This document shows, piece by piece, positions 1 through 64,000 of a stretch of 64,000 bases of DNA. Position numbers and translations under genes: made by a program. The DNA lies in contig CAWASW010000015.1 of NCBI GenBank assembly GCA_963784785.1, positions 2,149 through 66,148 on the forward strand. Reading direction: 5' to 3'. The DNA comes from Candidatus Woesebacteria bacterium (GTDB taxonomy: Bacteria; Patescibacteriota; Microgenomatia; UBA8517). Below the pieces are notes generated by a model. That model worked only from the letters and a program-made list of their open reading frames with translations. It had not been told where the DNA came from and ran no database searches. Positions within the stretch are counted from its first letter, which is position 1. Each line of letters starts with the position of its first letter.

Positions 1-42
1 CTTATGAAGTTGCTCGTTACGGGCAGGCATTCCTCCCCAGCC

Positions 43-347
43 TTAAAAGGCATGGGGATTCCTGCCAAGGAATTGAATAATACGTAAAATATTTTCAGTG
101 TCTCCAGCAAGAACCTTTCTTTTTTTATCCTTCGAACTTTTCATTTCTACATGGGGACAATTTGTCCCTACGTACGAGCCTAAATTCGAATCCCTTTTCC
201 TAAGTTTCTTCAAATAATCTGTTGGATTTTTACTTTCAGACAAAACTTCAATTACATCGACTACAGAAAAATACCATTTTTCTTTTTTTTATCCCAACAT
301 CTACGAATATTTTTACCCTTAAAAATTACTAATTCTGGAGCAGTCAT
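43..347 (-). pseudogene. Bro-N (phage antirepressor N-terminal)-like gene, split by frameshift in an A8 homopolymer
   Basis: Minus-strand ATG at 347 encodes MTAPELVIFKGKNIRRCWDKKKK and hits a stop. The listed ORF 43..243 (TTG start) continues in another frame as KWYFSVVDVIEVLSESKNPTDYLKKL. Joined across the A8 run (283-290) this resembles a Bro-N domain (L.iF...IRv...e.WF.a.DV...L). Family assignment is from memory, not a search. Confidence 0.4.
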
Positions 348-416
348 AAATTAACAATATCCCAAATTATAACCGAAGTCAATAACAATTTTGACAAATC
401 TGTTATACTTATAATA

Positions 417-752
417 ATGAAATTCTCAATCAGGCTTCTCTATCTTTATCTCTTTTCTTTTATTGGACTTATTATATCAGTAATCGGAACGATACAACTT
501 GTTGATTTAGGAATGAAAGTGTATGTTTTTAAAGACGCGGATAAATATGATTATCCAATTGCAACCAAAATAGATCCAACAGGTAAGGAAGTTTCCCTTA
601 CGGATAAGGAAAAAGAAGAACAAAAAATGCAACAAGATAAAGAGACTACAAGAAACAGACAAAGGCAGGCATCAACCGCAATCGCCATGCTTTTAGTAGG
701 AATTCCTCTCTACAAATATCACTGGTCAACGATAAAAAAAGAGAATTCTTAA
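417..752 (+). CDS. small membrane protein, hypothetical
   Basis: 111-aa ORF with an N-terminal hydrophobic helix (LLYLYLFSFIGLIISVIGTI), a second one near the C-terminus (AIAMLLVGIPLY) and a charged middle. No recognisable family. Confidence 0.4.
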   Translation: MKFSIRLLYLYLFSFIGLIISVIGTIQLVDLGMKVYVFKDADKYDYPIATKIDPTGKEVSLTDKEKEEQKMQQDKETTRNRQRQASTAIAMLLVGIPLYKYHWSTIKKENS

Positions 753-802
753 GCTTTAGCAAGAGCCTCAATGTCAAGTATCCCTTTCGTTGCACAATGT
801 TT

Positions 803-1570
803 CTAAACGGTGGAATTTAAAAACATGTGCTTGAAAGATAAAGGTGGCATTTTTAAGTTTGTGTGAATTCTTTTTGTGTTGTAATAGAAAATTGTTTGGT
901 GGATGGCTTCAACAAATTCTCCAATTGTTTCAAATCTTTCAAACTGTAAACCTAAATCAGTTTTAAAATTGTCATACCAACTTTCTTGATATCCATTTTC
1001 CCAAGGTGAGCCTTTTTTGGACATAGAAATTTTAACTCCTAATTTAGTCATAGCTTCTTGATATTGTTTTGATCTGTATTCTGATCCTTGGTCTGTATGG
1101 ACTATTTGGCTTTTACCTACATTTCTGACTGCATCAAGATAAGCCTCAATAACAAGATCTTCTGTGTGTTTAATGGAGACACTCCAACCAACAATTTCCC
1201 TAGTAAATAAATCTAAAAATGTAGCAAGATATATAAATCTGTTGTTCCACCTCAAATAAGTAAAGTCACCTGCAAAAACAACATTTGGTTTAATTGGACA
1301 AGATCCTTTAATAAGGTTTGGGAAGCCAGAATCTGGATTTCCAAAATCTCTCTTTTTGGACCATCTAGCCTTTCTCTTGAAAGGCTTAATGTTGTTTAAC
1401 TTCATAACCCTTCTGACTCTTTTCTTGCCAAGCTTTAAAGCCATGGCAATTCTTCTGTGGCCATATGCTGGATTACTTTCTAAGACCTTGAGAATTTGAT
1501 CTTTTAAGGCCTCATCTTTTGCAGATTGTTTTTGGTTTTGATAGTAAAGATTTCTCTTTGAAATATGCAA
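803..1570 (-). CDS. IS3-family transposase OrfB (rve integrase core, DDE)
   Basis: HTDQGSEYRSKQY...SMSKKGSPWENGYQESWYDNFKTD is a classic rve/DDE integrase core. Confidence 0.9.
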   Translation of the reverse strand: MHISKRNLYYQNQKQSAKDEALKDQILKVLESNPAYGHRRIAMALKLGKKRVRRVMKLNNIKPFKRKARWSKKRDFGNPDSGFPNLIKGSCPIKPNVVFAGDFTYLRWNNRFIYLATFLDLFTREIVGWSVSIKHTEDLVIEAYLDAVRNVGKSQIVHTDQGSEYRSKQYQEAMTKLGVKISMSKKGSPWENGYQESWYDNFKTDLGLQFERFETIGEFVEAIHQTIFYYNTKRIHTNLKMPPLSFKHMFLNSTV

Positions 1571-1617
1571 AACTTTAGATATTAAGGATTTTTTAATTCC
1601 TTTTGTTTTCTCCTCAA

Positions 1618-1878
1618 TTATCTTCCCAACATCTGTCTTTTTTTTGACTTTTCCACTTCAAGAGATAGCACTCCAATTATTTCTTTTAACTGTTTGTTTT
1701 CATTCCTGAGTTTGGCAAATTCTAGCCAACTAACTTTGTTTGTAGTTTTTCCACCAATCCAATTATAAATTGCTTTGTCTGATACACCATACAATTTTGC
1801 CAAACTAGAAACTGGTTCACCAGCTTTAACTTTGGATAAAATTTCTTCTTTAACTTCTGTAGCAACAATCTTTTTCAA
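1618..1878 (-). CDS. IS3-family transposase OrfA (HTH + leucine zipper)
   Basis: LAKLYGVSDKAIYNWI helix-turn-helix followed by a leucine-rich heptad region. It lies upstream of orfB in the -1 frame. Confidence 0.85.
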   Translation of the reverse strand: MKKIVATEVKEEILSKVKAGEPVSSLAKLYGVSDKAIYNWIGGKTTNKVSWLEFAKLRNENKQLKEIIGVLSLEVEKSKKRQMLGR

Positions 1879-1943
1879 AATATATTCACCTCCTTAAAAG
1901 TTTCACTAATTTTAACTCAAATCATATAGAAACTTAGTGCATT

Positions 1944-4241
1944 TTAAGGGGTACCTGTCACAACCAATTCAGTAGTAGTATTCATTAAGTTCTCGACATT
2001 TTGATATATTGTAGATATTACAAGCATACGAAGTGCTTTATAATAATTGTCAGAAAATATTTTGTTATCAGAAGCGCCATCAATCGACTTCATGACCATT
2101 GTCAAAATTTGAACGTTATTTAACTGTTTGCTAGATGATGACCCACTTACAAAACCCTTCCAAATATTTTTCACTTCATAGATGTCTTTTTCCAATTTTA
2201 CAGGATCTACATCGGTGGAAGCAATTTTTTTAACCACCTCTGGACTTAATTCTGCATTCATGTCTAAAGTGTCAAAATAAGCCGGGTACTCAATGTTTAC
2301 TCTAGCTGTTACAGTATCTTTTAATAATCCAATATAGAATCCCATGTCTGATTCCTGATGATTTTGCGCAGTAATAAAAACATCTCCCGACTCACCCACC
2401 TTGTCTGACACATATCCAAATAAATGTTTTAATCTAAGAAGACCTTTGTGTGCAAGGCTAGCACCTAACTCAATTATCTCTCTGTGATCATTTAGTAGCG
2501 ATTGTATCCCGCCAAGTGTTGGTAAGCCATATCTAGTGGATGATGCTTCAATTCTTGAGTCATCAAGAGAGTTCTGCACTTCTCGTAATATTTTATCGTC
2601 CTTAAGTAACTCACTAAAATCAGCAGTTTTTCCAGATAATCTTTTCTTTATATAATTAGTTATTACATCAGGTAACGATTTTGTAATAGCCAACCCCATT
2701 CTGTGATATATCTGTTCTTTATATGGTATACAATTCATCATTCTACCGATTCCACTTGTTGCGACAGCCTGTACAATTGTGCTTCTAGACAAAAAAGGGG
2801 TGAGTATTTTAGTTATCTCGTCTGCTTCTCGTTCATTAAAGCCTTTTCCAATGCATTGCAACCTAAGTGCATCCGACTTTGGTTTAATATATCTTTTGTT
2901 ATATTCACCTAAATATTGAACTAATCTGAGGTTGTTAAATTTTTGCATGATCACGAAATCGGAAAGGCCGAGCCTCTCCAAATATGGGTTAGTACTTTCA
3001 GTTATTCTGTGTATGTTGGGATTAATTATGTATGCAGGGAATTCAACTTTCTTTTCCTTGCTATTGAGTGGCATATCATAAAGATGAGCTTTTAGATTTT
3101 TACTTTGTCCCATACCATCTATCATTAAATGGCTGCCCCCTATAGCAAAAACTCGACCTCTGTCTCCCAAATCAATCAATCCAATACCCATAGATCTACC
3201 ATGATTACCTCGATGTTTTGAAAGTAACGAATTAGAATCAGGAAATTTATTAGTAATATAGAGATTAACTAATGGAACATGGCTAGTTATACCGTCCTCT
3301 TTGTATATATCCTCAGATTTATGCCAAGTAAATATACTATTTGGCTCACGCAGGACTTTCTCCAATGCATCGTCTGACATATTTAACAATATAGATGGAG
3401 GCAGATCTGAATAAACTTCACCATTTGATGAAAACACTCTATACGTAACTGCATCTATACCATCTTTATTTAAATCAATATCACGAAGAACAAAACATTT
3501 TTCACTATCTTGAACTAATCGCTGATTATTAAAATCAAAACTGTCATCCTTTATTGATTTCGCTGGCAATGTCTGTAAATTATTCAGGTTGTCAGAATTT
3601 AGGACCTTTGACCATCCATTATTCTCTACTTCATCAATTATTTGCCTCGCTTTATCCCTATTTTCTGAATCATACAGAACCTGATTCTGCAAAAAATTTA
3701 ATAGTGAACGAGCCACCGAATCCCTCATTATTTTGCCATTACTTCCTGATCTATTGGATATGTCTTCCCAGTCTTCATAATAACCTCCGTCTTGAACTAT
3801 TGTCTCCCTACCTCTTTCGCCTACTGGTGCTTTATCCGCTTCAAGTATCAAAGTCTTCTCAAACATACGTGCAGGAGAATGTTCGTCTTTAATATCCTTT
3901 GCAATTTGAGCTACAACTAAGCCGACAGTTCTTTCCCTTGGTCCGTCATTTAAATCGGAAAAATGAACATATCTTCTAAAGATATCTTTAGCCACTATCT
4001 CGACAGCAGAAGGTCCATATCTCGTTTTAGCCGGATCAGATAATTCGGGGTCATTTTGGTCAGGACGAAGTTTGATAACAACATTTAACATATAATTAGC
4101 CTCTGGCATAGCTGTGATATCAAGAGCAGAAGAACTAACTTTTTCAAAAAGTTGTAAAGAAGGATAGTGTCGAGGTGGATGATATTCAGGATATCTTACT
4201 TTTAGAGGTAATATATTTAACTCAACACCTTTGTCAGGCAT
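1944..4241 (-). CDS. large hypothetical protein (765 aa), no recognisable family
   Basis: Uninterrupted 765-aa ORF with no P-loop, no TM segments and no signal peptide. The stop codon is 2 nt from the IS3 end. Glycine-rich segment HRGNHGRSMGIGLIDLGDRGRVFAIGGSHLMIDGMGQ. Confidence 0.6.
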   Translation of the reverse strand: MPDKGVELNILPLKVRYPEYHPPRHYPSLQLFEKVSSSALDITAMPEANYMLNVVIKLRPDQNDPELSDPAKTRYGPSAVEIVAKDIFRRYVHFSDLNDGPRERTVGLVVAQIAKDIKDEHSPARMFEKTLILEADKAPVGERGRETIVQDGGYYEDWEDISNRSGSNGKIMRDSVARSLLNFLQNQVLYDSENRDKARQIIDEVENNGWSKVLNSDNLNNLQTLPAKSIKDDSFDFNNQRLVQDSEKCFVLRDIDLNKDGIDAVTYRVFSSNGEVYSDLPPSILLNMSDDALEKVLREPNSIFTWHKSEDIYKEDGITSHVPLVNLYITNKFPDSNSLLSKHRGNHGRSMGIGLIDLGDRGRVFAIGGSHLMIDGMGQSKNLKAHLYDMPLNSKEKKVEFPAYIINPNIHRITESTNPYLERLGLSDFVIMQKFNNLRLVQYLGEYNKRYIKPKSDALRLQCIGKGFNEREADEITKILTPFLSRSTIVQAVATSGIGRMMNCIPYKEQIYHRMGLAITKSLPDVITNYIKKRLSGKTADFSELLKDDKILREVQNSLDDSRIEASSTRYGLPTLGGIQSLLNDHREIIELGASLAHKGLLRLKHLFGYVSDKVGESGDVFITAQNHQESDMGFYIGLLKDTVTARVNIEYPAYFDTLDMNAELSPEVVKKIASTDVDPVKLEKDIYEVKNIWKGFVSGSSSSKQLNNVQILTMVMKSIDGASDNKIFSDNYYKALRMLVISTIYQNVENLMNTTTELVVTGTP

Positions 4242-4249
4242 TATAAATT

Positions 4250-4675
4250 TTATCTGGAGACTTGTACACTAACTGAGTTTTCTGCATTAGCCGCATTAAC
4301 TGTTACTAAGCTATTTGCATCAAGCGCTACTGTGTATCCCGAATTAGATGCCGTTCCTCCTTGAGGATCAAGTGGCATAGATTTCAAATATTTTGCAAGT
4401 GGAACTGATAAATTGTCGCAAGATCCACAGCTCCCAAGTTCTGTTGCTGCTTGTCCTGCTGTAAGTCCTGCTGGAAGTACTCCTTTATTATCAACTACAT
4501 ATTCATGAATAGCTGTTAGAATATTATTAACGTCTGAGAATCTTCTAGAATTTCTTGCATCAGCAAATCTAGTTACTGGATCCAATGCCACAAAAACAAC
4601 TGTTGTCAAAATTGCGATAATTGCGATAACTACAAGTAGCTCGATTAAAGTAAAGCCTTTTTTAATGTTTTTCAT
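4250..4675 (-). CDS. type IV pilin (major-pilin-like paralog 1)
   Basis: Likely start is internal MKNIKKGFTLIELLVVIAIIAIL, a class III prepilin signal (G^FTLIE). Cys pair in the C-terminal half. Ends ...VSR like paralogs 2 and 3. Confidence 0.85.
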   Translation of the reverse strand: MKNIKKGFTLIELLVVIAIIAILTTVVFVALDPVTRFADARNSRRFSDVNNILTAIHEYVVDNKGVLPAGLTAGQAATELGSCGSCDNLSVPLAKYLKSMPLDPQGGTASNSGYTVALDANSLVTVNAANAENSVSVQVSR

Positions 4676-4676
4676 A

Positions 4677-5135
4677 TTATCTAGATACTGTAATAGTCTG
4701 TGCATTCTCTGCCGCACATGCCTTGACTGTTACTATATTATTAGCATCGGCAACTACTGAGAATTTAGTTGTTGATACAGATCCAGCGTCAGGATCAAGT
4801 GGCATAGACTTTAAATATTTTGCAAGTGTTGTAGACAAATCAAGACATGCAGCTGCAGCGCCGGTACAGGCACTTGCTCCTCCAGACGCGCAATTACCTA
4901 GTTGTTTTTCTGTAGTAGTAATACCAGATGGTATAGTACCGTTATTATCAACTGTGTATTCGCTAACGGCAGTTAAAATATTATTTACATCACTCCATCT
5001 TCTAGAATTTCTTGCATCTGCAAATCTCTGTACTGGATCAAGTGCCACAAAAACAACTGTTGCCAAAATTGCGATGATTGCGATAACTACAAGAAGCTCG
5101 ATCAAAGTGAAGCCTTTTTTTATTTGCTTTTGCAT
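4677..5135 (-). CDS. type IV pilin (major-pilin-like paralog 2)
   Basis: MQKQIKKGFTLIELLVVIAIIAILATVVFVALDP...RFADARNSRRWSDVNNILTA conserved N-terminus. Variable Cys-rich middle. C-terminal ...ITVSR. Confidence 0.85.
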   Translation of the reverse strand: MQKQIKKGFTLIELLVVIAIIAILATVVFVALDPVQRFADARNSRRWSDVNNILTAVSEYTVDNNGTIPSGITTTEKQLGNCASGGASACTGAAAACLDLSTTLAKYLKSMPLDPDAGSVSTTKFSVVADANNIVTVKACAAENAQTITVSR

Positions 5136-5140
5136 ATATA

Positions 5141-5818
5141 TTAATATAACCATCCACGAAAAATCATGTCAAGTAGCAATAACATTGTTAAGCTTGAAAT
5201 AGAAACTACACTCCAGCTAAACATCAGAACTATATTAAATACTGCTCTTTTTTTAGAAATTTTTATGTTTAAAGAATTACTATCCTTTCCACTAATATCA
5301 TTTTTTAATGATATTCCAATAATTGGGTTTTCATTTCTTGTTATAGAAATTTCTTCTGGTTCAATAGCGATTATTTCCAATGGTAAACTTTGGAGGATTT
5401 CATTTAGTTCTTTAAACCTATCCTTAACAAATGCGAATGCCAACACGTTTTTCTCCTCCTTGCCTTGCACTGTTTCCTTATAATCCCAATCTTTATCTTC
5501 TAACTGCTCTGGAATAATTTCTGAAATCTTACGATAAATGTATTGCCTTTCCTCGCTACCTTGAATATGGGCAGGTATCGTAAAGTTCACAACATACGCA
5601 AATTCATTTCCTAATAATAGATATGCAGATTTTATTTTACTTTTTTCAATAAGTGCAGATATTGATTCAGATTTTAATCGATGAATGATTTTAGGCTTCT
5701 TTGACATGACAACAGTCGACAATTCAAATGAATTATTTTTTACATAAAGTACATTTACTTTTTTACTAAAAAAACTAAAGTTACCTTGAGACTTGGATTG
5801 TGGCATTATTTTCTGCAT
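5141..5818 (-). CDS. hypothetical protein with C-terminal TM anchor, in pilus locus (possible assembly component)
   Basis: 225-aa ORF with a soluble N-terminal domain and a C-terminal hydrophobic segment (VFNIVLMFSWSVVSISSLTMLLLL). Position is between pilin genes. Confidence 0.4.
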   Translation of the reverse strand: MQKIMPQSKSQGNFSFFSKKVNVLYVKNNSFELSTVVMSKKPKIIHRLKSESISALIEKSKIKSAYLLLGNEFAYVVNFTIPAHIQGSEERQYIYRKISEIIPEQLEDKDWDYKETVQGKEEKNVLAFAFVKDRFKELNEILQSLPLEIIAIEPEEISITRNENPIIGISLKNDISGKDSNSLNIKISKKRAVFNIVLMFSWSVVSISSLTMLLLLDMIFRGWLY

Positions 5819-6245
5819 TGCACGCTGTAATTAATATTACATTATTACTGTTCTTACTAACAGTGTAATATGTTTTTTCTGTACTACCTGCCTTTGGATC
5901 AAGCGGTATAGAATCAAGATATGGTTTCATCTGTCCAGATATATCCAGACATGATGCCTCTGCATTTATACATACAGTATTACATCCACTAGATAAAGTA
6001 CCTAACTGTCTTACTTTTTCGTCGATTCCAGCTGGAAAAGATTTGTTTTTAATTATAAATCTATACATTGCAGTTGATATATTATTGACGTCACTCCACC
6101 TTCTAGCGTTTCTTCCTTCGGCGAATTGAGTTATTGGATCTAGAGACACAAAAACAATTGTTGCTAATATTGCAATAATTGTTAAGACAATTAACATCTC
6201 TAGTAATGTAAACCCCGATTTGTGATTATTTAATTCATAATTCAT
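5781..6245 (-). CDS. type IV pilin (major-pilin-like paralog 3)
   Basis: Likely start MNYELNNHKSGFTLLEMLIVLTIIAIL. Conserved RNARRWSDVNNI. Variable middle with Cys. Ends ...IQVSR. Confidence 0.85.
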   Translation of the reverse strand: MNYELNNHKSGFTLLEMLIVLTIIAILATIVFVSLDPITQFAEGRNARRWSDVNNISTAMYRFIIKNKSFPAGIDEKVRQLGTLSSGCNTVCINAEASCLDISGQMKPYLDSIPLDPKAGSTEKTYYTVSKNSNNVILITACNAENNATIQVSR

Positions 6246-6267
6246 AATTCGTAATTCATATTTGCAT

Positions 6268-6642
6268 TTATATTTCAATCCAACTTGTAACTTGCACTGT
6301 GGTGCTACGTACTGCACTTATCTGCACACTTTTACTATAATTAAGAATAGTAGCACTGACGGTAAAAGTCCAGTTATTTCCAACGTTAGTGATTCCAGTG
6401 ACACTGCAGGTCCCCTCAGGGATAGTAAAACTAGCAGAAATTGCATTATTATTATTTAACCTCAAAAGTGCATCCTCAGCACAGCCTTCAACAAGAGCTA
6501 ATGTCTGCTCTCCTTTTTCACTTGATAACGAAGATTGAATATCATTAATCGAAAGCAAAGAGACAGAAGTTCCCACAATTAAGACCACTGCAAGTATTAC
6601 CAAAACTGATGTTATAGCAATATATCCACGATTATTTTTCAT
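6268..6642 (-). CDS. minor pilin, PilX-like
   Basis: Likely start MKNNRGYIAITSVLVILAVVLIV, a PilX-type N-terminus. Small secreted domain. Confidence 0.6.
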   Translation of the reverse strand: MKNNRGYIAITSVLVILAVVLIVGTSVSLLSINDIQSSLSSEKGEQTLALVEGCAEDALLRLNNNNAISASFTIPEGTCSVTGITNVGNNWTFTVSATILNYSKSVQISAVRSTTVQVTSWIEI

Positions 6643-7151
6643 TTTGATCTTACCTCCGCACTTCCAGCAAAAGTTCCAGTTTTTTGCCATTCTTGTCTTG
6701 TACCATCCACGCTTAATGTAAATCCAAATTCGATATTATTAGAAAGAATTCCACTCGATCTATTTGTGAATGTTAGTGCAGATGCTATTACCTTATTGCT
6801 AGTTAGTGAAACATCATTTGTCATTGCCGTACAATTTACAGATCCCCCACCCCACGCCATTTTAATTACTCCGCCAGATAAATATATTCTAGTAGGATTT
6901 CTGGCAGGAGTACTTGATGCTAAACATAAATCTCCGACAGCAACGGAGTTTATTGCAGAGGCATTTCTAATTTCGTACATAATCTTTTTAGAAACAAAAC
7001 GTTGATCTTCATTTATCAACAGCTGGACATTAGCTTTAACGCTACCATAAATGATATCCCATGCAAAAAGTACTGCACCACTAATAAAAATGGCAACCAA
7101 TCCCATATATAGAATTAGCTCGATTAGGGTAAATGCTTTATAAATTTTCAT
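6639..7151 (-). CDS. prepilin-type N-terminal cleavage/methylation domain protein (minor pilin, PilW/FimT-like)
   Basis: MKIYKAFTLIELILYMGLVAIF prepilin signal. Confidence 0.75.
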   Translation of the reverse strand: MKIYKAFTLIELILYMGLVAIFISGAVLFAWDIIYGSVKANVQLLINEDQRFVSKKIMYEIRNASAINSVAVGDLCLASSTPARNPTRIYLSGGVIKMAWGGGSVNCTAMTNDVSLTSNKVIASALTFTNRSSGILSNNIEFGFTLSVDGTRQEWQKTGTFAGSAEVRSK

Positions 7152-8956
7152 ATTCTTCTAAATGCAAAACTATATGGACTATTAATGGCCTGTGGTAAAG
7201 TCAGTTGCAACACCGCACCATCTGTATTGGTCCAGGTAAATGCAGGAGCTGTTGTCATAACTAAACGTTTAGCAAACAAATCACTAGAGCTGTCTGAGGT
7301 CATCGATAGTAACTGATCCTTACTTAGCGGATCCATTTGTAAATCAATATATCTCGGACCGTTTGGAGCAGGTGCTTGAGCAGCATCAGTTTGTTTAACA
7401 AAGGATCCATTGTTTCCCACGTACCAATCTATCAGATTTGAACCTCGGTCAGCATATCGCACTATCGACCTAGTGGTAGCCCCAGATATTAACCATGCAG
7501 TTGAGACTATTTTTGATCCTGCGATAGGAGTAGCACATGAATTATCGGGGTCATTAGTATTTGTCCAGGCAGTTCCACTCCAATAACCCACCTGTAAATC
7601 ACTTCCACCGTTACCAATTGAGGCAAAAACTATTTGATCTGTATCTGGATTTGCTGAAATATCCAAATTTGTCGCATCATTAGCCCATGTAGGTGGATTT
7701 GTAACAACAGCATTCCATGTACATCCAGTTACACCAGTTGCAGTACAGGTTCTATATCTAACCCCATTTACAGTTGCACTTCCAGCTGAATTTGACCAGA
7801 TGACCATCACATCCCCCGATGAAGATTCATATTCAACATCAAAATCTTCGATATCTTGAGCTACTGCAATTATCTCCAACGACGCCTCAGTAACTGCTGT
7901 TGGTTCATTACCCCAACCAGTTCCGTTCCATACCATAGCAGATAGATCAGATGCGGAATCTGCCCAGATAGCAGTAATTAAATTTGAATTTGAACGTCTA
8001 TCCCAAGCCATCTTGACCCACTGAACAGTTCCAGTAGTTCTAACAGGATCAAGATTAGTTGCCGCACCCCAATTTGCAGTTCCACAAGCGGAGCCACCTG
8101 ATTTTGTACGATACGCCATTTCATTTGTGGTTCCAACATTTGTGCCGTACAAAACTATTGCATCACCTGAATTAGTTTCATACGAAATATCAAATCTTCT
8201 TGTTGTTCCTGCACCACCAACGGTAGTAGTCCACTCATTTACCCAAGTAGATCCATCAAAACACATGACTTGTAGCACACCTCCATTTGTAACGTAACCG
8301 GCTATCGCCTCAGTTTTTGTTGGTGAACTTCTAATTGTAAATGTTTGACCAGAAGCTCCTAAAATTGTTGGCGACTCTACTGAAAAAGCATTAGTAGAAG
8401 TATCAAAAGATCTGTACTTTGGTGTAGTCGTGGTATCACCATAAATTAGAAACCCTCCAGCTGCAAGGATTGATTTTCTAAAGTTAGTCAAATAAGTAGT
8501 TAGTGTTACAGCGTTACTACGAAGTGGTGAAAATAACCAACTGACAACTGAGGTCACCTTTTTAATATCAGAATCTAATGTTCCTCCTGAGGCAACAATA
8601 TTTCCAGAGACATCTCGATTGACGTCCGATACTGTAACTACTCGGGTATATTTACCCAGAGTATTGTTTAGCCCGCTCCAGGCCCAACTAACACCATTTA
8701 GCCCAAGACCACATCCTCCCGTACATGTTGTGGCTATAAAGGGGCTGGTCCAACCTTGGTTTTTAATAGATTTTACTGCATCAATTCCTGCTTGAGCAAA
8801 AAGATTGGCTGTTGTTTCTTCTTCACCCAACCTGTTAGTAGAAAAACTTCCGGTTACTGTCGTAACTCCTGCAACAGCGATAATAACAAACAAAGACATT
8901 GCAACAATTATTTCGACTATTCCAAAACCGTCATCCTTTCTTAATTCATAATTCAT
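7148..8956 (-). CDS. large minor pilin / pilus-tip adhesin-like protein (602 aa)
   Basis: MNYELRKDDGFGIVEIIVAMSLFVIIAVAG prepilin-like N-terminus followed by a ~570-aa T/S/G/N/W-rich domain. Confidence 0.7.
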   Translation of the reverse strand: MNYELRKDDGFGIVEIIVAMSLFVIIAVAGVTTVTGSFSTNRLGEEETTANLFAQAGIDAVKSIKNQGWTSPFIATTCTGGCGLGLNGVSWAWSGLNNTLGKYTRVVTVSDVNRDVSGNIVASGGTLDSDIKKVTSVVSWLFSPLRSNAVTLTTYLTNFRKSILAAGGFLIYGDTTTTPKYRSFDTSTNAFSVESPTILGASGQTFTIRSSPTKTEAIAGYVTNGGVLQVMCFDGSTWVNEWTTTVGGAGTTRRFDISYETNSGDAIVLYGTNVGTTNEMAYRTKSGGSACGTANWGAATNLDPVRTTGTVQWVKMAWDRRSNSNLITAIWADSASDLSAMVWNGTGWGNEPTAVTEASLEIIAVAQDIEDFDVEYESSSGDVMVIWSNSAGSATVNGVRYRTCTATGVTGCTWNAVVTNPPTWANDATNLDISANPDTDQIVFASIGNGGSDLQVGYWSGTAWTNTNDPDNSCATPIAGSKIVSTAWLISGATTRSIVRYADRGSNLIDWYVGNNGSFVKQTDAAQAPAPNGPRYIDLQMDPLSKDQLLSMTSDSSSDLFAKRLVMTTAPAFTWTNTDGAVLQLTLPQAINSPYSFAFRRI

Positions 8957-8961
8957 AATTC

Positions 8962-9429
8962 TTAATTTGTGTTTATCCCTCCTCCAACATTTACAGTTAC
9001 TGTTGCAGTTTCTTGATTTGTGTTTATGGTTACAAACATTGCGCTTGACGGTTCTCCGCGTAAATTAAAGGTGGTATCGTTTAGGTTTGTGACAGTCACA
9101 CTACTAGGAATTGTAAAATCTTCTTTAATAGTTGGACTAGCACATGACCCTGAATAAAGCCTAATATTTGTACCATTCTTGCATATTCCCCATATAGCAT
9201 TATTTTTCTTATTCATAGCGTTTCCTTGTGATTTTCTAATGGAAGAAACTACTTTATCTATTGTCGTATCAAAGTTAGTTTGAAGTACAAAATTTGCCAA
9301 AAATGGAGAGGTTGCAGCACCAAGAATTGCAATTATAGAAATTACTAAAAGTAACTCGATTAATGTAACACCAGATGAATTATGAGGTATGAAGTATGAA
9401 TTATGAAAAAATTTACTATATACTTTCAT
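8962..9429 (-). CDS. pseudopilin (GspH/FimT-like) with extended leader
   Basis: ...GVTLIELLLVISIIAILGAA prepilin motif. The 19-aa leader is encoded by 7-bp repeats (ttcataattcatacttcatacctcataattca). Confidence 0.7.
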   Translation of the reverse strand: MKVYSKFFHNSYFIPHNSSGVTLIELLLVISIIAILGAATSPFLANFVLQTNFDTTIDKVVSSIRKSQGNAMNKKNNAIWGICKNGTNIRLYSGSCASPTIKEDFTIPSSVTVTNLNDTTFNLRGEPSSAMFVTINTNQETATVTVNVGGGINTN

Positions 9430-9557
9430 ATCGCATTTGAAACAACTTTGTTATAATCTGTTTTTGGCAAACTAATGCAAAGACGAATAATTAATTTTGA
9501 AAATTGATAAGTTCTTTCGTATGTGTCATTTTTGTAATTCATTTTGCATATCTATTT

Positions 9558-19037: not shown

Positions 19038-19232
19038 GATACCGTTGCATAAACGGTCACTTGTTTAGCCTTAAATGATTTGTTGTTTTTCGTTAAAATA
19101 ATAACACTTTCGTCCGATTACTCGGACAATGCTGAAATTGGTTGTAGAAGCGTTTACTTAGTGAAACTACCTTTTTAGGCCGAAAGTATAGTAAAATCAG
19201 TGTGTTTTAGGAGACCGAAATGTAACGGTCTC
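19038..19232 (+). repeat. 195-bp repeat copy A (perfect inverted copy of 30750..30944), abutting the tRNA-Thr 3' end
   Basis: Exact reverse-complement identity to 30750..30944 over 195 bp. Contains hairpins CCGTT-gcata-AACGG and GAGACCG-aaatgtaa-CGGTCTC. The 5' and 3' ends can also pair with each other (ACCGTTGCAT / ATGTAACGGT). Confidence 0.95.
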
Positions 19233-19234
19233 GC

Positions 19235-19744
19235 TCAAAGACGATATTTGCTTTTGAATTCAGATGAAGTCTTTTTCCACAAATTGAGATAATTAATAGC
19301 CATTTTAGCAACAACCACTTTAGCATCGTCTGTACTTTCGAAATCTCTAGGAACTACGAATCTATGTCTAGTTCCTGATCCAGGATTAATTGCATGATAG
19401 GATGTCGGACCTCCTTCCATGCCGCCTTCTATTTTCTTCACAATGACTTCTTTTCCGAGATCAACTTCAATAAACTCCTTGCTCAATTTTTCACTAACCC
19501 AATCAAGATGTTTTTGCCTTCTTCGTATTTTTTCTTGATCTGTCAATTTTATCTCGTCATAATAAGCTTCGAGTGTTTGAAGATGATCGAATATTTTGTT
19601 TTCTGGAGTTTTTTTAGCTACTTTTTCGATTTTGGGTGAACGATGTTCAGCCCCGTCTGTAATCTTTATTTTACTTGGACCAACATACCTCTCCTGTAGA
19701 TCAGCATCACCAGCTTCAACTTCGTTGTAATCACAACCTGTCAT
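19235..19744 (-). CDS. hypothetical protein, possible dsRBD-like C-terminus
   Basis: 169 aa. The C-terminal GGPTSYHAI…RHRFVV…DDAKVVVAKMAINYLNL loosely resembles a dsRNA-binding motif (GPxH…F…AK..AA..AL). Weak. Confidence 0.45.
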   Translation of the reverse strand: MTGCDYNEVEAGDADLQERYVGPSKIKITDGAEHRSPKIEKVAKKTPENKIFDHLQTLEAYYDEIKLTDQEKIRRRQKHLDWVSEKLSKEFIEVDLGKEVIVKKIEGGMEGGPTSYHAINPGSGTRHRFVVPRDFESTDDAKVVVAKMAINYLNLWKKTSSEFKSKYRL

Positions 19745-19745
19745 A

Positions 19746-20597
19746 TTAGTTTAATATATAAATATCCTGTCTTGTGTCAGACACTCCCACTTTTTCTCCT
19801 TCATGTTTCAAGACTCTCTCAAGAGGTCTACATTTCATACATCCTCCTGTTGGGCAGATAAAATGATTAAGTTGCCTTGCAAGTTTAATCCTTCGTGCAA
19901 TTGTTAAAACTTTATCTTTGCTATCTGCCATATTTGGTAAGTTTTTTTCAATTAAATCATCTGATTTGTCTAGATACCAATACGAAGCTTTAGAAACAGG
20001 GCGACCCTGAGTGTTATTAGCTAATAATAAATATATTGGAAGCTGCAGAGATTCTTCACCTTCTTCATTTTTTCCAGTTTTAAAGTCAATTATATGGACA
20101 GAATCTGTGTCTTCTAAATACTCCAACCAATCAATTTTTCCACAAAGTATGATATCGTCTTCTTCTGATAAATAATAATTTGGAATAAAAGTTGACGGTA
20201 TTTTAACTGCTTTATGAAGTATTGGGCCAGGATGCTCTTCAACTCTTTTAAGCATTTGTCTACCTCTCTCTTTGTACTCTTCTTCTTGAGTTGCGTCCTT
20301 AAATCCTCCTAATTTTCCAGATACTTTTTTCCAAGCAACATCAAATTTTTTAAGAAGAGATATTGAAAGCCTATCTTCTACCGGAAGAACAGACAAACCT
20401 TCAACTATCTCATGTACAGATTGGCCTAGAGCGAGTGCTGGTGAAGTAACAGTAACTTTATTTCCTGTACTTGGATCCTTATACACATTTCGTAGATAGT
20501 ATGCTCTTGGGCAAGCAATAAAATCAGCGATAGAAGAATGACTAACCCAAACTGCTTTGTATTTGTCTTTCATAGATAGCGGTAGTATTATATGCAT
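19746..20597 (-). CDS. PD-(D/E)XK nuclease, Cas4/RecB-like with Cys cluster
   Basis: N-terminal Cys (ACPRAYY), the catalytic-like trio GKIDWLE / IIDFKTG / QLPIYLL, and C-terminal CPTGGCMKC (Fe-S ligands). No cas genes nearby. Confidence 0.7.
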   Translation of the reverse strand: MHIILPLSMKDKYKAVWVSHSSIADFIACPRAYYLRNVYKDPSTGNKVTVTSPALALGQSVHEIVEGLSVLPVEDRLSISLLKKFDVAWKKVSGKLGGFKDATQEEEYKERGRQMLKRVEEHPGPILHKAVKIPSTFIPNYYLSEEDDIILCGKIDWLEYLEDTDSVHIIDFKTGKNEEGEESLQLPIYLLLANNTQGRPVSKASYWYLDKSDDLIEKNLPNMADSKDKVLTIARRIKLARQLNHFICPTGGCMKCRPLERVLKHEGEKVGVSDTRQDIYILN

Positions 20598-21323
20598 TAT
20601 ACAATGTCTATCAAACGATATTCCAGATTAGCCTCAGTAGAAGAAAAGAAAAATATAAAAAATGCATATTTTTATATAGTTCTCTCAGTACTAGCTATTA
20701 TAATTCTTATTTTTTTTGGTATTCCATTACTAGTTAAATTTGCAGGATTTGTAGGAGACGTAGCAAAATCTGATAAAGTTGTCGAGATTAATGACACGAC
20801 TCCACCAGCACCTCCTCAATTTGAGGATCTACCAGAATTTACAAACAAAGAAATTTTGGAGATTTCAGGTAAATCAGAAAGTGGTGCTAGCATTTCAATC
20901 AGAACAAATAATAATTCTAGTGAAGTAGTTGCTAACAGTGATGGAGTTTTTAACTTTACTTTTAATCTTGATAAAGGAGAAAATTCAATTGACGCTATCG
21001 CAAAAGATACGAGTGGAAATGAAAGTACACAAACAAAAACATTTAAAATATATTTTGATAATGAAGAACCTAAATTAGAAATAACTTCACCAAAAGACGG
21101 TTCTACATATTTTGGGGCGAGTCAAAGACAGCTTGCAATAAAAGGAACAGTTGATGAGGCAGTAAACTTAAGAATTAATAGCCGAACAGTTGTAGTAAAA
21201 GATGACAACACATTTGTTTTTACCACAACGATGAATGAAGGGGAAAATAAATTCGAAATTATTGCAACAGATCCATCTGGTAACGAATCATCAACTAGTT
21301 TGTCTACTAACTTCAGTTTGTAA
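20592..21323 (+). CDS. membrane-anchored surface protein with tandem Ig-like domains
   Basis: N-terminal TM (IVLSVLAIIILIFFGIPLLV) and two repeats with DAIAKDTSGNES / IIATDPSGNES, a bacterial Ig-like signature. Confidence 0.6.
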   Translation: MHYTMSIKRYSRLASVEEKKNIKNAYFYIVLSVLAIIILIFFGIPLLVKFAGFVGDVAKSDKVVEINDTTPPAPPQFEDLPEFTNKEILEISGKSESGASISIRTNNNSSEVVANSDGVFNFTFNLDKGENSIDAIAKDTSGNESTQTKTFKIYFDNEEPKLEITSPKDGSTYFGASQRQLAIKGTVDEAVNLRINSRTVVVKDDNTFVFTTTMNEGENKFEIIATDPSGNESSTSLSTNFSL

Positions 21324-22355
21324 TCCAATTAAAACAAACAGCCAGAACATTATGTGGGGGTAGAATAGACTATTTGCAAATGTGCTGTGAATTAATACAG
21401 CAAAGAATGAAGAATATAGAATGTTGAATGTAGAATCAAAAGAACTCATAACACGTAACACGAAACTAATAAACAGAACCAATCCAACAATGCCTGTTGT
21501 GGCAAGTAAAAATAAAATTGAAGAATCGGCGCCGTTACATGCATGTGAGTCAATATTTAAATCACTTAAATATAATCTACGTGCAGAACAGATATTGTTA
21601 AACCCTACGCCAAAAAGAGGCGATTTTTTAATAATCTGCAGGGTTTCTGCATAATTAATTAATTTACTATTTCCACTTACAGTTCTGGTTAAAGTTGTCC
21701 CTTCACCTATATTTTTAGGTAAAAATAAAACTATTAATATAAAAAAAATAAGTGCAATATTTTGTTTTTTAAATAGTAAAAATAAACCAGCAACTAAATA
21801 CGATGCCCGAGAATAAGTAAATGCTAAGCTGAATAGCAAAAAATACATAACTTTCGGGAACTTTTCATATGCCAAAACAATTCCTAAAACTAAAATCAGC
21901 CCTAAATAGGTAGGATCTAAAAATGTGCCAACCATCCGTAACAGATGATCATCCCAACCCAAATATTTAAGAGATGTTAAGTCAGGCCAAAGTAAGTATT
22001 GGAGCCAGCCAAAGATAGTCGTTGCGACGGCAACAGATAATAGATTTAAGATTAAAGATTTACGATTTAAGAAATAATTTGAAACGTAAACGGCGATGAG
22101 GGAATAAGAAATGAGACGAACTAAATACAAGATTGAATTAAGATTTACGAATGAAGAATTAAGAAATAGTCCAAACATGCAGGACATAACAAAATAAATG
22201 AAATATCTGTACCACGAGGGGTAAATAGGTTTCTTTAAAACAGTTATTACAGCAAGGATTAAAACCAAAACGTCAAACAGGTTAATAAAACCAATTTTAA
22301 ATAATTGTCCAAAGGGAAATAGACTTAAGATTGCAAAAAATATAATTTTGTCCAT
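21291..22355 (-). CDS. O-antigen ligase / polymerase family membrane protein (Wzy_C-like)
   Basis: About 10 TM helices with a large periplasmic loop. ...FTYSRASYLVAGLFLLF is typical of the O-antigen ligase family. Confidence 0.65.
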   Translation of the reverse strand: MDKIIFFAILSLFPFGQLFKIGFINLFDVLVLILAVITVLKKPIYPSWYRYFIYFVMSCMFGLFLNSSFVNLNSILYLVRLISYSLIAVYVSNYFLNRKSLILNLLSVAVATTIFGWLQYLLWPDLTSLKYLGWDDHLLRMVGTFLDPTYLGLILVLGIVLAYEKFPKVMYFLLFSLAFTYSRASYLVAGLFLLFKKQNIALIFFILIVLFLPKNIGEGTTLTRTVSGNSKLINYAETLQIIKKSPLFGVGFNNICSARRLYLSDLNIDSHACNGADSSILFLLATTGIVGLVLFISFVLRVMSSFDSTFNILYSSFFAVLIHSTFANSLFYPHIMFWLFVLIGLQTEVSRQTS

Positions 22356-22915
22356 GAGAGATATGAATGTAATGATTGCATTATACTAAATACAACATGT
22401 TTTGATTTAACTAAAGTCACAGCAAACTTTCCAATTGGAAAAAATATAATTTTAAATAAGTTGGATCTCTTTCCTTCATCAAGGTTGGCTTTAGCATGAA
22501 GTGTCGAATAGTTGTTTATTTTTAGCAAATAATCTGAAAGATTATTTGCGGTATTGTGAATAATGTAATTATCAAACATCACACCCGCGAGGTGTGATTT
22601 TTTTGGAAGCCAAACCTCATGAACTGCCCTTACCCATTTTCCTGTCCCCTTTCTGACAAGTCGTGTTGGATAATCTATTCCTATTAACTTACCTAAAAAA
22701 TATGTTTTTCTGGGTAATTGATAACTTGAAAATTCATTGGAAATTGGAAATTGGAAATAAGCGGAGCTTGCCACATTGTGATTGGAAATTGACTCATCCG
22801 AGTCAAGGAACAAATTCCATTCACTTTTTGATTTATCAAGAAGTTCATTTCGCTCATGTCCAAAATCTGTAATATTAGGTTTGTTTAGTTGTAAAATATT
22901 TAACATAATAAGCAA
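22325..22915 (-). CDS. glycosyltransferase family 2-like fragment (N-terminally truncated, possible pseudogene)
   Basis: DxD (LFLDSDE) only ~36 aa from the ORF start, which overlaps the flippase 3' end. The Rossmann N-terminal part is missing. Contains the palindrome-encoded SHLAGVMF. Confidence 0.45.
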   Translation of the reverse strand: MLIMLNILQLNKPNITDFGHERNELLDKSKSEWNLFLDSDESISNHNVASSAYFQFPISNEFSSYQLPRKTYFLGKLIGIDYPTRLVRKGTGKWVRAVHEVWLPKKSHLAGVMFDNYIIHNTANNLSDYLLKINNYSTLHAKANLDEGKRSNLFKIIFFPIGKFAVTLVKSKHVVFSIMQSLHSYLSWTKLYFLQS

Positions 22916-24116
22916 TTAGTACCGGCAGCGTTAAAAGTGTAGCAATTATAGTTGCATATCCTGCACCAAGAATCCCAAAAATTTTTATTAATGGATAAAG
23001 AATTGCAATCAAACAAACTGTAGAAAAAAGTGTAATGTAAGTAACTACTTCTTGTTTATCAATTCCTAAAAACAATGAAAAGAAGGAGTTAGAAATCGCT
23101 TTTATTACACCATAAATAGCAAGAATTTGTAGTACAGGTGCTGCTGAGACCCAAGCATTTCCCAAGACAAATTTAATTATCTCAATTGGAAATTTAAAGA
23201 CAAAATATCCAAAAGGAAAAACAAACAAACAGATAATTAGCAAAGTTTTCAAGAATGCATTTTTAAGTCTAATTTTATCCTCTTTTAAACTTACATAAAT
23301 AGGAAAGGTGACTTTATTAAACACTTCACCGACTTCAGACACAGGAAGAGTTGAAATTTTGTATGCTTGTTGATAAATTCCAAGGCTTGCAGTTCCCATA
23401 ACGCGGCCAACTACGATATCGTCAATATTTTGAAATAAATAGTTAGCAACACCTGCTCCTGTTATCCATTTACCTCGGTTAATTACTTTCAATGTTTTCT
23501 CTTTTTCAAAAATAAACTTCGGTGTAGGTTTAAAGTAAATAAATGAAAGAATTACTTCCAAGGCAGTAGATATAATCATGGCATAAATTAAACTGTTCTC
23601 GGATTTTGTAGCAACTCCAATTGAAATTGCAAAAATTGCGTCAACCAAAAAGATCACTGAGTCATACTTAAACTGTTTGTTAAATTCCAAATTTTTTTGA
23701 TATTTAATGCAAGCAGGATTTATAAAACCACGGATAATAGGGACAATTCCTACAAGATATAAAATAAAAGTTGCATCAGTATTTTTAAAATAGTTAGCAA
23801 TATATGGAGCAAAGATAAATATTAAAATTCCAATTAAAAGACCTCGAATTACAGAAACAACCCAAGCAGAATCGATATATTCATCAATTTTTTCTTTTTG
23901 TTGAACTAAAAATATATTAATCCCAGTTTCAGTTAGCATTTCGAGAAATCCCAAAACCAAGGTTGCAATTCCATAAATTCCAAATTGTGCAGGAAGTAAA
24001 ATACGAGCAAGGATCGCAATTTTAATAAGTGCTAAACTTCGCGTAAAAACACGTAACGCCCCCATCCAACTAATTCCGTTTAAAGCAATTTGAAAATATC
24101 CCATGACTAAAACCAA
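22875..24116 (-). CDS. polysaccharide/O-unit flippase (Wzx, MOP superfamily)
   Basis: 413 aa, 12-14 TM helices, flippase-like N-terminus (…ALNGISWMGALRVFTRSLALIKIAILARILLPAQFGIYGIA). Confidence 0.7.
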   Translation of the reverse strand: MVLVMGYFQIALNGISWMGALRVFTRSLALIKIAILARILLPAQFGIYGIATLVLGFLEMLTETGINIFLVQQKEKIDEYIDSAWVVSVIRGLLIGILIFIFAPYIANYFKNTDATFILYLVGIVPIIRGFINPACIKYQKNLEFNKQFKYDSVIFLVDAIFAISIGVATKSENSLIYAMIISTALEVILSFIYFKPTPKFIFEKEKTLKVINRGKWITGAGVANYLFQNIDDIVVGRVMGTASLGIYQQAYKISTLPVSEVGEVFNKVTFPIYVSLKEDKIRLKNAFLKTLLIICLFVFPFGYFVFKFPIEIIKFVLGNAWVSAAPVLQILAIYGVIKAISNSFFSLFLGIDKQEVVTYITLFSTVCLIAILYPLIKIFGILGAGYATIIATLLTLPVLIAYYVKYFTTKQT

Positions 24117-25008
24117 TTATACAACCAAAGTCCGATACAAATTGAAGTATTATTCCCCAAAGACCAGCCTTACATACAGTGTATAGGGTATAGAGAATAG
24201 CATATAGAATAAACAAAACACTGTTTTGAAAAAACAAAGTCACTCCTAATATGTATCGTGCAAAGATGGTTAGTACTTTTAAGTTGTGTGTTCTCCACTT
24301 TTTTACAGGGTGCCACCAAACATCAGACTCTGCGTCCCCTTTTGCATACCTATAAATCTTCAATCCAAAATCGTAAATCGATTCTGGCATTTTCCAATCA
24401 ACAATTGCCTTTTTGGCTACAACAAATTTAGCACCAGCATTAATTAAATTAATATTAAAAACAGAATCCTCCGCAGTGTCGTTTAAATTTTCAGGAAATC
24501 CACCAACTTTTTTAAAGATAGTTTTTGTAAAAGCCATTGATCTAGCAGAAGGCAAAAAATCTGATTTCATGTCTTGCTGTTTTACTCCAAGAAAAACCGC
24601 CTCGGCCTTTTCAAAATTATTTCTCGCAATCATTCGGTAAAATCCGGCCACTACAATATTAAATACACCCCCGAGGTGTACTTTGTTATAGGGTTTAACC
24701 ATATTCTCTAACCAATCTTTGTGTGGCACACACCCAGCATCAGTAATAGCAATAATCTCATTCCTTGCCATTCGTATGGCCAAGTTCCTTCCTGCCGATC
24801 TTGATATCTCTGTTTTGTTTATAAATTGTAAATTTAGTTTTGAATATTGTTTGATAAATGGTGTTTGGTAATTGGTGTTTATTGTTGCATCCGCAACAAT
24901 CACCTCATCCGCTTTTAATGTCTGTTTATCCAAAGCATTAAGCAGTTCTTGAATAGTTTCTTCCTTTTCATTAAAAGTTGTGATACAAACCGAAACTTTT
25001 AATTCCAT
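24070..25008 (-). CDS. glycosyltransferase family 2
   Basis: VSVCITTFNEKE…(DxD) ITDAG, with C-terminal TM helices. Confidence 0.75.
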   Translation of the reverse strand: MELKVSVCITTFNEKEETIQELLNALDKQTLKADEVIVADATINTNYQTPFIKQYSKLNLQFINKTEISRSAGRNLAIRMARNEIIAITDAGCVPHKDWLENMVKPYNKVHLGGVFNIVVAGFYRMIARNNFEKAEAVFLGVKQQDMKSDFLPSARSMAFTKTIFKKVGGFPENLNDTAEDSVFNINLINAGAKFVVAKKAIVDWKMPESIYDFGLKIYRYAKGDAESDVWWHPVKKWRTHNLKVLTIFARYILGVTLFFQNSVLFILYAILYTLYTVCKAGLWGIILQFVSDFGCIIGFSHGIFSNCFKRN

Positions 25009-25802
25009 AATTTTAAATACACCTTGGCGACATCACTCCAAGTTGGGATAGTTTTTAATTTTTTGATTTCTTTCCAGTAGTCTTCCTTTAAAGGATTGTT
25101 TGCAAAGGTTATAATTTTACATACATAACTTTTTGCTTCTAAATATGAAAGATATCCAGATGGAATACAATACTCTGCAGTTTCTAAATACTTTTCAGGA
25201 TTTGATACGTTACTTACATAAATTACTTTATATACTTTTTGTTGTTTTTTTAGCCATTTCTTAAATTCATTTATACCAGTATCAATATCTTGCCTTCCGA
25301 GCCATACTATCGTATTTTTTGTTTTGACTAATGACAAACGACTAATGGCCAACGACTGTGCTGCCCCATAAATTACATAGTCAGACTTGATGCCGTAATA
25401 TTTATTTATATAGTCACCAACAGCAATACTTCCATTACACAAATGATTAGCAATTCGCTTGTTAAAAACTGCCCATATCGGGAGTGGCCATTTTACTTCC
25501 CAACCATGAAAAGTTATATATACTCGTTTCCTCGGAAACGTAAAAATAAATGGTAGGTACCAAATAAAAACATCATGGATATGAATAATACTTGAGTCAG
25601 TAATTAGCTTTCTGTTTTTAAATAGCCAATACCAAATATAAAATAGTCCTAAATATTTTATTTTTGGTGGTTTGATATCTTCCTCAGAAATAATTGTAAA
25701 TTCATAATTCTTAAATCTAAGTTCATAAATCAAATTCTTTATATGTCTCTCCACCCCACCAACATGCGGTTCTTTGTGTTTAGCCAAAAAAAGTATTTTC
25801 AT
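24999..25802 (-). CDS. glycosyltransferase GT4 N-terminal-domain protein (short, possibly truncated)
   Basis: MKILFLAKHKEPHVGGVERHIKNL is typical of the Glyco_trans_4 N-terminal domain. 267 aa is short for a GT4. Confidence 0.5.
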   Translation of the reverse strand: MKILFLAKHKEPHVGGVERHIKNLIYELRFKNYEFTIISEEDIKPPKIKYLGLFYIWYWLFKNRKLITDSSIIHIHDVFIWYLPFIFTFPRKRVYITFHGWEVKWPLPIWAVFNKRIANHLCNGSIAVGDYINKYYGIKSDYVIYGAAQSLAISRLSLVKTKNTIVWLGRQDIDTGINEFKKWLKKQQKVYKVIYVSNVSNPEKYLETAEYCIPSGYLSYLEAKSYVCKIITFANNPLKEDYWKEIKKLKTIPTWSDVAKVYLKLWN

Positions 25803-25832
25803 AATTTATGTCAATCATATTATAATATAGTT

Positions 25833-26588
25833 ATGGTCGATAAACTAAAATATTGGTACAAATTTGTACTACTCTACAAAAATTGGGTTGAATTAATATT
25901 AAATAGGTTAACAAGAAACAACTCTACTAATATCAAATTAAGAAATAATTTTGTGATATCATCATCACATGACTCTCCACTGTCAGTAGTTATGGATGAA
26001 ACGTTTATCCTTGAAAGATACACACAACTTTTCAAAATTAAAAAAGAAGATGTTGTAGTAGATATTGGAGCACATATAGGTGATTTCAGTATATATGCAG
26101 CAATTAAAGGCGCTAAACAAATTTTTGCATTCGAACCAGACCCAACATCCTATCTAGACTTAAAGAACAATGTCTCCGTAAATAACATATCTAATATAAT
26201 ACCTAAAAATATGGCCGTATCTGGCAAAGATGGTTATGCAAATTTTTACACAAATAAAATTAACGGAGGAAATTCACTTATTCATTTTGAAAATAATTCA
26301 AAAACTATCAGAGTAAAAACTATATCGATAAATAGCATTTTAAATGTATGCGGAATTAAAAATATTGACTTTTTAAAGATTGATTGCGAGGGTGGCGAAG
26401 GGCTTATAATTGATGCTGCCAGCAAATCAACTTGGAGGTCAATAGAAAGAATAGCACTTGAATATCATGATAATGTTTCGTCAATTCATCATCTTAAAAT
26501 AAAGGATATTTTCAACAAACTAGGTTATAGTGTATCTATTAAATCATTCGGGAGAAAATTTGGGTACATTTATGCTGCAAGGCAATAA
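25833..26588 (+). CDS. FkbM-family SAM-dependent methyltransferase
   Basis: VVVDIGAHIGDFSIYAA…FAFEP. The start is trimmed to MVDKLKY to avoid overlap. Confidence 0.7.
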   Translation: MVDKLKYWYKFVLLYKNWVELILNRLTRNNSTNIKLRNNFVISSSHDSPLSVVMDETFILERYTQLFKIKKEDVVVDIGAHIGDFSIYAAIKGAKQIFAFEPDPTSYLDLKNNVSVNNISNIIPKNMAVSGKDGYANFYTNKINGGNSLIHFENNSKTIRVKTISINSILNVCGIKNIDFLKIDCEGGEGLIIDAASKSTWRSIERIALEYHDNVSSIHHLKIKDIFNKLGYSVSIKSFGRKFGYIYAARQ

Positions 26589-27356
26589 TTATATGATTTT
26601 GCATATCAGTATATATTGTGATTCGGGTAGATAATCTAACAAAAAATTATCTAAATAGATAATTAAATTATTAACAAAATTTATTTTGGTAAATTTTACA
26701 AATTTATTTAAGATATTGTTAGTAAATAACGCGCTTCTTAAAACCCCCTCTGTCTTATGTATCTTAACTATTTTGATTTTTGTTTTTTGGAACAACAATT
26801 TTATATCGTTTAACGAGTAGCGTCTCAGATGGCCAACTTCTTTATCAAAATTATCTAGTAGTCCCAGCTGATAAAGCGGAGCAGTAATTGACGGCACCGT
26901 GATAATTAGGAATGTATCCTTATTCATCCTTCGCCGAATCAACTTAAGAGTTTTCAAATCATCTTTTGTATGTTCCAAAACTTCAAAACATGTAATCAAA
27001 TTGTATTTCCTAAACAATCCAAATTTCTCTATCGATGTATTGTAAAATCTTACATTATTGAATCCAAATTTATCTTTGTTTAGATTGGCGAACTTAACAG
27101 CATTTCGAGACAATTCAATTCCATCCACCATTAATCCTTTTGAGGCAAAATATAAAGAAATAGTTCCTGTAGCAGACCCTATATCTAAAACATTTCCAAG
27201 TTTGGGTATATATTTTTTTATGTAAGATAATGTATTTCGATATGTAAAGTCATTATCAGTAATTACCCTCTTTTGAAGCCTTATATTTTTATGGTAATTT
27301 TCATATAAATTATTTTTACTCATGCTGTATTTTATCATCCAAAAGCAAGTTGACAA
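26589..27356 (-). CDS. class I SAM-dependent methyltransferase
   Basis: Motif I VLDIGSATGTISLYFASKG, post I DGIELS, motif II FNNVRF. Confidence 0.7.
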   Translation of the reverse strand: MSTCFWMIKYSMSKNNLYENYHKNIRLQKRVITDNDFTYRNTLSYIKKYIPKLGNVLDIGSATGTISLYFASKGLMVDGIELSRNAVKFANLNKDKFGFNNVRFYNTSIEKFGLFRKYNLITCFEVLEHTKDDLKTLKLIRRRMNKDTFLIITVPSITAPLYQLGLLDNFDKEVGHLRRYSLNDIKLLFQKTKIKIVKIHKTEGVLRSALFTNNILNKFVKFTKINFVNNLIIYLDNFLLDYLPESQYILICKII

Positions 27357-27385
27357 AGTTTTTGTTTAGATTTTAAATAAACAAA

Positions 27386-29071
27386 GTGTATATAAAGAAA
27401 TTATTACTTACATTACTTTTACTTTTGTTACCATTTAGTTTTCCGTGTGTTGCACTTGGAGAAGACATGTTTGAAGACAATTTTGAAAGTGGCCAAATTT
27501 TAGACAAATGGCCTTACATTTCGGGTACGTGGAGCAAGGAAAATTTTAATAATTCAGTCTGGTCACGTGTTTCATCAGGTGGATATAGTGACAACTTATT
27601 AGAAATTGATAACTCGTCATGGATTGATTATATTTTTAAAATAGACATATTTAAAATTGAAGGCGAGGATATCAATTTATTCTTTAGAACACAGAATTCA
27701 AGATATTTAAATTTGCCTGGTCACAATTTACCTGCAGCCTATGGGTTACACATGCAGCATAACAGAATAGCTCTTCAGAAATTTACTTCAACTACTGGTA
27801 CAGAATTACAGATAGTATCAGAAGGATTCCCATTTCTGAATTCGACGCTAAAACACGTAGAAATTAAGGTATTGAACAACAACATACAAATATTTATTGA
27901 TGGCAATATTAATCCAATTATTGACTACACTGACAACAACGATCCCTTTTTGAATGGAGGTATAGCAATTGGTTCCATAACTGGATCATCGGGTCAGGGC
28001 GTACGTTTTGATAATATTTTAGTATTGAAATTGCCGGAACATATCCAAACACCAGAACCAACTGTGGCACCGACTGAAAGTCCAACAACTATACCAAGTC
28101 CAACATCCATTCCAACACCAGAACCAACTACCTCGCCGACAGGTTCACCAACGGCGAGTCCAACAAGCACGCCCTCTCCTTCACCAACTACTGTTTCACT
28201 AATTGTCCCAAATTTAAAACAATATTCTCTACCATGGAAAAATAAACTTTATGCTTTTACTAAAAACACTATTCAAGAATATGGATGCGCGTTAACATCA
28301 GCTGCAATGGTTTTGCAGTATCACGGACATAATATTACGCCCGACACATTAAATGATTGGTTAAAAAATCAATCTGATGGATACTTAAGAGGTAATTTAA
28401 TTAATTGGTTAGCAGTTAGTAGATACACTAAACAACACGACTCTACAAGTTCCCCAACTCTTGAATACAAAAGATTAGACCCTACAAATGAAAATCTAAG
28501 TAATGAACTAAACAATAATCGTCCTGCAATTTTGAAGGAAAATGGCCACTTTGTAGTAGCGAAAAGCATATTACCAAATACTTTTGGAATTAATGATCCG
28601 GGATATTCAAACAGAAATGATCTAAATCCATATGGAAACAGTTTTCTTGCAATTAATAGTTATACTCCGACGCATTCTAACCTTTCCTATGTGATGTTTG
28701 TAATTGACTCAAATGTTATTCTTGATTTGTTCAATTCAACAGGTACAAAAATTTCAGCAATTAGCTATGTTGAGGAACCAATTAAAAATTTATTAAACCA
28801 AAGACAAACACTTGGGAAACCAGTAAAGATTGTTCTTTTTGAAAAACCATCTAATGGAAAATACTCCATAAAAGTATCTGGCAAAGGAAATTATCAATTA
28901 GATAGTTATTTGTATGATATATCAGGTAAAGTCACACAAAATAAGTTTGAGGGTAAATTAAAGGGTGGAGACACTGACAAACTATTAATTAATTATTCAA
29001 ATGAGACAAAGAAGCTAAATCATAAACATTGGCTTTTTGAACTTTGGAAACATTTTCGAGAAAGAGACTAA
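27386..29071 (+). CDS. secreted multidomain protein: lectin/jelly-roll-like N-domain, Pro/Thr-rich linker, papain-like (C39-like) peptidase domain
   Basis: Signal peptide MYIKKLLLTLLLLLLPFSFPCVALG. PT linker TPEPTVAPTESPTTIPSPTSIPTPEPTTSPTGSPTASPTSTPSPSPTT. Cys-containing motif YGCALTSAAMVLQYHGH resembles peptidase C39-like. Confidence 0.55.
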   Translation: MYIKKLLLTLLLLLLPFSFPCVALGEDMFEDNFESGQILDKWPYISGTWSKENFNNSVWSRVSSGGYSDNLLEIDNSSWIDYIFKIDIFKIEGEDINLFFRTQNSRYLNLPGHNLPAAYGLHMQHNRIALQKFTSTTGTELQIVSEGFPFLNSTLKHVEIKVLNNNIQIFIDGNINPIIDYTDNNDPFLNGGIAIGSITGSSGQGVRFDNILVLKLPEHIQTPEPTVAPTESPTTIPSPTSIPTPEPTTSPTGSPTASPTSTPSPSPTTVSLIVPNLKQYSLPWKNKLYAFTKNTIQEYGCALTSAAMVLQYHGHNITPDTLNDWLKNQSDGYLRGNLINWLAVSRYTKQHDSTSSPTLEYKRLDPTNENLSNELNNNRPAILKENGHFVVAKSILPNTFGINDPGYSNRNDLNPYGNSFLAINSYTPTHSNLSYVMFVIDSNVILDLFNSTGTKISAISYVEEPIKNLLNQRQTLGKPVKIVLFEKPSNGKYSIKVSGKGNYQLDSYLYDISGKVTQNKFEGKLKGGDTDKLLINYSNETKKLNHKHWLFELWKHFRERD

Positions 29072-29506
29072 AACAACTATTTGACACACCCAAAAAAACA
29101 AGACAAAGTAATTAGTTTTAACAATTGGACCAGTATTATATAGATATAAACTTAGTGAATAAAATCCTATGAAATAAAAATATTCTAGATACTTTGGTAA
29201 TTTAAAATACGGTGCAAATAACGCAACAGATATTGAATAAAATGCAATTCTTAAGAAATTAATCATGTATTCACTCTTACTTCCACAGATTGCACAAACA
29301 TCTGTGTACATGTAAAAAGGATCAAAATCACTATTAAAGATATATCTTCCTAGGATTATCAAAATTGGTTGAATAAATATAAAAAGATATACAAAATAAT
29401 TTAATATTTTACTTGAGTTATTAAAATATAATTGCACAGCCAAAAGACCAAGTGCAATAATTGCAGTTGATCTCTGTATTAGATTAGTAGTTTCAATATT
29501 TAACAT
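29015..29506 (-). CDS. hypothetical integral membrane protein
   Basis: 163 aa with 4-5 TM helices. Overlaps the 3' end of the previous gene. Confidence 0.4.
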   Translation of the reverse strand: MLNIETTNLIQRSTAIIALGLLAVQLYFNNSSKILNYFVYLFIFIQPILIILGRYIFNSDFDPFYMYTDVCAICGSKSEYMINFLRIAFYSISVALFAPYFKLPKYLEYFYFIGFYSLSLYLYNTGPIVKTNYFVLFFWVCQIVVLVSFSKMFPKFKKPMFMI

Positions 29507-29594
29507 ACGATATCTGTCTCCAAAACCTCGGTTACTGAACTAAACAAAATCTGTGCTGTTTGTGATAACTGATTTTCGGGATTTGGCAATCTAA

Positions 29595-30100
29595 AATAAA
29601 AAACACATGGCATAAATGCCATGGTTTTACCCCTTCTGTGGCATACTTTCCACTTGATTTTTAATGTATTTTTTAACCTGGATGAAACTTGTTGCACCCA
29701 CTGATTCTGCAAAGTAGCCATCAGACCAGAATGAGTCACCCCAAAGAAATTCTTCTAACTCTGGAAATTCTTTCCTTAAGATTCTTGATGAACCACCTTT
29801 CAGTTGGTTAACAACTTTTGAGATGGACAAGTTTGGTTGGATTTGTATAAGCATATGTACATGATCATGCAATATTGTAATTTCTTCAATCCACCAGTTG
29901 TTAACCTCACATGCTTTGAAGAATAAGTCTTTAAGTCTTGTAGCTACTTTGCCACGTAATATCCTTTTTCTGTATTTTGGTAAAAATACCAAATGAATCA
30001 TAATTCTGTGCTTTGTGTGTGCACCATGCCAGTACTTTAACATTTCCCTCAAGTATGCCACAAACTATACTTGCTCCACCAGCCTAAAGGCTGGGGATTA
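29595..30100 (-). mobile_element. IS200/IS605-family element (tnpA-only)
   Basis: TnpA gene flanked by subterminal hairpins CATGGCAT-aa-ATGCCATG (29606-29623) and CCAGCCT-aaa-GGCTGG (30078-30095). Confidence 0.7.
29627..30061 (-). CDS. tnpA: IS200/IS605 transposase TnpA (Y1 HUH)
   Basis: HUH motif HDHVHMLI and catalytic Tyr region SDGYFAESVG. Confidence 0.9.
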   Translation of the reverse strand: MAYLREMLKYWHGAHTKHRIMIHLVFLPKYRKRILRGKVATRLKDLFFKACEVNNWWIEEITILHDHVHMLIQIQPNLSISKVVNQLKGGSSRILRKEFPELEEFLWGDSFWSDGYFAESVGATSFIQVKKYIKNQVESMPQKG

Positions 30101-30697
30101 ATGTGCAGAAGATTCAAATATGGTTTTTGATTCAGAAACGATTCTTCTTTCTTGCATATCTCGCTCTATAAACTCGGCGCTGGCGCTATCACCCTCCCTA
30201 CCTGCTCTCCTTTTATCCAAAGTCTCTTGATCGACATCTATATAAACAACCATCGTAGACCTGGATAGTAGATCTGCCGTTTGCTGGTCAAATTGATTGT
30301 GGAAATACTCTCCTCTTGCAATTTTTTCAGCAAGAGTCAAATCAATTCGCCACAACTTATGTTCTCCTTCCAGCACCTTCAGAAGTTCTCTTTTTGAAGT
30401 TCCTTTACGTGAAGTGCCAGTAACAACTGGTTCTTCTGCTAATTCGCCAGCTTGGTGCATTCGAGTAAGTTCATCTTCCGTACAAAAATGATAATGGACA
30501 TGATCAATTTCTTGAGATCCGGTTTTTTGGTCTTTTCTCGGTTTCCTTGTTGCATGAGTTACTACTCTGGTTAAACCATATCTCTTGATATCTAAAGAAT
30601 CTAATTCATCGATTATTGAATCCTTACCTGATCCTGACGGACCAGTTATTATAATAATCTTTCCAGATTTTGAGGCAAACTCATTTGTTTCGTTCAT
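30098..30697 (-). CDS. gmk: guanylate kinase-like P-loop kinase
   Basis: GPSGSGKDS P-loop. THATRKPRKDQKTGSQEIDHVHYHF resembles the Gmk TTRxPRxGE…G.dYhF motif. Locally higher GC (~43%) than surroundings. Likely start MNETNEF. Confidence 0.6.
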   Translation of the reverse strand: MNETNEFASKSGKIIIITGPSGSGKDSIIDELDSLDIKRYGLTRVVTHATRKPRKDQKTGSQEIDHVHYHFCTEDELTRMHQAGELAEEPVVTGTSRKGTSKRELLKVLEGEHKLWRIDLTLAEKIARGEYFHNQFDQQTADLLSRSTMVVYIDVDQETLDKRRAGREGDSASAEFIERDMQERRIVSESKTIFESSAH

Positions 30698-30749
30698 TAT
30701 TCTTAGATTATAGGGGCAAGAATACAAAATTTAAATAGTAATAAGTGGA

Positions 30750-30944
30750 GAGACCGTTACATTTCGGTCTCCTAAAACACACTGATTTTACTATACTTTC
30801 GGCCTAAAAAGGTAGTTTCACTAAGTAAACGCTTCTACAACCAATTTCAGCATTGTCCGAGTAATCGGACGAAAGTGTTATTATTTTAACGAAAAACAAC
30901 AAATCATTTAAGGCTAAACAAGTGACCGTTTATGCAACGGTATC
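30750..30944 (-). repeat. 195-bp repeat copy B (inverted copy of 19038..19232), abutting the tRNA-Val 3' end
   Basis: Exact reverse complement of copy A, in the same position relative to its tRNA. Confidence 0.95.
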
Positions 30945-30949
30945 ATAAG

Positions 30950-31021
30950 TGGATGACGTTGGGATTGAACCAACAGCCTCTTCGATGTGAACGAAGCGCT
31001 CTACCACTGAGCTAGTCATCC
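30950..31021 (-). tRNA. tRNA-Val (anticodon CAC)
   Basis: Minus-strand cloverleaf. Acceptor GGATGAC/GTCATCC, D arm GCTC-AGTGGTAGAGC, anticodon stem CTTCG/CGAAG with loop TTCACAT, T arm GTTGG-TTCAATC-CCAAC. Confidence 0.85.
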
Positions 31022-31134
31022 TTGTTGCCAAGCTAGTAATCCTTATTAGAGTAATAATAACACTTTTGATCTTGCAATCACATAATTGACATCAATATAG
31101 CTTGGTATTATATTCAATAATTGTTGTGGCAAAT

Positions 31135-32166
31135 ATGAATATTAACGACATTCCCCTAGCATTATCTTATGACGATGTGTTTTTAGTACCCCAATATTCA
31201 GAAATCAGTAGTAGAAGTGATGCTTCGCTTAAATCGAAAGTAAGCAACAAAATAACTTTAGAAGTTCCTATTATTTCTGCCAACATGAGTGATATTACTG
31301 ACTCAAAAATGGCAATCGCCATAGCAAAATTAGGGGGCCTCGGTGTTATTCCTAGATTTATGTCAATTGAAGAACAATCAGATGAAGTAAGTTTGGTCAA
31401 AAAACAGGGTCTATTAGTTGGGGCTGCAATAGGATCTAGGAAAAATACGCTAGAACAAGCGACATCCTTAGTTAATGCCGGAGCCGATATCTTGTTCCTA
31501 GATGTAGCCCATGGACACATGATCAAGACTTTAGAAGCAACAACTGATTTGAAGCGTCAATTTGGAGATAAAGTAGATATCGTTTCAGGCAATTCTGCAA
31601 CTTATGAGGCCACTAGAGATTTATTTAAAGCGGGTGCGGACACTGTCAAAGTAGGAGTTGGCCCGGGCTCAATTTGCACTACCAGAATAATGACTGGATC
31701 AGGAGTACCTCAGATTACAGCAATAATTGAATCTGCAAGAGCAGCAAGAGAGTATAAAAAATTTATCATTGCAGACGGAGGTGCCAAGACATCAGGTGAC
31801 ATAGTCAAAGGTTTGGCTGCTGGATCATCGGCTATAATGGTTGGAAATATTCTTGCAGGGACAGATGAAGCTCCAGGGGAATTAGTTGATAAAGATGGTA
31901 AAAAATTTAAAGTCTGTAATGGATCAACTTCACCAACTGAAAAAGCAAAGCAATCTTTAGATAACCACGTCGAAGGAGTTGAATCAATTGTTCCATATAA
32001 AGGTAGCTTGGCAAGTTTGATAGAAAAGTATGCAGCCAATATAAGGTCAGGGTTTAGCTACTCGGGATCCCTAGATATTGAAACTCTTTGGAAAAATGCA
32101 AAGTTTGTCAGGATCACTTCTCAAGGTCTTCGTGAAAGTGGGGCCCATGATGTGATAGTATTATAA
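31135..32166 (+). CDS. IMP dehydrogenase / GMP reductase family protein (no CBS insert)
   Basis: Catalytic loop [11 protein letters not shown] and phosphate-binding GG…G motifs. ~344 aa without a CBS pair. Confidence 0.75.
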
Positions 32167-32170
32167 TAAT

Positions 32171-32713
32171 ATGTTTTCGAAACTTGGCGCCTTTTTTATG
32201 GATATATTAGAAGTAATTGTCCTTGCTGTAGGAATTTTTCTAATTGTTTACCTTCTTATTTTGCGTCCTCATAAGATCAAGGGGCAATCAATGCATCCCA
32301 ATTTTCCTGACGCAGAATATTTATTAACAGAAAAAATTACATACTATAGAGAAGATCCAAAAAGAGGAGATGTTATCGTTTTTAAGCCACCTATTTCTGA
32401 AGATGAATTTATAAAAAGAGTAATAGCACTTCCAGGGGAAACTGTCATGGTGCTTAATGGCAAAGTCTTTGTTAATGACGAGGAGTTAAAAGAAGACTAT
32501 ATAAAAGTTGATACAGATCCTAGTACATTTCTATCCGAAGGCACAAAATACACTGTTCCTGCTGGAAATTATTTTGTCATGGGAGACAACAGGCCCCATT
32601 CATCTGATTCTCGTGCATGGGGTCCTATTACAAAGAAAGTTATTACAGGAAAAGCTTGGCTTATCTACTGGCCAACAAAGCTTGCAGGCTTCGTCCCCAC
32701 CCCTATTTATTAA
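32171..32713 (+). CDS. lepB: signal peptidase I
   Basis: N-terminal TM. Catalytic Ser region GQSMHPNF. GDNRPHSSDSR box. Confidence 0.85.
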   Translation: MFSKLGAFFMDILEVIVLAVGIFLIVYLLILRPHKIKGQSMHPNFPDAEYLLTEKITYYREDPKRGDVIVFKPPISEDEFIKRVIALPGETVMVLNGKVFVNDEELKEDYIKVDTDPSTFLSEGTKYTVPAGNYFVMGDNRPHSSDSRAWGPITKKVITGKAWLIYWPTKLAGFVPTPIY

Positions 32714-32745
32714 ATGAATTAGTGACTCACTGATTTATTGATTTA

Positions 32746-33561
32746 CTAATTAGCTATTGCTTTGTATATCAACTGAAGTGTGTTTTCTGTCTCATCCATG
32801 CTACCTTTTAAGACAAAAGTAAGTCTTGTTTCTCTTCTTGATCTAGCTAATTTTACTTGGTGTTTTTCTCCAAGTGCCCTCGAAAAATCAGATGTCATCT
32901 TATCAATTTCATCAGATACTATATGCATCTTAGGTAAATTCATTTTTGGTTTTAGATTATATTCTGACTTCATTCTTCTTGCCAATTCTTCAGCTCTTCT
33001 TACAGAGCCACTTTCGCGCAAGATAATTTTATAAGCTTCAACCATTAAATCGACGTCATCAATAGCTGCTAAGGCTCTTGCATGACCTTCAGAGATAAGT
33101 CCTGAAAGAAGTCCATCCTTTAATGCATCTGGTAAAGTCAATAATCTCAAGGAGTTTGAAACATAGGCAACTGACTTTCCAATTCTAACTGCAACTTCTG
33201 AAGTGGTAAGACCAAATTCATCCATTAATCTTTCAAAACCTTTGGCACGATCCAAGGAATTTAAGTCAACCCTTTGAACGTTTTCAACGATTGCCATTTC
33301 AAGCATTCCCTTAGGAGTTGTCTCTCTAATGATTACAGGTACATGAGTAAGACCTGCAAGTTTTGATGCTCTCCATCTTCTTTCACCTGCAATTATCTGG
33401 TATCCAGCTGGAGTTTTTGCAATAACTAATGGTTCAAGTATTCCGTGTTCACGAATTGAATCTACTAAGTCGACTAAGCTTTCTGGTGTAATTGCGCCTC
33501 TTGGCTGTAACGGATTAGGTTGAAGTTGGTTTATATCTAATTGAATTATCTCTTCTGCCAT
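32746..33561 (-). CDS. parB: chromosome partitioning protein ParB
   Basis: ParB N-terminal motif GYQIIAGERRWRASKLAGLTHVPVII plus an HTH region. Confidence 0.85.
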   Translation of the reverse strand: MAEEIIQLDINQLQPNPLQPRGAITPESLVDLVDSIREHGILEPLVIAKTPAGYQIIAGERRWRASKLAGLTHVPVIIRETTPKGMLEMAIVENVQRVDLNSLDRAKGFERLMDEFGLTTSEVAVRIGKSVAYVSNSLRLLTLPDALKDGLLSGLISEGHARALAAIDDVDLMVEAYKIILRESGSVRRAEELARRMKSEYNLKPKMNLPKMHIVSDEIDKMTSDFSRALGEKHQVKLARSRRETRLTFVLKGSMDETENTLQLIYKAIAN

Positions 33562-33562
33562 T

Positions 33563-33814
33563 TTAATTAGTAACTATATTTATTAGTTTTTTGCCTAGTC
33601 TAGTTGTAAATTTAACTACTCCTGAAGCTACTGCATACAGCGTATGGTCTCTTCCAACTTTAACATTTTTACCAGCGCCAATTTTTGTTCCATTTTGACG
33701 AACAAGTATTTGTCCTGAATTTATTTTTTCCATTCCACCAACTTTAGTTCCAAGCCTTTTACCGGCTGGGCTTGTATGTTGTTTTGCTTTTCCTGCTGCT
33801 TTATGTGTTGACAT
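33563..33814 (-). CDS. rpmA: 50S ribosomal protein L27
   Basis: MSTHKAAGKAKQHTSPAGKRLGTKVGGMEKINSGQILVRQNGTKIGAGKNVKVGRDHTLYA. Confidence 0.95.
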   Translation of the reverse strand: MSTHKAAGKAKQHTSPAGKRLGTKVGGMEKINSGQILVRQNGTKIGAGKNVKVGRDHTLYAVASGVVKFTTRLGKKLINIVTN

Positions 33815-33868
33815 AATTAATTTTGAATATATCTTAAGTTTTCACAGTTGTCAAGAGATCAGAAAGTA

Positions 33869-34180
33869 TTAGATTGATATCTTTTCAATTAGAAGTCTTG
33901 TATATTGTGCCCTGAAACCAACATGTCTTCTTTCTCTGCTCTTTGATTTATAATTAAAGATATCTACTTTAACTCCTTTTTCAAGCTCAGCAAGTACTTT
34001 AACTGTAACTTTAGCTTTTTTAAGAACAGGAGTGCCTACTTCTACTTTGTCACCATCGACAAAAAGTAAAACTTCTGGTTCAATTTTTTCAAGATCGTTA
34101 ATTTTGTCGACCAAAATTTCTTCACCTTCAGTGACTCTATATTGTTTTCCTGTGATTCTGATTACTGCGAATTTGTCCAT
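33869..34180 (-). CDS. rplU: 50S ribosomal protein L21
   Basis: MDKFAVIRITGKQYRVTEGEEILVDKI…KKAKVTVKVLAE. Confidence 0.9.
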   Translation of the reverse strand: MDKFAVIRITGKQYRVTEGEEILVDKINDLEKIEPEVLLFVDGDKVEVGTPVLKKAKVTVKVLAELEKGVKVDIFNYKSKSRERRHVGFRAQYTRLLIEKISI

Positions 34181-34456
34181 AAGTTGTATTTTAAAGCCTA
34201 AAGGCCTATATTACAAGAATTAAATAGAATGCCGAACGTAATATGTCCAATTACTAAACGTAAATGCTCCTTACAGTGTGACAAACTTTGTTGGATTGAC
34301 TATGCTTCTCCTGAAGGCATTTTACATGACGACACAGAATCTGACAGCAAACTTACAACGGATGGTAAAATTGCACTTGCAGTCGAAACATATTTAGGTA
34401 TCAAAAGCGGACTCAGAAAATTGATAAATATTAAGTTTCGAGGGAGAGAACGATAA

Positions 34457-35491
34457 CTATTTTTTTGCACCCATAGCAATACCAAGTGAAGTCATTGTGG
34501 CAAGGAGAGACGATCCTCCTGCAGAAACAAAAGGAAAAGGTACACCTGTAATCGGCAGCATTCCCATATTCATTCCTACATGGACTGCAATTTGAGCAAA
34601 AAGTGTTAAAAACAACCCACCCAAAAACAGTCTTGCAGGAATATTTATTGAATGCTCTGTATAAAGAATTAATCTATATAAAATCAACGCAGTTATCAAT
34701 AATAAAATTATTGCTCCAGTAAAACCCATTTCCTCAGCAATTGAGGCAAAAATAAAATCTGTATGTCTTTCTGGAAGAAATGCAAGTTGGGTACCAACGC
34801 CTTTACCTAAACCCCTACCAAAGATTTTGCCAGAACCCACTGAAATTGTAGATTGGATTGCATTGTATCCTACACCTTGAGGGTCACTAGTTGGACCTAA
34901 AAAGGCTGTAATACGCGTTTTTTGATAAGGAGCTAAAAGCATAAAGACGAGAGGAACAAGGATGATAGTAATAAGTCCTAGAAATAAAAAATATTTCTTG
35001 TCAATTTCGCTAGCTAAAAAAATCCCTAAAAATCCTATTGAAGTTAATGCTGTAACACCCAGAGAAGGTTGAATTAGAATTAGAAACAAAGGTAAAGCCA
35101 TTAATATCAATATCTGTATTAATCTTTTTATGTTTATTCTTTTCTCACAGACAAAATTAGCAAAAAAAACTAACAAGAAAGGTCTAACTATTTCAGACGT
35201 TTGAAGCGAAAATGACCCAATTGGAATCCATCTAACAGTTCCTCTGGTAACTTGTCCAATCACAAGCGTGATCAGCAACAAAACAATACTGATCACGTAA
35301 AAATATTTTGAAAAAACAGATACTAACTCAAAATCAAATAAAGAAAAAAATAAAAAAATTAATATGCTAAGTCCAAAATACCAATAGTAAGATGGAAAAA
35401 GTGAAGGGCTAACTGATTTTAAAATAAAAAAACTAAAAATAAGAAGTAAAAAAATTGGTAAGGCTAGGAGCCAATCAAATTTTCTGAACAT
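34457..35491 (-). CDS. SEDS-family peptidoglycan glycosyltransferase (RodA/FtsW family)
   Basis: 10 TM helices and a conserved C-terminal region (…FPERHTDFIFASIAEEMGFTGA…PITGVPFPFVSAGGSSLLA). A second SEDS gene lies in the dcw cluster. Confidence 0.8.
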   Translation of the reverse strand: MFRKFDWLLALPIFLLLIFSFFILKSVSPSLFPSYYWYFGLSILIFLFFSLFDFELVSVFSKYFYVISIVLLLITLVIGQVTRGTVRWIPIGSFSLQTSEIVRPFLLVFFANFVCEKRINIKRLIQILILMALPLFLILIQPSLGVTALTSIGFLGIFLASEIDKKYFLFLGLITIILVPLVFMLLAPYQKTRITAFLGPTSDPQGVGYNAIQSTISVGSGKIFGRGLGKGVGTQLAFLPERHTDFIFASIAEEMGFTGAIILLLITALILYRLILYTEHSINIPARLFLGGLFLTLFAQIAVHVGMNMGMLPITGVPFPFVSAGGSSLLATMTSLGIAMGAKK

Positions 35492-38387
35492 TTAATTCAC
35501 CTATTTCTAAAGAATCACATAAAGTCTTAGCCTTTAAAAGTTCCAGCATTGTTTTATTTGTTGGAATCCACGGTGCCACAACTTTAATTCTGTCATTAAG
35601 TGCTGTCCCAAGTTCTTTTCTGGCTCCCTGAATCTTTCTTATTAAATCTCTTGTGTCTGCCTCTTCTTTAAGTTCTGATGTTATTTCTAAATCCAACTTG
35701 TTCTCTTTTTGACTGTATTTAACTGACTTAACATTAAGCTCATCAAGTAAAATCTGCTCAAGTTCATTTATTGAAAATTGAGAATTGGTAATTGAAAATT
35801 GGGATAGTGGCTGTCTCACTGCAATATTATTTTCTTTTCTTAAACTATGCCCGACTTCTACAATCTCTCTAACAGTCTGCATCTCTTTAATTAGCTTTTC
35901 GTCCAAAGGACGACCAGCCTTTGGCTGTGGCCACGAAGCAAGGTGTACACTTTCTTCTTTTGTAAGATTGGTATAAATCATTTCAGCTAAGAAAGGTGTA
36001 AACGGTGCCAGGAGTTTACTTAGTGTAACCAATACCTCGTAGGTTGTTGAATAAAATTCATCGTTTTTTCTATCTCTTGATCTTCTGATATACCAAAGAG
36101 ACAAATCATCAACAAATTTGTCAATTGCGCCACTAGAGCCATAAGGATCAAATTTATCAAGTTTTTCAGTAACTAATTTAATCGTTTCATTAAGTCTCAC
36201 CAAAATCCATTTGTCTAATATGTCTTCCGACTCTTTATTTTCCGATGGCTTCCAACCATCCATATTTGCATAAGACACAAAAAAATTATAAATATTCCAA
36301 AGTTTTAAATGAAATTGTCGTCTCGTTTCATCAGCCACTTTATATCCGAATAACATGTTTTCTTTTGGATCTTGTCTAACAAACATCCACCTCATGACGT
36401 CTGATCCAATCTTATCTGCGGCTTCATTAAATTCGATAGCATTGCCCCAAGATTTGTGCATTGCTCTACCATCTTCTCCAAGTTGAGTAGCAAAACCTAA
36501 AACAGTTTTAAATGGATTTTTATTTTCCAAAACTGAGCTCATAGCAATCATAGAATAAAACCAGTTTTTGAATTGTCCAGGAAAACTTTCAGTAATAAAA
36601 TCTACAGGGAACCATTTTTCCCATTCTTTCTTGTCGGTTAAATACAAAGGTTTAGTATCAGTAACATCAAAATTACTTGTTTTGTTATCTTCTGAAATTG
36701 TAGAGAATTGGACAATTCCTGCGTCAAGCCAAGGATTTCCAACCGGCTCTATTCTATTCATAATTTCTCCACATTTTGAACACTTAATTTTTACTTCATC
36801 AATTTGTGGCTTGTGTGGAGACTTTCCATCAAATTTATCCCATCCAGAAACTGTTTTTTCTTTCAATTCTTGTTTTCCACCAATGACATCAAAATTGCCA
36901 CAGGCAGCACATTCCCAAATTGGCAAGGCCAATCCCCAATATCTATTCTTTTTACTAATTAACCAATCGTGCATATTATCTAACCAATCAAGTTCTCTTT
37001 TTAAACCAAACTCTGGAATCCAATTAATTTTTTTAGTTACCACTTTCATTCTCTCTCGCAAGGTCAAGTTTGGCTTGTCGGACGAAGCCTTGCGCGAAGG
37101 CTGGTCCATTGCTATATACCATTCATCAGTAACCTTCCATACTAATTCAGTCTTACATCTCCAACAGGCTGGATATCTATGGGCATACTTTTCGATTTTA
37201 AAGGCGAAACCTTTTTCTTCCATAATGTCTAAAATTATTCTTGGATGCCATTTTGCGTTCTGTCCTGAAAGTTCATTAAAACCTTCCATGTATGAAGCAT
37301 CATCATTAATTACAGGAATCATAGGAAGCCCAAGCTCTTGACCTAATTTGAAATCTTCAGTACCAGCAGAAACTGCAGTATGTACCATTCCTGTTCCTTC
37401 AGTTGTTGTAATAGGCATGATCATGTCATTAGTTGCGACTACTGTATGAAATTTTTCAGATGTAGAAGCAACGGCTGATACAGCTGGTAAATTATCAAAG
37501 GCACCTGTGTATTTAAGACCAACAAGTTCAGAACCTTTAACTTTCTTTACTACTTTGAAATCCATTCCAGCAAAAACACGTTCTTTAGCTTCATCGGCAA
37601 CCCAGTATTTAATTCCTTCTACTTCTGTCAAACAATATTCAATCTTCTTATCAATTGCGACGGCGATATTTGCAGGAATGGTCCAAGGTGTAGTTGTCCA
37701 GACAAGTAAGTTTTCATCCGTACCAACGATTGGAAATTTCATATATATTGATTCATGAACTGCTTCTTTATAATCTTCTGTTAACATTTCATGCTGCGAA
37801 ATTGCAGTCTCACATCTAGGACACCATGGAGCTGAATCGTTACCTTTATATAGCCATCCATTGTCGTGAACAACTTTTAAGAAATGCCAAATCATATAAT
37901 TGTTATCGTCTGAAAGCGTGTAATACGAATGATCCCAATCGGCAAAGTATCCAAGTCTTTTACTCTGTTCAGTTTGAATTCCCGAATATTTTTTAACACG
38001 GTCTTTACAAAGTTGTACAAATTTAGCTACACCAAATTTTTCGATATCTTTTTTACTTTTGAAACCTTGTTCTTTTTCAACTTCCACTTCAACCCATAAA
38101 CCTTGGCAGTCAAATCCGTTTTGATGACGTTGTCTAAAACCTTGCATACTTTTATACCTTGGCCACAAATCCTTATACGTTCTTCCCCATGCATGATGAA
38201 CACCCATCGGATTGTTTGCAGTTATCGGTCCATCTTGAAATGAAAAGTACTTATCTGAATTTTTATTTTTATTTAAATATTTATCTACTATTCCATCAGA
38301 ATACCAGTGCTCCAAAAGTTCCCTTTCCATTTTTGGAAAATCTGGCTTTGGATCAATCGAATCAAAATATGGTTTATCTTTTGTCAT
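35475..38387 (-). CDS. ileS: isoleucyl-tRNA synthetase
   Basis: 970 aa. HIGH-type motif HHAWG, editing-domain insert, KMSKS-like HKSWGN, C-terminal anticodon-binding region. Preceded by a T-box with an AUC specifier. Confidence 0.9.
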   Translation of the reverse strand: MTKDKPYFDSIDPKPDFPKMERELLEHWYSDGIVDKYLNKNKNSDKYFSFQDGPITANNPMGVHHAWGRTYKDLWPRYKSMQGFRQRHQNGFDCQGLWVEVEVEKEQGFKSKKDIEKFGVAKFVQLCKDRVKKYSGIQTEQSKRLGYFADWDHSYYTLSDDNNYMIWHFLKVVHDNGWLYKGNDSAPWCPRCETAISQHEMLTEDYKEAVHESIYMKFPIVGTDENLLVWTTTPWTIPANIAVAIDKKIEYCLTEVEGIKYWVADEAKERVFAGMDFKVVKKVKGSELVGLKYTGAFDNLPAVSAVASTSEKFHTVVATNDMIMPITTTEGTGMVHTAVSAGTEDFKLGQELGLPMIPVINDDASYMEGFNELSGQNAKWHPRIILDIMEEKGFAFKIEKYAHRYPACWRCKTELVWKVTDEWYIAMDQPSRKASSDKPNLTLRERMKVVTKKINWIPEFGLKRELDWLDNMHDWLISKKNRYWGLALPIWECAACGNFDVIGGKQELKEKTVSGWDKFDGKSPHKPQIDEVKIKCSKCGEIMNRIEPVGNPWLDAGIVQFSTISEDNKTSNFDVTDTKPLYLTDKKEWEKWFPVDFITESFPGQFKNWFYSMIAMSSVLENKNPFKTVLGFATQLGEDGRAMHKSWGNAIEFNEAADKIGSDVMRWMFVRQDPKENMLFGYKVADETRRQFHLKLWNIYNFFVSYANMDGWKPSENKESEDILDKWILVRLNETIKLVTEKLDKFDPYGSSGAIDKFVDDLSLWYIRRSRDRKNDEFYSTTYEVLVTLSKLLAPFTPFLAEMIYTNLTKEESVHLASWPQPKAGRPLDEKLIKEMQTVREIVEVGHSLRKENNIAVRQPLSQFSITNSQFSINELEQILLDELNVKSVKYSQKENKLDLEITSELKEEADTRDLIRKIQGARKELGTALNDRIKVVAPWIPTNKTMLELLKAKTLCDSLEIGELNVQKI

Positions 38388-38394
38388 AGCACTT

Positions 38395-38700
38395 TAATTA
38401 TATAGTAAATATATTCTTAAAGGGCGACTTTTATGAAGACGCGGTACCACCTTTATTACTTCTTAATTTTAAGCTTTAACGGGGCTTATTTACCCCTGAT
38501 TTAATCGGGGACCGAAAGGTTCTATTTTCTTTAAAACGCCAATCTTTCGCTTTAAAGATTTCTTCCTTTAGCAGAGGATTGATTTTCCTCTATTGCCTAC
38601 AAATATTATTATAACACGAAATTTGTTAAATCCCACATCGGGAGTGGTTTACTATTGGCACCTCGGGATATTTATAATAATTTAGTGAATTTTGCGAAGG
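38395..38700 (-). promoter_or_regulatory. T-box riboswitch leader, Ile specifier (AUC)
   Basis: Minus strand has the conserved T-box sequence AATAAAGGTGGTACCGCG (plus 38438-38455). Upstream is stem AGAGGA-AAATCAAT-TCCTCT with AUC plus purine in the specifier loop (about plus 38560-38582). It lies immediately 5' of ileS. Confidence 0.7.
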
Positions 38701-38775
38701 AAAGCAGGGATTTCAAATTTGTCTCCAAAAGTGTCATCATTATCATCTTCTATTTTTTCATCTTCCTCTGCAGAA

Positions 38776-39826
38776 TTATTTGATAAATTTTCTTTTGGTA
38801 GCTTCTGACACCACGCCTGATACAACTTGTCTCATATTAGAAGGCCTCATTTGTGCGATCCTCGATCTGGTTTCATCAAAACCTGTGGCAATTACTGTGA
38901 TTCTTATTGAATCTGATAAATCTTCTTTTATAACAGCTCCGAAAATTATATTGGCATCCTGATCTGCTGCAGCAGAAATAATTTTTGCAGCTTCATCAAC
39001 TTCATACATTGTCATATCTTTTCCACCTGCAATGTTAAACAAAACTCCTCTTGCACCTTCAATTGATAGATCCAATAGTGGTGAGCTCACTGCGAGCTCT
39101 TGCCGCCATCTGTGCTCTGTTTTCCCTGACTCCTGTACCAATTCCAAGAAGAGCTGTTCCAGCTGCGCTCATGATTGCTTTAACGTCATTAAAATCGACG
39201 TTTACAAGTCCGGGAGTAGTAATTATCTCTGCAATTCCACCAACACCTTGTTCAAGTACTGAATCGACAACTTTAAAAGCATCGACAAGCGACATTTTTC
39301 TATCAATTACATCCATCAACCTTTGGTTTGGAATTACAATTAAGGTATCGACAACTTCTCTTAGCTTTTCTATCCCGTCTTCCGCTGCAACGGTTCTTCT
39401 TGTTCCTTCAAATGCAAATGGTTTAGTGACTATCCCAACTGTCAGAGCTCCTGATTCTTTTGCAAGTCTTGCTATAACTGGGGCCGCACCTGTACCTGTT
39501 CCTCCACCCATTCCGGCAGTAATAAACACCATATCAGTATCAATCATTAGCTCTTTTAATTTTTCGATCGACTCCTCAGCGGCCTGAGCGCCGATTTCAG
39601 GATTTCCTCCAACTCCCAAGCCTTTAGTTATTTTTTCTCCAATTTGAATTTTTGTAGCAGCTTTGTTTGTAAGTAGAACTTGAGAATCTGTATTAGCAAC
39701 TATAAATTCCACGCCCTGTATTAATCCATTTTCGACCATTGAAGATACGGCATTGCCGCCGCCACCACCAACACCAATAACTTTTATTTTTGCAATTCTT
39801 GCTGAATCAGGTTTTACTAAGGCCAT
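38776..39826 (-). pseudogene. ftsZ: ftsZ interrupted by an apparent +1 frameshift (two ORFs 39059..39826 and 38776..39147)
   Basis: The N-terminal ORF has the GGGTGTG tubulin signature region and ends ...ENRAQMAARARSELTTIGSIN*. A second frame continues ...AVSSPLLDLSIEGARGVLFNIAGG…ITVIATGF. The join maps to GCGGCAAGAGCTCGCAGTGAGCTCACC (~39090-39115). May be an assembly error rather than a real pseudogene. Confidence 0.6.
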
Positions 39827-39896
39827 AATTTATACGATTTAAAATAAGTATGAGGCAGGTTACTTTACAAGCATTATATATACTGTAGCTCTCAAG

Positions 39897-41156
39897 TCAA
39901 GGCAGAAGATCTTTAACAGACTCAATAATCTTTTTGAAAAATCCATTTCCTGAAAAATTTAGTTTCATTGGAAACTTTAATCCACCAGTTTCTTGAATTT
40001 CTTGCCTAGCTCCATAAAGTAACAATCCAATAGGTGCTGAGTATGTTGGATCAATCACATCATCAATTAATCCTGACACTCCAGAAGGTATTCCAATCCT
40101 TACTGGTACGCCAAGCATTCTTTTAGCCGACTCTACTGCTGCAATTGTTTTTGCCCCACCACCTGTAACTATGGCTCCTGAAGGTATTCTGTTAATTATC
40201 TTTTCCTTCTCAAGTTCTAACCTGACCATAGTAAATATTTCATTTAAGCGAGGTCTAATTATACCCTCAACCAATGTCTTTCTGGACACTTTACTAACTT
40301 CCGAAATTCCCAAAGCGGTCAAATCTAACTCATCTTTTTGATCTTTTACAGTTTTACTATTTGATAACGATAATTTTATCTTTTCAGCTGAATCAAGAGA
40401 AACTCTCAATCCAATTGCTATATCATTAGTAACATTTTTAGCACCAACAGGTATTACTCCAGAATATGCAAGAGAACCATCAACATAAGCAACGACAGAT
40501 GTTGTACCTGCTCCAATATCTATGAGTACGCATCCTAACTCTTTCTCAGTTTCAGTAAGTACTGAGTAAGCCGACGCCAATCCTGCAAATACCATATCAT
40601 TGATTCTGACTCCTGCTTCACCAAGAGTTTTACTTAGATTCTTAACAGCTGCGCTTGAAGCTGTTACAACGTGAGTCTCCACCTCAAGTCTGACTCCACT
40701 CATTCCAATTGGGTCCTTAACACCTGTTTCTCCATCTACAATAAATTCACGGGGAAGAACATGCACAATTTCACGACTAGTAGGAAGCGAAATTGCCGAA
40801 GCCGCTTCAATTACTCTATCGACGTCTGAAATGACAATTTCTCCATTTGGCCCAGAAACAGCGACAACACCATGTGAATTTTGAGAAGTTATATGTGCAC
40901 CACCCAATGAAACAAATGATGAATCTATGTTATGTCCAGCCATTCTTTCTGCACCTTCAATTGAAGCAATCGCAGACTCAACAGATTCTTCAATATTAAC
41001 AATTTGTCCTTTTTTAATACCTTTTGATACAACCTGAGAAACACCAATTATATTAATAGTTTCGTTATATGATTCATCTGTGGTCACCTGAGCAACAACA
41101 GTTACGGTCTTACTGCTCCCTAATTCTATTCCTGCAATTATTTTTGTTCTGTTCAT
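39897..41156 (-). CDS. ftsA: cell division protein FtsA
   Basis: Actin-fold ATPase: IAGIELGSSKTVTVVAQ…, DIGAGTTSVVAY, GGGA. Confidence 0.85.
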   Translation of the reverse strand: MNRTKIIAGIELGSSKTVTVVAQVTTDESYNETINIIGVSQVVSKGIKKGQIVNIEESVESAIASIEGAERMAGHNIDSSFVSLGGAHITSQNSHGVVAVSGPNGEIVISDVDRVIEAASAISLPTSREIVHVLPREFIVDGETGVKDPIGMSGVRLEVETHVVTASSAAVKNLSKTLGEAGVRINDMVFAGLASAYSVLTETEKELGCVLIDIGAGTTSVVAYVDGSLAYSGVIPVGAKNVTNDIAIGLRVSLDSAEKIKLSLSNSKTVKDQKDELDLTALGISEVSKVSRKTLVEGIIRPRLNEIFTMVRLELEKEKIINRIPSGAIVTGGGAKTIAAVESAKRMLGVPVRIGIPSGVSGLIDDVIDPTYSAPIGLLLYGARQEIQETGGLKFPMKLNFSGNGFFKKIIESVKDLLP

Positions 41157-41169
41157 TTAAGTAATGATA

Positions 41170-41895
41170 TCATCTTATGATTGGATTCTTAAACCTAAAA
41201 TCAATTTCTCTAACATCTTCCATTCTAATTCCTTCAGACCCTTCGTTCAAGCGTGAAAAAATCAATTTTAGACTGCCTGCTAACAAATCAATATCACTAT
41301 CGAGTGGAAACAAAATTAATATATCATTTTTTGCATGGGTAGTTAAATAGTTATTAGTAATCTTTGAATCATATACGTTAGTAACGATGTTAATTTTTTC
41401 AAGCAATCTCAATGCAAACAGAGTCTTTTCATCAGTTATTTGTCCAACGGAATAATTTGAATCAGATAGCAAAGAGGTTGACTCTGATTCCTGACTTATT
41501 CCAATAATCAAACCATTTTTATCTAACAAAAAATATGTGCCATTTGAATTTTTGATTGAATATATTGGCTTTTTTAAATTTATTTCTATCTTTATGGTAC
41601 TTGGTATTTTGTATTGAACAATATATGAGCTTAGCCTTACATCTTGTCTTAATTGCATATCAATTTGTTTCTTTACGTGGCTATAGTTGCCTAGTTGAAA
41701 TGAATAATCGCAGGGACCAAGTTGCGATACGCACTCGACTTTGTCTATTTTAATTAATATTTTTATAAATGCAGGTATACAATAGACAAACAATATCATT
41801 AACAATATAGAAAGATATTTAAAAATATTTACTTTTTTAAACCAATCGAATTTACTTCTGGGTATATGATGGATTCTTTGTCTTCTTTTCTTCAT
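41170..41895 (-). CDS. ftsQ: cell division protein FtsQ/DivIB (POTRA)
   Basis: Short cytoplasmic N-terminus, single TM, then POTRA-like IDKVECVSQLGPCD…. Confidence 0.65.
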   Translation of the reverse strand: MKKRRQRIHHIPRSKFDWFKKVNIFKYLSILLMILFVYCIPAFIKILIKIDKVECVSQLGPCDYSFQLGNYSHVKKQIDMQLRQDVRLSSYIVQYKIPSTIKIEINLKKPIYSIKNSNGTYFLLDKNGLIIGISQESESTSLLSDSNYSVGQITDEKTLFALRLLEKINIVTNVYDSKITNNYLTTHAKNDILILFPLDSDIDLLAGSLKLIFSRLNEGSEGIRMEDVREIDFRFKNPIIR

Positions 41896-41923
41896 ACTTA
41901 TAAGGTCAAACCTTTAAAGGTAG

Positions 41924-42595
41924 TCAATCCAAGGTGTATCTTTCAATTAATTCTATATCATTTTTATCAATTTGATTTTCTACGAATGCCTGATATGAAG
42001 ATCTGTTACCGTTTTTGTTTGAAAAATATGACTGTATTACATCTTTCTTAACCCACGAAGTGTTTCTCATCCCAATATGATCTGCATACGATGAGTAAGA
42101 ATCAGACAAATTATTTTTCAATTCCTTCGGATTTAGATGAATGTATCTTGACAGGTGCAACAAATAACTCTCGTTGGAAACGGCCACAGCTTTATACACA
42201 CCCTGAAACAAACTACCCGATCTTTCATATTTTTTATTAAAATAAACTGAATATCGTGTAGCAATTGATCTCATAAAGTTTTTCATGCTACCTACATCTC
42301 TTTGTTTTAGTAACAGATGGAAATGGTTCGGCATTAAGCAATAACAAACTAAATCTATTTGATCAGAATAATTATTTACTAACCTAGGTATACCTTTAAA
42401 GGTTGAACCTTTTAAGGTAACTTCAATTTCAAATTCACTCAAAGGTCTCGATGGAGATAGATATTCCTTAAGGTAACCCAAAAATACTTTATAATCTTGT
42501 TCATCCTCAAAAATTACTCTTTTGTCTACACCTCTGTTATATACATGATAGTAAATCTCTTCGATATCAAATTTTACGCTATTTTTGGCAGGCAT
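41924..42595 (-). CDS. REP-associated tyrosine transposase-like / IS200-like Y1 transposase (Transposase_17 family)
   Basis: YHVYNRGVDKR, HUH CYCLMPNHFHLLL, Tyr region LSRYIHLNP. Flanked by AAGGT-caa-ACCTT hairpins within ACCTTTAAAGGTCAAACC motifs at ~41901-41921 and ~42607-42626, with a third copy inside at ~42392-42420. Confidence 0.8.
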   Translation of the reverse strand: MPAKNSVKFDIEEIYYHVYNRGVDKRVIFEDEQDYKVFLGYLKEYLSPSRPLSEFEIEVTLKGSTFKGIPRLVNNYSDQIDLVCYCLMPNHFHLLLKQRDVGSMKNFMRSIATRYSVYFNKKYERSGSLFQGVYKAVAVSNESYLLHLSRYIHLNPKELKNNLSDSYSSYADHIGMRNTSWVKKDVIQSYFSNKNGNRSSYQAFVENQIDKNDIELIERYTLD

Positions 42596-42634
42596 AAATA
42601 AATATTACCTTTAAAGGTCAAACCTTACAAGTAA

Positions 42635-42976
42635 TCAACTTGAATATTTTACAAATAGTTCTTCTCTGTCAGATTCAATCAATTTGAGCTGTTTTTCTAT
42701 ATTTTTGAGAGCTTCCGATAGCTCAGGCTTTTTACTAAAATCTAATATATTACTTACCTCAGCCCATTGTGACAAAAGGTGATGCCTTCTATTTTCAATA
42801 GCACTTCTTATATATTGAAATTGAATATGGCTACTTAAAGTATGCCATTCAGAAAAAGTTGCCAAATAATCTGGATTATACTCACCCATATCAACTGCCT
42901 TTTGAAGTGTCATCTTGCTAGCTGTTTTGGTAGAGCTGCTACTTTTGCCTTTTTCTAAATTATCTTCAAATCCCAT
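42635..42976 (-). CDS. hypothetical protein
   Basis: 113-aa ORF with no recognisable motifs. Confidence 0.4.
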   Translation of the reverse strand: MGFEDNLEKGKSSSSTKTASKMTLQKAVDMGEYNPDYLATFSEWHTLSSHIQFQYIRSAIENRRHHLLSQWAEVSNILDFSKKPELSEALKNIEKQLKLIESDREELFVKYSS

Positions 42977-42996
42977 ATCGTATATTATATACTTTC

Positions 42997-43515
42997 CTAG
43001 ATCATACTAATTACATTGTTTAAAAAATTATTTTTTTGAATTTGGTATTCTTTTTTAGAGTAGCAATATTTCTTCTTAATGCTCACATATTGTTCAAGCA
43101 AATCTGGTCGACTAACTAAAAATTCGTGAAGCCTGATATCTAACTCGGCCTCGTACCCTTTAAGCAAAATTATTTCCACTTCTTCTTCATTTTTATCATA
43201 AATATCATTAAACCGGGCATAATTTTTTTCTACGACTTCAGGTTTGCCAAATCTAAAGGATAATTTCATTAGCACATCATTCCAATCACTTTCCTTCGGA
43301 TATAAACCTATTTCAACTTCTCCTTTGCCGTAAATTTCAAACAAAGTACTACCTCTCACTGTGGGTTTAATGTTAAAGTTGTTAAGTATTGCGCTTATTT
43401 CGTTTAGATATATTTCAGCAACGTCCTTTTGTTTTGAACTATATGGCCTTAATTTAACAGGCGTAGTTCTGTATTTATCAAAATATTGATCTGAAAATTT
43501 ATTTAGCCCTTTCAT
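42997..43515 (-). CDS. GrpB-family (UPF0157) nucleotidyltransferase-fold protein
   Basis: VRGSTLFEIYGKGEVEIGLY resembles the GrpB signature (RGST…K..IDI). Confidence 0.55.
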   Translation of the reverse strand: MKGLNKFSDQYFDKYRTTPVKLRPYSSKQKDVAEIYLNEISAILNNFNIKPTVRGSTLFEIYGKGEVEIGLYPKESDWNDVLMKLSFRFGKPEVVEKNYARFNDIYDKNEEEVEIILLKGYEAELDIRLHEFLVSRPDLLEQYVSIKKKYCYSKKEYQIQKNNFLNNVISMI

Positions 43516-44558
43516 TGTAAATATGTTTCTAATATATCCACTACTTTTTCAGAGGCTTCTAGATCAGGACTTATAATATCCTTAGTTTTTTTAATAATCG
43601 CTGGATATTCGCCAATCAATATATCTATTTCTGCTAATAACCTTTGAGGCGTTAATTCTTTTTGATTAATAATCCTAGCAAGACCTAATTCTTCCATATA
43701 CTTAGCATTCTCGTTTTGTTCATCGTTATACGACCATGGTATAGGAATTAAAATTGATGGCCTCTTAATTGCCATTAATTCCCAGCACGTATTAGCTCCA
43801 GCTCGTCCAATCACGATGTCTGATTTAGATAATATTTCAGCCATATTTTTAGAATCTGTCTGGCCAAATGCAAAATATTTGTCACTCTTAATTTCACTAA
43901 ATTCATTCAAATTTTTTTCTCCGGTTTGATGCATTACGAAATATCTTTCGAATAGCCTAGAAAGAATTGGCTTTATTGCATCATTAATCCACTTTGACCC
44001 CCTAGAACCCCCAGTGATAAATATCGATTTGACTCTTACGTTTCTCGTTAAATCTAAATACTTTAATATCTCTTTGCTTAAGGGATTTCCAACCAAAACT
44101 GTTTTGTTTTTATTAAAGAAACGCGACGATGATTCCCTAGAGATTAAGATCTTTTTACAAAAGTAGCTAGATATTATATTTGCCCTACCGGCAGTTGAAG
44201 TCTGTTCATGAATAAATACTGGTATCCCTGCAAAGCTAGACCAAAACGAAGATATTGCACCCGCACTGCTTCCAAATGACAATACCAAATCAGGACCAAT
44301 TTCATTTATCAGTTTTTTACCTCTTAAAAAGCTAATTGGTATCTTTAAAAAAGAAGTTATAGTATTCTTTGTAAATTTATTTTCAATTTTTCCAGATTCC
44401 AAGTTATGGAAGATAATATCCAAATTGGTAAGGTTTTTGTATTCCATACCTACCCAATGGATTTCCCAATCTAAATTACGTTTTTTAATTTCTTCTATAA
44501 TAGCTATTGCAGTTGAACCTGCATGACTACCGGCGAGTAATAGTTTTTTTGGTTGCAT
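43512..44558 (-). CDS. murG: MurG, undecaprenyl-PP-MurNAc-pentapeptide GlcNAc transferase
   Basis: GT28 two-domain architecture. N-terminal LLAGSHAGSTAIAII, ITGGSRGS. Confidence 0.75.
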   Translation of the reverse strand: MQPKKLLLAGSHAGSTAIAIIEEIKKRNLDWEIHWVGMEYKNLTNLDIIFHNLESGKIENKFTKNTITSFLKIPISFLRGKKLINEIGPDLVLSFGSSAGAISSFWSSFAGIPVFIHEQTSTAGRANIISSYFCKKILISRESSSRFFNKNKTVLVGNPLSKEILKYLDLTRNVRVKSIFITGGSRGSKWINDAIKPILSRLFERYFVMHQTGEKNLNEFSEIKSDKYFAFGQTDSKNMAEILSKSDIVIGRAGANTCWELMAIKRPSILIPIPWSYNDEQNENAKYMEELGLARIINQKELTPQRLLAEIDILIGEYPAIIKKTKDIISPDLEASEKVVDILETYLQ

Positions 44559-45636
44559 ATCTACTAATATTTAATAGTATACCGCATGATCCTAGAATCA
44601 TCGATAGCGATGTGCCACCATATGAAAAAAATGGTAATGGTATACCAGTAAGTGGTGTTAATGCAGTCATAGATGAGATATTAAGTATCATTTGACCTCC
44701 GATCCATGCAGTGATACCAACAGCAAGCATTTTTGAAAATTGGTCAGGTGCGTTAGATGCAATTTTGAATGCTTTATATATAAAAAGTGCAAAAAGTGCA
44801 ATTAGTGCAAAAGATCCAACAAAACCGATTTCTTCTGCAATCGCAGCAAAAATTGAATCAGTTGAAGCTTCTGGCAAAAATAAAAACTTCTGACGAGATT
44901 GGCCAATTCCCAATCCGAACAAACCACCTGATCCAATTGCCAAAAGAATTTGTCTTATGTGATATTCCTTACCTAACGGATCAGAACCAACTTGTAAGAA
45001 TGTCATTAATCTATCTCTCCTATATGGTGAAACTAATATCAAAACACCTATACCAACAATTCCAGCAAACAAAGACCCTAAAAAATAAAGAATGGGGACT
45101 CCGGCAACAAAAATTTGTGTTATTCCAACCAAACCTACAACTAAAGTTGTACCTAAATCGGGTTGAAGCATTATTAACCCGCAAACAACAGCAAGTGGAA
45201 TAAAATATGCCAACGGATTTATAACTTTTTTATCTGATACCTTGGCCAGATATAAAGCAAGCGCTAACTTTACAACTTCTGAAGGTTGAAAATTTATATG
45301 TCCAACAGATATCCATCGCCTTGCACCAAGTGCCTTGAGTGATATACCAGGGATTAAGACAGCAATTAGAAGAATTACTGTAGTAAAGAAAAACGGCAAG
45401 GTAATTTTTTTCCAAAAACTGTAATGTATGTTACTTATAATTAACATAGCACTAATTCCTACTAAGGCCCAAATAATTTGTTGTCTTAGAAAATAAAACT
45501 TATCATTAAAGTAATTAAGTGCTTGAGGAGTTGAGATGTCTGCCACAAAAATTAGACCCAGAATTACAAGAATAACAATTAAATAAAAAAAACTTTTGTC
45601 GTATGGAGCTCTAATTCTTTCTTTTTTACGAATCAT
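44527..45636 (-). CDS. ftsW: FtsW (SEDS family), lipid II flippase / PG glycosyltransferase
   Basis: 10 TM helices with SEDS C-terminal motifs (PEASTDSIFAAIAEEIGF…PLTGIPLPFFSYGGTS). Start trimmed to MIRKKER. Confidence 0.8.
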   Translation of the reverse strand: MIRKKERIRAPYDKSFFYLIVILVILGLIFVADISTPQALNYFNDKFYFLRQQIIWALVGISAMLIISNIHYSFWKKITLPFFFTTVILLIAVLIPGISLKALGARRWISVGHINFQPSEVVKLALALYLAKVSDKKVINPLAYFIPLAVVCGLIMLQPDLGTTLVVGLVGITQIFVAGVPILYFLGSLFAGIVGIGVLILVSPYRRDRLMTFLQVGSDPLGKEYHIRQILLAIGSGGLFGLGIGQSRQKFLFLPEASTDSIFAAIAEEIGFVGSFALIALFALFIYKAFKIASNAPDQFSKMLAVGITAWIGGQMILNISSMTALTPLTGIPLPFFSYGGTSLSMILGSCGILLNISRYATKKTITRR

Positions 45637-46682
45637 ATTGTTGCTAACCAGAGGCCAAAAATCGCAAGAATTATGCCAGCAAGCCAGGCGCGCATAACTA
45701 CCTTCGGCTCCTCCCAACCAATTGCTAAAAATGTATTGTGAAGTGGAGCAATTTTTAAAATTGGTCTATTCAAGTATTTCCATCCAAATATCTGTACAAC
45801 TGAGGAGACAATCTCAATTACAAATATTCCTCCAATTACACAAAGAGCAATGATATTTCCAGTTAATAAACCAACTACAGCAAGTGTAGCTCCAAATGAT
45901 AAAGCACCTGTATCTCCAAGCCAAATTCTTGCAGGCCAAGTATTAAAATATAAAAATGCAATTAGCGCCCCAATCCACAATGAAATAAATAGAGATAATG
46001 GAGTATCCAAACTACTGGCGGCAATAACCCCAAAAGCCATCAAACAAATCATTAATAATCCAGATGCTAAACCATCAAGACCGTCAGTAATATTAATTGC
46101 ATTTGTAAAGGATACAATCACAAATGCAGCAAATGGAATGTAGAGCAATCCTAAATGTAGAGTTATTCCAAAAATTGGTATATATAGGATCTGGACTCCA
46201 AGAAATTTATAAATAAAAACAGAGATAATAGTAGCCAAAATCCATTGGTCTATAAACTTTTGTTTTCTGGTAAGTCCAAAGGCTAATCCCAAAGCACCTT
46301 GAGTAGGTTTACCTAACATTTTTATATAATCATCTAGCAAACCTAATAATCCAAAAGAAATAAAAGTAAAAAATATTGTGATCAACTCAAATCTTAAATT
46401 ATATGCAGTTTGGATAAAAACCCCTAGTCTGGAACTTAATGGGAATATCACTAAGAAAAGAACCACAACAATTGCAATAATAAGTACTCCTCCACCAACA
46501 GGTGTTCCAGCTTTTATATCATGTAATTTATCAAACAAAGGTATTTTTCCATGCTTTGGAGCCTCAACTTTTCTAGTAAATTTAATTTTGTAAAGAAAAT
46601 CTATAAACGGAACAACAAGCAAAGATGTAATTGAAAATGAAAATATCACTAAGCCTAACGCTAGAGGTAAAAAGTTCTGCAT
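45633..46682 (-). CDS. mraY: phospho-N-acetylmuramoyl-pentapeptide transferase MraY
   Basis: Polytopic protein with conserved DDxxK-like LLDDYIK and NAINITDGLDGLA. Confidence 0.85.
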   Translation of the reverse strand: MQNFLPLALGLVIFSFSITSLLVVPFIDFLYKIKFTRKVEAPKHGKIPLFDKLHDIKAGTPVGGGVLIIAIVVVLFLVIFPLSSRLGVFIQTAYNLRFELITIFFTFISFGLLGLLDDYIKMLGKPTQGALGLAFGLTRKQKFIDQWILATIISVFIYKFLGVQILYIPIFGITLHLGLLYIPFAAFVIVSFTNAINITDGLDGLASGLLMICLMAFGVIAASSLDTPLSLFISLWIGALIAFLYFNTWPARIWLGDTGALSFGATLAVVGLLTGNIIALCVIGGIFVIEIVSSVVQIFGWKYLNRPILKIAPLHNTFLAIGWEEPKVVMRAWLAGIILAIFGLWLATI

Positions 46683-46685
46683 ATC

Positions 46686-47672
46686 TTAATATATCATCTT
46701 TTCCACAAGCTTGTCTAAGTAAATAGATCTTGAACCCTTAATTAATATATAATTATTTGGTTTTAAATATTTTGTAATATCAAGCAACACATCAATAGAA
46801 TTTTTATATAAGTTAGGGGTTATTAGTTTTACCAATTTTCCTACTCCAAAGACTTTTTCAAAATTATATTTTTTAATTTCCACAGCAATTCTTTTATGTT
46901 CAGTCTCCTCAATTTTTCCAAGTTCTAGCATATCTCCAACAACTAAAAATTTTCTATTTCTTCCGGCAAGATTATTAAAGTATTTAAGCGTTGAAATAAA
47001 TGCTTCTGGATTACTATTGTAAGAATCATCAAGAATAACTGCACCAGATTTATGTTTAATTATTTGCAACCTATGTTTAGGGCTTTCATATAAGATTTCG
47101 TTAATTTCAATGCCTAATATTTCAGCAACTTTTCTGGCAGCATTCTTATCAGTTTCAATAGAATTTTCACCATTTTTAAACCAATATTCTTTTGCCTTCA
47201 AAGTAAATTTAAGATTTTTTAAATATTTATTATCTTCATTTAGAACTGCAATTTGAGAATTTTTTACAAGTTTACTTTTTTCCTTAAGCACTCCATTTTC
47301 ATCACCAAAATATAAGGTATGAGTTGCAAATATGTTTGTAATTACTCCAATTTTCGGCTTTACCATCCACATATAAAAATCCATTTCGTTTGGATACTCA
47401 ACACCCATTTCTAAAATTAAGTACTTAGTAAAAGGTGTACATCTTAAAATAGTTGAGGAAATATTAAAAACTGGGTCTATGTTATCTTTACTCCAAACAG
47501 TTTTACCGTGAAGTTTTAATATTCCTGCGAGCATTTCCTTAGTCGTTGTCTTTCCGGAACTTCCTGTTATTCCAATAACCATTAATCCGAATATTTTTTG
47601 CAATATCAATACATATACTTTAGCAATTATATTTTTAACTGGATGATAAATATATTTTTTGAATTGTTTCAT
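46686..47672 (-). CDS. murF: Mur ligase, MurF-like (compact, N-terminal domain reduced)
   Basis: P-loop GITGSSGKTTTKEMLAGIL plus Mur ligase middle and C domains. 328 aa. Confidence 0.7.
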   Translation of the reverse strand: MKQFKKYIYHPVKNIIAKVYVLILQKIFGLMVIGITGSSGKTTTKEMLAGILKLHGKTVWSKDNIDPVFNISSTILRCTPFTKYLILEMGVEYPNEMDFYMWMVKPKIGVITNIFATHTLYFGDENGVLKEKSKLVKNSQIAVLNEDNKYLKNLKFTLKAKEYWFKNGENSIETDKNAARKVAEILGIEINEILYESPKHRLQIIKHKSGAVILDDSYNSNPEAFISTLKYFNNLAGRNRKFLVVGDMLELGKIEETEHKRIAVEIKKYNFEKVFGVGKLVKLITPNLYKNSIDVLLDITKYLKPNNYILIKGSRSIYLDKLVEKMIY

Positions 47673-48403
47673 ATTTCTACTTTTTTAATTTTATCACTTA
47701 TATCATAACCTAAAAACATCTTGGCTGTTTCGATAAATCTTAGATTGACGTCAGTTAAGTAATATTTCTCTGTAAATACATTATCAATTTTAATTTTTGC
47801 TTTTATCTCTTCAATCAACTCTTCTGCTGGATCAACCAAATTTATTTTATCGCCCAAAAATTTACTAATTTTAGTTTTAATTATTGGATAATGAGTACAT
47901 CCTAAAATTAAAGTGTCTACTTTGTCTACAAAATCCTCTAAGTACTTTGAAATAAACAAATCAATTTCAGGTCCTTCTATAAAACCTTCTTCAATCAATG
48001 GTACTAACATAGTAGCATGTCTTCTTAAACTAACCATGTCATAAGCGTTACTATTAATTGTTGCTCTAGTACCAACCAACCCAATGCTATTCTTTGAAAT
48101 TAAAGTTGCTTTTTTCATAGCTGGTTCTATTACTCCATATACTGGCACACTGGAATGTTTCTTAACAATGTCTAGTGCAATTGAAGAAACGGTATTGCAC
48201 GCGACAATTATCAAGTCTACATTTTGGTCTAACAAAAACTGAGTATCTTCTTCTGCAAATTTCTTAACTGTTTCTGGACTTCTTGTTCCATATGGAACCC
48301 TTGCAGTATCACCTAAATACATAAAGGATGCGTTAGGAATTTTCTTTTTTAACTCTTTAACAACTGTAAGACCTCCTAAACCTGAATCAAATATACCGAT
48401 CAT
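47669..48403 (-). CDS. murI: glutamate racemase
   Basis: DSGLGGLTV, ACNTVSS, LGCTHYP. Confidence 0.85.
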   Translation of the reverse strand: MIGIFDSGLGGLTVVKELKKKIPNASFMYLGDTARVPYGTRSPETVKKFAEEDTQFLLDQNVDLIIVACNTVSSIALDIVKKHSSVPVYGVIEPAMKKATLISKNSIGLVGTRATINSNAYDMVSLRRHATMLVPLIEEGFIEGPEIDLFISKYLEDFVDKVDTLILGCTHYPIIKTKISKFLGDKINLVDPAEELIEEIKAKIKIDNVFTEKYYLTDVNLRFIETAKMFLGYDISDKIKKVEI

Positions 48404-49614
48404 TATAAGTTATTGACATCCTCCTTAAACTGATTACCTCGTTCTTTATAGTTTGCAAACATGTCAAAACTTGCAGCAGCTGGAGAGAGAATCGCTACAC
48501 CACCTTTTTCAGTTACTTCAAATGTCTTTTTTACAATTTCCTGCATTGAACTAGTTCCTAGATCATATATTTTTTTTGTTTTAATATATTTTTTTATTTG
48601 TTCTCTAATTTGACCTATTAAAATAACGTTTTTGACGTTTCCTGCCTTTTCAATTACCTTTCCTAATTCCTCATAATCAAGTCCTTTATCACTACCACCT
48701 AATATCAATGTCTCATCTTCTGCAAATGATTTAATGGCAGCAATAGTAGGTTGAGGTCCTGTAGCAAATGAGTCATTATAGAACTTGATCCCATCGACAT
48801 CTCTTACGAATTCTAGTCTATGTTCTAAACCTTTAAATTCTTTTACTGTTTTAACAATTATTCTCTCGTCAATATTTAGAATTTTTGCAACTGATACTGC
48901 AGCTCCAATGTTCTCTAAATTATGTTGTCCTCTTAAAATTAACCCTTTTATATATTTCTCATCTAGCTTTTTTTTGTTAAAAAATATTACATTTGCTTTC
49001 GTTTCTTTAGCAAAACTTTTTGGTACTTTGTATTCGCTATTTATAACCGTCCAATCAGATGTTTTTTGAAATTTGACTATATTTTTCTTAGCATCTATAT
49101 ATTCTGTAATATTTTTATGCCAATCCATATGGTCAGAAGTAATATTTAAGACAACTGCAATATCCGGTGAAACAGGAAGATCCATAAGCTGAAATGACGA
49201 CATTTCCAAAATCACGTACGATCTGCTATTTAATTTTGTCAATAGTTCCAAAGCAGGCTTACCAATATTACCTGCAAGATACACATCAAAATTGGCAGCT
49301 TTTAATATTTCATATATTAAAGTTGAAGTTGTTCCTTTACCTTTCGTTCCTGTTACTCCGATTATAATTCCATCAAACTGATCGAAAAATATATGTGTTG
49401 GTGTTGTAACTCTTTTTGTAGTTTTAATTTTATCTGGATATACTCCAGGAGATCTAACTACCAAATCAAATCTGTCTAAATTTTCTAGATAGTTTGGATT
49501 ATCTTTCTGATCCAAAACTGTAACGGAGGCCCCTTTTGACTTCAAGAATTTCTCAGCATCCTGACCCTCAATACCATTTCCAATTACTGCAACTTTTTTA
49601 TCTTTGTAGTTCAT
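48403..49614 (-). CDS. murD: UDP-N-acetylmuramoylalanine--D-glutamate ligase
   Basis: GVTGTKGKGTTSTLI P-loop and MurD N-terminal Rossmann KKVAVIGNGIEG. Confidence 0.85.
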   Translation of the reverse strand: MNYKDKKVAVIGNGIEGQDAEKFLKSKGASVTVLDQKDNPNYLENLDRFDLVVRSPGVYPDKIKTTKRVTTPTHIFFDQFDGIIIGVTGTKGKGTTSTLIYEILKAANFDVYLAGNIGKPALELLTKLNSRSYVILEMSSFQLMDLPVSPDIAVVLNITSDHMDWHKNITEYIDAKKNIVKFQKTSDWTVINSEYKVPKSFAKETKANVIFFNKKKLDEKYIKGLILRGQHNLENIGAAVSVAKILNIDERIIVKTVKEFKGLEHRLEFVRDVDGIKFYNDSFATGPQPTIAAIKSFAEDETLILGGSDKGLDYEELGKVIEKAGNVKNVILIGQIREQIKKYIKTKKIYDLGTSSMQEIVKKTFEVTEKGGVAILSPAAASFDMFANYKERGNQFKEDVNNL

Positions 49615-50573
49615 ATATTTATATATTGTACTTCTGGTTCTAATTTTATGCCGAATTTCTTAAAAACATCATCAATAATTGTATCAGCCAATTTTTTAAC
49701 ATCACTAAAATTTCCCTTACCATTTGGATTTGTTAAAATTAATGCATGTTTATCGGAAACTTTAACTGGACCTAATGATTTTCCTTTCCAACCAGCCTTT
49801 TCAATTAAATAGCCAGCAGATATTTTGTATAAATTCCCAGTTTCATAAAATTTCATATCAGAATATTTTTTCTCAAATTCTTCCTTCATATTTTTGGTTA
49901 TGAATGGATTTACAAAAAAAGAACCAGCATTAGGCATTACTTTAGGATCTTCTAATTTTTGTGTCCTCTGTGTCAGCACATCATTTCGTATTTTATTTAA
50001 ATCTAAATTATTATCATAATCTAATTTAAACGTAACATCAGTAATTATAAATTTTTGCCAATATTTTTTTGACTTGAAAATACTTTCTCTATACCCAAAT
50101 TTACAATCGTCTTTACTAAACTTAGTGAATTTTTTATTTTCAACATCGTATGCAGTAAGCTCATAAAAAGTTTCAGATACCTCTTGTCCATATGCTCCAA
50201 TATTTTGTATTGGAGAGGCACCTACAGTTCCGGGAATACCTGACAGTGATTCCATGCCAGCCAATTTATTTTCAACTGTAAATTTTACCAAGTCATCCCA
50301 AACAACGCCTGCTTCGGCAACAACCAAATACTTGGAGTTTTGGATTTTTTGTATCTTTATTTTTTTGCCTATATATTTAACTACGACACCATTAAAATCA
50401 TTGTCAGAGACTGCAATATCGCTACCGCCCCCAATAGTAAAAATTGAAAGTTTTTTGTCTTCAGCAAACTTAACTATAGAAACTACTTCCTCTTGGTTTT
50501 TAACCATAAAGAAATATTTTATATTACCTCCAATTTTTAATGTTGTAAGTTGTTTAAAACTTGTTTTGCCCAT
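49611..50573 (-). CDS. murB: UDP-N-acetylenolpyruvoylglucosamine reductase
   Basis: FAD-binding N-terminus (TTLKIGGN…) and the MurB C-terminal domain. Confidence 0.8.
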   Translation of the reverse strand: MGKTSFKQLTTLKIGGNIKYFFMVKNQEEVVSIVKFAEDKKLSIFTIGGGSDIAVSDNDFNGVVVKYIGKKIKIQKIQNSKYLVVAEAGVVWDDLVKFTVENKLAGMESLSGIPGTVGASPIQNIGAYGQEVSETFYELTAYDVENKKFTKFSKDDCKFGYRESIFKSKKYWQKFIITDVTFKLDYDNNLDLNKIRNDVLTQRTQKLEDPKVMPNAGSFFVNPFITKNMKEEFEKKYSDMKFYETGNLYKISAGYLIEKAGWKGKSLGPVKVSDKHALILTNPNGKGNFSDVKKLADTIIDDVFKKFGIKLEPEVQYINI

Positions 50574-51721
50574 AAGCTGCTATTTCCTGCACCCATAACA
50601 ACAATTACTTCGTAATTGCAATTTTCAATTTCCAGTTTCCAATTTCCAATAAATTTCTCGATATCCTCAACAACTCTTATATTCTCGTGTTCGGATATTT
50701 TGGCAACATCTTCAATGGTTATAGTTGGATCCGTTTCATCACGTGCTTTAAAAATTGGGCCAATAATTACAGAATCGACACTATCAAATGCATTTTTATA
50801 CAATGATAATAATGCCTTTGTACGTTTATATCCATGAGGTTCAGCGACTGCCAATATTTTTGCAGTAGGATATTTTTCCCTAAGCCCTTCAAGAGTTGTC
50901 TTTATAGCAGTTGGGTGATGAGCATAATCATCATAAATAATTGTATTTTTAACTTTTCCAATTTGTTCCATTCTTCGTCCTATTCCTTCAAAATTTTCTA
51001 GGGACTTTACTATTTCCTCACTTCTAATTCCTAATTGTTGCCCTACTAGATACGCCATATTTGCATTTTTTTGATTATGGTCACCAAAGACTTTTAAATT
51101 AAATTGTTTTAACAAACTATCATTTTGAGAAAACAAAATTCCTCCTTGCTTCAGATTATTTTTGAATTTGTTAAAACTTTCTGCTAACTGTTTTTCATCT
51201 TTAAAATAATCGGGGTGATCAAATTCAATATTGTTAATTACTATTAGATCAGGTTTATAGTGTAAAAAGTTGTCATTAAATTCGTCGGCTTCAATAACAA
51301 AATATTTGCTTTTTCCAAATCTTGAGTTTCCACCCCACTCAGGGACATTGGCTCCTATTACTGCTGTTGGATCTAGTCCATTATCTTCTAAAATTTTACC
51401 TACCATTGCGGTAGTTGTAGATTTACCATGAGTTCCTGCAATAGCTATCACAAACTTATCCATCATTAGATATTTACCAACGAACTCCTCCCATGTTACC
51501 ATCATATTTTTAGCTATAGCCTGAAGAAGTTCAGGCTCTGACTTAGATTGATAAAGTACAGCAGGAGAAACAACGAGAAGATCAATACCATCTAGATGTT
51601 TTTTGTCATGGCCACCAGATTTTAGATCACAGCCAGTTACTTCATACCCCATTTTGGAAGCAAGCGAGGCTACACCACTCATTCCGCTGCCTGAGATACC
51701 CATCATATGGATTCTTTTCAT
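50537..51721 (-). CDS. murC: UDP-N-acetylmuramate--L-alanine ligase
   Basis: MKRIHMMGISGSGMSGVASLA…; AGTHGKSTTTAM. Confidence 0.85.
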   Translation of the reverse strand: MKRIHMMGISGSGMSGVASLASKMGYEVTGCDLKSGGHDKKHLDGIDLLVVSPAVLYQSKSEPELLQAIAKNMMVTWEEFVGKYLMMDKFVIAIAGTHGKSTTTAMVGKILEDNGLDPTAVIGANVPEWGGNSRFGKSKYFVIEADEFNDNFLHYKPDLIVINNIEFDHPDYFKDEKQLAESFNKFKNNLKQGGILFSQNDSLLKQFNLKVFGDHNQKNANMAYLVGQQLGIRSEEIVKSLENFEGIGRRMEQIGKVKNTIIYDDYAHHPTAIKTTLEGLREKYPTAKILAVAEPHGYKRTKALLSLYKNAFDSVDSVIIGPIFKARDETDPTITIEDVAKISEHENIRVVEDIEKFIGNWKLEIENCNYEVIVVMGAGNSSLWAKQVLNNLQH

Positions 51722-51744
51722 GTTATGAAGTATATTATACTTTA

Positions 51745-52707
51745 ATGATGGAAAATATTCTCGTTACAGGTGTTTCTGGAGAAGTTGGGTACGGACTTGT
51801 CAAAAAACTTCATGATCTTAAAAAATACAATGTAATAGCAGTAGATATTAAAGATCCAGAAATTTCTGCCTCAAAAAGCATCGATAAATTTATAAAGTGC
51901 GACATTCTTGATAACGAATTACTTAAAAAAATATTTGACGAAGAAAATATTGATTCAATAGTACATCTAGCCTCAATTTTATCAACAGGTGGAGAGAAAA
52001 ACCCAGAGCTTGCAACAGACATTAACATAACAGGAACGCTAAATTTACTTAAGCTTGCAACTGAAAATTCAATTAAAAATAAAAAATCAATTAAATTTAT
52101 TTTTCCTAGTTCAATAGCTGCCGACGGTAATCCTATTACTATTTATGGTATTTCGAAACAAGCCTGTGAAAATTTAGGAATATATTTTTCGAAACATTAC
52201 AAAGCACTCGACACTTCAATTAACCAAGCTAATTTAATAGATTTTAGATGTGTAAGATTTCCAGGATTACTTTCACCTGATACAGTACCTTCCGGAGGTA
52301 CTAGTGATTACGGGCCAGAGATGTTGCATGCAGCAGCTCAAGGCAAGGATTATGAGTGTTTCGTTAGACCAGACACCACAATTCCGTTTATGGCAATGAA
52401 CGATGCTGTAAAAATTTTATATCAATTACTTGAAACACCAAAGCAAAATATGACACAGGCCGTATATACAGTCAGTGGTTTCTCTGTTTCTGCAAAAGAA
52501 ATTGAAGAAGAAATTAGAAATGCTTTCCCAAATACAAAAGTTACATATAAAATTAATGAAGAGAGACAAAAAATTGTAGACAGTTGGCCGAAATCAGTTG
52601 GTTCAGAACAAGCGGAAAAAGATTGGGGATATAAATTGGAATATGATTTCAAGTCTACTTTCTCAGGATACTTAATTCCAAAAATTAAACTTCGATATCT
52701 AAAATAG
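51745..52707 (+). CDS. NAD-dependent epimerase/dehydratase family protein (extended SDR)
   Basis: ILVTGVSGEVGYGL glycine-rich NAD motif and YGISK catalytic Tyr-x3-Lys. Confidence 0.7.
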   Translation: MMENILVTGVSGEVGYGLVKKLHDLKKYNVIAVDIKDPEISASKSIDKFIKCDILDNELLKKIFDEENIDSIVHLASILSTGGEKNPELATDINITGTLNLLKLATENSIKNKKSIKFIFPSSIAADGNPITIYGISKQACENLGIYFSKHYKALDTSINQANLIDFRCVRFPGLLSPDTVPSGGTSDYGPEMLHAAAQGKDYECFVRPDTTIPFMAMNDAVKILYQLLETPKQNMTQAVYTVSGFSVSAKEIEEEIRNAFPNTKVTYKINEERQKIVDSWPKSVGSEQAEKDWGYKLEYDFKSTFSGYLIPKIKLRYLK

Positions 52708-53695
52708 CTTCTGCAAGTTTTATTGGATCATGTCTTAAAAGGTGTTCTTTCTTTAAATATACAGAAACAGATTTTTTAATAATTTTTATGTTACAGTCAA
52801 GCTCCTCGATCTTTGTTTCGTCAACTTCAACCATGTTTTGTCCTTCTTCTTTGTAGATCTCTAACATCTCAGTGTCTAAATGATTATCGTTTATTATCAA
52901 ATAATTTATTCTATTTGGTAAATCAAGATAATACATAAAATGTTTCAAAAAATCAGAAGCTTTGTAATCATCTGTTTCCCCTGCTTTAGTCATTAAATTT
53001 AATACAAGAATTAATTTTGCCTTAGAGTTTTCGATTGCTTCTCTTACACCCGAAACAAGCAGATGTGGCAATATACTTGTGTACAAATCTCCCTGAGAGA
53101 AAATTATTTTATCTGCATCTTTTATTTCTTTAATTAGTTCTGAATTGATTTCAGAACTAGTATCAAAATATATTCTAATTATTTTGTCATTAGGATCGTA
53201 ATCTCGATTTTTGACTCTCAGATCTATACTTGATTCACCATAAATTTGGCTACCTTTATTTGTCTCTGCAACAAGTTGTACTTTAGACAAACTAACAGGC
53301 ATTACTTTCGCCGAAACTCTAAATAATTTACATTCTGCCTTTATTCCTCGGTCCTGACCACTATATATATTATCCAATCTTGCAGTTAATAAGTTCCCAA
53401 AAGAATGTCCTTTTAATGGACCTGACAAATCCTCCAATCTATCGTCAAACAATTTTTGGGCCACTTTTCTTTGATTATCATCTTCCATCAACGCAAGGAC
53501 ACACCTTCTAATATCTCCAGGAGGTAAAACTCCAATCTCAGTTCTCAATCTTCCGGAGCTACCACCACTATCCCACGTTCCAGCAACTGCTGTAATTTTC
53601 TTGTTATCGTTTAATTCCCGAAGGCCACTCAGAAGTTGAAATTGCCCTGTACCTCCACCAAATGTAACTATTTTTTGTTTGTACTTTGACATCAA
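52685..53695 (-). CDS. YvcK/CofD-family (UPF0052, gluconeogenesis factor-like) protein
   Basis: IVTFGGGTGQFQLLSGL…ITAVAGTWDSGGSSGRLR. Confidence 0.75.
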   Translation of the reverse strand: MMSKYKQKIVTFGGGTGQFQLLSGLRELNDNKKITAVAGTWDSGGSSGRLRTEIGVLPPGDIRRCVLALMEDDNQRKVAQKLFDDRLEDLSGPLKGHSFGNLLTARLDNIYSGQDRGIKAECKLFRVSAKVMPVSLSKVQLVAETNKGSQIYGESSIDLRVKNRDYDPNDKIIRIYFDTSSEINSELIKEIKDADKIIFSQGDLYTSILPHLLVSGVREAIENSKAKLILVLNLMTKAGETDDYKASDFLKHFMYYLDLPNRINYLIINDNHLDTEMLEIYKEEGQNMVEVDETKIEELDCNIKIIKKSVSVYLKKEHLLRHDPIKLAEAILDIEV

Positions 53696-55593
53696 TTTGA
53701 AAGTCTTTTTAACATCTTTTTTTCTGCTTCTGCCAGTTGTTCTGGATTATTTATGCCTTGCCATTCGGAAGAATCAGGAAGTGTATAAACAGAAACTTTT
53801 TCTTTATTTCTTAAAGCGATCTCAATTAAATCAGGTAGATAATATTCCTTTGCAGCAGTATTCTTTTTGATATTAAAAATGTTTTTTTGTAGCCATTTGT
53901 AGTTAAAAATATACAGTCCGTCATTTACTTCTTTTATTCTCTTTTGATCTTCGCTTGCATTTTTTTCCTCAACCGTTCCTAATAAATTTCCTTTTTTATC
54001 TCTTACTACTCTTCCCAAACCAGTAGGATCATCTTGTATCAAACTAACAAAAGTTAATATTGACTTAGTTTTTTGATGTAAATCAATAACGTTTTTAATA
54101 GTTTTTGGGGTGTAAAAGGCACTATCATCTCCATTTATAACAAGTAAAGTTTCTGTATCTTTTGAAATTTTAGGGAATGCATTCAACACTGCGTTTCCAG
54201 TACCTAACTGCTTAGGTTGTATAGCGTATTCAACGTTTTTAGACAGTTGCTTAAGAACAACGTTTCTTTTATATCCCAAAACAGGAATTATCTCCCTTAT
54301 ACCCGCATTTCTTAAGTTCTCCAAAGAAAACGATATCATTGGTCGACCTGTTATCTGATGTAAAATCTTAGGTAGTGATGAACACATTCTTTTGCCTTTA
54401 CCACCTGCAAGTATTACACCTGTCAGATTCTCGTATCCACCCAATTGATTCTTTATAAAATCCTGATCACTCCAAGGATGTTCAAAGTGATCAAAACACA
54501 TAGACTTCTCATGTCCTTTTCCAAAAACTCCAATTATATCTCCCTTCTCTGCTATAGACATTGAATATGCAATTGCCTCACCTCTTTCTGGAATTGAGAC
54601 AAAATTATCGTTTACAGCACCACGTTTCATTTGCTTCAGAATTTTGAAAATACCTTCATTTCTTGGATCCTCAGCAGTTAAAACTGTAAAGTCAGCGGCA
54701 TTAGTCGATATTTTAGTCATTTTCGATCTTTTTCTTGGATCTCTTTCACCTGCACAGCCAAAAACAGATATTAATCTGCCTTTAGATATTGTTTTCAAAT
54801 ATTTAAGTGCAACTTCCAAAGAATCTGGCGTATGAGCAAAGTCTACAAAAATTCTGAAACCTTCATTATTCGGAACTTCTTCTAATCTGCCACTCGGTAA
54901 TTTAAAACTTTTTAGTGCCTTTAAGGACTCCTCTTTTTTAATCCCCAGTTCCTTGCATACTTCCATTGCTGTTTCTGCATTTATATTATTAAATTCTCCG
55001 GGAAGGATATTTAATTTTGTAGATTTAGGACTAAATATTCTATATTGTGCTGAATTAACAAACATCATTTTAACTCTTTTATATTCTTTAAAAGTCTTAT
55101 GGTAATCTAGATGCTCTGGCTGGATATTTGTCAAAACTGATATATCAAACTTTATTCCGGAGATTCGTCCTTGATCAATTCCATGCGAACTTACTTCTAG
55201 TACAACATATTCATAACCATCTTTAACCATATCTGAAAGCTTTTTGTTCAATGTGATAATATCCGGAGTAGTAGTATGGAACCCTTCTACAGAAATAGTC
55301 GATATCAGACCTACTTTCTTGCCAACACTTGTTAAGATATGATGAATAATATGGCAAGTTGTTGTTTTACCCTTTGTGCCTGTAACCCCGATAACCTTTA
55401 ATTTACTACTGGGATTTTTATAATAGTCTGAAGCTAGTTTCCCTAAAATTTGTTTCGTATCTCCTCTATCGTAAATTACAGAAGCACCTCTTCTTTTTGC
55501 ATCATCAATATAATCATGACCATCAACAGTTTGACCTTTGATCGCAACGAAAATATCACCTTTTTTGACTTTCCGTGAATCAAATTGAATCAT
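53692..55593 (-). CDS. murE: fusion protein: MurE-like Mur ligase (N) + GlmU-like sugar-1-P nucleotidyltransferase (C)
   Basis: N-terminus GVTGTKGKTTTCHII and DFAHTP (Mur ligase). The C-terminal ~240 aa have GVILAGGKGKRM, QLGTGNAV and LVINGDD (NTP_transferase). No left-handed beta-helix acetyltransferase domain. Confidence 0.75.
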   Translation of the reverse strand: MIQFDSRKVKKGDIFVAIKGQTVDGHDYIDDAKRRGASVIYDRGDTKQILGKLASDYYKNPSSKLKVIGVTGTKGKTTTCHIIHHILTSVGKKVGLISTISVEGFHTTTPDIITLNKKLSDMVKDGYEYVVLEVSSHGIDQGRISGIKFDISVLTNIQPEHLDYHKTFKEYKRVKMMFVNSAQYRIFSPKSTKLNILPGEFNNINAETAMEVCKELGIKKEESLKALKSFKLPSGRLEEVPNNEGFRIFVDFAHTPDSLEVALKYLKTISKGRLISVFGCAGERDPRKRSKMTKISTNAADFTVLTAEDPRNEGIFKILKQMKRGAVNDNFVSIPERGEAIAYSMSIAEKGDIIGVFGKGHEKSMCFDHFEHPWSDQDFIKNQLGGYENLTGVILAGGKGKRMCSSLPKILHQITGRPMISFSLENLRNAGIREIIPVLGYKRNVVLKQLSKNVEYAIQPKQLGTGNAVLNAFPKISKDTETLLVINGDDSAFYTPKTIKNVIDLHQKTKSILTFVSLIQDDPTGLGRVVRDKKGNLLGTVEEKNASEDQKRIKEVNDGLYIFNYKWLQKNIFNIKKNTAAKEYYLPDLIEIALRNKEKVSVYTLPDSSEWQGINNPEQLAEAEKKMLKRLSN

Positions 55594-55600
55594 CGTTTAA

Positions 55601-56887
55601 TTAAATTTCCTCAATTTCTGCACCTAGTTTTTTCAAATTCTTCGAAAAGTTTGGATGACCTCTATAAAGTGCATCTGCATTTAGTATCGTTGTTTCTCCT
55701 TCTGCCATCATGGCACACATTGTCATTGCAACAACAGCTCTAATAATATAAGGAGCCTCAAGTTTAGCACCAGTTAATTTATTGCCGGCATTTATTATCA
55801 CCCTGTGTGGATCTGCCATAATGACATTTGCTCCAAGTTTTGATAATTCTGATGTCCAAAATAAACCTGATTCATACATCCAATTATGAAATAATATATT
55901 TCCTGACTTTGCAGATAGCGCGATAGGGACAAATAAAGGCAGCATATCGACAGGTAAGCTTGGCCAAGGCTGTGCTTTAATAACTAAAGTATCACTATCG
56001 AAATCGTCAATCTTAATATCTTGATTGGCAGCAACTACTGCTTGATCATTATTATATTTTATATTTATATTAAATTTCGAAAAAACATGATTTATATGAA
56101 CAGATAAGTCAGGTAATGAATCATTTACTTTTATTTCACCCTTAGTTACTGCTCCAAGTGCTAAAAACGTTGCGATTTCGTAATGGTCAGATAGTATTTT
56201 ATATTCATTTGGAGGGGTTAACTTATCTATTTTTTCAATTATTAAAACACTTGAGCCTATACCATCAATTTTCGCTCCAGATTTTACAAGCAGACGACAT
56301 AAATCTTGAACTTGCGGCTCTGATGCAGCCCCAATTATTGTAGTTTTCCCTTTTAATCCAACAGCTAACATAATTACATTTTCTGTAACAGTAGGGCTCA
56401 TTTCAGTAAGCCATAGAGTTGTAGCTTTAGCAGCTTTTGCATCCATTGAAACTCCACAAAGGGATGGTTCTATTTTGACGTTAAGTTTTTTAAATGCATC
56501 AAAATGAGAGTCTAATGGCCTTATTCCAAGTGTGCATCCTCCAGGTAATTCCTCAAAGGAAACCCTTCCGAATCGGGAAAGCATTGATCCCCAAAGTAAA
56601 GATGTGCCCCTCATGTTTCCAAAATCATTCTTTGAAACTGAATTGTAAGTTAAATTTGAATTATCTATTTCTAATTCAAGAGAATCCTTATTCCAACTTA
56701 TTTTAGACCCAAGACTTTCTAATATTGAGACTAAATGGCCAACGTCTGTAATATCTGGAATATTTTTTAATTTAATAGGTTTATCAAATAGTACTGTTGC
56801 AGATATTAACGCCACAGCCGAATTTTTACTTCCTGAAGGAGTAATCTCGCCTGATAATACTTGGCCTCCTCTTACACGTATGTTCAT
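55601..56887 (-). CDS. murA: UDP-N-acetylglucosamine 1-carboxyvinyltransferase
   Basis: MNIRVRGGQVLSGEITPSGSKNSAVALISATVL and the EPSP-synthase fold length. Confidence 0.85.
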   Translation of the reverse strand: MNIRVRGGQVLSGEITPSGSKNSAVALISATVLFDKPIKLKNIPDITDVGHLVSILESLGSKISWNKDSLELEIDNSNLTYNSVSKNDFGNMRGTSLLWGSMLSRFGRVSFEELPGGCTLGIRPLDSHFDAFKKLNVKIEPSLCGVSMDAKAAKATTLWLTEMSPTVTENVIMLAVGLKGKTTIIGAASEPQVQDLCRLLVKSGAKIDGIGSSVLIIEKIDKLTPPNEYKILSDHYEIATFLALGAVTKGEIKVNDSLPDLSVHINHVFSKFNINIKYNNDQAVVAANQDIKIDDFDSDTLVIKAQPWPSLPVDMLPLFVPIALSAKSGNILFHNWMYESGLFWTSELSKLGANVIMADPHRVIINAGNKLTGAKLEAPYIIRAVVAMTMCAMMAEGETTILNADALYRGHPNFSKNLKKLGAEIEEI

Positions 56888-56908
56888 ATATATCTAGTGA
56901 TAGTATAC

Positions 56909-58573
56909 CTAATTTTCTGGCTGAATGCCAAAAACCTGAAATAAATCTCTTGCTATAGAATACCACAATGGAGCGGCAGTTTCAGAAGCCCATTGAGAAC
57001 TTTGTGGTTCCTTCAACGTAACTATCATCACAAACTTAGGGTCATCTGCCGGAGCAAAGCCAACAAAACTTGCAATTGTTTTTGTTTCGTCATAATGACC
57101 TTCAATAGGAATTTGGGCAGTACCCGTTTTTCCAGCTATATTAAATCCTTGAAGATTTGTCCATTTCGATTCTCCATATTTTGAAGATTGAATCATAATT
57201 TCAGTCATTTTTTTGGAAGCCTCAGTTGAAATAATTCGTTTTCCATCAGTATGATCATTTACCACAACCTTCGGCTGAACAAGATATCCTCCGTTTGCAA
57301 TTGCAGCTACAGCTCTAACTAGTTGTATTGGTGTAGTTGCTACTCCTTGACCAAATGATGAGGTCATTAAGTCAACTATATTCCACATTCCTTTCTTACG
57401 AAGAGGGACACTTGCTTCACCTTGCAAATCAATACCTGTAAGTTTACCTATACCAAATTTATCTAGATATTCATACATTTTATCCTCACCTAATTTTTGA
57501 GCCACAAAACTCATACCCACGTTATCTGAGTGTACTATCACATCTGTCATTGTTGAGTCTGGGTGGTATTTGTTATCCCAAGTATTGATATAATATTTAT
57601 CAACTTTCAGAGGTTTATCGCATATATCGCACTTTGTATCTGGTTCAACCAGCTCAGCATCAAGTCCCGCAGCCATAACAATTACCTTAAAAACAGATCC
57701 TGGTTCAAATGTGTCAGATATTGCAGGGTTACGGTACAAAACTCCATCGTATTCATAATATTTTGCAGGATCATAAGATGGATATGAAGCCATACCTAAA
57801 ATACCACCACTTTTTGGATCCATAACAATAACAGACCCTTCTTTGGCCCCATATTTTTCCTGAGCTTCCTTTAATTTTTCTTCTATTGAAGTCTGTATAC
57901 GTTTATCAATATAAGTATTTAAATCAGTTCCTGACATTGAATTTGCTTCCTGAAGGCCTTCTGAAAGAAGCGGTGCTCCTTTTAGATCTTTTTTCCTCTC
58001 CTGATATCCAGACTTTCCAGTGAGTGATAAATCATAGTAACCTTCTAAACCAAAATATCCAGTGTCCTTTCCTTCGTTATTTTTTCCGACAAAGCCTAAC
58101 AATTGGGCAGAAGATGAACCTTCAGGGTAAAATCTATTTTCTTCAGGATCAAAACCTAACCCCTTAATATTCATGTCAATTATTTTTTGCTTTATATCAC
58201 TTGTGAGTCTATGCCTAATTGGAACCCAGACGGAATCTTTTTTATCAATCAGCTCTTGTATACGTTCTACTTCTAGTAAAATATTTTCTTCACTCACAAA
58301 TAATGGAGCAAGTAAGTTTGCAATTTCTTTCGAAGATTTATTTATTTTCTTTGTTTCAGCAAAAAGTAACCAATTCGTACGCATAACAGCAAACCAGGTC
58401 CCATCACTGGCATATATGTTACCCCTTGATGCTTCAATTTTCTTAGACCCACTATACTGATATCCAGCTTCAGTATTTAATTCTTGGCCCTTAATAATTT
58501 GCCAATAAAAAAGTCTAGATAATACTGCTGCAAAAAGAAATCCAAAGAAAACTATAGTAATTTTTAGCCGCAT
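56909..58573 (-). CDS. ftsI: penicillin-binding protein 2/3 transpeptidase (FtsI-like)
   Basis: N-terminal TM, dimerisation domain, SxxK (GSVFKVI), SxN (HSDN), KTG (AGKTGTA). Confidence 0.85.
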   Translation of the reverse strand: MRLKITIVFFGFLFAAVLSRLFYWQIIKGQELNTEAGYQYSGSKKIEASRGNIYASDGTWFAVMRTNWLLFAETKKINKSSKEIANLLAPLFVSEENILLEVERIQELIDKKDSVWVPIRHRLTSDIKQKIIDMNIKGLGFDPEENRFYPEGSSSAQLLGFVGKNNEGKDTGYFGLEGYYDLSLTGKSGYQERKKDLKGAPLLSEGLQEANSMSGTDLNTYIDKRIQTSIEEKLKEAQEKYGAKEGSVIVMDPKSGGILGMASYPSYDPAKYYEYDGVLYRNPAISDTFEPGSVFKVIVMAAGLDAELVEPDTKCDICDKPLKVDKYYINTWDNKYHPDSTMTDVIVHSDNVGMSFVAQKLGEDKMYEYLDKFGIGKLTGIDLQGEASVPLRKKGMWNIVDLMTSSFGQGVATTPIQLVRAVAAIANGGYLVQPKVVVNDHTDGKRIISTEASKKMTEIMIQSSKYGESKWTNLQGFNIAGKTGTAQIPIEGHYDETKTIASFVGFAPADDPKFVMIVTLKEPQSSQWASETAAPLWYSIARDLFQVFGIQPEN

Positions 58574-58586
58574 TTTAATATATCTG

Positions 58587-58883
58587 TTACCTCATACTAG
58601 CAACAGAATCTATAGAATTAAAGTAGAGAACCTTAGAAGGTTTGGCAAAACCTAACTTTATCACATCTTCTGAATTCTTAGTCCCTTCACCTTTTTCAAA
58701 TATATTTTCTGACAATTCTCTTTTGGCTATTACTGAATTTTCCAACTTGTCCTCAAGATTAGAAATTTCTACACCACGGCTTGCTTGCTCTATGCCTAGA
58801 AAGACAACACCGACAAGAAGTATTAAATTCACTATCCAAATTAATTTGTAATTAATTTTTTGTATAGACATATAGTTTTGCAC
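58587..58883 (-). CDS. ftsL: FtsL-like cell division protein
   Basis: 98 aa, single TM followed by a coiled coil. Position between rsmH and ftsI. Confidence 0.55.
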   Translation of the reverse strand: MQNYMSIQKINYKLIWIVNLILLVGVVFLGIEQASRGVEISNLEDKLENSVIAKRELSENIFEKGEGTKNSEDVIKLGFAKPSKVLYFNSIDSVASMR

Positions 58884-59685
58884 TCCTTGATCTAATATTT
58901 TTGTTAATTTCTGAATAACTTGGAATTCTGATTTTCGTTCTTAAATTCATATATTTTTGTACTATTTCTTCTTCACCAGAGTGAAAAGTGATTATCAATA
59001 ACCTTCCATTTTTTTTCAAGAGGCCAATGGCCTCCGGTATAACCTTATCTAAATTATCAAGTTCGCTATTTACTGCAATTCGTAAAGCTAACATTGGTAA
59101 AGTGGCAGGGTTTAGATGTTCCTTATGAGGTATATCTTTCAACACCTCGACAAGTTCAGATACCTTATATATCGGTCTTAATGTCATAATTCTGCTTGCA
59201 ATTCTTTTGGATTCGTTGTGTGAGAGTACTCTTTCAAAAAGATGCGTAAGTTGAGTTTGGTCAAGAACATTTAACAAATCCGACGCCTTTACCCCCTGTA
59301 CTTCAGGATTAAGTCTCATATCAAGATCTTGATCTGGGTTGCTAAACGAAAAACCTCGTTCATCCTCTTTTAAATGTAAATTTGACACACCTAAATCAAA
59401 AAGTATTCCGTCCGTCTCTTCAAATCCATTATCTTTTGCAATTTTTAATAAATTGTCAAAATTACCTAAAACTAATTTTGAATTTGTCCCTGCTAATCTG
59501 TCACTAGCAATTGATAACATCTTTGGATCAGCTTCGATACCTAGGACCTCTCCCCCTGCGTTTAAAATTGCCTCAGTGTGTCCACCGGTACCTAAAGTGC
59601 AATCAACAATACGTGAACCGGTATTAACATGCAAGCTTTCTACAACTTCTTTAACTAATACTGATTCATGGTAATTATTTGTCAT
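58852..59685 (-). CDS. rsmH: 16S rRNA (cytosine1402-N4)-methyltransferase RsmH (MraW)
   Basis: ESVLVKEVVESL…IVDCTLGTGGHTEAIL. Confidence 0.85.
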   Translation of the reverse strand: MTNNYHESVLVKEVVESLHVNTGSRIVDCTLGTGGHTEAILNAGGEVLGIEADPKMLSIASDRLAGTNSKLVLGNFDNLLKIAKDNGFEETDGILFDLGVSNLHLKEDERGFSFSNPDQDLDMRLNPEVQGVKASDLLNVLDQTQLTHLFERVLSHNESKRIASRIMTLRPIYKVSELVEVLKDIPHKEHLNPATLPMLALRIAVNSELDNLDKVIPEAIGLLKKNGRLLIITFHSGEEEIVQKYMNLRTKIRIPSYSEINKNIRSRSAKLYVYTKN

Positions 59686-60106
59686 TTGCTAGTTTTTCAA
59701 TTATTTCAAACGCCTCTTTTGCCAAACTTTTTTGTTTCTCTTCCCAAATCTTGCTGTCCCAAATTTCTACCCTATCTCCTAAGCCTATGAAACTAACTTG
59801 ATCAGTTAGCTTTGCATAAGATGTCAAAATTTCAGGCAACACAATCCTTCCTTGATCATCAGGTAGAGTATTATAAGCTGACCCCAAGATAAATCTTTCT
59901 GTTTCTCGTATCGGAGAAACTATTATCTTTTGATCCCCTACCAATCTTTTGTAAAGTGCATTCCAACTATCCTCAGCAACCAAAACAAGACATTCTTCGT
60001 ACCATTTGGCTAAAATATATTTTTCTCCCAATTCCGAACGTAGAGGTGCTGGTATGAAGATTCTTCGACCATTTGCAACTTTGATCTGATATGTTCCTAA
60101 TAACAT
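59675..60106 (-). CDS. mraZ: transcriptional regulator MraZ
   Basis: MLLGTYQIKVANGRRIFIPAPLRSEL and a second SpoVT/AbrB-like repeat with DDQGRIVLP. Confidence 0.85.
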   Translation of the reverse strand: MLLGTYQIKVANGRRIFIPAPLRSELGEKYILAKWYEECLVLVAEDSWNALYKRLVGDQKIIVSPIRETERFILGSAYNTLPDDQGRIVLPEILTSYAKLTDQVSFIGLGDRVEIWDSKIWEEKQKSLAKEAFEIIEKLANDK

Positions 60107-60321
60107 TATTTTTATTCATTCTGGGCAGAATGTGAGTTAGATGGTAATCCATTTCCCTCCATTACTAACCATTTTGCATTTTCTTTCACGCCATGTCAAT
60201 AGTTATTTTCACCGAACAAAGTACATCAATTTAGTTTTGTGTCATTGCGAGGAGCCATGCGACGTGGCAATCCAATATTAGATTGCTTCACTTTGTTCGC
60301 AATGACAAATTGGCTGATTTT

Positions 60322-61008
60322 TTACTTGAAGAAAATATTTGAAGAAATAACTTTCCAACCCTCTGCAGAACCTGAAGGTAGTGTGTCAGAGCTGAATATT
60401 CCATAAGGACCTGAGACAACAGAAGTAATAGTGCTATCCATTAAACCAAATGTCTCCATTGTTACAAAGAAAATTCCTTTTGGTTTTTTATCAAGTTTGT
60501 ATATGAAATTTTGATCAATTGAAACCAATTCTTGGTCAACAGATTGCAAACTCCACTTTGTAGAAAACTTTGCAAGAAGCTTCCCACTTGAGTTTCGAAG
60601 TCTCACTGTAAGACTTCCGTCTTTTACACCTTCATCATATCTAAATTTTCCATTTGATTCTGAACCTAGTAAAAGTTTTCTTTCAAAAGAAGTCTGTCCT
60701 TTTAAATCCACAGTTCCAGGAACACCTTGTGTTCTACCATCTGGTAAGGTGTAAAGAAGCTCATAATCAAGTGAAACTGCCTTTGGCAAAGTAATTTTAT
60801 CTATTTTTAAGTTTATGTAGTGACCGTCAGCTGTTGGAGTAAGGGAGGCAAACGGCCTATCTTTGAAAGCGACCTCTGCTAGTGGAGCCGAGTCATCAAC
60901 GACAACAGCAGTTTTTTTATTTTTAATAATTACGAAAACTAATACTAGTACAATAAGTCCAACGCCAAGGAGAATTAGAGGAAGAAATTTCTTTGTTTGT
61001 TCGTTCAT
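60322..61008 (-). CDS. hypothetical membrane-anchored protein
   Basis: N-terminal TM (LPLILLGVGLIVLVLVFVII) and a ~190-aa extracytoplasmic domain. Confidence 0.45.
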   Translation of the reverse strand: MNEQTKKFLPLILLGVGLIVLVLVFVIIKNKKTAVVVDDSAPLAEVAFKDRPFASLTPTADGHYINLKIDKITLPKAVSLDYELLYTLPDGRTQGVPGTVDLKGQTSFERKLLLGSESNGKFRYDEGVKDGSLTVRLRNSSGKLLAKFSTKWSLQSVDQELVSIDQNFIYKLDKKPKGIFFVTMETFGLMDSTITSVVSGPYGIFSSDTLPSGSAEGWKVISSNIFFK

Positions 61009-61061
61009 CTTAATCTATTTTCAATTCAAATTCCGATATTGTCAACTAGCATCTCTAAAAA

Positions 61062-61817
61062 TACACCTCGGGGGTGTATTCATATTGACACCTTGGTACA
61101 AATGGTTCATAAATAATTATGGCAAGAAGACTTGTCCCCCTTATTACTGGTTATTATTATCATGTTTACAATCGCGGCGTAAACAAACGTAGAATCTTCA
61201 CACACAAACATGAATATGTTCACACAATTAATTTAATTAAATTTTATAATTACGTCGATTATCCAATCAGATTTTCCAAATTTATGCTATTGCACAAAGA
61301 CCAGAGAAAAGAAATCTGGCAAAGATTATCAAAAAGTAACAAGTACACAGACATCCTATCATACTGTTTGATGCCCAATCACTTTCATTTTTTGATAAAA
61401 CAGAATGTTGATCATGGAATATCTAAATTTATTGGTAATTTTCAAAATAGCTATGTCAAATATTTCAATATCAAAAACCAACGTGTAGGCCCATTATTTC
61501 AAGGACAATTCAAGGCAGTTAAGATTGACACGAAAGAACAACTATTACATGTTTCCAGATATATACATCTAAATCCATATTCTTCAGGAATAGTTGCTAA
61601 TACAGAGAAATTAGCAAGTTATAAGTGGTCATCATTACAAGAGTACTTAAATGAAGCCAAATTTCCGTTTTGCGATAAAGACGACATCTTATCTAATTTT
61701 AAATCTAAAAATTCATATAAAGAATTTGTGTTAAATAACGCAGGTTATCAAAAAGAGTTAGAGGATACTAAGCACTATAACCTAGAGTAAGGTACTAAAG
61801 TACACCTCGGGGGTGTA
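61062..61817 (+). mobile_element. RAYT-like unit: Y1 transposase gene bracketed by identical palindromes TACACCTCGGGGGTGTA
   Basis: Identical 17-nt hairpins at 61062-61078 and 61801-61817 in direct orientation, 40 bp upstream and 11 bp downstream of the gene. Confidence 0.75.
61119..61790 (+). CDS. REP-associated tyrosine transposase-like / IS200-like Y1 transposase (Transposase_17 family)
   Basis: YHVYNRGVNKR, HUH CLMPNHFHFLI, Tyr region VSRYIHLNP. Paralog of 41924..42595. Confidence 0.8.
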   Translation: MARRLVPLITGYYYHVYNRGVNKRRIFTHKHEYVHTINLIKFYNYVDYPIRFSKFMLLHKDQRKEIWQRLSKSNKYTDILSYCLMPNHFHFLIKQNVDHGISKFIGNFQNSYVKYFNIKNQRVGPLFQGQFKAVKIDTKEQLLHVSRYIHLNPYSSGIVANTEKLASYKWSSLQEYLNEAKFPFCDKDDILSNFKSKNSYKEFVLNNAGYQKELEDTKHYNLE

Positions 61818-61818
61818 T

Positions 61819-62190
61819 TTAATCTAATACCTTATCTGTCTTTAATAATTCAGTTTTATTTTTACCCGTTAAAACTTGTTTTAAAACTAAAAATTTCACT
61901 ACATTATCTGTATGGTTTGTAAATGTATGCGGGGTATATCCTGTCTCAATCAAATCTCCGACAGATACAATCTGTGTCTTCTCTTCATTATTTTCTTTCC
62001 ATGTTACAGTTAATTCACCTTCAATAATAAATAAAGTTTCAGAAATTTTTTCATGGTGGTGCCAGGTTTGTGTCGAGCCTGCCACTTGTTCATTATAATG
62101 AACCTCGTATTCGTCTCGAAGATAATAATCTACCTTTGTCCCTTCTGGCTTATCTACATGGATAGCATCAGACTTTTTAATAATTTTCAT
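61819..62190 (-). CDS. cupin-domain protein
   Basis: 123 aa. His-containing motif WHHHE…G…H across two beta-strands (TQTWHHHEKISETLFIIEGEL). Confidence 0.6.
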   Translation of the reverse strand: MKIIKKSDAIHVDKPEGTKVDYYLRDEYEVHYNEQVAGSTQTWHHHEKISETLFIIEGELTVTWKENNEEKTQIVSVGDLIETGYTPHTFTNHTDNVVKFLVLKQVLTGKNKTELLKTDKVLD

Positions 62191-63551
62191 TATTTTAATT
62201 TTTCTTCAAAATAATCTTGAAGTTTTGAAATTTCAATTCTTTCTTGTTTACCAGTATCTCTATCACGGACAGTGACAGAATTATCTTTTTCAGTATCAAA
62301 ATCAACAGTTACACACCAAGGCGTACCAATTTCATCCTGAGCAGCATATCTTTTTCCAATATTTCCTCTATCGTCCCAAGTGACGTTCATATCTTTCTTT
62401 AACTCTTTATAAACTTCGCGTGCTTTTGCAGTTAATTCAGGCTTATTTCCAAGTAGAGGGAAAATTGCAACTTTATATGGTGCAATCTTTGGATTAAGTT
62501 TTAATATCACTTTACCTTCTTCGTTTTCTGTGTATGCATCAAATAGAATAATTCCGGTCAATCTTGATAAACCAAATGTTGGTTCAATTACATGAGGTAT
62601 ATATTTTTCATTGGTTTGAGGATCTATAAAACTTAGGTCCTTACCTGAATTATTTGCATGATTTGTTAAATCAAAATTTGTCCTATATGCAATTCCAAAC
62701 ATCTCCTTAAAACCATATGGATATTCATATTCAATATCAGCAGTTTTTTTAGAATAGTGAGATCTTTCTGTTTCTTCATGTTCTCTCCATTTAAGTTTCT
62801 TTTCATTTAATCCTAAACTTAGCGCAAACTGCCACATTTCCTTACTAAATAAATTAAATACTTCTTCCCAATTTTCTTCCTTTATAAAATATTCAAATTC
62901 CATTAAGTCAAATTCAAAACTTCTATGAACAAACTGGCCCATGGTAATTTCATTTCTGTATGCTTTTCCAACCTGTGCGATCCCAAATGGAATCTTGACT
63001 CTTGTAGAAGCAATGACATTTTTGAAATTTAAAAATATTCCTTGTGCAATTTCCCCTCTTAAATAAGCTAAATTTTTGCCTTCTTCAAGAACCCCTAGTT
63101 TTACTTCAACAAGTTGATTAAATTTTCGAATAGAAGTCCAATTAAATTTTCCACATTTAGGACACTTTATCTTGTTATCATTAACTATCTTTTCTAACTC
63201 ATCAAAAGAGAGCCCTTCTACTTTAATTCCGATTTCTGCATTTTCTATCAAATGGTCAGCCCTAGCTCTATTCTTGCATTCTTTACAATCTATTAAAGCC
63301 TCGTTAAAGCCTGTCATGTGTCCTGAGGCATTCCACACCTCTGGTCTTAAAATTGAGGCTGCATCAATCATGACCATATTATCTTTATCAGTCACAAAAG
63401 TCTTGATCCATAAGTCACGAATGTTATTCTTAAGAAGTGTGCCCATAGGACCAAAATCCCAAGTATTTGCCATACCACCGTAAATTTCAGATGAAGGAAA
63501 AACAAATCCTCGTCTTTTTGCAAGTGAAGCAATCTTTTCTTTTAAGTCCAT
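62190..63551 (-). CDS. glyQS: glycyl-tRNA synthetase (class II, dimeric type)
   Basis: MDLKEKIASLAKRRGFVFPSSEIYGGMANTWDFGPMG…, class II motifs, and a C-terminal anticodon-binding domain. Confidence 0.9.
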   Translation of the reverse strand: MDLKEKIASLAKRRGFVFPSSEIYGGMANTWDFGPMGTLLKNNIRDLWIKTFVTDKDNMVMIDAASILRPEVWNASGHMTGFNEALIDCKECKNRARADHLIENAEIGIKVEGLSFDELEKIVNDNKIKCPKCGKFNWTSIRKFNQLVEVKLGVLEEGKNLAYLRGEIAQGIFLNFKNVIASTRVKIPFGIAQVGKAYRNEITMGQFVHRSFEFDLMEFEYFIKEENWEEVFNLFSKEMWQFALSLGLNEKKLKWREHEETERSHYSKKTADIEYEYPYGFKEMFGIAYRTNFDLTNHANNSGKDLSFIDPQTNEKYIPHVIEPTFGLSRLTGIILFDAYTENEEGKVILKLNPKIAPYKVAIFPLLGNKPELTAKAREVYKELKKDMNVTWDDRGNIGKRYAAQDEIGTPWCVTVDFDTEKDNSVTVRDRDTGKQERIEISKLQDYFEEKLK

Positions 63552-63800
63552 ATTGAAATTATAATCTTGAATGCAGAATTTAGAAAGAGTTAAGAATGGT
63601 CATCGGAACTAAAAACAATAGTCTTAGCTGCGGGAACTATTCTTTTTGTATCACCATGATCATTCTCATCCGCTTCAATCTTTACTACAGGTTTTGGGAA
63701 TGAAGTACCGTGATCTGTATCTCTTTCTTCAATTTTTTCTTCTGGTTCAGGAGTCATAAGCAGAAATATATCACTATTTTAAAAAAATGCAAATTGTTAT

Positions 63801-64000
63801 TCTGAAGTAACACCATCAAATTCCTCTTCGGCAGCAAGGGCATCTTCTTTAGTTTTGTGAATTGTTTTATCCATATGGTGTGGAGGTCCATAGATTGTAT
63901 AAAACTTCAAGTAATCTGAATCAGACATATTTACAATATTATGTTTTGCACCTTTAGGTACAATTATTACATCGCCATCTTTTAGTTCATATTCAGTACC
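63801..64000 (-). CDS. cupin-domain protein, C-terminal part (gene continues past window end)
   Basis: Partial ORF GTEYELKDGDVIIVPKGAKHNIVNMSDSDYLKFYTIYGPPHHMDKT…, a cupin beta-barrel core. Confidence 0.5.

Follow-up and report, generated by a model that had tools for sequence, protein, structure and literature searches.

A 195-bp MITE behind two convergent tRNA genes of a Patescibacteria genome and its apparent parent insertion sequence

The repeat pair, its host tRNAs and the enclosed genes

The window, by which we mean the whole 64-kb stretch of DNA analyzed here (part of a 115-kb contig), contains two tRNA genes according to both ARAGORN and Rfam, and each is followed by one copy of a 195-bp repeat. 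Positions 19038-19232 on the plus strand are identical at 195/195 positions to the reverse complement of 30750-30944. The gap between the discriminator base and the start of the repeat is 6 nt at tRNA-Thr and 5 nt at tRNA-Val, and both copies have the same orientation with respect to their own tRNA. This pair is the sole long repeat of its type in the window. The features of the locus are as follows; MITE copy A was delimited from terminal inverted repeats, duplications and homology to a parent insertion sequence (IS), whose left and right ends are abbreviated LE and RE.

18961..19032, + strand: tRNA-Thr(CGT), intact, target of MITE copy A (ARAGORN; Rfam tRNA, 61.2 bits)
19029..19037, + strand: target-site duplication of copy A, tRNA-proximal, GCTCAAAGG, 8/9 match to 19233-19241
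19038..19232, + strand: MITE copy A, 195 bp
19038-19069, + strand: left end of copy A, homologous to the parent LE
19038-19050 and 19220-19232, + strand: terminal inverted repeats of copy A
19151-19232, + strand: part of copy A homologous to the parent RE
19233..19241, + strand: target-site duplication of copy A, distal, GCTCAAAGA (flank comparison)
19235..29506, no strand assigned: conserved gene block outside the mobile element (Pfam; synteny in L033, L034, L035 and L036)
29500..30727, - strand: extra inserts specific to the window at the tRNA-Val 3' flank (Pfam; absent there in L033/L034)
29627-30061, - strand: IS200-type Y1 transposase, TnpA (Pfam)
30098-30727, - strand: gmk-like P-loop gene (Pfam)
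30741..30749, - strand: target-site duplication of copy B, distal, TCCACTTAT, 9/9 match to 30945-30953
30750..30944, - strand: MITE copy B, 195 bp, identical to copy A (LE 30913-30944; RE part 30750-30831)
30945..30953, - strand: target-site duplication of copy B, tRNA-proximal, TCCACTTAT, overlapping the last bases of tRNA-Val
30949..31021, - strand: tRNA-Val(CAC), intact, target of MITE copy B (ARAGORN; Rfam)

The proximal duplication of copy A covers the last 3 nt of tRNA-Thr and the discriminator region.

The conserved block encodes, by Pfam, a 169-aa ORF, a PD-(D/E)XK nuclease, an Ig-like/Glucodextran_B protein, Wzy_C, a flippase, GT2 and GT4 proteins, two methyltransferases, a C39 peptidase and a 163-aa ORF, so that the gene list of the initial annotation was essentially right. 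Its description of the segment as an accessory island did not hold up, since the same genes occur in the same order and orientation between the same tRNAs in relatives that have no repeat. The window and these relatives (L033/L035 and L034; 70-74% IMPDH identity) share the order FAD-oxidoreductase, tRNA-Thr(CGT), PD-(D/E)XK nuclease, glycan cluster, C39 peptidase, tRNA-Val(CAC), IMPDH, S26, ParB, L27 and L21. Neither tRNA is followed by the MITE in these relatives: the orthologous tRNA-Thr(CGT) lacks it in L035/L036 and the orthologous tRNA-Val(CAC) in L033/L034. GC content (0.295-0.35) does not set the segment apart from its flanks, and Pfam annotation revealed no recombinase, invertase or integrase gene in or next to the interval. 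Judged by synteny and composition, the enclosed 11.5 kb are not an island but ordinary, vertically inherited genes. The IS200 and gmk-like inserts are unrelated to the MITE.

Anatomy of the MITE and its parent insertion sequence

The terminal inverted repeats are 13 bp long and imperfect (GATACCGTTGCAT and, as the reverse complement, GAGACCGTTACAT), and in the window they occur at the four expected places only. The complementarity of the repeat ends pointed out earlier (GATACCGTTGCAT / ATGTAACGGTCTC) was confirmed. Both copies have 8-9-bp direct duplications of their own, which the initial annotation had not noted: GCTCAAAGG|GCTCAAAGA at copy A (8/9) and TCCACTTAT|TCCACTTAT at copy B (9/9); the chance of a random 9/9 match is 3.8e-6. 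A third copy, again identical at 195/195 positions, lies after a tRNA-Met(CAT) on MAG contig CAVZPH010000003.1 with TAATTCG(G) at both flanks. The length of the duplication varies between copies (9 bp, 8 bp or 9 bp with one mismatch, and 7-8 bp), while the three copies found are all identical. The terminal inverted repeats, the duplications at each copy, the third copy and the match of the ends to an IS together identify the 195-bp repeat as a MITE, which in itself is an ordinary type of element. Two further claims of the initial annotation, that exact 195-bp inverted repeats each follow a tRNA and that the repeat is noncoding and recently duplicated, are supported.

The parent IS was found complete, end to end, at 1188 bp in L004, and in L002 a left end matching the MITE at 30/32 positions is followed by a transposase ORF. 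MITE positions 1-32 align with the parent LE and positions 114-195 with parent positions 1107-1188 (~80%), whereas the central 80 nt have no counterpart in the parent. A search for diverged homologs of the MITE found none. The single parent ORF encodes a transposase of ~350 aa in which a 4-Cys zinc ribbon at the N terminus precedes a DDE domain of the Mutator/IS256 type; the protein scores 39.5 bits against Pfam Transposase_mut PF00872 (cut-off 21). D108, D168, C189xxH192, E277 and the four Cys are invariant in 19 homologs, and 703 transposase homologs were found in all, mostly on contigs of ~1.2 kb. Scores against the NCBIfam models for IS256 (58 bits, cut-off 150) and for "IS256 family transposase, variant Zn-binding type" (42-49, cut-off 150) are low, and the former marks the protein as a distant relative rather than a typical IS256 transposase. 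Full IS copies are surrounded by perfect 9-bp duplications, CAATCGATG in L005-8, GAGATTTGG in L019, TCTGCGGAG in L009 and AATTTGGTC in L030; several P0112 loci have no matching duplications, owing to recombination or chimeric assembly. No transposase of this family is encoded in the 64-kb window. The parent is an IS256-type insertion sequence of ~1.19 kb that occurs in Patescibacteria (CPR, candidate phyla radiation).

Preference for tRNA 3' flanks and the origin of the repeat pair

The association of the repeat with tRNA 3' ends, already proposed from the window, holds in other genomes (L001; ten tRNA sites in all). The sample, small and drawn from metagenome assemblies, comprises 14 independent insertion sites, counting MITE and parent-family copies together. 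Ten of them follow a tRNA gene, each a different one, at a distance of 3-23 nt, and four lie away from any tRNA. The LE junction falls past the discriminator by 3 nt at tRNA-His, 4 at Ser-GGA, 5 at Val and at the L003 tRNA, 6 at Thr and Pro-CGG, 7 at Pro-GGG, 9 at Met, 12 at Gln-TTG and 23 at Gln-CTG. The probability of at least 10 of 14 sites falling at tRNA flanks is 3e-26, or 3e-16 if insertion is tolerated in only 10% of the genome. Orientation is the same at 10 of 11 junctions (10:1, P = 0.006); at one tRNA-His site (L031/L032) the IS occurs in both orientations and without duplications. The four sites off tRNAs, together with the two at 12 and 23 nt, indicate a preference rather than a fixed spacing. 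This IS lineage, uncurated and new, appears to target tRNA 3' flanks as a class. We found no report in the literature of such class targeting by a simple bacterial IS, nor of a bacterial MITE with such a tRNA target preference.

We consider it very probable that, as a whole, the locus reflects two separate tRNA-flank insertions of an IS-derived MITE. The MITE would be a noncoding derivative of the ~1.19-kb IS that arose through internal deletion and kept the parent LE (~32 bp) and RE (~82 bp). Because the parent ends are retained, we infer that it can be mobilized in trans by a transposase encoded elsewhere in the genome. Transposition would involve staggered target cuts 7-9 bp apart, which would give each copy its own short direct duplication. 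The favored target would be 9 bp straddling or directly following the tRNA discriminator position, with the element LE (the 3' side of the transposase gene) towards the tRNA; since the duplication rebuilds the tRNA 3' end, the tRNA would remain intact. In the window, the two copies would then be separate recent insertions behind two convergent ancestral tRNA genes, an arrangement that alone suffices to produce perfect inverted repeats around 11.5 kb. The preference is presumably set by the transposase and not by selection. Our best guess is that the Zn-ribbon/N-terminal region recognizes either the T-arm/acceptor end, by some feature of its structure or sequence, or DNA beside a stable stem.

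Other readings of the repeats, most of them raised in the initial annotation, have little support. One is that the 195 nt form a noncoding RNA gene or a processed tRNA 3' trailer whose identity is held by selection. The repeat does share the strand of the tRNA genes and follow them immediately, has the same sequence in two genomes, contains terminator-like hairpins and has a predicted fold of -54.6 kcal/mol that is stabler than shuffles (z = -3.15). However, it has no Rfam match even at E<=10, the stem that closes it is formed by the terminal inverted repeats of an IS, and the flanking duplications show arrival by transposition. It is also missing behind the orthologous tRNAs of relatives, its middle 80 nt are unlike the parent, the search for diverged homologs of the repeat found none, and identity between copies is expected after recent transposition. 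We regard an RNA function as improbable; passive read-through from the tRNA is likely, but that would be no function. Quite improbable, too, is that the repeats are recombination sites between which the 11.5-kb glycan cassette flips, in a phase-variation-like or RecA-mediated manner. Inverted repeats that match perfectly over 195 bp at a spacing of 11.5 kb can serve as substrate for homologous recombination, and full IS copies at tRNA-Ser/tRNA-Pro of related populations have swapped flanks (L012/L014 vs L015/L017 vs L009), which suggests that recombination between copies of the IS family may occur, although these may be assembly chimeras over a 1.2-kb repeat. A single (odd-number) inversion would split the matched target duplications, yet each copy keeps its own, and the segment has the orientation seen in repeat-free relatives; both observations argue against past inversion. 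Nor is there an invertase or integrase gene in or beside the interval, or an obvious promoter shift that inversion would bring about relative to the genes.

Very improbable is the view that the repeats are att-like remnants, or that two MITEs carried the 11.5 kb as a unit into a tRNA-rich site. Integration at tRNA 3' ends is a classic pattern, and immediately inside copy B are the IS200 and a gmk-like gene of slightly higher GC. Against this, the duplications differ between copies and the copies are inverted, so that there is no common att core; the outer flanks of the pair form no duplication, each copy having one of its own; the interval has no integrase and no distinct GC; and the enclosed genes and both tRNAs are syntenic in relatives. 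Least credible of all is a spurious assembly duplication of one copy. The perfect identity of the copies and the metagenomic origin of the contig would fit it, but the flanks are unique and the duplications differ per copy, an independent third copy lies behind a third tRNA in another assembly, and the ends recur in a parent IS family; on these grounds we treat that scenario as excluded.

Comparison with known systems

Bacterial IS-derived MITEs, such as MITEAba12, the Correia elements and those surveyed in PMC11602168, resemble the 195-bp repeat in being short and noncoding, with terminal inverted repeats, duplications, ends common to an autonomous IS, folding into a long hairpin and identical copies at unrelated loci. 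It differs in that its three known copies all sit within 5-9 nt of the 3' end of a tRNA, and in a single orientation. Genomic islands and integrative elements linked to tRNAs also sit at tRNA 3' ends, with short direct repeats overlapping the tRNA end, but the locus described here has no integrase and encloses genes of the core synteny, and the direct repeats differ per site, which makes them target duplications rather than an att core.

The parent IS shares with the IS256 family/Mutator superfamily (including the variant Zn-binding type and IS1249 groups) a single ORF, a length of ~1.2 kb, imperfect terminal inverted repeats of ~26 bp, 8-9-bp duplications, a DDE transposase with CxxH after the second D, and an N-terminal 4-Cys zinc-binding domain. 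Its transposase is short (~350 aa) and falls far under the curated NCBIfam cut-offs. For IS256 itself, no such targeting of tRNA flanks is known.

Insertion directed to tRNA genes is familiar from the yeast Ty3/Ty1 and Dictyostelium TRE5/TRE3 retroelements and from Tn7-like/CAST elements, where targets are selected by Pol III factors (the eukaryotic retroelements) or by TnsD/TniQ or a guide RNA with TnsC (Tn7-like/CAST). Insertion of type I-B CASTs behind tRNA genes is mentioned in PMC11915506. All of these share with the parent IS the tRNA "safe haven" and a biased position and orientation beside the gene, but the parent IS has a single small DDE transposase, unaccompanied by accessory genes. 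The Dada DNA transposons of eukaryotes (Kojima & Jurka 2013, PMC3706591) encode a DDE transposase distantly related to IS256/MuDR with a C/DxxH motif, target tRNA and other small-RNA genes and generate duplications of 6-7 bp. The parent IS is like Dada in its IS256/MuDR-related DDE transposase, C/DxxH motif, tRNA targeting and short duplications. Each Dada family, however, has a fixed target sequence within one specific multicopy RNA gene, which the insertion disrupts, whereas the parent IS and MITE settle just behind a variety of single-copy tRNA genes, 3-12 nt away, and leave the genes intact.

The repeat and its flanking duplications

Copies A (19038-19232, + strand) and B (30750-30944, - strand) of the repeat are exact reverse complements over 195/195 bases, as the initial annotation had it, and each lies directly behind one of the two tRNA genes on which ARAGORN and Rfam agree, the only ones in the 64-kb window:

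18961-19032, + strand, tRNA-Thr(CGT) (ARAGORN, Rfam)
30949-31021, - strand, tRNA-Val(CAC) (ARAGORN, Rfam)

The repeat starts 6 nt (Thr) or 5 nt (Val) past the discriminator base and has the same orientation relative to both tRNAs. Its termini are 5' GATACCGTTGCAT and 3' ATGTAACGGTCTC, which form imperfect terminal inverted repeats (TIRs) of 13 bp, with GATACCGTTGCAT and GAGACCGTTACAT (reverse complement) matching at 11/13 positions; beyond copies A and B these TIRs have no further occurrence in the window. Both copies are bounded by target-site duplications, copy A by GCTCAAAGG before the element and GCTCAAAGA after it (8/9 matching) and copy B by TCCACTTAT on either side (9/9 matching, with a chance probability of 3.8e-6 for such a flank match). 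These duplications take in the 3'-terminal 3-4 nt of the tRNA, and because the duplicated bases cover that end, the tRNA-proximal side keeps an intact tRNA. Flanking duplications of this kind are the signature of transposition; they are not what an RNA gene or site-specific integration would show.

A scan of one genome per species for exact matches to the initial 21 nt of the repeat gave a single hit, which is a third copy, identical at 195/195 positions, on MAG contig CAVZPH010000003.1. This copy begins 9 nt past the discriminator of tRNA-Met(CAT) and has TAATTCG(G) on either side, a 7-8-bp duplication. A frameshifted zinc-finger transposase gene of another lineage adjoins it (L001, the locus of this copy, 884-1907, - strand), with 23% identity (E = 0.01) to the transposase family described below.

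The repeat lacks any ORF of 60 aa or more and any transposase similarity, and a structured RNA had been among the readings offered for it. Its fold (-54.6 kcal/mol) is indeed more stable than those of shuffled sequences (z = -3.15). Against an RNA stand its transposon ends and flanking duplications, and an Rfam search at both the gathering threshold and E<=10 in which only tRNA was recovered, all other matches being at chance level. Since all three known copies are identical, covariation has no variation to act on. A promoter scan of the element was negative, and we found no evidence of RNA function for it. Terminator-like hairpins are present on both of its strands. The one on the + strand (window 19041-19066) consists of the left-end hairpin and a T-rich tail, immediately 3' of the tRNA and weakly terminator-like, and the one on the - strand (19110-19129) is an 8-bp hairpin, CGTCCGATTACTCGGACA. 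Transcription from the tRNA promoters probably runs into the element.

A parent element of IS256 type

In metagenomes the same 21-nt query found two loci, L002 and L003. At L002 the left end (LE) is shared at 30/32 positions and runs into an ORF on the minus strand that encodes a zinc ribbon (CPKC...CKIC); the contig terminus resembles the right part of the repeat. L003 carries a solo LE of ~40 nt (2161-2200), 5 nt behind a long-arm tRNA and with no right end (RE) nearby, which is probably a deletion remnant. It is on the same 549-kb contig as L034, which comes from a relative whose IMPDH is 70% identical to that of the window. The right flank of copy A (GCTCAAAGACGATA) resembles the sequence following this solo LE (GCTTCAAAGACGATA), a likeness that we put down to chance, given that the adjacent genes are different.

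A complete parent IS, 1188 bp from end to end, is present at L004. Positions 1-32 of the repeat align to the parent LE at 27-30 of 32 positions (against L004 and L002), and positions 114-195 align to parent 1107-1188, upstream of where the transposase starts, at ~80% over 82 nt; the central 80 nt have no counterpart in the parent IS in this alignment. The termini of the repeat also occur in L005, L019, L020 and L030-32, and among full-length IS copies four perfect 9-bp duplications were found.

Perfect 9-bp duplications at full-length IS copies
L005-8: CAATCGATG
L019: GAGATTTGG
L009: TCTGCGGAG
L030: AATTTGGTC

Judged by sequence, the 195-mer is best classed as a miniature inverted-repeat transposable element (MITE) of a distant IS of the IS256/Mutator superfamily, and as one of ordinary anatomy. 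It is shorter than ~500 bp and non-coding, with terminal inverted repeats, duplications and IS-like ends, and it occurs at several unrelated loci, namely three tRNAs in two assemblies. The orthologous tRNA-Thr and tRNA-Val flanks in the relatives' loci L033-L036 are uninterrupted and represent empty sites. No transposase of the parent family lies within the 64-kb window, which suggests that the MITE copies were mobilised in trans. Viral contigs searched for the TIR-gap-TIR pattern and for the transposase yielded nothing. A composite transposon was rejected as the outer flanks of the copy pair do not match. We also rejected a link between the MITE and the nearby IS200 element, as IS200/IS605 elements have neither terminal inverted repeats nor target duplications and the transposase family found is a different one.

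In public metagenomes the parent transposase has at least 703 homologues (E<=1e-3), most of them on contigs of 1.1-1.3 kb, as is expected because the repeated IS breaks assemblies. The L002 transposase matches Pfam Transposase_mut (PF00872; E = 4e-10, 39.5 bits versus a cut-off of 21), a domain also precomputed on most of the 120 homologues listed. Residues D108, D168, C189xxH192 and E277, together with four N-terminal cysteines, are invariant across 19 aligned homologues. This is the pattern described for IS256/MuDR-type transposases (PMC3706591), whose DDE triad has a C/DxxH motif following the second D. Scores against the NCBIfam model "IS256 family transposase" (58 bits) and its Zn-binding variant (42-49 bits) do not reach the curated cut-off of 150 in either case, and the parent is therefore a distant member of the IS256/Mutator superfamily, from an uncurated lineage. 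IS256 family members are expected (ISfinder) to have 8-9-bp duplications, terminal inverted repeats, a single ORF and a length of ~1.2-1.5 kb, and the parent IS agrees with the family in every testable defining feature except the curated NCBIfam score.

At L002 1150-1175, one more A in the run ATGAAAAAAGAG would be needed to link the ATG with the zinc-ribbon frame, which reflects either a programmed -1 frameshift site or an indel in this contig, whose coverage is 3. In many database homologues the called protein lacks the N-terminal zinc ribbon and is 290-300 aa long, versus ~350 aa.

The enclosed 11.5 kb

The segment between the copies contains the genes listed for it in the initial annotation, which had taken it for an accessory island. 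A homology search with the IMPDH of the window recovered a 100% match on the source contig (115,477 nt) together with relatives, labelled Patescibacteria/Microgenomates, whose IMPDH is 74% and 70% identical, and their loci L033/L035 and L034 carry the genes of the window in unchanged order and orientation.

Gene order shared by the window, L033/L035 and L034
Start: FAD-oxidoreductase, tRNA-Thr(CGT) (+), PD-(D/E)XK nuclease, Ig-like/Glucodextran_B protein
Middle: Wzy_C, flippase, GT2, GT4, methyltransferases, C39 peptidase, 163-173-aa ORF
End: tRNA-Val(CAC) (-), IMPDH, signal peptidase, ParB, L27, L21

In these relatives the sequence behind both orthologous tRNAs passes directly into the next gene. 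The comparison of GC content between interval and flanks revealed no difference (0.30-0.35 inside versus 0.29-0.40 outside), and none of the ORFs from 16.5 to 32.7 kb has a recombinase, resolvase or integrase domain. With this synteny, the indistinct GC and no integrase, the island reading does not hold; the gene order indicates that the glycan cluster is vertically inherited and that the 11.5 kb is no island. Only 29.5-30.7 kb, at the tRNA-Val flank, is particular to the window lineage. It holds two features between copy B and the conserved 163-aa ORF:

29627-30061, - strand, IS200-type Y1 transposase (TnpA)
30098-30727, - strand, gmk-like P-loop gene

Neither was found at the orthologous tRNA-Val flank of L033/L034. 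The tRNA-Val 3' flank has thus gathered three different inserts (MITE, IS200 and gmk-like gene), and tRNA flanks in tiny CPR genomes gather several kinds of insert.

The inverted geometry of the copies arises because the ancestral tRNAs are convergent and insertion is orientation-specific. An invertible segment had been proposed from this geometry, and a perfect 195-bp inverted repeat that flanks a segment can recombine at low frequency and flip it. Exchanged flanks do occur at tRNA-Ser and tRNA-Pro among the IS copies of related populations (L009 versus L012/L014 versus L015/L017). In the window, however, either copy of the MITE is still flanked by its own matching duplication, which means that no odd number of inversions separates the present copies from their insertion; the interval is in the ancestral orientation, that of the relatives, and has no recombinase or integrase domain. 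The proposal that the repeats are an att-like remnant of a tRNA-linked island is likewise unsupported, as no integrase is present, the two copies face opposite ways and each short direct repeat is a duplication specific to its site. Two independent MITE insertions behind convergent tRNAs remain our preferred reading.

The exchanged flanks were seen at the P0077 loci (L009-L018), where one IS occurs in three flank combinations. In L009 the IS is flanked on either side by the tRNA-Ser(GGA) duplication, L012 has the Ser duplication on one side and tRNA-Pro(CGG) on the other, and L015/L017 are the reciprocal. These reflect either real recombination of two IS copies or chimeric assembly across a 1.2-kb repeat.

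Short intergenic stretches of the window also hold heptamer tandem repeats (TAATTCA x4.3 at 6231-6260, TTCATAC x5.4 at 9558-9595 and CAATTTC x4.6 at 50619-50650), and three diverged copies of ~206 nt lie inside a run of small minus-strand ORFs at 4461-6224 (paralogous small genes). Genes for 23S rRNA intervening-sequence proteins (PF05635), which are typical of CPR genomes, occur near tRNA/IS loci at window 17836-18264 (- strand) and L014 1283-1831.

Insertion behind tRNA genes

We collected 14 independent LE junctions, found via the transposase or the end sequence and never via tRNAs, and 10 of the 14 adjoin the 3' end of a tRNA gene. The link of the family to tRNA 3' ends extends to other genomes, the third copy among them.

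LE junctions at tRNA genes (nt past the discriminator)
tRNA-His: +3
tRNA-Ser(GGA): +4
tRNA-Val (copy B): +5
L003 tRNA: +5
tRNA-Thr (copy A): +6
tRNA-Pro(CGG): +6
tRNA-Pro(GGG): +7
tRNA-Met (third copy): +9
tRNA-Gln(TTG): +12
tRNA-Gln(CTG): +23

The other four junctions are at L002, L005, L019 and L023, and two of them adjoin a 7-10-bp hairpin. With the fetched loci themselves as the null, a conservative choice since these are already rich in tRNAs, the probability of at least 10 of 14 is 3e-26, or still 3e-16 if only 10% of the genome tolerates insertion. Orientation is biased 10:1, with LE (the transposase 3' side) toward the tRNA (P = 0.006). Selection for harmless sites alone does not account for a 3-9-nt window and a fixed polarity, and we therefore infer that the target is chosen by the transposition machinery. 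The sole orientation exception is tRNA-His, whose junction (…cacccaccctg) is identical at L031 3023 and L032 901 and is joined to LE in one sample and to RE in the other; matching duplications are absent from these sites.

The 9-bp target straddles or follows the tRNA discriminator. No consensus is evident in the duplicated 9-mers of 8 sites, and the IS ends show no convincing likeness to the T-arm of tRNA. The tRNA gene might be recognized through T-arm/acceptor DNA, through DNA structure adjacent to a stem or through coupling to transcription. IS copies off or far from a tRNA adjoin short stable hairpins at L005 3935-3975 (10-bp stem), L023 ~1493-1514 (7-bp) and L021 2746-2765 (5-bp), which hints that a stem-adjacent DNA feature is part of what the transposase recognizes.

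On balance we favor, with some reserve, the view that small single-gene IS of the IS256 superfamily in Patescibacteria, and their MITEs, have evolved class-wide targeting of the tRNA 3' boundary, orientation-specific and at any isoacceptor, with a 9-bp staggered cut spanning the discriminator that leaves the tRNA intact and with no accessory selector or guide RNA. If so, this would be a bacterial counterpart of the "safe-haven" targeting of Ty3, TRE and Dada, with recognition that is possibly structural or transcription-coupled. For the window itself a false lead is removed, as the repeats define no island, switch or new RNA; the data point instead to an uncurated IS lineage that seeks tRNA 3' flanks. 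Were the preference intrinsic to the 350-aa transposase, it would offer a compact natural system for safe-site insertion and a new case of target selection by a DDE transposase, and would account for some assembly breaks and rearrangements beside tRNAs in CPR genomes.

Insertion linked to bacterial tRNA genes is otherwise known for integrases and for Tn7-like/CAST elements. The latter use dedicated selectors, whereas the parent IS has one small transposase. Our search of full-text literature, partial in coverage so that an earlier description is possible, returned only integrases, CASTs and the eukaryotic Dada for IS or MITE insertion beside bacterial tRNA genes. What is unusual is that an element with a single small transposase inserts just behind tRNA genes, class-wide and in a specific orientation. 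The closest functional analogues are eukaryotic. The retroelements Ty3 and TRE target tRNA genes. Dada DNA transposons, which are IS256-like, target one specific multicopy RNA gene and insert within it (PMC3706591). Dada and the parent IS are thus both IS256-like, but Dada enters a single RNA gene, while the parent IS inserts just behind many tRNA genes.

Follow-up and report, generated by a model that had tools for sequence, protein, structure and literature searches.

The window considered here, a 64-kb stretch of DNA from an uncultured Patescibacteria/Microgenomates-like bacterium, placed as such by the names that homologues of its proteins carry, contains a polysaccharide operon in the order GT4, GT2, flippase, ORF196 and Wzy-like gene, together with a separate gene for a Y1 HUH transposase, and the two loci share a short hairpin. 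The GT2 host gene (24070..25008, minus strand) is intact and encodes a 312-aa protein with a C-terminal membrane part (PF00535, E 3e-16); Pfam GT2 families match the protein on either side of the hairpin, the residues of the catalytic region are conserved and the ORF is unbroken. The protein has 580 homologues, and the synteny of the operon is kept at loci L120, L202, L203 and L208. The AF2 model of GT2 has a mean pLDDT of 91.6, with about 75 in the insert region, and places the hairpin-encoded residues after the DxD motif, in a connection between helix and strand, comprising the end of helix 99-113 and the turn 114-117, before strand 118-127. GT2 presumably tolerates the insert neutrally.

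The hairpin lies in a 27-mer, AAAGTACACCTCGGGGGTGTATTTAAT, found at 24658..24684 on the minus strand within the GT2 gene, where it encodes residues K109-N117 (KVHLGGVFN), and at 61797..61823 on the plus strand beside the transposase gene, with 27 of 27 positions identical. These are the two matches to AAAGTACACCTCGGGGGTGTATTTAAT in the window at up to three mismatches, as against 0.00 expected from 100 shuffles, and a chance origin, already dismissed in the preliminary description of this DNA, is ruled out. That description had correctly recognised the 27-mer in GT2, although one base off at 24657..24683, its identity with the right flank of the RAYT-like gene, and the exact recurrence of the palindromic core in the left flank at 61062..61078. 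The 17-nt core, TACACCTCGGGGGTGTA, occurs exactly at 24664-80 (minus strand), 61062-78 (plus strand) and 61801-17 (plus strand), with 0.01 matches expected, and is free of stop codons in all six frames. In the GT2 copy the core (24664-24680) forms a stem of TACACC and GGTGTA closed by the loop TCGGG, with a predicted folding energy of -4.9 kcal/mol as single-stranded DNA (z -2.2).

The second locus encodes a 223-aa Y1 HUH transposase of the RAYT/TIRYT type (61119..61790, plus strand), which matches Pfam Y1_Tnp (PF01797) with an E value of 1e-9 and 39 bits, against a cut-off of 23; its sole NCBIfam match, NF047646 (REP_Tyr_transpos), scores 50.3 bits and falls under the cut-off of 80. The sequence motifs comprise (i) the HUH motif NHFH (H88, H90), (ii) FQGQF, (iii) the catalytic tyrosine in YIHLNP (Y148), and (iv) an SS motif, the first within PNHFHF and the last within NPYSSG. 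A search gave 6889 homologues; in 28 homologues compared, NHFH (H88, H90) and YIHLNP (Y148, N152, P153) are invariant. The Y---NP signature marks class 2 TnpA_Y1 proteins, whereas Y---Q is that of IS200 (PMC6006769), and the transposase has both the Y---NP and the HUH features of class 2. A PDB search with the single sequence returned no match and a profile was needed; the best match of the family profile was E. coli TnpA_REP (4ER8, E 1.2e-3), with whose PEHMH and YIYINP the transposase motifs align. The gene occupies an mraZ-x-[gene]-(cupin)-glyS locus in four genomes (the window, L040, L206/L207 and L211/L212), with the encoded proteins 59-68% identical, which indicates vertical inheritance. 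It is present once in the 64-kb window, the only other Y1 gene being a 36% identical paralog with different flanks, and, judged within the window and from the synteny of the four genomes, the gene is thus single-copy and vertically inherited, and not IS-like.

The transposase gene is bordered by the hairpin on both sides. The left flanking hairpin, AATACACCTCGGGGGTGTATT (61060..61080, plus strand), contains the exact core, extends the stem to 8 bp around the loop TCGGG, folds at -6.5 kcal/mol as single-stranded DNA (z -5.2), and is identical in sequence and position in L040. Eight nucleotides downstream lies a half-site read from the sequence, GACACCTTGGT (61087..61097, plus strand), which corresponds to the 5' arm and loop of the hairpin and overlaps a TTGACA hexamer immediately upstream of the transposase start; equivalent half-sites are GACACCTCGGGGT in L040, GCCACCTCGGT in L207 and GCCACATCGGT in L211. 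To judge by its sequence, the TTGACA hexamer may have a promoter role; a promoter scan did not list it. Across the RAYT flanks the scans found no terminator-like sites, and promoter-like sites no commoner than in shuffles, and a terminator or promoter role of the flanks was rejected on this outcome. The right flanking hairpin is the 27-mer itself (61797..61823, plus strand; core 61801-61817), which folds at -5.0 kcal/mol (z -3.3). L040 displays AAAGTACACCTCGGGGGTGTATTT at the equivalent place, in the same AAAG..TTT form, so this form is older than the GT2 copy.

Whereas the exact 17-mer lies on both sides of the transposase gene in the window and in L040, L012, L079, L207 and L211 carry hairpin variants on both sides; the two hairpins have the same orientation in the window and L040 and are inverted in L012 and L079. 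The identical 17-mer also flanks homologues with 59%, 43% and 37% protein identity in Woesebacteria, Nanoarchaeia and Kazan bacteria, respectively, and the hairpin thus predates the insertion in GT2. In the window the foot of the stem is AAAG|TACACC or AAA|TACACC, and other genomes have cttgt|TACACC and ttt|TACACC among other forms; a GTAG (or CGTC) tetranucleotide at the stem foot is absent in the window and in the hairpins viewed from other genomes. The transposase is expected to bind and cleave the folded hairpin as single-stranded DNA.

Comparison of GT2 orthologues discloses that the hairpin is an acquisition and not a native motif, since the orthologues with a loop of canonical length lack it. 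The loop of the window protein comprises 16 aa. Of 120 close orthologues, 57 have the canonical loop of 11 aa, as do 47 of the 60 distinct loop sequences recovered from fetched loci. A hairpin of any kind is absent at this loop from about half of the close orthologues and from nearly all distant ones. The orthologue alignment that the preliminary description had called for shows the hairpin residues to be an addition relative to the canonical loop; the nine added residues that it proposed are not borne out, the loop being only about 5 aa longer. The net gain of 15 nt compared with 27 nt of shared sequence means either that native bases were replaced or that the flanks of the hairpin match partly by chance. 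The nearest orthologue is 67% identical, too distant to serve as an empty site that would show the insertion as an event. The GT2 copy is an in-frame repeat that is found elsewhere, lies inside an unbroken ORF and is absent from orthologues, as in intragenic REPs and elements resembling the Rickettsia palindromic elements (RPEs). Of the earlier proposal of a REP-like element mobilised by the RAYT and inserted in frame, the copying of a Y1-flank hairpin, its frame, the intact GT2 and its acquired nature stand, and mobilisation by the RAYT protein, presumably through a single-strand mechanism, is the inferred part.

This GT2 loop, which lies at the protein surface, is a hot spot: in different genomes it accommodates GC-rich palindromes of at least seven unrelated classes. 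Thirteen long loops have a GC content of 0.49, compared with 0.35 for the gene, and a minimum free energy of -0.27 per nt, compared with -0.07 in canonical loops. The L120 GT2, 47% identical to that of the window, contains at the same codon AAA GTACACC cccga GGTGTAC, with the same stem and a flipped loop, and the two genes share the 5' context CCC TAT AAY AAA GTACACC; L204 carries GGAAATACACCTccgAGGTGTATTTCC at the hairpin position. On a 158-kb contig, the RAYT flanks of L207 read ATCCCACATCGGGAGTGGAT-tactatt-GCCACCTCGGT and the GT2 loop of L208 reads ACCGAGGTGGC-aaggagaa-ACCACATCGGGAGTGGGAT, with one exact 15-mer and one exact 11-mer in common. In two genomes, therefore, the hairpin variant in the loop is that of the genome's own RAYT flanks, type A in the window and type B in L207/L208, the GT2 and RAYT genes lying about 37-38 kb apart in both. 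This match argues, from the sequences compared, that copying into the GT2 loop, or homogenising of a resident copy, has been recurrent or is continuing. It had been anticipated that distant GT2 orthologues carrying the same residues would point to a native motif; the same or related hairpins do occur in the distant GT2s of L120, L204 and L208, but because the RAYT flanks co-vary with them they argue for repeated or continuing RAYT-linked copying instead. In the literature searched, no description was found either of one protein loop taken up in many orthologues by several palindrome families or of a loop copy that co-varies with RAYT flanks.

A diverged hairpin, ATCACACCTCGCGGGTGTGAT, resides in ORF196 (22325..22915), 2 kb downstream of the GT2 copy in the same operon, at 22578..22598 on the minus strand. 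Three of the 17 core positions are altered in it, two of them by a compensatory change from T:A to C:G in the stem; 0.01 matches at up to three mismatches to the core are expected per window. It folds at -8.9 kcal/mol (z -4.7) and encodes SHLAGVM, sharing strand and reading frame with the GT2 copy. The palindrome was thus rightly noticed before, with its coding capacity, at a position (22575..22595) three bases away from the true one; the host gene, taken for a truncated GT2 paralog, is instead a conserved gene of 170-196 aa that other genomes have at the equivalent place in the operon. The hairpin segment comprises 14 aa, in a region that is variable, of 10-14 aa in most orthologues and absent only in L120. 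Because this length is native, the ORF196 hairpin does not qualify as a clean insertion, and a 12-aa clean insertion, as suggested by the one alignment with L120, was rejected when ten more orthologue segments proved to be of 10-14 aa.

The window also contains a solo intergenic type B module, ATCCCACATCGGGAGTGGTT tactatt GGCACCTCGGG (38630..38667, plus strand), with one mismatch over 20 nt and none such expected, whose layout of hairpin, spacer and half-site is that of the RAYT flanks of L207 and L211. Its content of such elements is accordingly four hairpin copies, three with exact cores and the diverged one in ORF196, and one type B module. The type B core 15-mer also encodes WPLPMW, a conserved native motif, in the GT4 of L208 and L126; the window GT4 matches it at 14 of 15 positions, and the relations between genes and hairpins are for this reason more tangled than one-way insertion.

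RPEs (Ogata et al. 2000, as cited in PMC3733652) are about 100-150 bp long and are not known to have a transposase. The GT2 copy resembles both RPEs and intragenic REPs (Di Nocera et al. 2013, PMC3733652) as an in-frame palindrome that leaves the gene intact and adds few residues; it differs from RPEs in that the element has 17-40 nt and a cognate transposase gene 37 kb away, and from both in that one protein loop is occupied by several palindrome families across many orthologues and the copy co-varies with RAYT flanks.

The type example of a REP/RAYT system is E. coli TnpA_REP with its REP/BIME sequences (PDB 4ER8; PMC3333891, PMC3479197, PMC8266576). As in REPtrons, a single-copy, vertically inherited Y1 HUH gene has its own short GC-rich hairpin on both sides and hairpin copies elsewhere in the genome; among solved structures, the family profile matches 4ER8 best. 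Important differences from these systems include (i) a stem foot without the GTAG (or CGTC) tag that E. coli TnpA_REP requires, (ii) flanks that each comprise one hairpin and a half-site, unlike REP/BIME clusters, (iii) a low copy number, four in 64 kb and at least eight in the richest genome listed, (iv) a protein below the NCBIfam RAYT cut-off with a C-terminal extension of about 70 aa, and (v) a lineage within Patescibacteria, with DPANN relatives. The TIRYT proteins and their TIRtrons (Di Nocera et al. 2013, PMC3733652) correspond to TnpA_Y1 subclass 2.1 (PMC6006769), which approximates RAYT Group 1 (Bertels et al. 2017, PMC5581495) and is characterised by NH[YF]H, FQ, Y[IV]HLNP and a serine motif, with a median of about 238 aa and a C-terminal tail (Table 1, PMC6006769). 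The present family shares this motif set, a length of about 223-238 aa, the low copy number, and a G-run in the flanking repeats, GGGGTGTA agreeing with the TIRYT consensus GGGGWSAS at 6 of 8 positions. Subclass 2.1 has been described as not associated with REPs and not seen in Archaea (Quentin et al. 2018, PMC6006769); unlike that description of a subclass flanked by plain TIRs, with no REP-like structures nearby, the flanks here are self-complementary hairpins, direct or inverted, the core 17-mer is identical across phyla and has dispersed solo copies, and a homologue with the same hairpin is present in a Nanoarchaeia MAG. The IS200/IS605 elements (IS608, ISDra2; PDB 2XM3) likewise rely on a Y1 HUH transposase, have subterminal hairpins where other elements have terminal inverted repeats, and are thought to act on single-stranded DNA; in contrast to those patchy elements with their many near-identical copies, the gene described here encodes the Y---NP signature, has no tnpB, and is single-copy and syntenic across genomes.

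The 27-mer in GT2 is probably a solo copy of the cognate hairpin of the single-copy Y1 HUH transposase (61119-61790), and as a REP-like copy, within a gene, of a hairpin associated with a RAYT it belongs to a known kind of element, with new twists. The transposase would recognise the hairpin once it folds in single-stranded DNA and cut and rejoin beside it, occasionally placing hairpin copies at other genome sites; in small, gene-dense genomes the surviving copies would be intergenic, or lie where proteins tolerate added residues, as in GT2, where the copy lengthens the loop from 11 to 16 aa and is translated as (K)VHLGGV(FN). It is possible, although we regard it as rather unlikely, that the GT2 loop is a long-lived REP site evolving in concert with the RAYT flanks, kept rewritten or re-inserted by the RAYT or by hairpin-directed repair or template switch. 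Such a concerted process may also 'REP-ise' native coding sequence of similar shape, such as the ORF196 segment and the WPLPMW 15-mer of GT4.

A plausible alternative, to which we give somewhat less than an even chance, is one old insertion in the ancestor of the GT2 clade, retained at its site since then, with short-patch conversion or replacement keeping it in step with the RAYT flanks and other palindromes taking its place in some lineages; the window copy would then be neither recent nor independent. Codon position and 5' context are common to the window and L120 despite 47% protein identity, L120 flips only the 5-nt loop and not the flanks, which fits loop inversion in place, the co-variation of types A and B with the RAYT flanks is what concerted evolution would produce, and the RAYT and GT2 genes are similarly spaced in both co-varying genomes. 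Against it, the loop classes are scattered on a rough, not decisive, NJ tree of GT2 (47 state changes, compared with 59.6 for random labels, and 26 gain/loss changes), the nearest relatives of the window GT2 (P0002-P0005) have canonical or other-class loops, and no conversion mechanism is known to act on tracts of 20-40 nt. The variety of palindrome classes at one loop, together with the second REP-like hairpin downstream in the operon, which matches the first in strand and frame, would also suit a hairpin useful to the host in the operon mRNA or DNA irrespective of its sequence, as a pause, processing or stability signal, with an incidental link to the RAYT. This is improbable, given the many orthologues without a hairpin, the sequence-specific match to the RAYT flank at 27 of 27 positions and its co-variation in a second genome, and the lack of an Rfam match or of a terminator-like site near the RAYT flanks; at gathering thresholds, Rfam recognised only two tRNAs in the window and no family at the hairpin.

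It seems very improbable that the gene and its two hairpins make up an autonomous insertion sequence of the IS200/IS605 type, with the GT2 copy as a leftover end or target-like site. The unit spans about 760 bp, its protein matches Pfam Y1_Tnp, and its two hairpins have the same orientation in the window and L040, like the left and right ends of IS200/IS605 elements, but they are inverted in L012 and L079, the window holds one copy of the gene besides a paralog with different flanks, the shared locus in four genomes indicates vertical inheritance, and the tyrosine motif is of class 2 and not of the Y---Q type of IS200. Moreover, IS200/IS605 elements excise without leaving ends. Least credible of all is the seeding of the hairpin family from GT2, with KVHLGGV as a native motif: the type B 15-mer does coincide with native coding sequence in the adjacent GT4, but the motif is absent from the canonical loop of most orthologues, the right-flank form is common to L040, and the same 17-mer flanks RAYT homologues as distant as those of Nanoarchaeia and Kazan bacteria; for GT2, this earlier alternative is largely refuted.

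Work on REP/RAYT systems has been confined almost entirely to Proteobacteria, and the spread of REPs and the persistence of single-copy RAYTs are standing questions. The case adds a family of the RAYT/TIRYT type in Patescibacteria, with a DPANN archaeal homologue, in a subclass described as lacking REPs; the identity of a 17-nt hairpin across phyla at 37-59% protein identity offers a very clean protein-DNA pair for biochemistry. An intragenic copy that tracks the RAYT flanks in two genomes constitutes a natural activity reporter, and comparative genomics alone could address whether RAYTs homogenise or re-insert REPs; should co-variation fail in a larger sample, an ordinary intragenic REP would remain. 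The GT2 loop suggests that, in genomes with hardly any DNA between genes, palindromic repeats come to settle in protein loops that tolerate them, which would be a source of variation in surface enzymes comparable to RPEs. If the concerted reading were true, a domesticated transposase would be a recurrent source of loop variation in the cell-surface polysaccharide enzymes of gene-dense Patescibacteria.

Two further ideas were put aside, namely (i) an 11.5-kb inversion between 195-nt inverted repeats, proposed from GC/AT skew, which the codon composition of membrane proteins explains, and (ii) carriage by phages as a route across phyla, unsupported with only two IMG/VR contigs containing the 17-mer. 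In the genome collection, 73 matches to the 17-mer at loci with a GC content of at least 0.5 (Streptomyces and others) were set aside as likely chance. The hairpin is multi-copy in several low-GC genomes, where it is mostly intergenic; among the matches listed, the counts in other genomes are at least eight, in one Levyibacteriota MAG, at least six, four and three.

The 27-mer AAAGTACACCTCGGGGGTGTATTTAAT occurs twice in the window, inside the family-2 glycosyltransferase gene (GT2) at 24658-24684(-) and on the right flank of the RAYT-type transposase gene at 61797-61823(+), and has zero matches in shuffled sequences with up to 3 mismatches permitted. The preliminary description recognized this identity correctly, with its GT2 coordinates shifted by one base. 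The exact 17-nt core, TACACCTCGGGGGTGTA, is found at three sites, 24664-80(-), 61062-78(+), and 61801-17(+), against 0.01 expected. A diverged fourth copy, ATCACACCTCGCGGGTGTGAT, previously noticed as a palindrome in ORF196, a gene of the same polysaccharide operon as GT2 (22325-22915(-)), is confirmed at 22578-22598(-); three core positions are changed, two of which constitute a compensatory T:A to C:G stem change. All four copies fold as single-stranded DNA into hairpins whose stems span 6-8 bp around 5-nt loops, with a stability above that of shuffles (z -2.2 to -5.2), and are conspicuous because the G+C content of the window is ~33%.

The gene enclosed by the two flanking hairpins (61119-61790(+)) encodes a 223-aa Y1 HUH protein (PF01797), the HUH histidines (NHFH) and the tyrosine motif YIHLNP being invariant in an alignment of 28 transposase homologues. 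The RAYT model is its sole NCBIfam match, at 50 bits, under the cut-off of 80, and the best solved relative of the family profile is E. coli TnpA_REP (4ER8), narrowly above ISDra2 TnpA. The motif set, comprising (i) NH[YF]H, (ii) FQ, (iii) Y[IV]HLNP, (iv) a serine motif, and (v) a C-terminal extension of ~70 residues, matches that of TnpA_Y1 subclass 2.1 in Quentin et al. 2018 (PMC6006769), who equate this subclass with 'TIRYT' (Di Nocera et al. 2013, PMC3733652) and describe it as not REP-associated. A single locus order, mraZ, a small membrane protein, the hairpin-gene-hairpin unit, (a cupin), and glyS, is common to the window and to the loci L040, L206/L207, and L211/L212 from other genomes. 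Being single-copy, syntenic, and flanked by conserved cognate hairpins, the transposase gene follows the RAYT pattern, unlike the IS200 pattern.

The hairpin is a property of the transposase, not of GT2. Homologues of the window transposase directly adjoin the 17-mer in three lineages, (i) a Woesebacteria genome (L040, 59% identity), where a hairpin stands on either side of the gene and is oriented as in the window, (ii) a Nanoarchaeia MAG (L012, 43%), and (iii) a Kazan MAG (L079, 37%), the last two with inverted flanks. The right-flank form AAAG-core-TTT is already present in L040 and is therefore older than the GT2 copy. An exact 17-mer scan with one genome per species returns at least 119 loci; 73 of the listed matches lie in high-GC loci and are probably due to chance, and ~50 others belong to low-GC genomes of many phyla. 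Several of these low-GC genomes contain multiple copies, with at least 8 in a Levyibacteriota MAG, at least 6 in another MAG, and at least 4 in a Nealsonbacteria MAG; most copies in the low-GC genomes are intergenic, sitting in short open frames, and the stem extension beyond the 17-nt core co-varies from genome to genome.

GT2 (24070-25008(-)) encodes a 312-aa family-2 glycosyltransferase with Pfam domain matches on either side of the hairpin, and the named ones among its 580 homologues are all Patescibacteria or Microgenomates. The 27-mer codes for residues K109-N117. Among the 120 best orthologues, as aligned, the interval between WLxx and VVAG measures ≤12 aa in 57 and is longer in the others; the typical canonical loop comprises 11 aa, e.g., ITSPFKKGNID, and a canonical loop is displayed by 47 of 60 distinct loop sequences, defined as the motif-matching sequences from all fetched loci, mostly distant metagenome orthologues. 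The window loop comprises 16 aa, so the net gain amounts to 5 residues and not to the 9 initially proposed; the in-frame acquisition itself is supported by the canonical 11-aa loops of the orthologue alignment, and the loop is a hot spot. In the AlphaFold model of GT2 (mean pLDDT 91.6), the insert closes helix 99-113 and forms the turn ahead of strand 118-127; nowhere else in the catalytic domain is the confidence as low.

The long GT2 loops comprise at least seven sequence classes. The 13 long loops with DNA have a GC fraction of 0.49 versus 0.35 for the gene and are strongly self-complementary, with an MFE per nt of -0.27 versus -0.07 in canonical loops. The L120 orthologue (GT2 47% identical) carries AAA GTACACC cccga GGTGTAC at the same codon as the window insert, that is, the window stem with its 5-nt loop reverse-complemented; the L204 loop reads GGAAATACACCTccgAGGTGTATTTCC; and 14 orthologues, L202 among them, have a palindrome of a different family, GATTGC...GCAATGAC, translated ..IASSQxPRND. 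The classes of loop are dispersed over a rough NJ tree, requiring 47 changes versus 59.6 with shuffled labels, and the nearest relatives of the window GT2 display loops that are canonical or of other classes. The biggest insert seen at the hot spot belongs to the metagenome orthologue L148, with a 48-aa loop at the same position, 37 aa over canonical, whose self-pairing is predicted to be very strong (-60 kcal/mol, z -3.6). In addition, 8-aa inserts with near-identical peptides (KQSLPLRG, NQSLSLRG, KQSLLLRS) occur at two other GT2 positions in a few orthologues, after query residue 128 in P0022, P0040, and P0066 and after residue 148 in P0053 and P0096; encoded in L203 by AAG CAG AGC TTG CTA CTC CGT AGT, they look like another small element landing in frame.

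A 158-kb Hainich groundwater contig contains both RAYT and GT2, separated by ~38 kb as in the window. Its RAYT flanks are of a second variant, type B, comprising ATCCCACATCGGGAGTGGAT, tactatt, and the half-site GCCACCTCGGT, and its GT2 loop reads ACCGAGGTGGC aaggagaa ACCACATCGGGAGTGGGAT, in which the reverse-complemented half-site precedes the same hairpin core; the GT2 loop and the RAYT flanks share one 11-mer and one 15-mer exactly. The same type B module, with the hairpin loop flipped, is found in L123 and L124. Thus, two genomes that differ in their hairpin variant each have, in the GT2 loop, the variant of their own RAYT flanks, and this co-variation is the strongest argument that the GT2-loop copy may have been made or maintained by a RAYT-linked process. 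Between ileS and ftsZ, at 38630-38667, the window also contains a type B module standing alone, made up of hairpin ATCCCACATCGGGAGTGGTT, tactatt, and half-site GGCACCTCGGG, the same module as in the flanks of the orthologous RAYT in L207 (the Hainich contig) and L211; the sequence that follows at 38681-38749 resembles the RAYT C-terminus very weakly (E 2.9), so the module may be what is left of a second element since lost.

By analogy with TnpA_REP and the IS200/IS605 enzymes, for which recognition and cleavage of single-stranded DNA hairpins are described (PMC3333891, PMC3479197, PMC8266576), the RAYT protein would recognize the folded hairpin in single-stranded DNA and would cut and rejoin beside it, and harmless landings of the hairpin copies would persist. 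The 17-nt core reads without a stop codon in its six frames, so an in-frame copy would just be translated; intragenic REPs and Rickettsia palindromic elements are known precedents for such in-frame palindromic inserts. With the corrections to coordinates and residue count, the insertion reading of the GT2 hairpin is supported. The literature searched yielded no description of (i) this RAYT/hairpin family in Patescibacteria or DPANN, (ii) a subclass-2.1-like protein with true hairpin flanks, (iii) one protein loop struck by many palindrome families, or (iv) an intragenic copy co-varying with RAYT flanks.

In ORF196 the hairpin sits within a 14-aa segment whose length is 10-14 aa in most orthologues and which only L120 lacks; a clean insertion is rejected here, the segment being of orthologue length, and the hairpin is REP-like by sequence. 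ORF196, which has no Pfam match, is conserved in other genomes, where it takes the same place in the operon, and is therefore not the truncated GT2 paralog it was first taken for. Directly after its DSDE motif it contains ~20 additional AT-rich residues (SNHNVASSAYFQFPISNEFS, window ~22727-22786(-)), absent in the L120 and L208 orthologues. The type B core 15-mer (CCACTCCCGATGTGG) also codes for a conserved native motif, WPLPMW, of the GT4 gene adjoining GT2, exactly in L208 (5525-5539; the Hainich contig) and L126 (3522-3536) and with 14/15 identity in the window (25473-25487(-)); other GT4 orthologues use different codons at this motif (ATT CCA), and the match could be coincidental, the gene could have been converted to resemble the hairpin, or the hairpin variant could derive from the gene. 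The entire polysaccharide gene cluster, with both intragenic hairpins, is enclosed by a perfect 195-nt inverted repeat (19038-19232 and 30750-30944, 100% complementary, 11,517 nt between arms), each arm beginning a few bases past a tRNA 3' end, tRNA-Thr(cgt) at 18961-19032(+) and tRNA-Val(cac) at 30949-31021(-); it could mark a segment that is mobile or able to invert, represent a shared downstream element, or result from an assembly artefact.

A second Y1 transposase paralog (41924-42595(-), 223 aa, 36% identity to the first) has its own AT-rich flank palindromes at 41902-41921 and 42607-42626, ACCTTTAAAGGT overlapping AAGGTTTGACCTT; two further copies lie within its own ORF (42392-42418, translated TLKGSTFKG), with no additional copies across the window. 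The spacer upstream of mraZ contains, at 60240-60307, a doublet of a second REP-like family, GTCATTGCGAGGAGCCATGCGACGTGGCAATC caatatta GATTGCTTCACTTTGTTCGCAATGAC (-15.7 kcal/mol, z -3.9), which the orthologous spacers of L040 and L207 lack; the window shows no cognate transposase, and members of this family stand in frame at the same GT2 loop elsewhere, e.g., in L202. Finally, four Bacteroidota genomes (L008, L019, L027, L103) contain the exact 17-mer with conserved surroundings, tttgcNcc...TACACCTCGGGGGTGTA..., either at the N-terminus of a ~490-aa open frame or just 5' of it, where this hairpin may have been put to another, conserved use.

Follow-up and report, generated by a model that had tools for sequence, protein, structure and literature searches.

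The question raised by this locus is whether a single ORF that combines a Mur ligase with a GlmU-like nucleotidyltransferase is a real gene, which sugar its second domain would activate and why the two should be joined. The ORF, hereafter murE::glmU-N, is found at 53692..55593 on the minus strand of the window (the whole 64-kb stretch of DNA that was analysed), starts with ATG and encodes 633 aa followed by a stop codon. Pfam models place the N, M and C domains of Mur_ligase at aa 1-360 and NTP_transferase at aa 392-629, and the domain matches of the two halves (E values from 1e-45 to 1e-117) exclude chance. A single MurE plus GlmU-like ORF of this length had been described in the initial annotation, and every motif quoted there was located in the translation, namely GVTGTKGKTTTC (aa 69-80), DFAHTP (aa 251-256), LAGGKGKRM (aa 395-403), QLGTGNAV (aa 459-466) and NGDD (aa 487-490). 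Judged from its sequence, the ORF is a real gene in which MurE is joined to the UDP-GlcNAc-forming half only of GlmU. With a probability of ca. 0.8, we read it as encoding a genuine bifunctional enzyme of CPR/Patescibacteria (Microgenomates/Woesebacteria-like), predicted to act both as MurE and as GlcNAc-1-P uridyltransferase and to result from the fusion of neighbouring genes.

The MurE half

The N-terminal part of the protein (aa 1-385; 54439..55593, minus strand) scored 393 bits against TIGR01085 (MurE; cutoff 257) and 387 bits against NF001126 (cutoff 373), above the NCBIfam cutoff in both cases. Its closest PDB structures are MurE enzymes (8f5d, 4bub and 2wtz), and Foldseek comparisons with MurE structures gave TMt values of 0.6-0.7. 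The three-domain Mur ligase fold is present, with N, M and C domains all matched in Pfam, but the N domain is short and the middle (ATPase) domain is trimmed. The ligase initially annotated as complete is thus a genuine MurE that lacks ca. 20-25 residues at its N-terminus and ca. 47 middle-domain residues after K175. The same trimming was observed in the MurC, MurD and MurF of the window and is found in other CPR Mur ligases.

Residue conservation was assessed in 81 aligned relatives, in which GxTGTKGKTTT, E133, H161/H165 and K175 are invariant; these represent the ATP P-loop, the Mg-binding Glu/His and the carbamylated-lysine position of Mur ligases. Within the P-loop itself (GVTGTKGKTTTC; 55354..55389, minus strand), the invariant residues are G69, T71-T73 and G75-T78. 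In 4bub, the K of 'KAKL' aligns with K175 (55069..55071, minus strand), which is, as we take it from motif alignment, the counterpart of K224 in E. coli MurE. DFAHTP, R284/D285 and E308-R311 are also invariant in these relatives. The last of these (aa 308-311; 54661..54672, minus strand) occupies the DAP-specifying DNPR site, where the MurE half of the fusion carries EDPR instead of the meso-DAP-specifying DNPR motif. E308, D309 and R311 are invariant, and (A/S)EDPR(S/T/N) is the motif of the fusion family among the aligned relatives; at the same site, the T. maritima enzyme (4bub), which adds Lys, has DDPR. The MurE half would add the third amino acid onto UDP-MurNAc-L-Ala-D-Glu.

The GlmU-N domain and its substrate

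The C-terminal part (aa 392-633; 53695..54420, minus strand) matched the NCBIfam GlmU models, which span ca. 450 positions, only from position ~2 to ~240 (231 bits, E 2e-68), the GlmU equivalog cutoff of 450 being missed because half of the GlmU model is absent. The domain ends in the arm helix and the protein stops 18 aa past N615 with zero Hexapep matches in Pfam, indicating that the LβH acetyltransferase is absent; this agrees with the β-helix-less, GlmU-like domain first proposed. When searched against PDB, it matched GlmU residues 5-244 with an E value of 1e-45, and all GlmU matches were at E ≤1e-31, while the next best (ST0452, RmlA and GMPP) were at E ≥7e-10, with RmlA at ca. 1e-7. The model of the fusion superposed on 1g97 at 1.6 Å over 241 columns. 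By these matches the domain is clearly of the GlmU type and not of the RmlA/GalU type, an alternative that the initial annotation had left to a domain search; identity as RmlA, GalU or MurU was ruled out by the far better matches to GlmU.

The pyrophosphorylase signature LAGGKGKRMCSSLPK (aa 395-409; 54367..54411, minus strand) contains the invariant residues G398, R402, M403 and K409, with Lys in place of the usual Thr. Of the 81 relatives, 45 have T at this position (401), 19 have K and 13 have S. G398, R402, K409, Q459, G464-T465, D489, E542 and N615 are invariant throughout the half, and N557 occurs in 80/81. Such conservation, on either side of the junction, indicates that purifying selection acts on both halves of the fusion. 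Compared with bifunctional GlmU (S. pneumoniae 1g97/1hm9 and E. coli 1hv9), the pyrophosphorylase domain aligns near-gaplessly to residues 5-244 and shares the signature L-x2-G-x-G-(T)-R-M-x4-P-K, the Q/G-T/D/E/N/N active-site positions and the arm helix. In contrast, the fusion has no LβH and hence can neither acetylate GlcN-1-P nor trimerize by way of that domain, and its uridyltransferase domain is C-terminal to MurE whereas that of GlmU is N-terminal.

That the domain would activate another sugar-1-phosphate, either MurNAc-α-1-P (in a MurU-like salvage leading to UDP-MurNAc), Glc-1-P or a sugar of the glycan island, appears highly improbable. Sequence alone never proves sugar specificity, the protein of the window has Lys where the signature has Thr, and a supplier of UDP-MurNAc would also suit a fusion to MurE or MurC; yet the GlmU matches are better than those to RmlA, GalU and GMPP by 35+ orders of magnitude, a standalone relative scores 29 bits for MurU (cutoff 250) against 209 bits for GlmU, and the GlcNAc-contacting positions Q459, G464-T465, E542, N557 and N615 are conserved. 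UDP-GlcNAc is moreover needed, given the presence of murA and murB, and the Collierbacteria homolog is grouped with glmS, nagB and yvcK. A glycan island had been put forward as an alternative destination of the activated sugar, and the window does contain one, comprising GT2, GT4, flippase and Wzy genes, but this island (~21.3-27.4 kb) forms a separate block 26 kb away and no support for a tie with the fusion was found by comparing gene blocks. The idea that GlmU-N is instead a non-catalytic sensor of UDP-GlcNAc or UTP regulating MurE is hardly credible. It could draw on the missing trimerizing LβH, on the UDP-GlcNAc-binding regulator YvcK/GlmR encoded next to the fusion and on the naturally impaired uridyltransferase site of S. 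aureus GlmU (bioRxiv 10.64898/2026.06.23.733835), but the catalytic/metal-binding residues R402, K409, D489 and N615 are all conserved, N557 is kept where S. aureus GlmU carries the defective Ser169 (bioRxiv 10.64898/2026.06.23.733835) and the cluster showed no further uridyltransferase.

Spread, junction and origin of the fusion

Both halves were found in 120/120 relatives among the matches listed (54-100% identity, 630-714 aa), and the fusion occurs in the same dcw context in independent assemblies (L001, L081, L083, L084 and L085). Near-complete genomes that carry it include GCA_041485065.1, with a contig of 690 kb, and GCA_034680565.1. Contigs were scanned with generic Mur motifs, which mostly returned ordinary MurE genes and provided 5 usable CPR loci. 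First regarded as unusual, the fusion is not rare but widespread in the ultra-small Patescibacteria. Databases name these proteins 'MurE' or 'Mur ligase family protein' only, so that the predicted UDP-GlcNAc-forming activity goes unrecorded in hundreds of CPR genomes and metabolic reconstructions would misjudge glmU as either absent or fully present.

The two halves meet without a linker at aa 379-391 (54421..54459, minus strand), where β1 of the nucleotidyltransferase fold directly follows the final helix of MurE. The spacing from W374 to G398 is 23 aa in 80/81 aligned relatives, a length that is constant across clusters sharing <50% identity. In the AF2 model, pLDDT is ca. 89-94 over the junction, with a helix at 376-384 followed by a strand at 387-396; for the whole fusion, pLDDT is 91.7 and pTM 0.88, and a disordered linker is absent. 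The fixed length together with the model suggests that the junction is rigid, pTM being an indirect sign of the domain arrangement. These data also bear on the concern that the ORF owes its existence to faulty sequencing or assembly, or is in reality two genes whose separating stop or frameshift was missed. The assembly does contain at least one frameshift, of 1 nt, in the ftsZ of the window at ~39,097-39,100, but indel errors usually split genes and seldom join conserved sequence in frame; an artefact is effectively refuted by the colinear junction of fixed length and by the identical architecture of all the relatives listed, which stem from many different samples and assemblers.

The fusion is surrounded by a dcw cluster extending from mraZ to ftsZ (39059..60106, minus strand) in the order mraZ-rsmH-ftsL-ftsI-murA-[murE::glmU-N]-yvcK-(epimerase on +)-murC-murB-murD-murI-murF-mraY-ftsW-murG-…-ftsA-ftsZ. 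As initially noted, murA (55601..56887, minus strand; NF006873, 337 bits, cutoff 297), whose product consumes UDP-GlcNAc, lies immediately upstream at 7 nt. On the other side, the end of the fusion ORF overlaps by 4 nt a yvcK/glmR homolog of the UDP-GlcNAc-binding family (52685..53695, minus strand; Pfam CofD; TIGR01826, 254 bits, cutoff 196). In Collierbacteria, a standalone glmU-N belongs to a glmS-nagB-yvcK-glmU-N block, and the order in L085 is murA-yvcK-glmS-…-fusion. This neighbourhood fits a predicted role of the fusion in UDP-GlcNAc supply. Separately, the split between murC and murB in the window looks genuine and not the result of a frameshift: in the frame of murB, a TAG precedes the ATG by two codons. 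The two genes are likewise split in L085, and MurC::MurB fusions adjoin the fusion in relatives.

Across CPR, the commoner state of LβH-less GlmU-N is a standalone protein of ca. 248 aa. One example, from Collierbacteria (L014, 15134-15880), is the same module, with 42% identity to the C-domain of the window and the cluster partners yvcK and sometimes glmS, but it exists on its own, the lineage of the window having the module joined to MurE. In other lineages (P0251, P0254) GlmU-N is fused to MurC instead, i.e. the same module is carried by a dcw Mur ligase but the domain order is reversed and the ligase is another one. GlmU-N::MurC and MurE::GlmU-N appear to be independent fusion events in a rough UPGMA based on p-distances, in which the number of events is only indicative. 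In the dcw cluster of CPR, an LβH-less glmU-N lies between the genes for MurE and MurC, and the fusion probably arose because of this position: in the clade of the window, the stop/start boundary with murE would have been lost to give murE::glmU-N, while in other lineages glmU-N would have joined murC.

Most likely, then, adjacent genes were fused, which would fix their co-expression and might also promote a complex with further Mur enzymes. UDP-GlcNAc from the GlmU-N half would feed MurA, encoded 7 nt upstream, and MurG. Fixed 1:1 co-expression is a likely benefit and a rigid placing of UDP-GlcNAc synthesis on a Mur-ligase assembly is possible, while tunnelling from one active site to the other is unlikely. 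The channeling arrangement between MurE and GlmU suggested in the initial annotation fares poorly, MurA, MurB, MurC and MurD separating the two reactions, and so does a special pairing of the two enzymes, GlmU-N being mostly standalone in CPR and elsewhere fused to MurC. A broader proposal, in which GlmU-N is docked rigidly on MurE within a multi-enzyme Mur complex (MurA-F) and the fusion is selected for flux control instead of being a neutral joining of neighbours, is possible but doubtful. It would account for a linker-less junction of constant length across <50%-identical clusters, for the pTM of 0.88, for the repeated fusion of GlmU-N to its flanking Mur ligases (MurE and MurC) and for the neighbouring MurC::MurB fusions of relatives, and B. 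pertussis Mur chimeras do bind other Mur enzymes (PMC10214165); against this, the reactions are four steps apart, GlmU-N is a free 248-aa protein in most CPR and common descent also explains the constant junction length.

Gene fusion with co-expression, the reading that we prefer, has precedents among natural Mur chimeras. Those surveyed include MurE-MurF (8f5d), MurC-Ddl, MurC-MurB, MurG-MurC, MurD-FtsW and MraY-MurG (Shirakawa et al. 2023, PMC10214165), and non-sequential chimeras are known for which co-expression or complex formation has been offered as an explanation (PMC10214165). As in these, adjacent dcw precursor enzymes are found in one polypeptide conserved across genomes, and the head-to-tail, linker-less join at the MurE C-terminus resembles that of B. 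pertussis MurE-MurF. Unlike these, the partner is a pre-Mur (Glm) nucleotide-sugar pyrophosphorylase, off the list of that survey, and the fusion is found in CPR MAGs, which the survey excluded (PMC10214165). GlmU-N is absent among the partner types that it describes (MurF, Ddl, MurB, MurC, MurG, FtsW and MraY; PMC10214165), and no published description of a MurE::GlmU-N chimera was found in a literature search. GlmU-N would thus extend, by a new partner, a list from which a Mur complex in the cytoplasm has been argued, and a rigid, compact bifunctional protein should lend itself to structural and enzymological study.

Source of GlcNAc-1-P

The architecture of the fusion suggests that the CPR bearing it are without the usual acetyltransferase half of GlmU. 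In the window, tblastn, hexapeptide regex and HMM searches detected no second GlmU-like gene, LβH or HAD-GNAT (GNAT-HAD), and glmS, nagB and glmM were not found in it either; the sole regex match (28116) reflects richness in Gly and Val and does not represent an LβH. Since the acetyltransferase half is missing, GlcNAc-1-P would have to derive either from GlcNAc obtained by scavenging or from the action of another acetyltransferase. A precedent for the former is GlmU_Cc, a monofunctional GlcNAc-1-P uridyltransferase found in Capnocytophaga canimorsus and many Bacteroidetes (Renzi et al. 2015, PMC4358021), which lets a host-dependent GlcNAc auxotroph build peptidoglycan from GlcNAc that it scavenges (PMC4358021). 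GlmU_Cc has no acetyltransferase and acts as a uridyltransferase only (PMC4358021), as predicted for the fusion, but is encoded without an attached Mur ligase; it is likened here by function and not by sequence, GlcNAc auxotrophy of the CPR organism being presumed only. N-terminal-only GlmU is also reported, together with an 'unidentified acetyltransferase', in NagU-containing bacteria (Fong et al. 2026 preprint); these differ in belonging to other phyla, in having no MurE fusion and in the co-occurrence of truncated GlmU with the eukaryote-like NagU. A protein considered in the same context, P0364 (GlmM-like::?::GlmU-N), has no acetyltransferase in its middle region and looks non-CPR.

GlcNAc-1-P may be provided by salvage of the Capnocytophaga type or through a HAD-GNAT protein, and how host-dependent CPR without the GlmU acetyltransferase obtain it, by scavenging host GlcNAc or by means of another acetyltransferase for which HAD-GNAT is a candidate, is a testable question. 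A more general scheme, which we regard as speculative and on the whole unlikely, would have many CPR use an LβH-less route to UDP-GlcNAc in which HAD-GNAT carries out N-acetylation and the uridyltransferase is hard-wired to Mur ligases, forming a metabolon that starts at UDP-GlcNAc. Under such a scheme, GNA1-like acetylation would act on GlcN-6-P or GlcN-1-P, and the HAD half might add a sugar-phosphate mutase or phosphatase step. In three lineages, the immediate neighbour of murE::glmU-N is a divergently oriented HAD-GNAT gene, as at L083 2388-3410, L084 8001-9131 and L085 8001-9173, and GlmU-N::HAD::GNAT was also found fused in one protein.

Domain architecture and conservation of the MurE::GlmU-N protein

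The window is a CPR genome segment of low GC content (ca. 33%) in which a single ORF of 633 aa (53692-55593, minus strand) encodes Mur_ligase N, M and C domains (aa 1-360) followed by an NTP_transferase domain (aa 392-629; Pfam). The N-part scores above both NCBIfam MurE cutoffs (TIGR01085, 393 vs 257 bits; NF001126, 387 vs 373 bits). The C-part aligns only to positions ~2-240 of the GlmU models, which have ~450 positions (231 bits, E 2e-68), and thus corresponds to the uridyltransferase half of GlmU (GlmU-N) without its acetyltransferase half (LβH). All motifs quoted in the initial annotation, which had proposed that MurE and a GlmU-like domain share one ORF next to murA, were found in the fusion, and murA lies directly upstream with a 7-nt gap. 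The Mur ligase had also been described as complete: it does exceed the family cutoffs but is trimmed, lacking ~20-25 N-terminal residues and ~47 middle-domain residues after K175. MurC, MurD and MurF of the window show the same kind of shortening. The window Mur ligases at 46686-47672, 48403-49614 and 50537-51721 (all minus strand) match the Mur_ligase_M profile in part only, and MurF has only 328 aa with an undetectable N-terminal domain.

A search of 5.8 billion proteins for relatives of the fusion gave, among the matches listed, 120 cluster representatives (54-100% identity), every one of which is 630-714 aa long with both domain sets. Their source assemblies are from NCBI, JGI, ENA and Logan, and databases label them either "Mur ligase family protein [Patescibacteria group]" or, in other cases, MurE of Candidatus Woesebacteria. 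In an alignment of 81 relatives, 80 have a spacing of exactly 23 residues between W374 of MurE and G398 of GlmU, and all C-termini fall 17-25 residues past N615, so that the LβH is absent from all of them. Among fusion clusters below 50% identity the junction measures 23 residues in seven of nine, and 22 and 26 in the remaining two; some of these clusters have an untrimmed MurE and keep the junction too. The recurrence of both domain sets and of this junction effectively rules out an assembly artefact. The point is relevant here, since ftsZ elsewhere in the window (38650-39826, minus strand) is split by a 1-nt frameshift with a break near 39097-39100, probably through an indel error in the assembly or because the gene is a pseudogene; at the break, one frame stops at "…ENRAQMAARARSELTTIGSIN*" and another carries on with the canonical "…ELAVSSPLLDLSIEGARGVLFNIAGG…IATGF".

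When the C-domain was compared with all PDB sequences, residues 5-244 of S. pneumoniae GlmU gave a nearly gapless alignment (E 1e-45), every GlmU entry being matched at E ≤1e-31 as compared to E ≥7e-10 for ST0452, RmlA and GDP-mannose pyrophosphorylases. Positions conserved across the 81 sequences include G398, R402, M403 and K409 of the signature, Q459, G464-T465, D489, E542, N557 (80 of 81) and N615, the E. coli GlmU counterparts being, by alignment, R18, K25, Q76, G81-T82, D105, E154, N169 and N227. The position of N557 is the site at which a Ser variant cripples S. aureus GlmU, and the signature Thr is replaced by Lys in the window's fusion (Lys in 19/81 relatives). Given these scores and residues, the domain is of GlmU type, and the unrelated NDP-sugar pyrophosphorylase considered in the initial annotation is not its best match.

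Invariant elements of MurE in the 81 sequences are the P-loop, E133, H161/H165, K175 (at the carbamylated-lysine position of Mur ligases), DFAHTP and R284/D285/K288/R289. At the site of DNPR, which specifies DAP, the window's protein has EDPR (54661-54672, minus strand), (A/S)EDPR being the family-wide form; among solved relatives, the nearest to show a comparable substitution is MurE of T. maritima, which adds Lys (DDPR). With this replacement the third stem-peptide residue is not callable from sequence and is uncertain in these CPR bacteria.

An AlphaFold2 model built from the 81-sequence alignment (pLDDT 91.7, pTM 0.88) superimposed its C-part on 1g97 (GlmU with UDP-GlcNAc and Mg2+) at 1.6 Å over 241 columns, and its N-part on MurE structures with a TM of 0.6-0.7 on target; none of the solved chains compared with the model covers both parts. 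According to model and alignment, no linker separates the last MurE helix (376-384) from β1 (387-396); the helix runs directly into the strand, and model confidence is high there. Conservation and model together show two intact and conserved modules, predicted to be catalytic, that appear rigidly joined.

Gene order and packaging of GlmU-N in CPR

The fusion belongs to a dcw cluster (minus strand) ordered mraZ-rsmH-ftsL-ftsI-murA-[murE::glmU-N]-yvcK and, after an SDR epimerase gene on the plus strand, murC-murB-murD-murI-murF-mraY-ftsW-murG-…-ftsA-ftsZ. The core order is common to distant fusion carriers (loci L001, L081, L083, L084 and L085). The YvcK/GlmR homolog (52685-53695, minus strand; 254 vs cutoff 196 bits, NCBIfam) shares 4 nt with the fusion at its 3' end, and yvcK occurs within one to three genes of a glmU-type gene in 7/8 CPR loci examined. 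YvcK is a UDP-GlcNAc-binding protein. In B. subtilis this family regulates GlmS (PMC6171935, PMC7525490); Listeria GlmR is a reported accessory uridyltransferase (PMC10128056). In the window, murC and murB are separate ORFs with a 37-nt overlap (49611-51721, minus strand) and are likewise split in L085; a single MurC::MurB of 733-735 aa directly follows murE::glmU-N in L081 (11989-14190), L083 (5342-7543) and L084 (3871-6078). In L083, a gene for a MurL-type epimerase (7540-8772; PF26299/PF26298) lies between murC::murB and murD, with FemAB and DegT genes downstream; the window has murI nearby.

In a Collierbacteria locus (L014), MurE (407 aa) is separate and GlmU-N is a standalone protein of 248 aa (42% identity to the window's C-domain) encoded in a glmS / nagB-like / yvcK / glmU-N block. 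Used as a query, it matched, among the matches listed, 120 clusters of ~180-283 aa, none of which has a Hexapep domain; they derive from Collierbacteria, Woesebacteria, Microgenomates, Moranbacteria and others. An exhaustive phmmer search of 1.84 billion representatives with the window's C-domain gave 1114 matches at E ≤1e-30. Among the best 150 of these, 141 were classifiable: 93 standalone, 23 canonical-length GlmU, 11 short-tailed, 6 MurE::GlmU-N, 4 that carry a different partner at the N-terminus and 4 that carry a large one at the C-terminus. A further MurE::GlmU-N (P0081) was already among the listed fusion relatives. Two of the four proteins with a large C-terminal partner (P0251 and P0254) are GlmU-N::MurC fusions (TIGR01082, 339 and 295 bits), in the opposite order to murE::glmU-N since GlmU-N comes first. 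One of the N-terminal-partner proteins is a GlmM-like (phosphoglucosamine-mutase-like)::GlmU-N, an architecture listed for P0364 and P0311. In L002, from a close relative among the Microgenomates, murE is unfused and is directly followed, in place of GlmU-N, by an archaeal-type nucleotidyltransferase+LβH gene (4226-5476; Arch_glmU, 273 bits) with a small HAD gene and yvcK next, apparently a case of gene displacement at this locus. Rough distance clustering grouped most MurE-fused GlmU-N together and placed MurC-fused forms beside standalone ones. The simplest reading is that LβH-less glmU-N is an old dcw resident between murE and murC in CPR, with a single early murE fusion in a large clade and, elsewhere, an independent one with murC.

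Possible role of the fusion and source of GlcNAc-1-P

The C-domain would convert GlcNAc-1-P and UTP into UDP-GlcNAc, supplying MurA and MurG, and the N-part would perform the MurE ligation. Because four reactions (MurA, MurB, MurC and MurD) lie between these steps, direct substrate hand-over is implausible, which speaks against the channeling initially suggested. A survey of Mur chimeras (MurE-MurF, MurC-Ddl, MurC-MurB, MurG-MurC, MurD-FtsW, MraY-MurG) came to the same view of other pairs that are non-sequential, and put forward co-expression, stability and complex assembly as explanations instead (PMC10214165). In contrast to the present case, no GlmU partner is on its list; unidentified species were left out of that survey, and CPR MAGs were thereby removed (PMC10214165). 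Full-text literature searches pairing Patescibacteria or CPR with GlmU returned no description of a MurE::GlmU-N fusion. This real and widespread chimera is apparently undescribed; it is related to two known kinds of protein, Mur chimeras and monofunctional GlmU, and is best seen as a neighbour-gene joining of an LβH-less GlmU module general to CPR. Overall, the original observation is confirmed and its interpretation supported in part only.

The more interesting consequence is the missing acetyltransferase step, together with the HAD-GNAT candidate for it. Searches within the 64-kb window detected neither an LβH nor glmS, nagB, a second GlmU-like gene or a HAD-GNAT gene. As a source of GlcNAc-1-P, salvage is plausible by analogy with C. 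canimorsus, a GlcNAc auxotroph living off host glycans that has a monofunctional GlcNAc-1-P uridyltransferase and neither GlmM nor the acetyltransferase; the monofunctional enzyme is common to 30 of 45 Bacteroidetes genera (PMC4358021). Such a route would suit host-dependent CPR cells. A replacement acetyltransferase is also plausible; for other phyla, a 2026 preprint independently describes uridyltransferase-only GlmU alongside an "unidentified acetyltransferase". Genes of a HAD-GNAT family (323-424 aa) divergently adjoin the fusion in L083 (2388-3410, minus strand), L084 (8001-9131) and L085 (8001-9173), the fusion block of the latter also containing glmS. The L083 product is a full-length homolog of the HAD-GNAT tail of P0264, a GlmU-N::HAD::GNAT protein (33% identity, E 4e-66), and the small HAD gene of L002 matches the HAD half of the family. 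From this context, HAD-GNAT may be regarded as a candidate for the missing GlcN-phosphate N-acetyltransferase.

Elsewhere in the window, two IS200-like Y1 transposase-domain genes (41924-42595, minus strand; 61119-61790, plus strand) encode similar N-termini (…YHVYNRGV-KR-IF), and one of them has inserted into the dcw cluster, where it separates murG from the ftsQ-like/ftsA genes. Outside this cluster, a second FtsW/RodA-family gene (34457-35491, minus strand) adjoins a class I aminoacyl-tRNA synthetase gene (970 aa). Finally, a type IV pilus-like block (1944-12285, minus strand) encodes a PilB-type ATPase (T2SSE), a PilC-type platform protein (T2SSF) as well as several small proteins whose N-termini resemble those of prepilins, and is followed by a Cache/PAS histidine kinase and a response regulator (12665-15268).

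Follow-up and report, generated by a model that had tools for sequence, protein, structure and literature searches.

The window, as we call the whole 64,000-nt stretch of DNA that was analysed, holds a gene for an HUH/Y1 nuclease (Y1a) between two copies of one palindrome. The question raised by this locus is what the gene and its palindromes make up together: a REP/RAYT system, as the preliminary description had proposed, an ordinary insertion sequence with its two ends, or host signals beside which the gene merely happens to lie. The host is CPR-like, as had been suspected, with a G+C content of 33% and with homologs of the protein (thousands, mostly from CPR metagenomes) in Woesebacteria, Microgenomates and Patescibacteria MAGs. 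The gene and its ends were located as follows:

61062-61078, plus strand: left-end hairpin TACACC-TCGGG-GGTGTA, the stem extending to AATACACC/GGTGTATT (exact match, DNA fold).
61085-61096, plus strand: inner box TTGACACCTTGG, 6 nt 3' of the left hairpin.
61119-61790, plus strand: Y1a, gene for a 223-aa HUH/Y1 nuclease (ORF list, profile searches, alignment, AlphaFold model, fold search).
61797-61823, plus strand: right-end unit AAAG-TACACCTCGGGGGTGTA-TTTAAT (hairpin at 61801-61817), between the stop codon of Y1a and that of a convergent cupin gene.

The Y1a protein is RAYT-like, as first described, and is not an IS200 transposase. It matched the Pfam Y1_Tnp model with 39 bits (cut-off 23) and the NCBIfam REP_Tyr_transpos model (NF047646) with 50.3 bits, a score which, like the 42.2 bits of the paralog Y1b (see below), is under the curated cut-off of 80; the NCBIfam transpos_IS200 model gave 15.4 bits and its curated cut-off of 55 was not reached. 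The REP-tyrosine-transposase model was matched, below its cut-off, by 29 of the 29 aligned family members, and the IS200 model weakly by two of them (E about 1e-3). YH..NR, PNHxH and RYIxLNP were invariant in the 29-member alignment; the motifs of Y1a lie at residues 87-90 (NHFH), 126-131 (LFQGQF), 148-153 (YIHLNP, with the catalytic Tyr148) and 170-172 (WSS), and of these NHFH and YIHLNP were invariant across the 29 relatives. A single-sequence PDB search with Y1a gave no match, and profile and fold searches were needed to find its relatives: with the AlphaFold model (pLDDT 90.5) the top PDB match was 4er8, E. coli TnpAREP with a REP hairpin (E = 3.5e-6), and the IS608 and ISDra2 TnpA structures ranked behind it. 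The preliminary description had allowed that the locus would be an ordinary insertion sequence if the protein grouped with IS200 TnpA and the palindromes were simply its ends; the protein being RAYT-like, no such grouping was found.

These results bear on the first alternative, an ordinary autonomous element of the IS200/IS605 type, in which the hairpins are the ends, the whole unit moves and loose hairpins are decayed ends. This is unlikely: the TnpAY1 subclass 1.1 (IS200/IS605) is defined by a Y[IV]ENQ tyrosine motif and a DH[VI]H HUH motif (PMC6006769, Table 1), whereas Y1a has Y...NP and NHFH, and the low IS200 score also argues against it. The motifs NHFH, FQ and YIHLNP, together with a serine-conserved tail, instead correspond to the subclass 2.1 row of the same table (NH[YF]H, FQ, Y[IV]HLNP, serine tail), Y1a having 223 aa for a subclass length of about 238 aa. 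TnpAY1 subclass 2.1 (Quentin et al. 2018, PMC6006769), Group 1 RAYT (Bertels et al. 2017, PMC5581495) and TIRYT/TIRtron (Di Nocera et al. 2013, PMC3733652) are one and the same lineage, which the Y1a motifs fit. The tail domain of subclass 2.1 has HTH-like similarity, subgroup 2.1.2 being heterogeneous in that respect (PMC6006769); the tail of Y1a was helical in the AlphaFold model, and no C-terminal HTH-like domain (Bac_DnaA_C, HTH_23, HTH_28) was matched in Pfam at E <= 1.

The palindromes proved to be as reported in most respects. The exact 17-mer TACACCTCGGGGGTGTA was found on the plus strand at both 61062-61078 and 61801-61817, with the 5' feet AAAAA-TACACC (left) and AAAG-TACACC (right) that had been given; the left hairpin lies 40 nt before the Y1a ATG and the right hairpin 10 nt after the stop codon (11 bp had been claimed). 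With TCGGG as the loop sequence on the plus strand at either end, the two copies are in direct orientation. The left-end hairpin folded as DNA with -6.8 kcal/mol (z = -2.8). By chance, 0.01 matches to the 17-mer with up to three mismatches are expected per 64-kb window, and the generic core CACC-N5-GGTG was observed four times in the window with 0.11 expected. Neither GTAG nor GTGG, the forms of the GT[AG]G foot, was present at the palindromes of the window copies or of the relatives. The inner box, which had been missed, is a repeat of the hairpin's 5' arm and loop and contains a -35-like TTGACA; the left hairpin is flanked by divergent hexamers of this kind, at 61040-61045 (minus strand) and 61085-61090 (plus strand), and in most relatives a TAnnnT-type hexamer follows 17-18 nt downstream of the TTGACA of the box.

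In metagenome relatives of Y1a the gene was likewise bracketed by a CACC-N5-GGTG hairpin with compensatory changes in its stem, next to an inner box (TTGACACCTNGG). The strict core was found within 130 nt of the gene in 16 of 33 upstream and 18 of 35 downstream flanks (background expectation 0.006 per flank), and the stem positions covaried (CG 21 vs. AU 17; UA 23 vs. CG 10), the observed score being reached in none of 500 shuffles. The ends of the relatives are bipartite, an outer hairpin being followed after 5-6 nt by an inner TTGACACCTNGG box, and the two parts change together: the box was kept in L040, L120-L126, L131, L132, L140, L144, L149, L156, L162 and L205, and varied in step with the variant hairpins of L155 and L136. 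In most cases the hairpin-plus-box units of the left and right end are imperfect terminal inverted repeats of each other, about 35 nt long, the right-end box being degenerate or direct in the clade of the window; GGGGTGTA agrees with 6 of the 8 positions of the published TIR consensus GGGGWSAS. The direct orientation of the hairpins is not conserved: loops were direct in 10 of 13 scorable relatives and inverted in two, and in the ortholog L205/L206 the right-end loop is inverted, that is, flipped with respect to the window. Recognition of both ends on the same strand is therefore not assured. In favour of the IS200/IS605 reading is that these subterminal hairpins bracket the gene with loops mostly on the same strand, as in IS608. 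Hairpin doublets were present in some relatives (L133, L029, L093), and there were no REPIN doublets in the 64-kb window.

A second alternative, that the hairpins are immobile regulatory DNA or RNA signals of the host with the Y1 gene merely next to them, divergent promoters sharing the left one as an operator and the right one terminating transcription in both directions, has a slim chance of being right. The left hairpin does lie midway between the opposed TTGACA hexamers, the right hairpin lies between convergent genes with T-rich sequence after it on both strands, and the spacing between hairpin and ATG varies little (about 40-47 nt). The terminator scan around the Y1a gene, however, found none, and the hairpins had no Rfam match: at gathering thresholds the whole window contained two tRNAs only, and a permissive scan of 60950-61900 gave nothing credible. 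Moreover, relatives in unrelated gene contexts are flanked by the same hairpin type, and each paralog clade has its own type, the hairpin following the Y1 clade and not the neighbouring genes.

The latter point was also seen within the window, where a paralogous gene, Y1b, has a palindrome of its own that differs from the Y1a hairpin; neither had been mentioned in the preliminary description.

41924-42595, minus strand: Y1b, paralogous 223-aa Y1 gene, 36% identical to Y1a.
42600-42630, minus strand: Y1b left end, AAGGT-TTG-ACCTT overlapping the palindrome ACCTTTAAAGGT.
41895-41925, minus strand: Y1b right end, ACCTTTAAAGGT-TTG-ACCTT, immediately after the stop codon.
42385-42425, minus strand: two copies of the Y1b palindrome within the Y1b coding sequence, encoding TLKGSTFKGIP.

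The two intragenic palindromes fall in a variable stretch N-terminal to the HUH motif, and no copy of the Y1b palindrome was found outside the Y1b locus in the 64-kb window. The two paralogs, only 36% identical, were the Y1 copies in these 64 kb; a second copy of the Y1a module and a tnpB gene were both absent from the window. One copy per paralog, so low an identity, separate hairpins and the lack of tnpB all argue against an IS200/IS605 element.

Copies of the Y1a hairpin away from the gene, as had been claimed, were confirmed. Three loose units were found in the 64 kb, two of them intragenic:

24658-24684, minus strand: loose copy inside a GT2 glycosyltransferase gene (24070-25008), with 27/27 nt identity to the right-end unit.
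22578-22598, minus strand: related hairpin ATCACACC-TCGCG-GGTGTGAT (z = -3.9) in a neighbouring gene, the ORF 22325-22915, in frame and encoding SHLAGVM.
38630-38666, plus strand: loose left-end-type unit, made up of the variant hairpin CCCAC-ATCGGGA-GTGG, 7 nt and the box TTGGCACCTCGG.

The first two are additions to the preliminary description. The GT2 copy contains the third exact 17-mer of the window (24664-24680, minus strand), and its identity with the right end spans the whole of 61797-61823. It is in frame and encodes KVHLGGVFN, in a hypervariable, indel-rich loop whose length differs by 4-30 residues among homologs and which in other genomes holds a different palindromic element; the 27-nt unit corresponds to nine codons and is stop-free in every frame. 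Such an identical copy in frame within a coding sequence is not what a regulatory signal would lead one to expect and, being a bare hairpin unit with no decayed element around it, it also argues against the IS200/IS605 reading. In the L200 ortholog of the ORF 22325-22915 the same codons form a hairpin whose loop is not that of the window copy, and L200 also carries an intergenic twin that is identical to this intragenic hairpin. The two intragenic hairpins had been considered as one paralogous protein motif, which was rejected as the proteins do not align there. The P0183 loop “HLGGARAHPRGV” was likewise considered as a clean inverted hairpin doublet; its DNA is merely a decayed palindrome, so that it is suggestive and was left out of the counts.

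The third unit, composed of ATCCCACATCGGGAGTGG at 38630-38647 and TTGGCACCTCGG at 38655-38666, agrees at about 40 of 48 nt with the left end of the Y1 ortholog in L202, and its resemblance to a lone left end is a point in favour of an IS200/IS605 element. Degenerate copies had been placed in the ileS leader near 38630-38670: the copies are real, but they lie outside the leader match, between the ftsZ stop codon and a T-box-like match at 38417-38564 (33 bits, sub-threshold; cut-off 93). They were thus rejected as part of the ileS T-box, the weak match stopping at 38564, with the copies upstream of it. In public genomes, hairpin copies with no Y1 gene within 8 kb numbered at least eight in a Levyibacteriota MAG and at least six in another MAG, mostly intergenic among the matches listed. 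About half of the matches listed in the 17-mer scan of public genomes were coding coincidences in high-G+C genomes; a conserved Streptomyces gene and the HLGGV “HIGH” motif of a Bacteroidota gene were among them.

The chromosomal site of Y1a was occupied in five genomes (the window, L040, L201, L202-204 and L205), in which the orthologs lie between glyS and the membrane-protein gene/mraZ operon. The Y1 identities among them were only 59-68%, similar to those of the neighbouring genes, and one ortholog was read on 22 contigs with an identical protein and a constant context; neither is in line with a mobile element of the IS200/IS605 type. Groundwater from Hainich is a source of such contigs. 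In four closer relatives the site was empty, glyS overlapping the next gene by a clean ATGA, and the missing part could be delimited:

61022-62184: segment of 1,163 nt that the closest relatives lack, comprising the promoter region, left end, Y1a, right end and cupin gene.

It is bounded by diverged direct copies, of about 20 nt, of the junction between the glyS end and the start of the next gene, and the junction remnant AAAATAGATTAAG at 61009-21 (minus strand) is still ahead of the membrane-protein gene start. The empty-site relatives have the same operon without any hairpin, which further argues against host regulatory signals. Presence or absence of the unit at one site among close relatives, and the location of more distant Y1 relatives in unrelated contexts, would both suit an IS200/IS605 element. 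The insert, however, has a bounding duplication of about 20 nt and carries the cupin gene, whereas IS200/IS605 elements duplicate nothing: Y1 “peel and paste” transposition yields no duplication of this kind. The gain and loss of the Y1a module may not involve the Y1 enzyme.

Because close relatives show an empty site, the module was not simply inherited vertically. Strict vertical inheritance, which was first read from the synteny, was weakened by these empty sites and by the mosaic identities of the flanks: 89-91% for glyS in two relatives vs. 51-56% in others, and 79-81% vs. 48-51% for mraZ. With flanking genes that are mosaic between genomes, a shared position is no proof of vertical descent. 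Cargo of phages or plasmids was also rejected, homologs being nearly absent from both and from viral contigs: the 17-mer was present in 2 of 2.9 million viral contigs, the Y1a homologs on mobile DNA were one distant relative on viral contigs and a further one in records of phages, and distant homologs (<38% identity) were present in 12 of 72,556 plasmid records.

The same site suggests a third alternative, an accessory cassette: recombination between related genomes at a hot spot, homologous or through short repeats, would insert and remove it, its hairpins would persist for cassette-internal reasons, and its loose copies would have arisen by gene conversion or chance capture with no Y1 chemistry. 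The mosaic flanks are in its favour, as are the diverged direct repeats, the clean gene overlap at the empty sites and the fact that what separates glyS from the right end differs between genomes, being a cupin gene in some, a NUDIX gene in others, or nothing at all. It is nevertheless very unlikely, leaving unexplained the invariant catalytic residues across the family, the covariation of the hairpin stem, and the hairpin copies that are identical within a genome but differ between orthologs. It is compatible with the explanation that we prefer as regards the movement of the module, but not as regards the spread of the hairpins.

That preferred explanation, which we consider probable, is that Y1a is a class-2 RAYT-type HUH/Y1 nuclease (subclass 2.1) in a single-copy chromosomal module with cognate hairpins at both ends, hairpins that would have spread at low copy number. 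Several points weigh against it: the few hairpin copies (three loose units in 64 kb), the missing GT[AG]G foot, the REP-model score under the cut-off, the loop orientation that flips between orthologs, the patchy presence of the module with its duplication of about 20 nt, the mosaic flanks, the confinement of the Y1b palindrome to its own locus, and the published lack of REP-like sequences in subclass 2.1. The proposed course is as follows. The CACC-N5-GGTG stem-loop would fold in single-stranded DNA, at replication or transcription, and would be bound by the HUH domain in the manner of E. coli TnpAREP and IS608 TnpA on their hairpins; Tyr148 would cut close by, forming a 5'-phosphotyrosine link, with rejoining of the DNA possible; short hairpin units of about 27-45 nt would be copied or moved to a few other places, where they would last either between genes or, in frame, within protein loops that tolerate them. 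The inner box, with its -35-like TTGACA and its repeat of the hairpin's 5' arm, suggests that the left end may also be promoter and operator of the nuclease gene; this end faces the promoter of the membrane-protein-mraZ-rsmH-ftsL-ftsI operon. In a bolder version, which is highly improbable, the Y1/hairpin pair would be a host-retained module for DNA editing and control: frame-neutral cassettes of 27 nt would be written into the loops of surface-polysaccharide glycosyltransferases, diversifying them, and the left hairpin, set between the opposed -35 boxes of the nuclease gene and of the division/cell-wall operon, would couple the status of single-stranded DNA to the expression of that operon.

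The proposal of a REP/RAYT system can thus be kept for the RAYT-like protein and the loose copies, but not in its canonical form, as the palindromes double as the ends of the module, lack the GT[AG]G foot and form no REPIN doublets in the window. Y1a shares with the E. coli TnpAREP (RayT/YafM; REP/BIME REPtron; PDB 4er8) its best structural match, the Y...NP tyrosine motif, and a single-copy gene between cognate palindromes with further copies elsewhere; REPs, too, are known to occur in frame within genes. It differs in the absence of the GT[AG]G guide tetranucleotide, in a hairpin copy number that appears, from three loose units in 64 kb, to be far below the hundreds typical of REPs, in flanking hairpins that are direct in the window and not inverted pairs, in the extra inner box, and in the protein itself (223 vs. 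165 aa, about 15% identity, below the NCBIfam cut-off). With the TnpA of IS608 and ISDra2 (IS200/IS605), Y1a shares the HUH/Y1 fold and subterminal hairpins at both ends, usually on the same strand, but not the Y...Q and DH[VI]H motif class; those elements are multi-copy, mobile, often with tnpB and without duplication on insertion, none of which was seen for Y1a in the 64 kb.

The likeness to TIRYT, subclass 2.1 and Group 1 is closer: besides the motifs, the length class and the serine-conserved C-terminal tail, it extends to low gene copy number with divergent paralogs, and appears to extend to imperfect terminal inverted repeats (some self-complementary) that flank the gene in relatives of Y1a, as in TIRYT, and to flanking repeats only modestly repeated in the genome, as in Group 1, whose flanking 16-mers occur about 12 times (PMC5581495). 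No REP-like sequences were reported for subclass 2.1 (Quentin et al. 2018, PMC6006769), whereas nearly every close relative of Y1a has a covarying stem-loop with an inner box. Further differences are the partial agreement with the TIR consensus, the lack of detected HTH or Bac_DnaA_C similarity in the Y1a tail, and the hosts, CPR/Patescibacteria being outside the complete-genome surveys of subclass 2.1 and Group 1. With ends that in relatives are bipartite and mostly make up an imperfect inverted repeat, the Y1a module appears to resemble a “TIRtron” more than a canonical REPtron. What is new is the lineage and the layout; the kind of system is already known.

To our knowledge, nearly all work on the biology of RAYTs and REPs has been done in Proteobacteria. 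The Y1a clade offers a simple, conserved and covarying target, in which the 5' arm of a CACC-N5-GGTG stem-loop is repeated further inside, and with it a concrete substrate for the biochemistry of Group 1 (subclass 2.1), the largest of the RAYT-like groups and so far described without REP-like partners. The occupied and empty alleles at one chromosomal site are a natural experiment on the role of such modules in very small genomes, and the hairpin copies that lie in frame in a variable loop of a glycosyltransferase show cleanly how palindromic elements shape the sequence of a protein.

The product of Y1a passed the Pfam Y1_Tnp model (39 bits, cut-off 23). Its best NCBIfam model was REP_Tyr_transpos, but the score of 50.3 bits was below the cut-off of 80 for the curated REP-transposase equivalog; the IS200 NCBIfam model gave 15.4 bits vs. 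a cut-off of 55. The REP model was matched by 29 of 29 aligned relatives, the IS200 model by only 2 of 29, and weakly. Both the HUH motif and the tyrosine of the active site are intact, since the corresponding residues were invariant in the alignment: Y14-H15, N18-R19, P86-N87-H88-x-H90 and R147-Y148-I149-x-L151-N152-P153. A profile search of PDB sequences returned ISDra2 TnpA (E = 0.0035) and E. coli TnpAREP (E = 0.034). The AlphaFold model was confident (pLDDT 90.5) and its top structural match was 4er8, TnpAREP bound to a REP hairpin (E = 3.5e-6), with IS608 and ISDra2 TnpA behind. These scores, the motifs and the structural match speak against a grouping of Y1a with canonical IS200 TnpA, and its preliminary description as RAYT-like stands. 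Subclass 2.1 is defined by NH[YF]H, FQ, Y[IV]HLNP, a length of ~238 aa and a conserved-serine tail (Quentin et al., PMC6006769, Table 1); the corresponding features of Y1a were NHFH, LFQGQF, YIHLNP, 223 aa and WSS. The same subclass is called Group 1 by Bertels et al., and the TIRYTs described by Di Nocera et al. probably belong to it as well.

Features of the Y1a system and its paralog in the window
22578-22598: fourth core copy, ATCACACC-TCGCG-GGTGTGAT
24664-24680, minus strand: third exact copy of TACACCTCGGGGGTGTA
38630-38666: loose left-end-like unit
41924-42595, minus strand: Y1b, 223 aa
61022-62184: 1,163-nt segment containing the cupin gene, right end, Y1a, left end and promoter region
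61062-61078, plus strand: left-end hairpin, TACACCTCGGGGGTGTA
61085-61096: box, with TTGACA
61119-61790, plus strand: Y1a, 223 aa
61801-61817, plus strand: right-end hairpin, TACACCTCGGGGGTGTA

The palindrome pair reported around the HUH/Y1 gene was recovered exactly by the window search, 40 nt upstream of the ATG and 10 nt (not 11) downstream of the stop codon, and the loop read TCGGG at both hairpins, in agreement with the direct orientation described. Chance expectation, allowing up to 3 mismatches, was 0.01 matches per window (33% G+C). The third copy was identical, flanks included, to the right-end copy over 27 nt (AAAGTACACCTCGGGGGTGTATTTAAT, 24658-24684 vs. 61797-61823), and the generic core CACC-N5-GGTG occurred 4 times vs. 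0.11 expected.

Y1b shared 36% identity with Y1a, followed it in its Pfam and NCBIfam results, and was flanked on both sides by another palindrome, ACCTTTAAAGGT overlapping AAGGT-TTG-ACCTT. Two further copies lay within its own coding sequence and none away from its locus in the window (4 matches vs. 0.28 expected, all local). Metagenome relatives of Y1b carried AGGTC-N-GACCT-type hairpins on both sides; the cognate palindrome thus differs from clade to clade.

The comparison drew on 80 metagenome loci with genes for relatives. Among relatives at least 43% identical, the strict core stood no more than 130 nt from the gene in 16 of 33 upstream flanks and 18 of 35 downstream flanks (background 0.045 per kb, or 0.006 per flank), and variant hairpins were present at many loci without it. 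In 52 distinct hairpins, stem pairs outside the fixed core co-varied (CG 21 vs. AU 17; UA 23 vs. CG 10), as did the innermost pair (UA 23, CG 15, UG 6); this covariation was matched by none of 500 shuffles and collapsed in slid registers. The upstream hairpin ended ~40-47 nt 5' of the ATG and was followed after 5-6 nt by the box, TTGACACCTNGG, a repeat of the hairpin 5' arm and loop. The box changed along with the hairpin: AACGAT-CCGGT-ATCGTT with TTGACGATCC at one relative's locus (L155), arm CCACATCCG with TTGACACATCGGG at another (L136). Downstream, most relatives showed a CCNAGGTGYCAA-like reverse complement of the box, 5-8 nt and then the hairpin; the ends are therefore imperfect inverted repeats of ~35 nt, hairpin outside and box inside. 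The loops at the two ends were oriented the same way at 10 loci, inverted at 2 and palindromic at 1. In our reading, the TTGACA of the box resembles a -35 element, with a putative TAnnnT-type hexamer 17-18 nt further on in most loci; the window's candidate, CATAAA, was below the detection of a consensus promoter scanner.

A Y1 gene occupied the same position in the window, in Woesebacteria GW2011_GWB1_39_10 (L040) and in the relatives' contigs L201, L202-204 and L205: antisense, between glyS and the membrane-protein gene heading mraZ-rsmH-ftsL-ftsI, optionally with a cupin gene (window, L201) or a NUDIX gene (L205) between the right end and glyS. Identity to the window was 59-68% for the Y1 gene and 47-91% for neighbours; one ortholog was read on 22 contigs, with the same neighbours at all places listed. 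Hairpin type varied between genomes at this one site: TACACC-TCGGG-GGTGTA in L040 and L205 (right-end loop inverted in L205/L206), but CCCAC-WTCGGGA-GTGG with box TTGCCACCTCGG in L201 and L202, hairpin and box being repeated in direct order at both ends of L201.

The four relatives with the membrane protein closest to the window's (83-85% identity) had no Y1 gene, their glyS stop overlapped the next gene's start (ATGA), and their 7.7 kb contained no hairpin. Directly upstream of the membrane-protein ATG in the window, AAAATAGATTAAG (61009-61021, minus strand) reads as the last bases of the ancestral glyS end, and ~21-23 nt of the empty-site junction aligned to both borders of the 1,163-nt segment. 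Flanking genes were mosaic between occupied- and empty-site genomes. From the empty sites, border repeats and mosaic flanks, the module is an accessory insert confined to a single site, and its gain or loss left, or made use of, a ~20-nt repeat, which is not a signature of Y1 “peel and paste” transposition. These observations argue against the simple vertical inheritance that synteny alone would suggest.

At these loci, glyS was of two sharply different types (89-91% identity to the window in L201 and L213 vs. 51-56% in L202, L205 and L210-L212), combined variously with two types of mraZ (79-81% vs. 48-51%), which indicates that alleles around this operon are often exchanged. The mraZ and membrane-protein genes were separated by a second, unrelated palindromic element (GTCATTGCGAGGAGC...GATTGCTTC...TCGCAATGAC, 60231-60296), which occurred only once in the window; half of an element of this type filled the variable loop of a glycosyltransferase (GT2) homolog in L214, a contig of another genome.

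Intragenic copies of the hairpin, in keeping with the dissemination proposed earlier, lay in frame in the GT2 gene 24070-25008 and ORF 22325-22915. In the former, the 27-nt unit encoded KVHLGGVFN and fell between KPF and VVAGGY, in a loop of ~4 to 30 residues among 20 aligned homologs; in L214 the same loop was filled by a different palindromic element (AGATTGCTTC...GCTCCTCGCAATGAC, encoding IASSQAPRND), of which the window carries a copy at 60231-60296. In-frame survival in protein loops should be easy, since the unit is 27 nt long and none of the reading frames through the hairpin contains a stop codon. The 22578-22598 hairpin recurred at the same codons in the ortholog of its ORF in L200 (64% identity), with the same stem but loop CGGCG vs. 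TCGCG, and L200 also carried an identical 21-nt intergenic twin followed by box CCGAGGTGGCAA. Copies identical inside one genome and different between genomes argue that copying or conversion is ongoing. L200 carried another intragenic copy in the same polysaccharide cluster, within a GT4-like glycosyltransferase gene (9207-10013): CCAC-TCCCGAT-GTGG at 9525-9545, the reverse complement of the window 38633 type.

A perfect 195-nt inverted repeat (19038-19232 and 30750-30944; Rfam match not found) enclosed the 11.5-kb glycosyltransferase/Wzx/Wzy cluster with both intragenic hairpins, each arm directly 3' of a tRNA gene (tRNA-Thr, 18961-19032, plus strand; tRNA-Val, 30949-31021, minus strand). 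The repeat may mark a segment that inverts or is exchanged, or may be an artefact of assembly. Elsewhere, five genes at 4461-9384 had a common repeated 5' segment of 62-206 nt (families D1/D2); this would fit a tandem array of pilin-like genes, the repeat encoding their conserved hydrophobic N-terminus.

The unit at 38630-38666 was of the L201/L202 type and matched the L202 left end at ~40 of 48 nt (manual count), which marks it as a true loose unit resembling a left end rather than noise. Degenerate copies had been placed here in the ileS leader, but the T-box-like leader (38417-38564, minus strand) does not include the unit. This leader, upstream of ileS, was sub-threshold (33 bits vs. 93), kept the T-box sequence GGTGGTACCGCG without almost all of Stem I, and may be a short-Stem-I T-box variant. 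Nearby, ftsZ (38682-39826, minus strand) appeared split over three overlapping frames (39059-39826, 38776-39147 and 38682-38825), implying a pseudogene, errors of assembly or two frameshifts.

Among public genomes, one Levyibacteriota MAG carried at least 8 copies of the exact 17-mer and another MAG at least 6, mostly intergenic and with no Y1 gene within the surrounding 8-kb piece; about half of the matches listed were coding coincidences in high-G+C genomes. Among the matches listed, those in L040, L012 and L079 adjoined Y1 genes with no more than 37-59% identity. L012 (DATBWR010000005.1, a MAG labelled Candidatus Nanoarchaeia, binned as a DPANN archaeon) encoded a class-2 Y1 gene 43% identical to Y1a (696-1376) with the exact hairpin upstream. 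To our knowledge, class-2 TnpAY1 proteins have been reported from Bacteria only, and L012 thus represents transfer between domains or misbinning.

Complexes of TnpAREP and IS608 have been solved. By analogy with these, we infer that Y1a would recognise the hairpin once it has folded in single-stranded DNA, bind it, and cut and rejoin DNA nearby via Tyr148, which would explain the 27-45-nt units at other places. The box may be a promoter or operator, or a second recognition site. Most likely, Y1a and its ends form a class-2 Y1 nuclease module that belongs to the subclass 2.1/TIRYT lineage. Each end is bipartite, hairpin plus box; the module has one copy per paralog in the window, a fixed but dispensable chromosomal site and low-copy hairpin units elsewhere.

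The REP/RAYT system proposed in the preliminary description was thus upheld for the RAYT-like protein and the hairpin copies elsewhere, but not for canonical membership: the GT[AG]G foot, curated score and inverted flanking arrangement of canonical systems were absent. Y1a differed from IS200 in its motifs and score and, within the window, in copy number and the lack of tnpB. Among published systems, the nearest is the TIRYT/TIRtron, or Group 1/subclass 2.1 RAYT-like genes, which are low-copy, some with self-complementary terminal repeats, and have modestly repeated flanking 16-mers. Automatic and manual searches gave no REP-like sequences for subclass 2.1 (Quentin et al., PMC6006769), whereas the clade examined here clearly has them. 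No account of comparable systems in Patescibacteria or the candidate phyla radiation came up in a full-text literature search. The principle itself is not new; what the Y1a system offers is a concrete, conserved DNA target for the RAYT-like group that is least understood, together with natural occupied and empty alleles.
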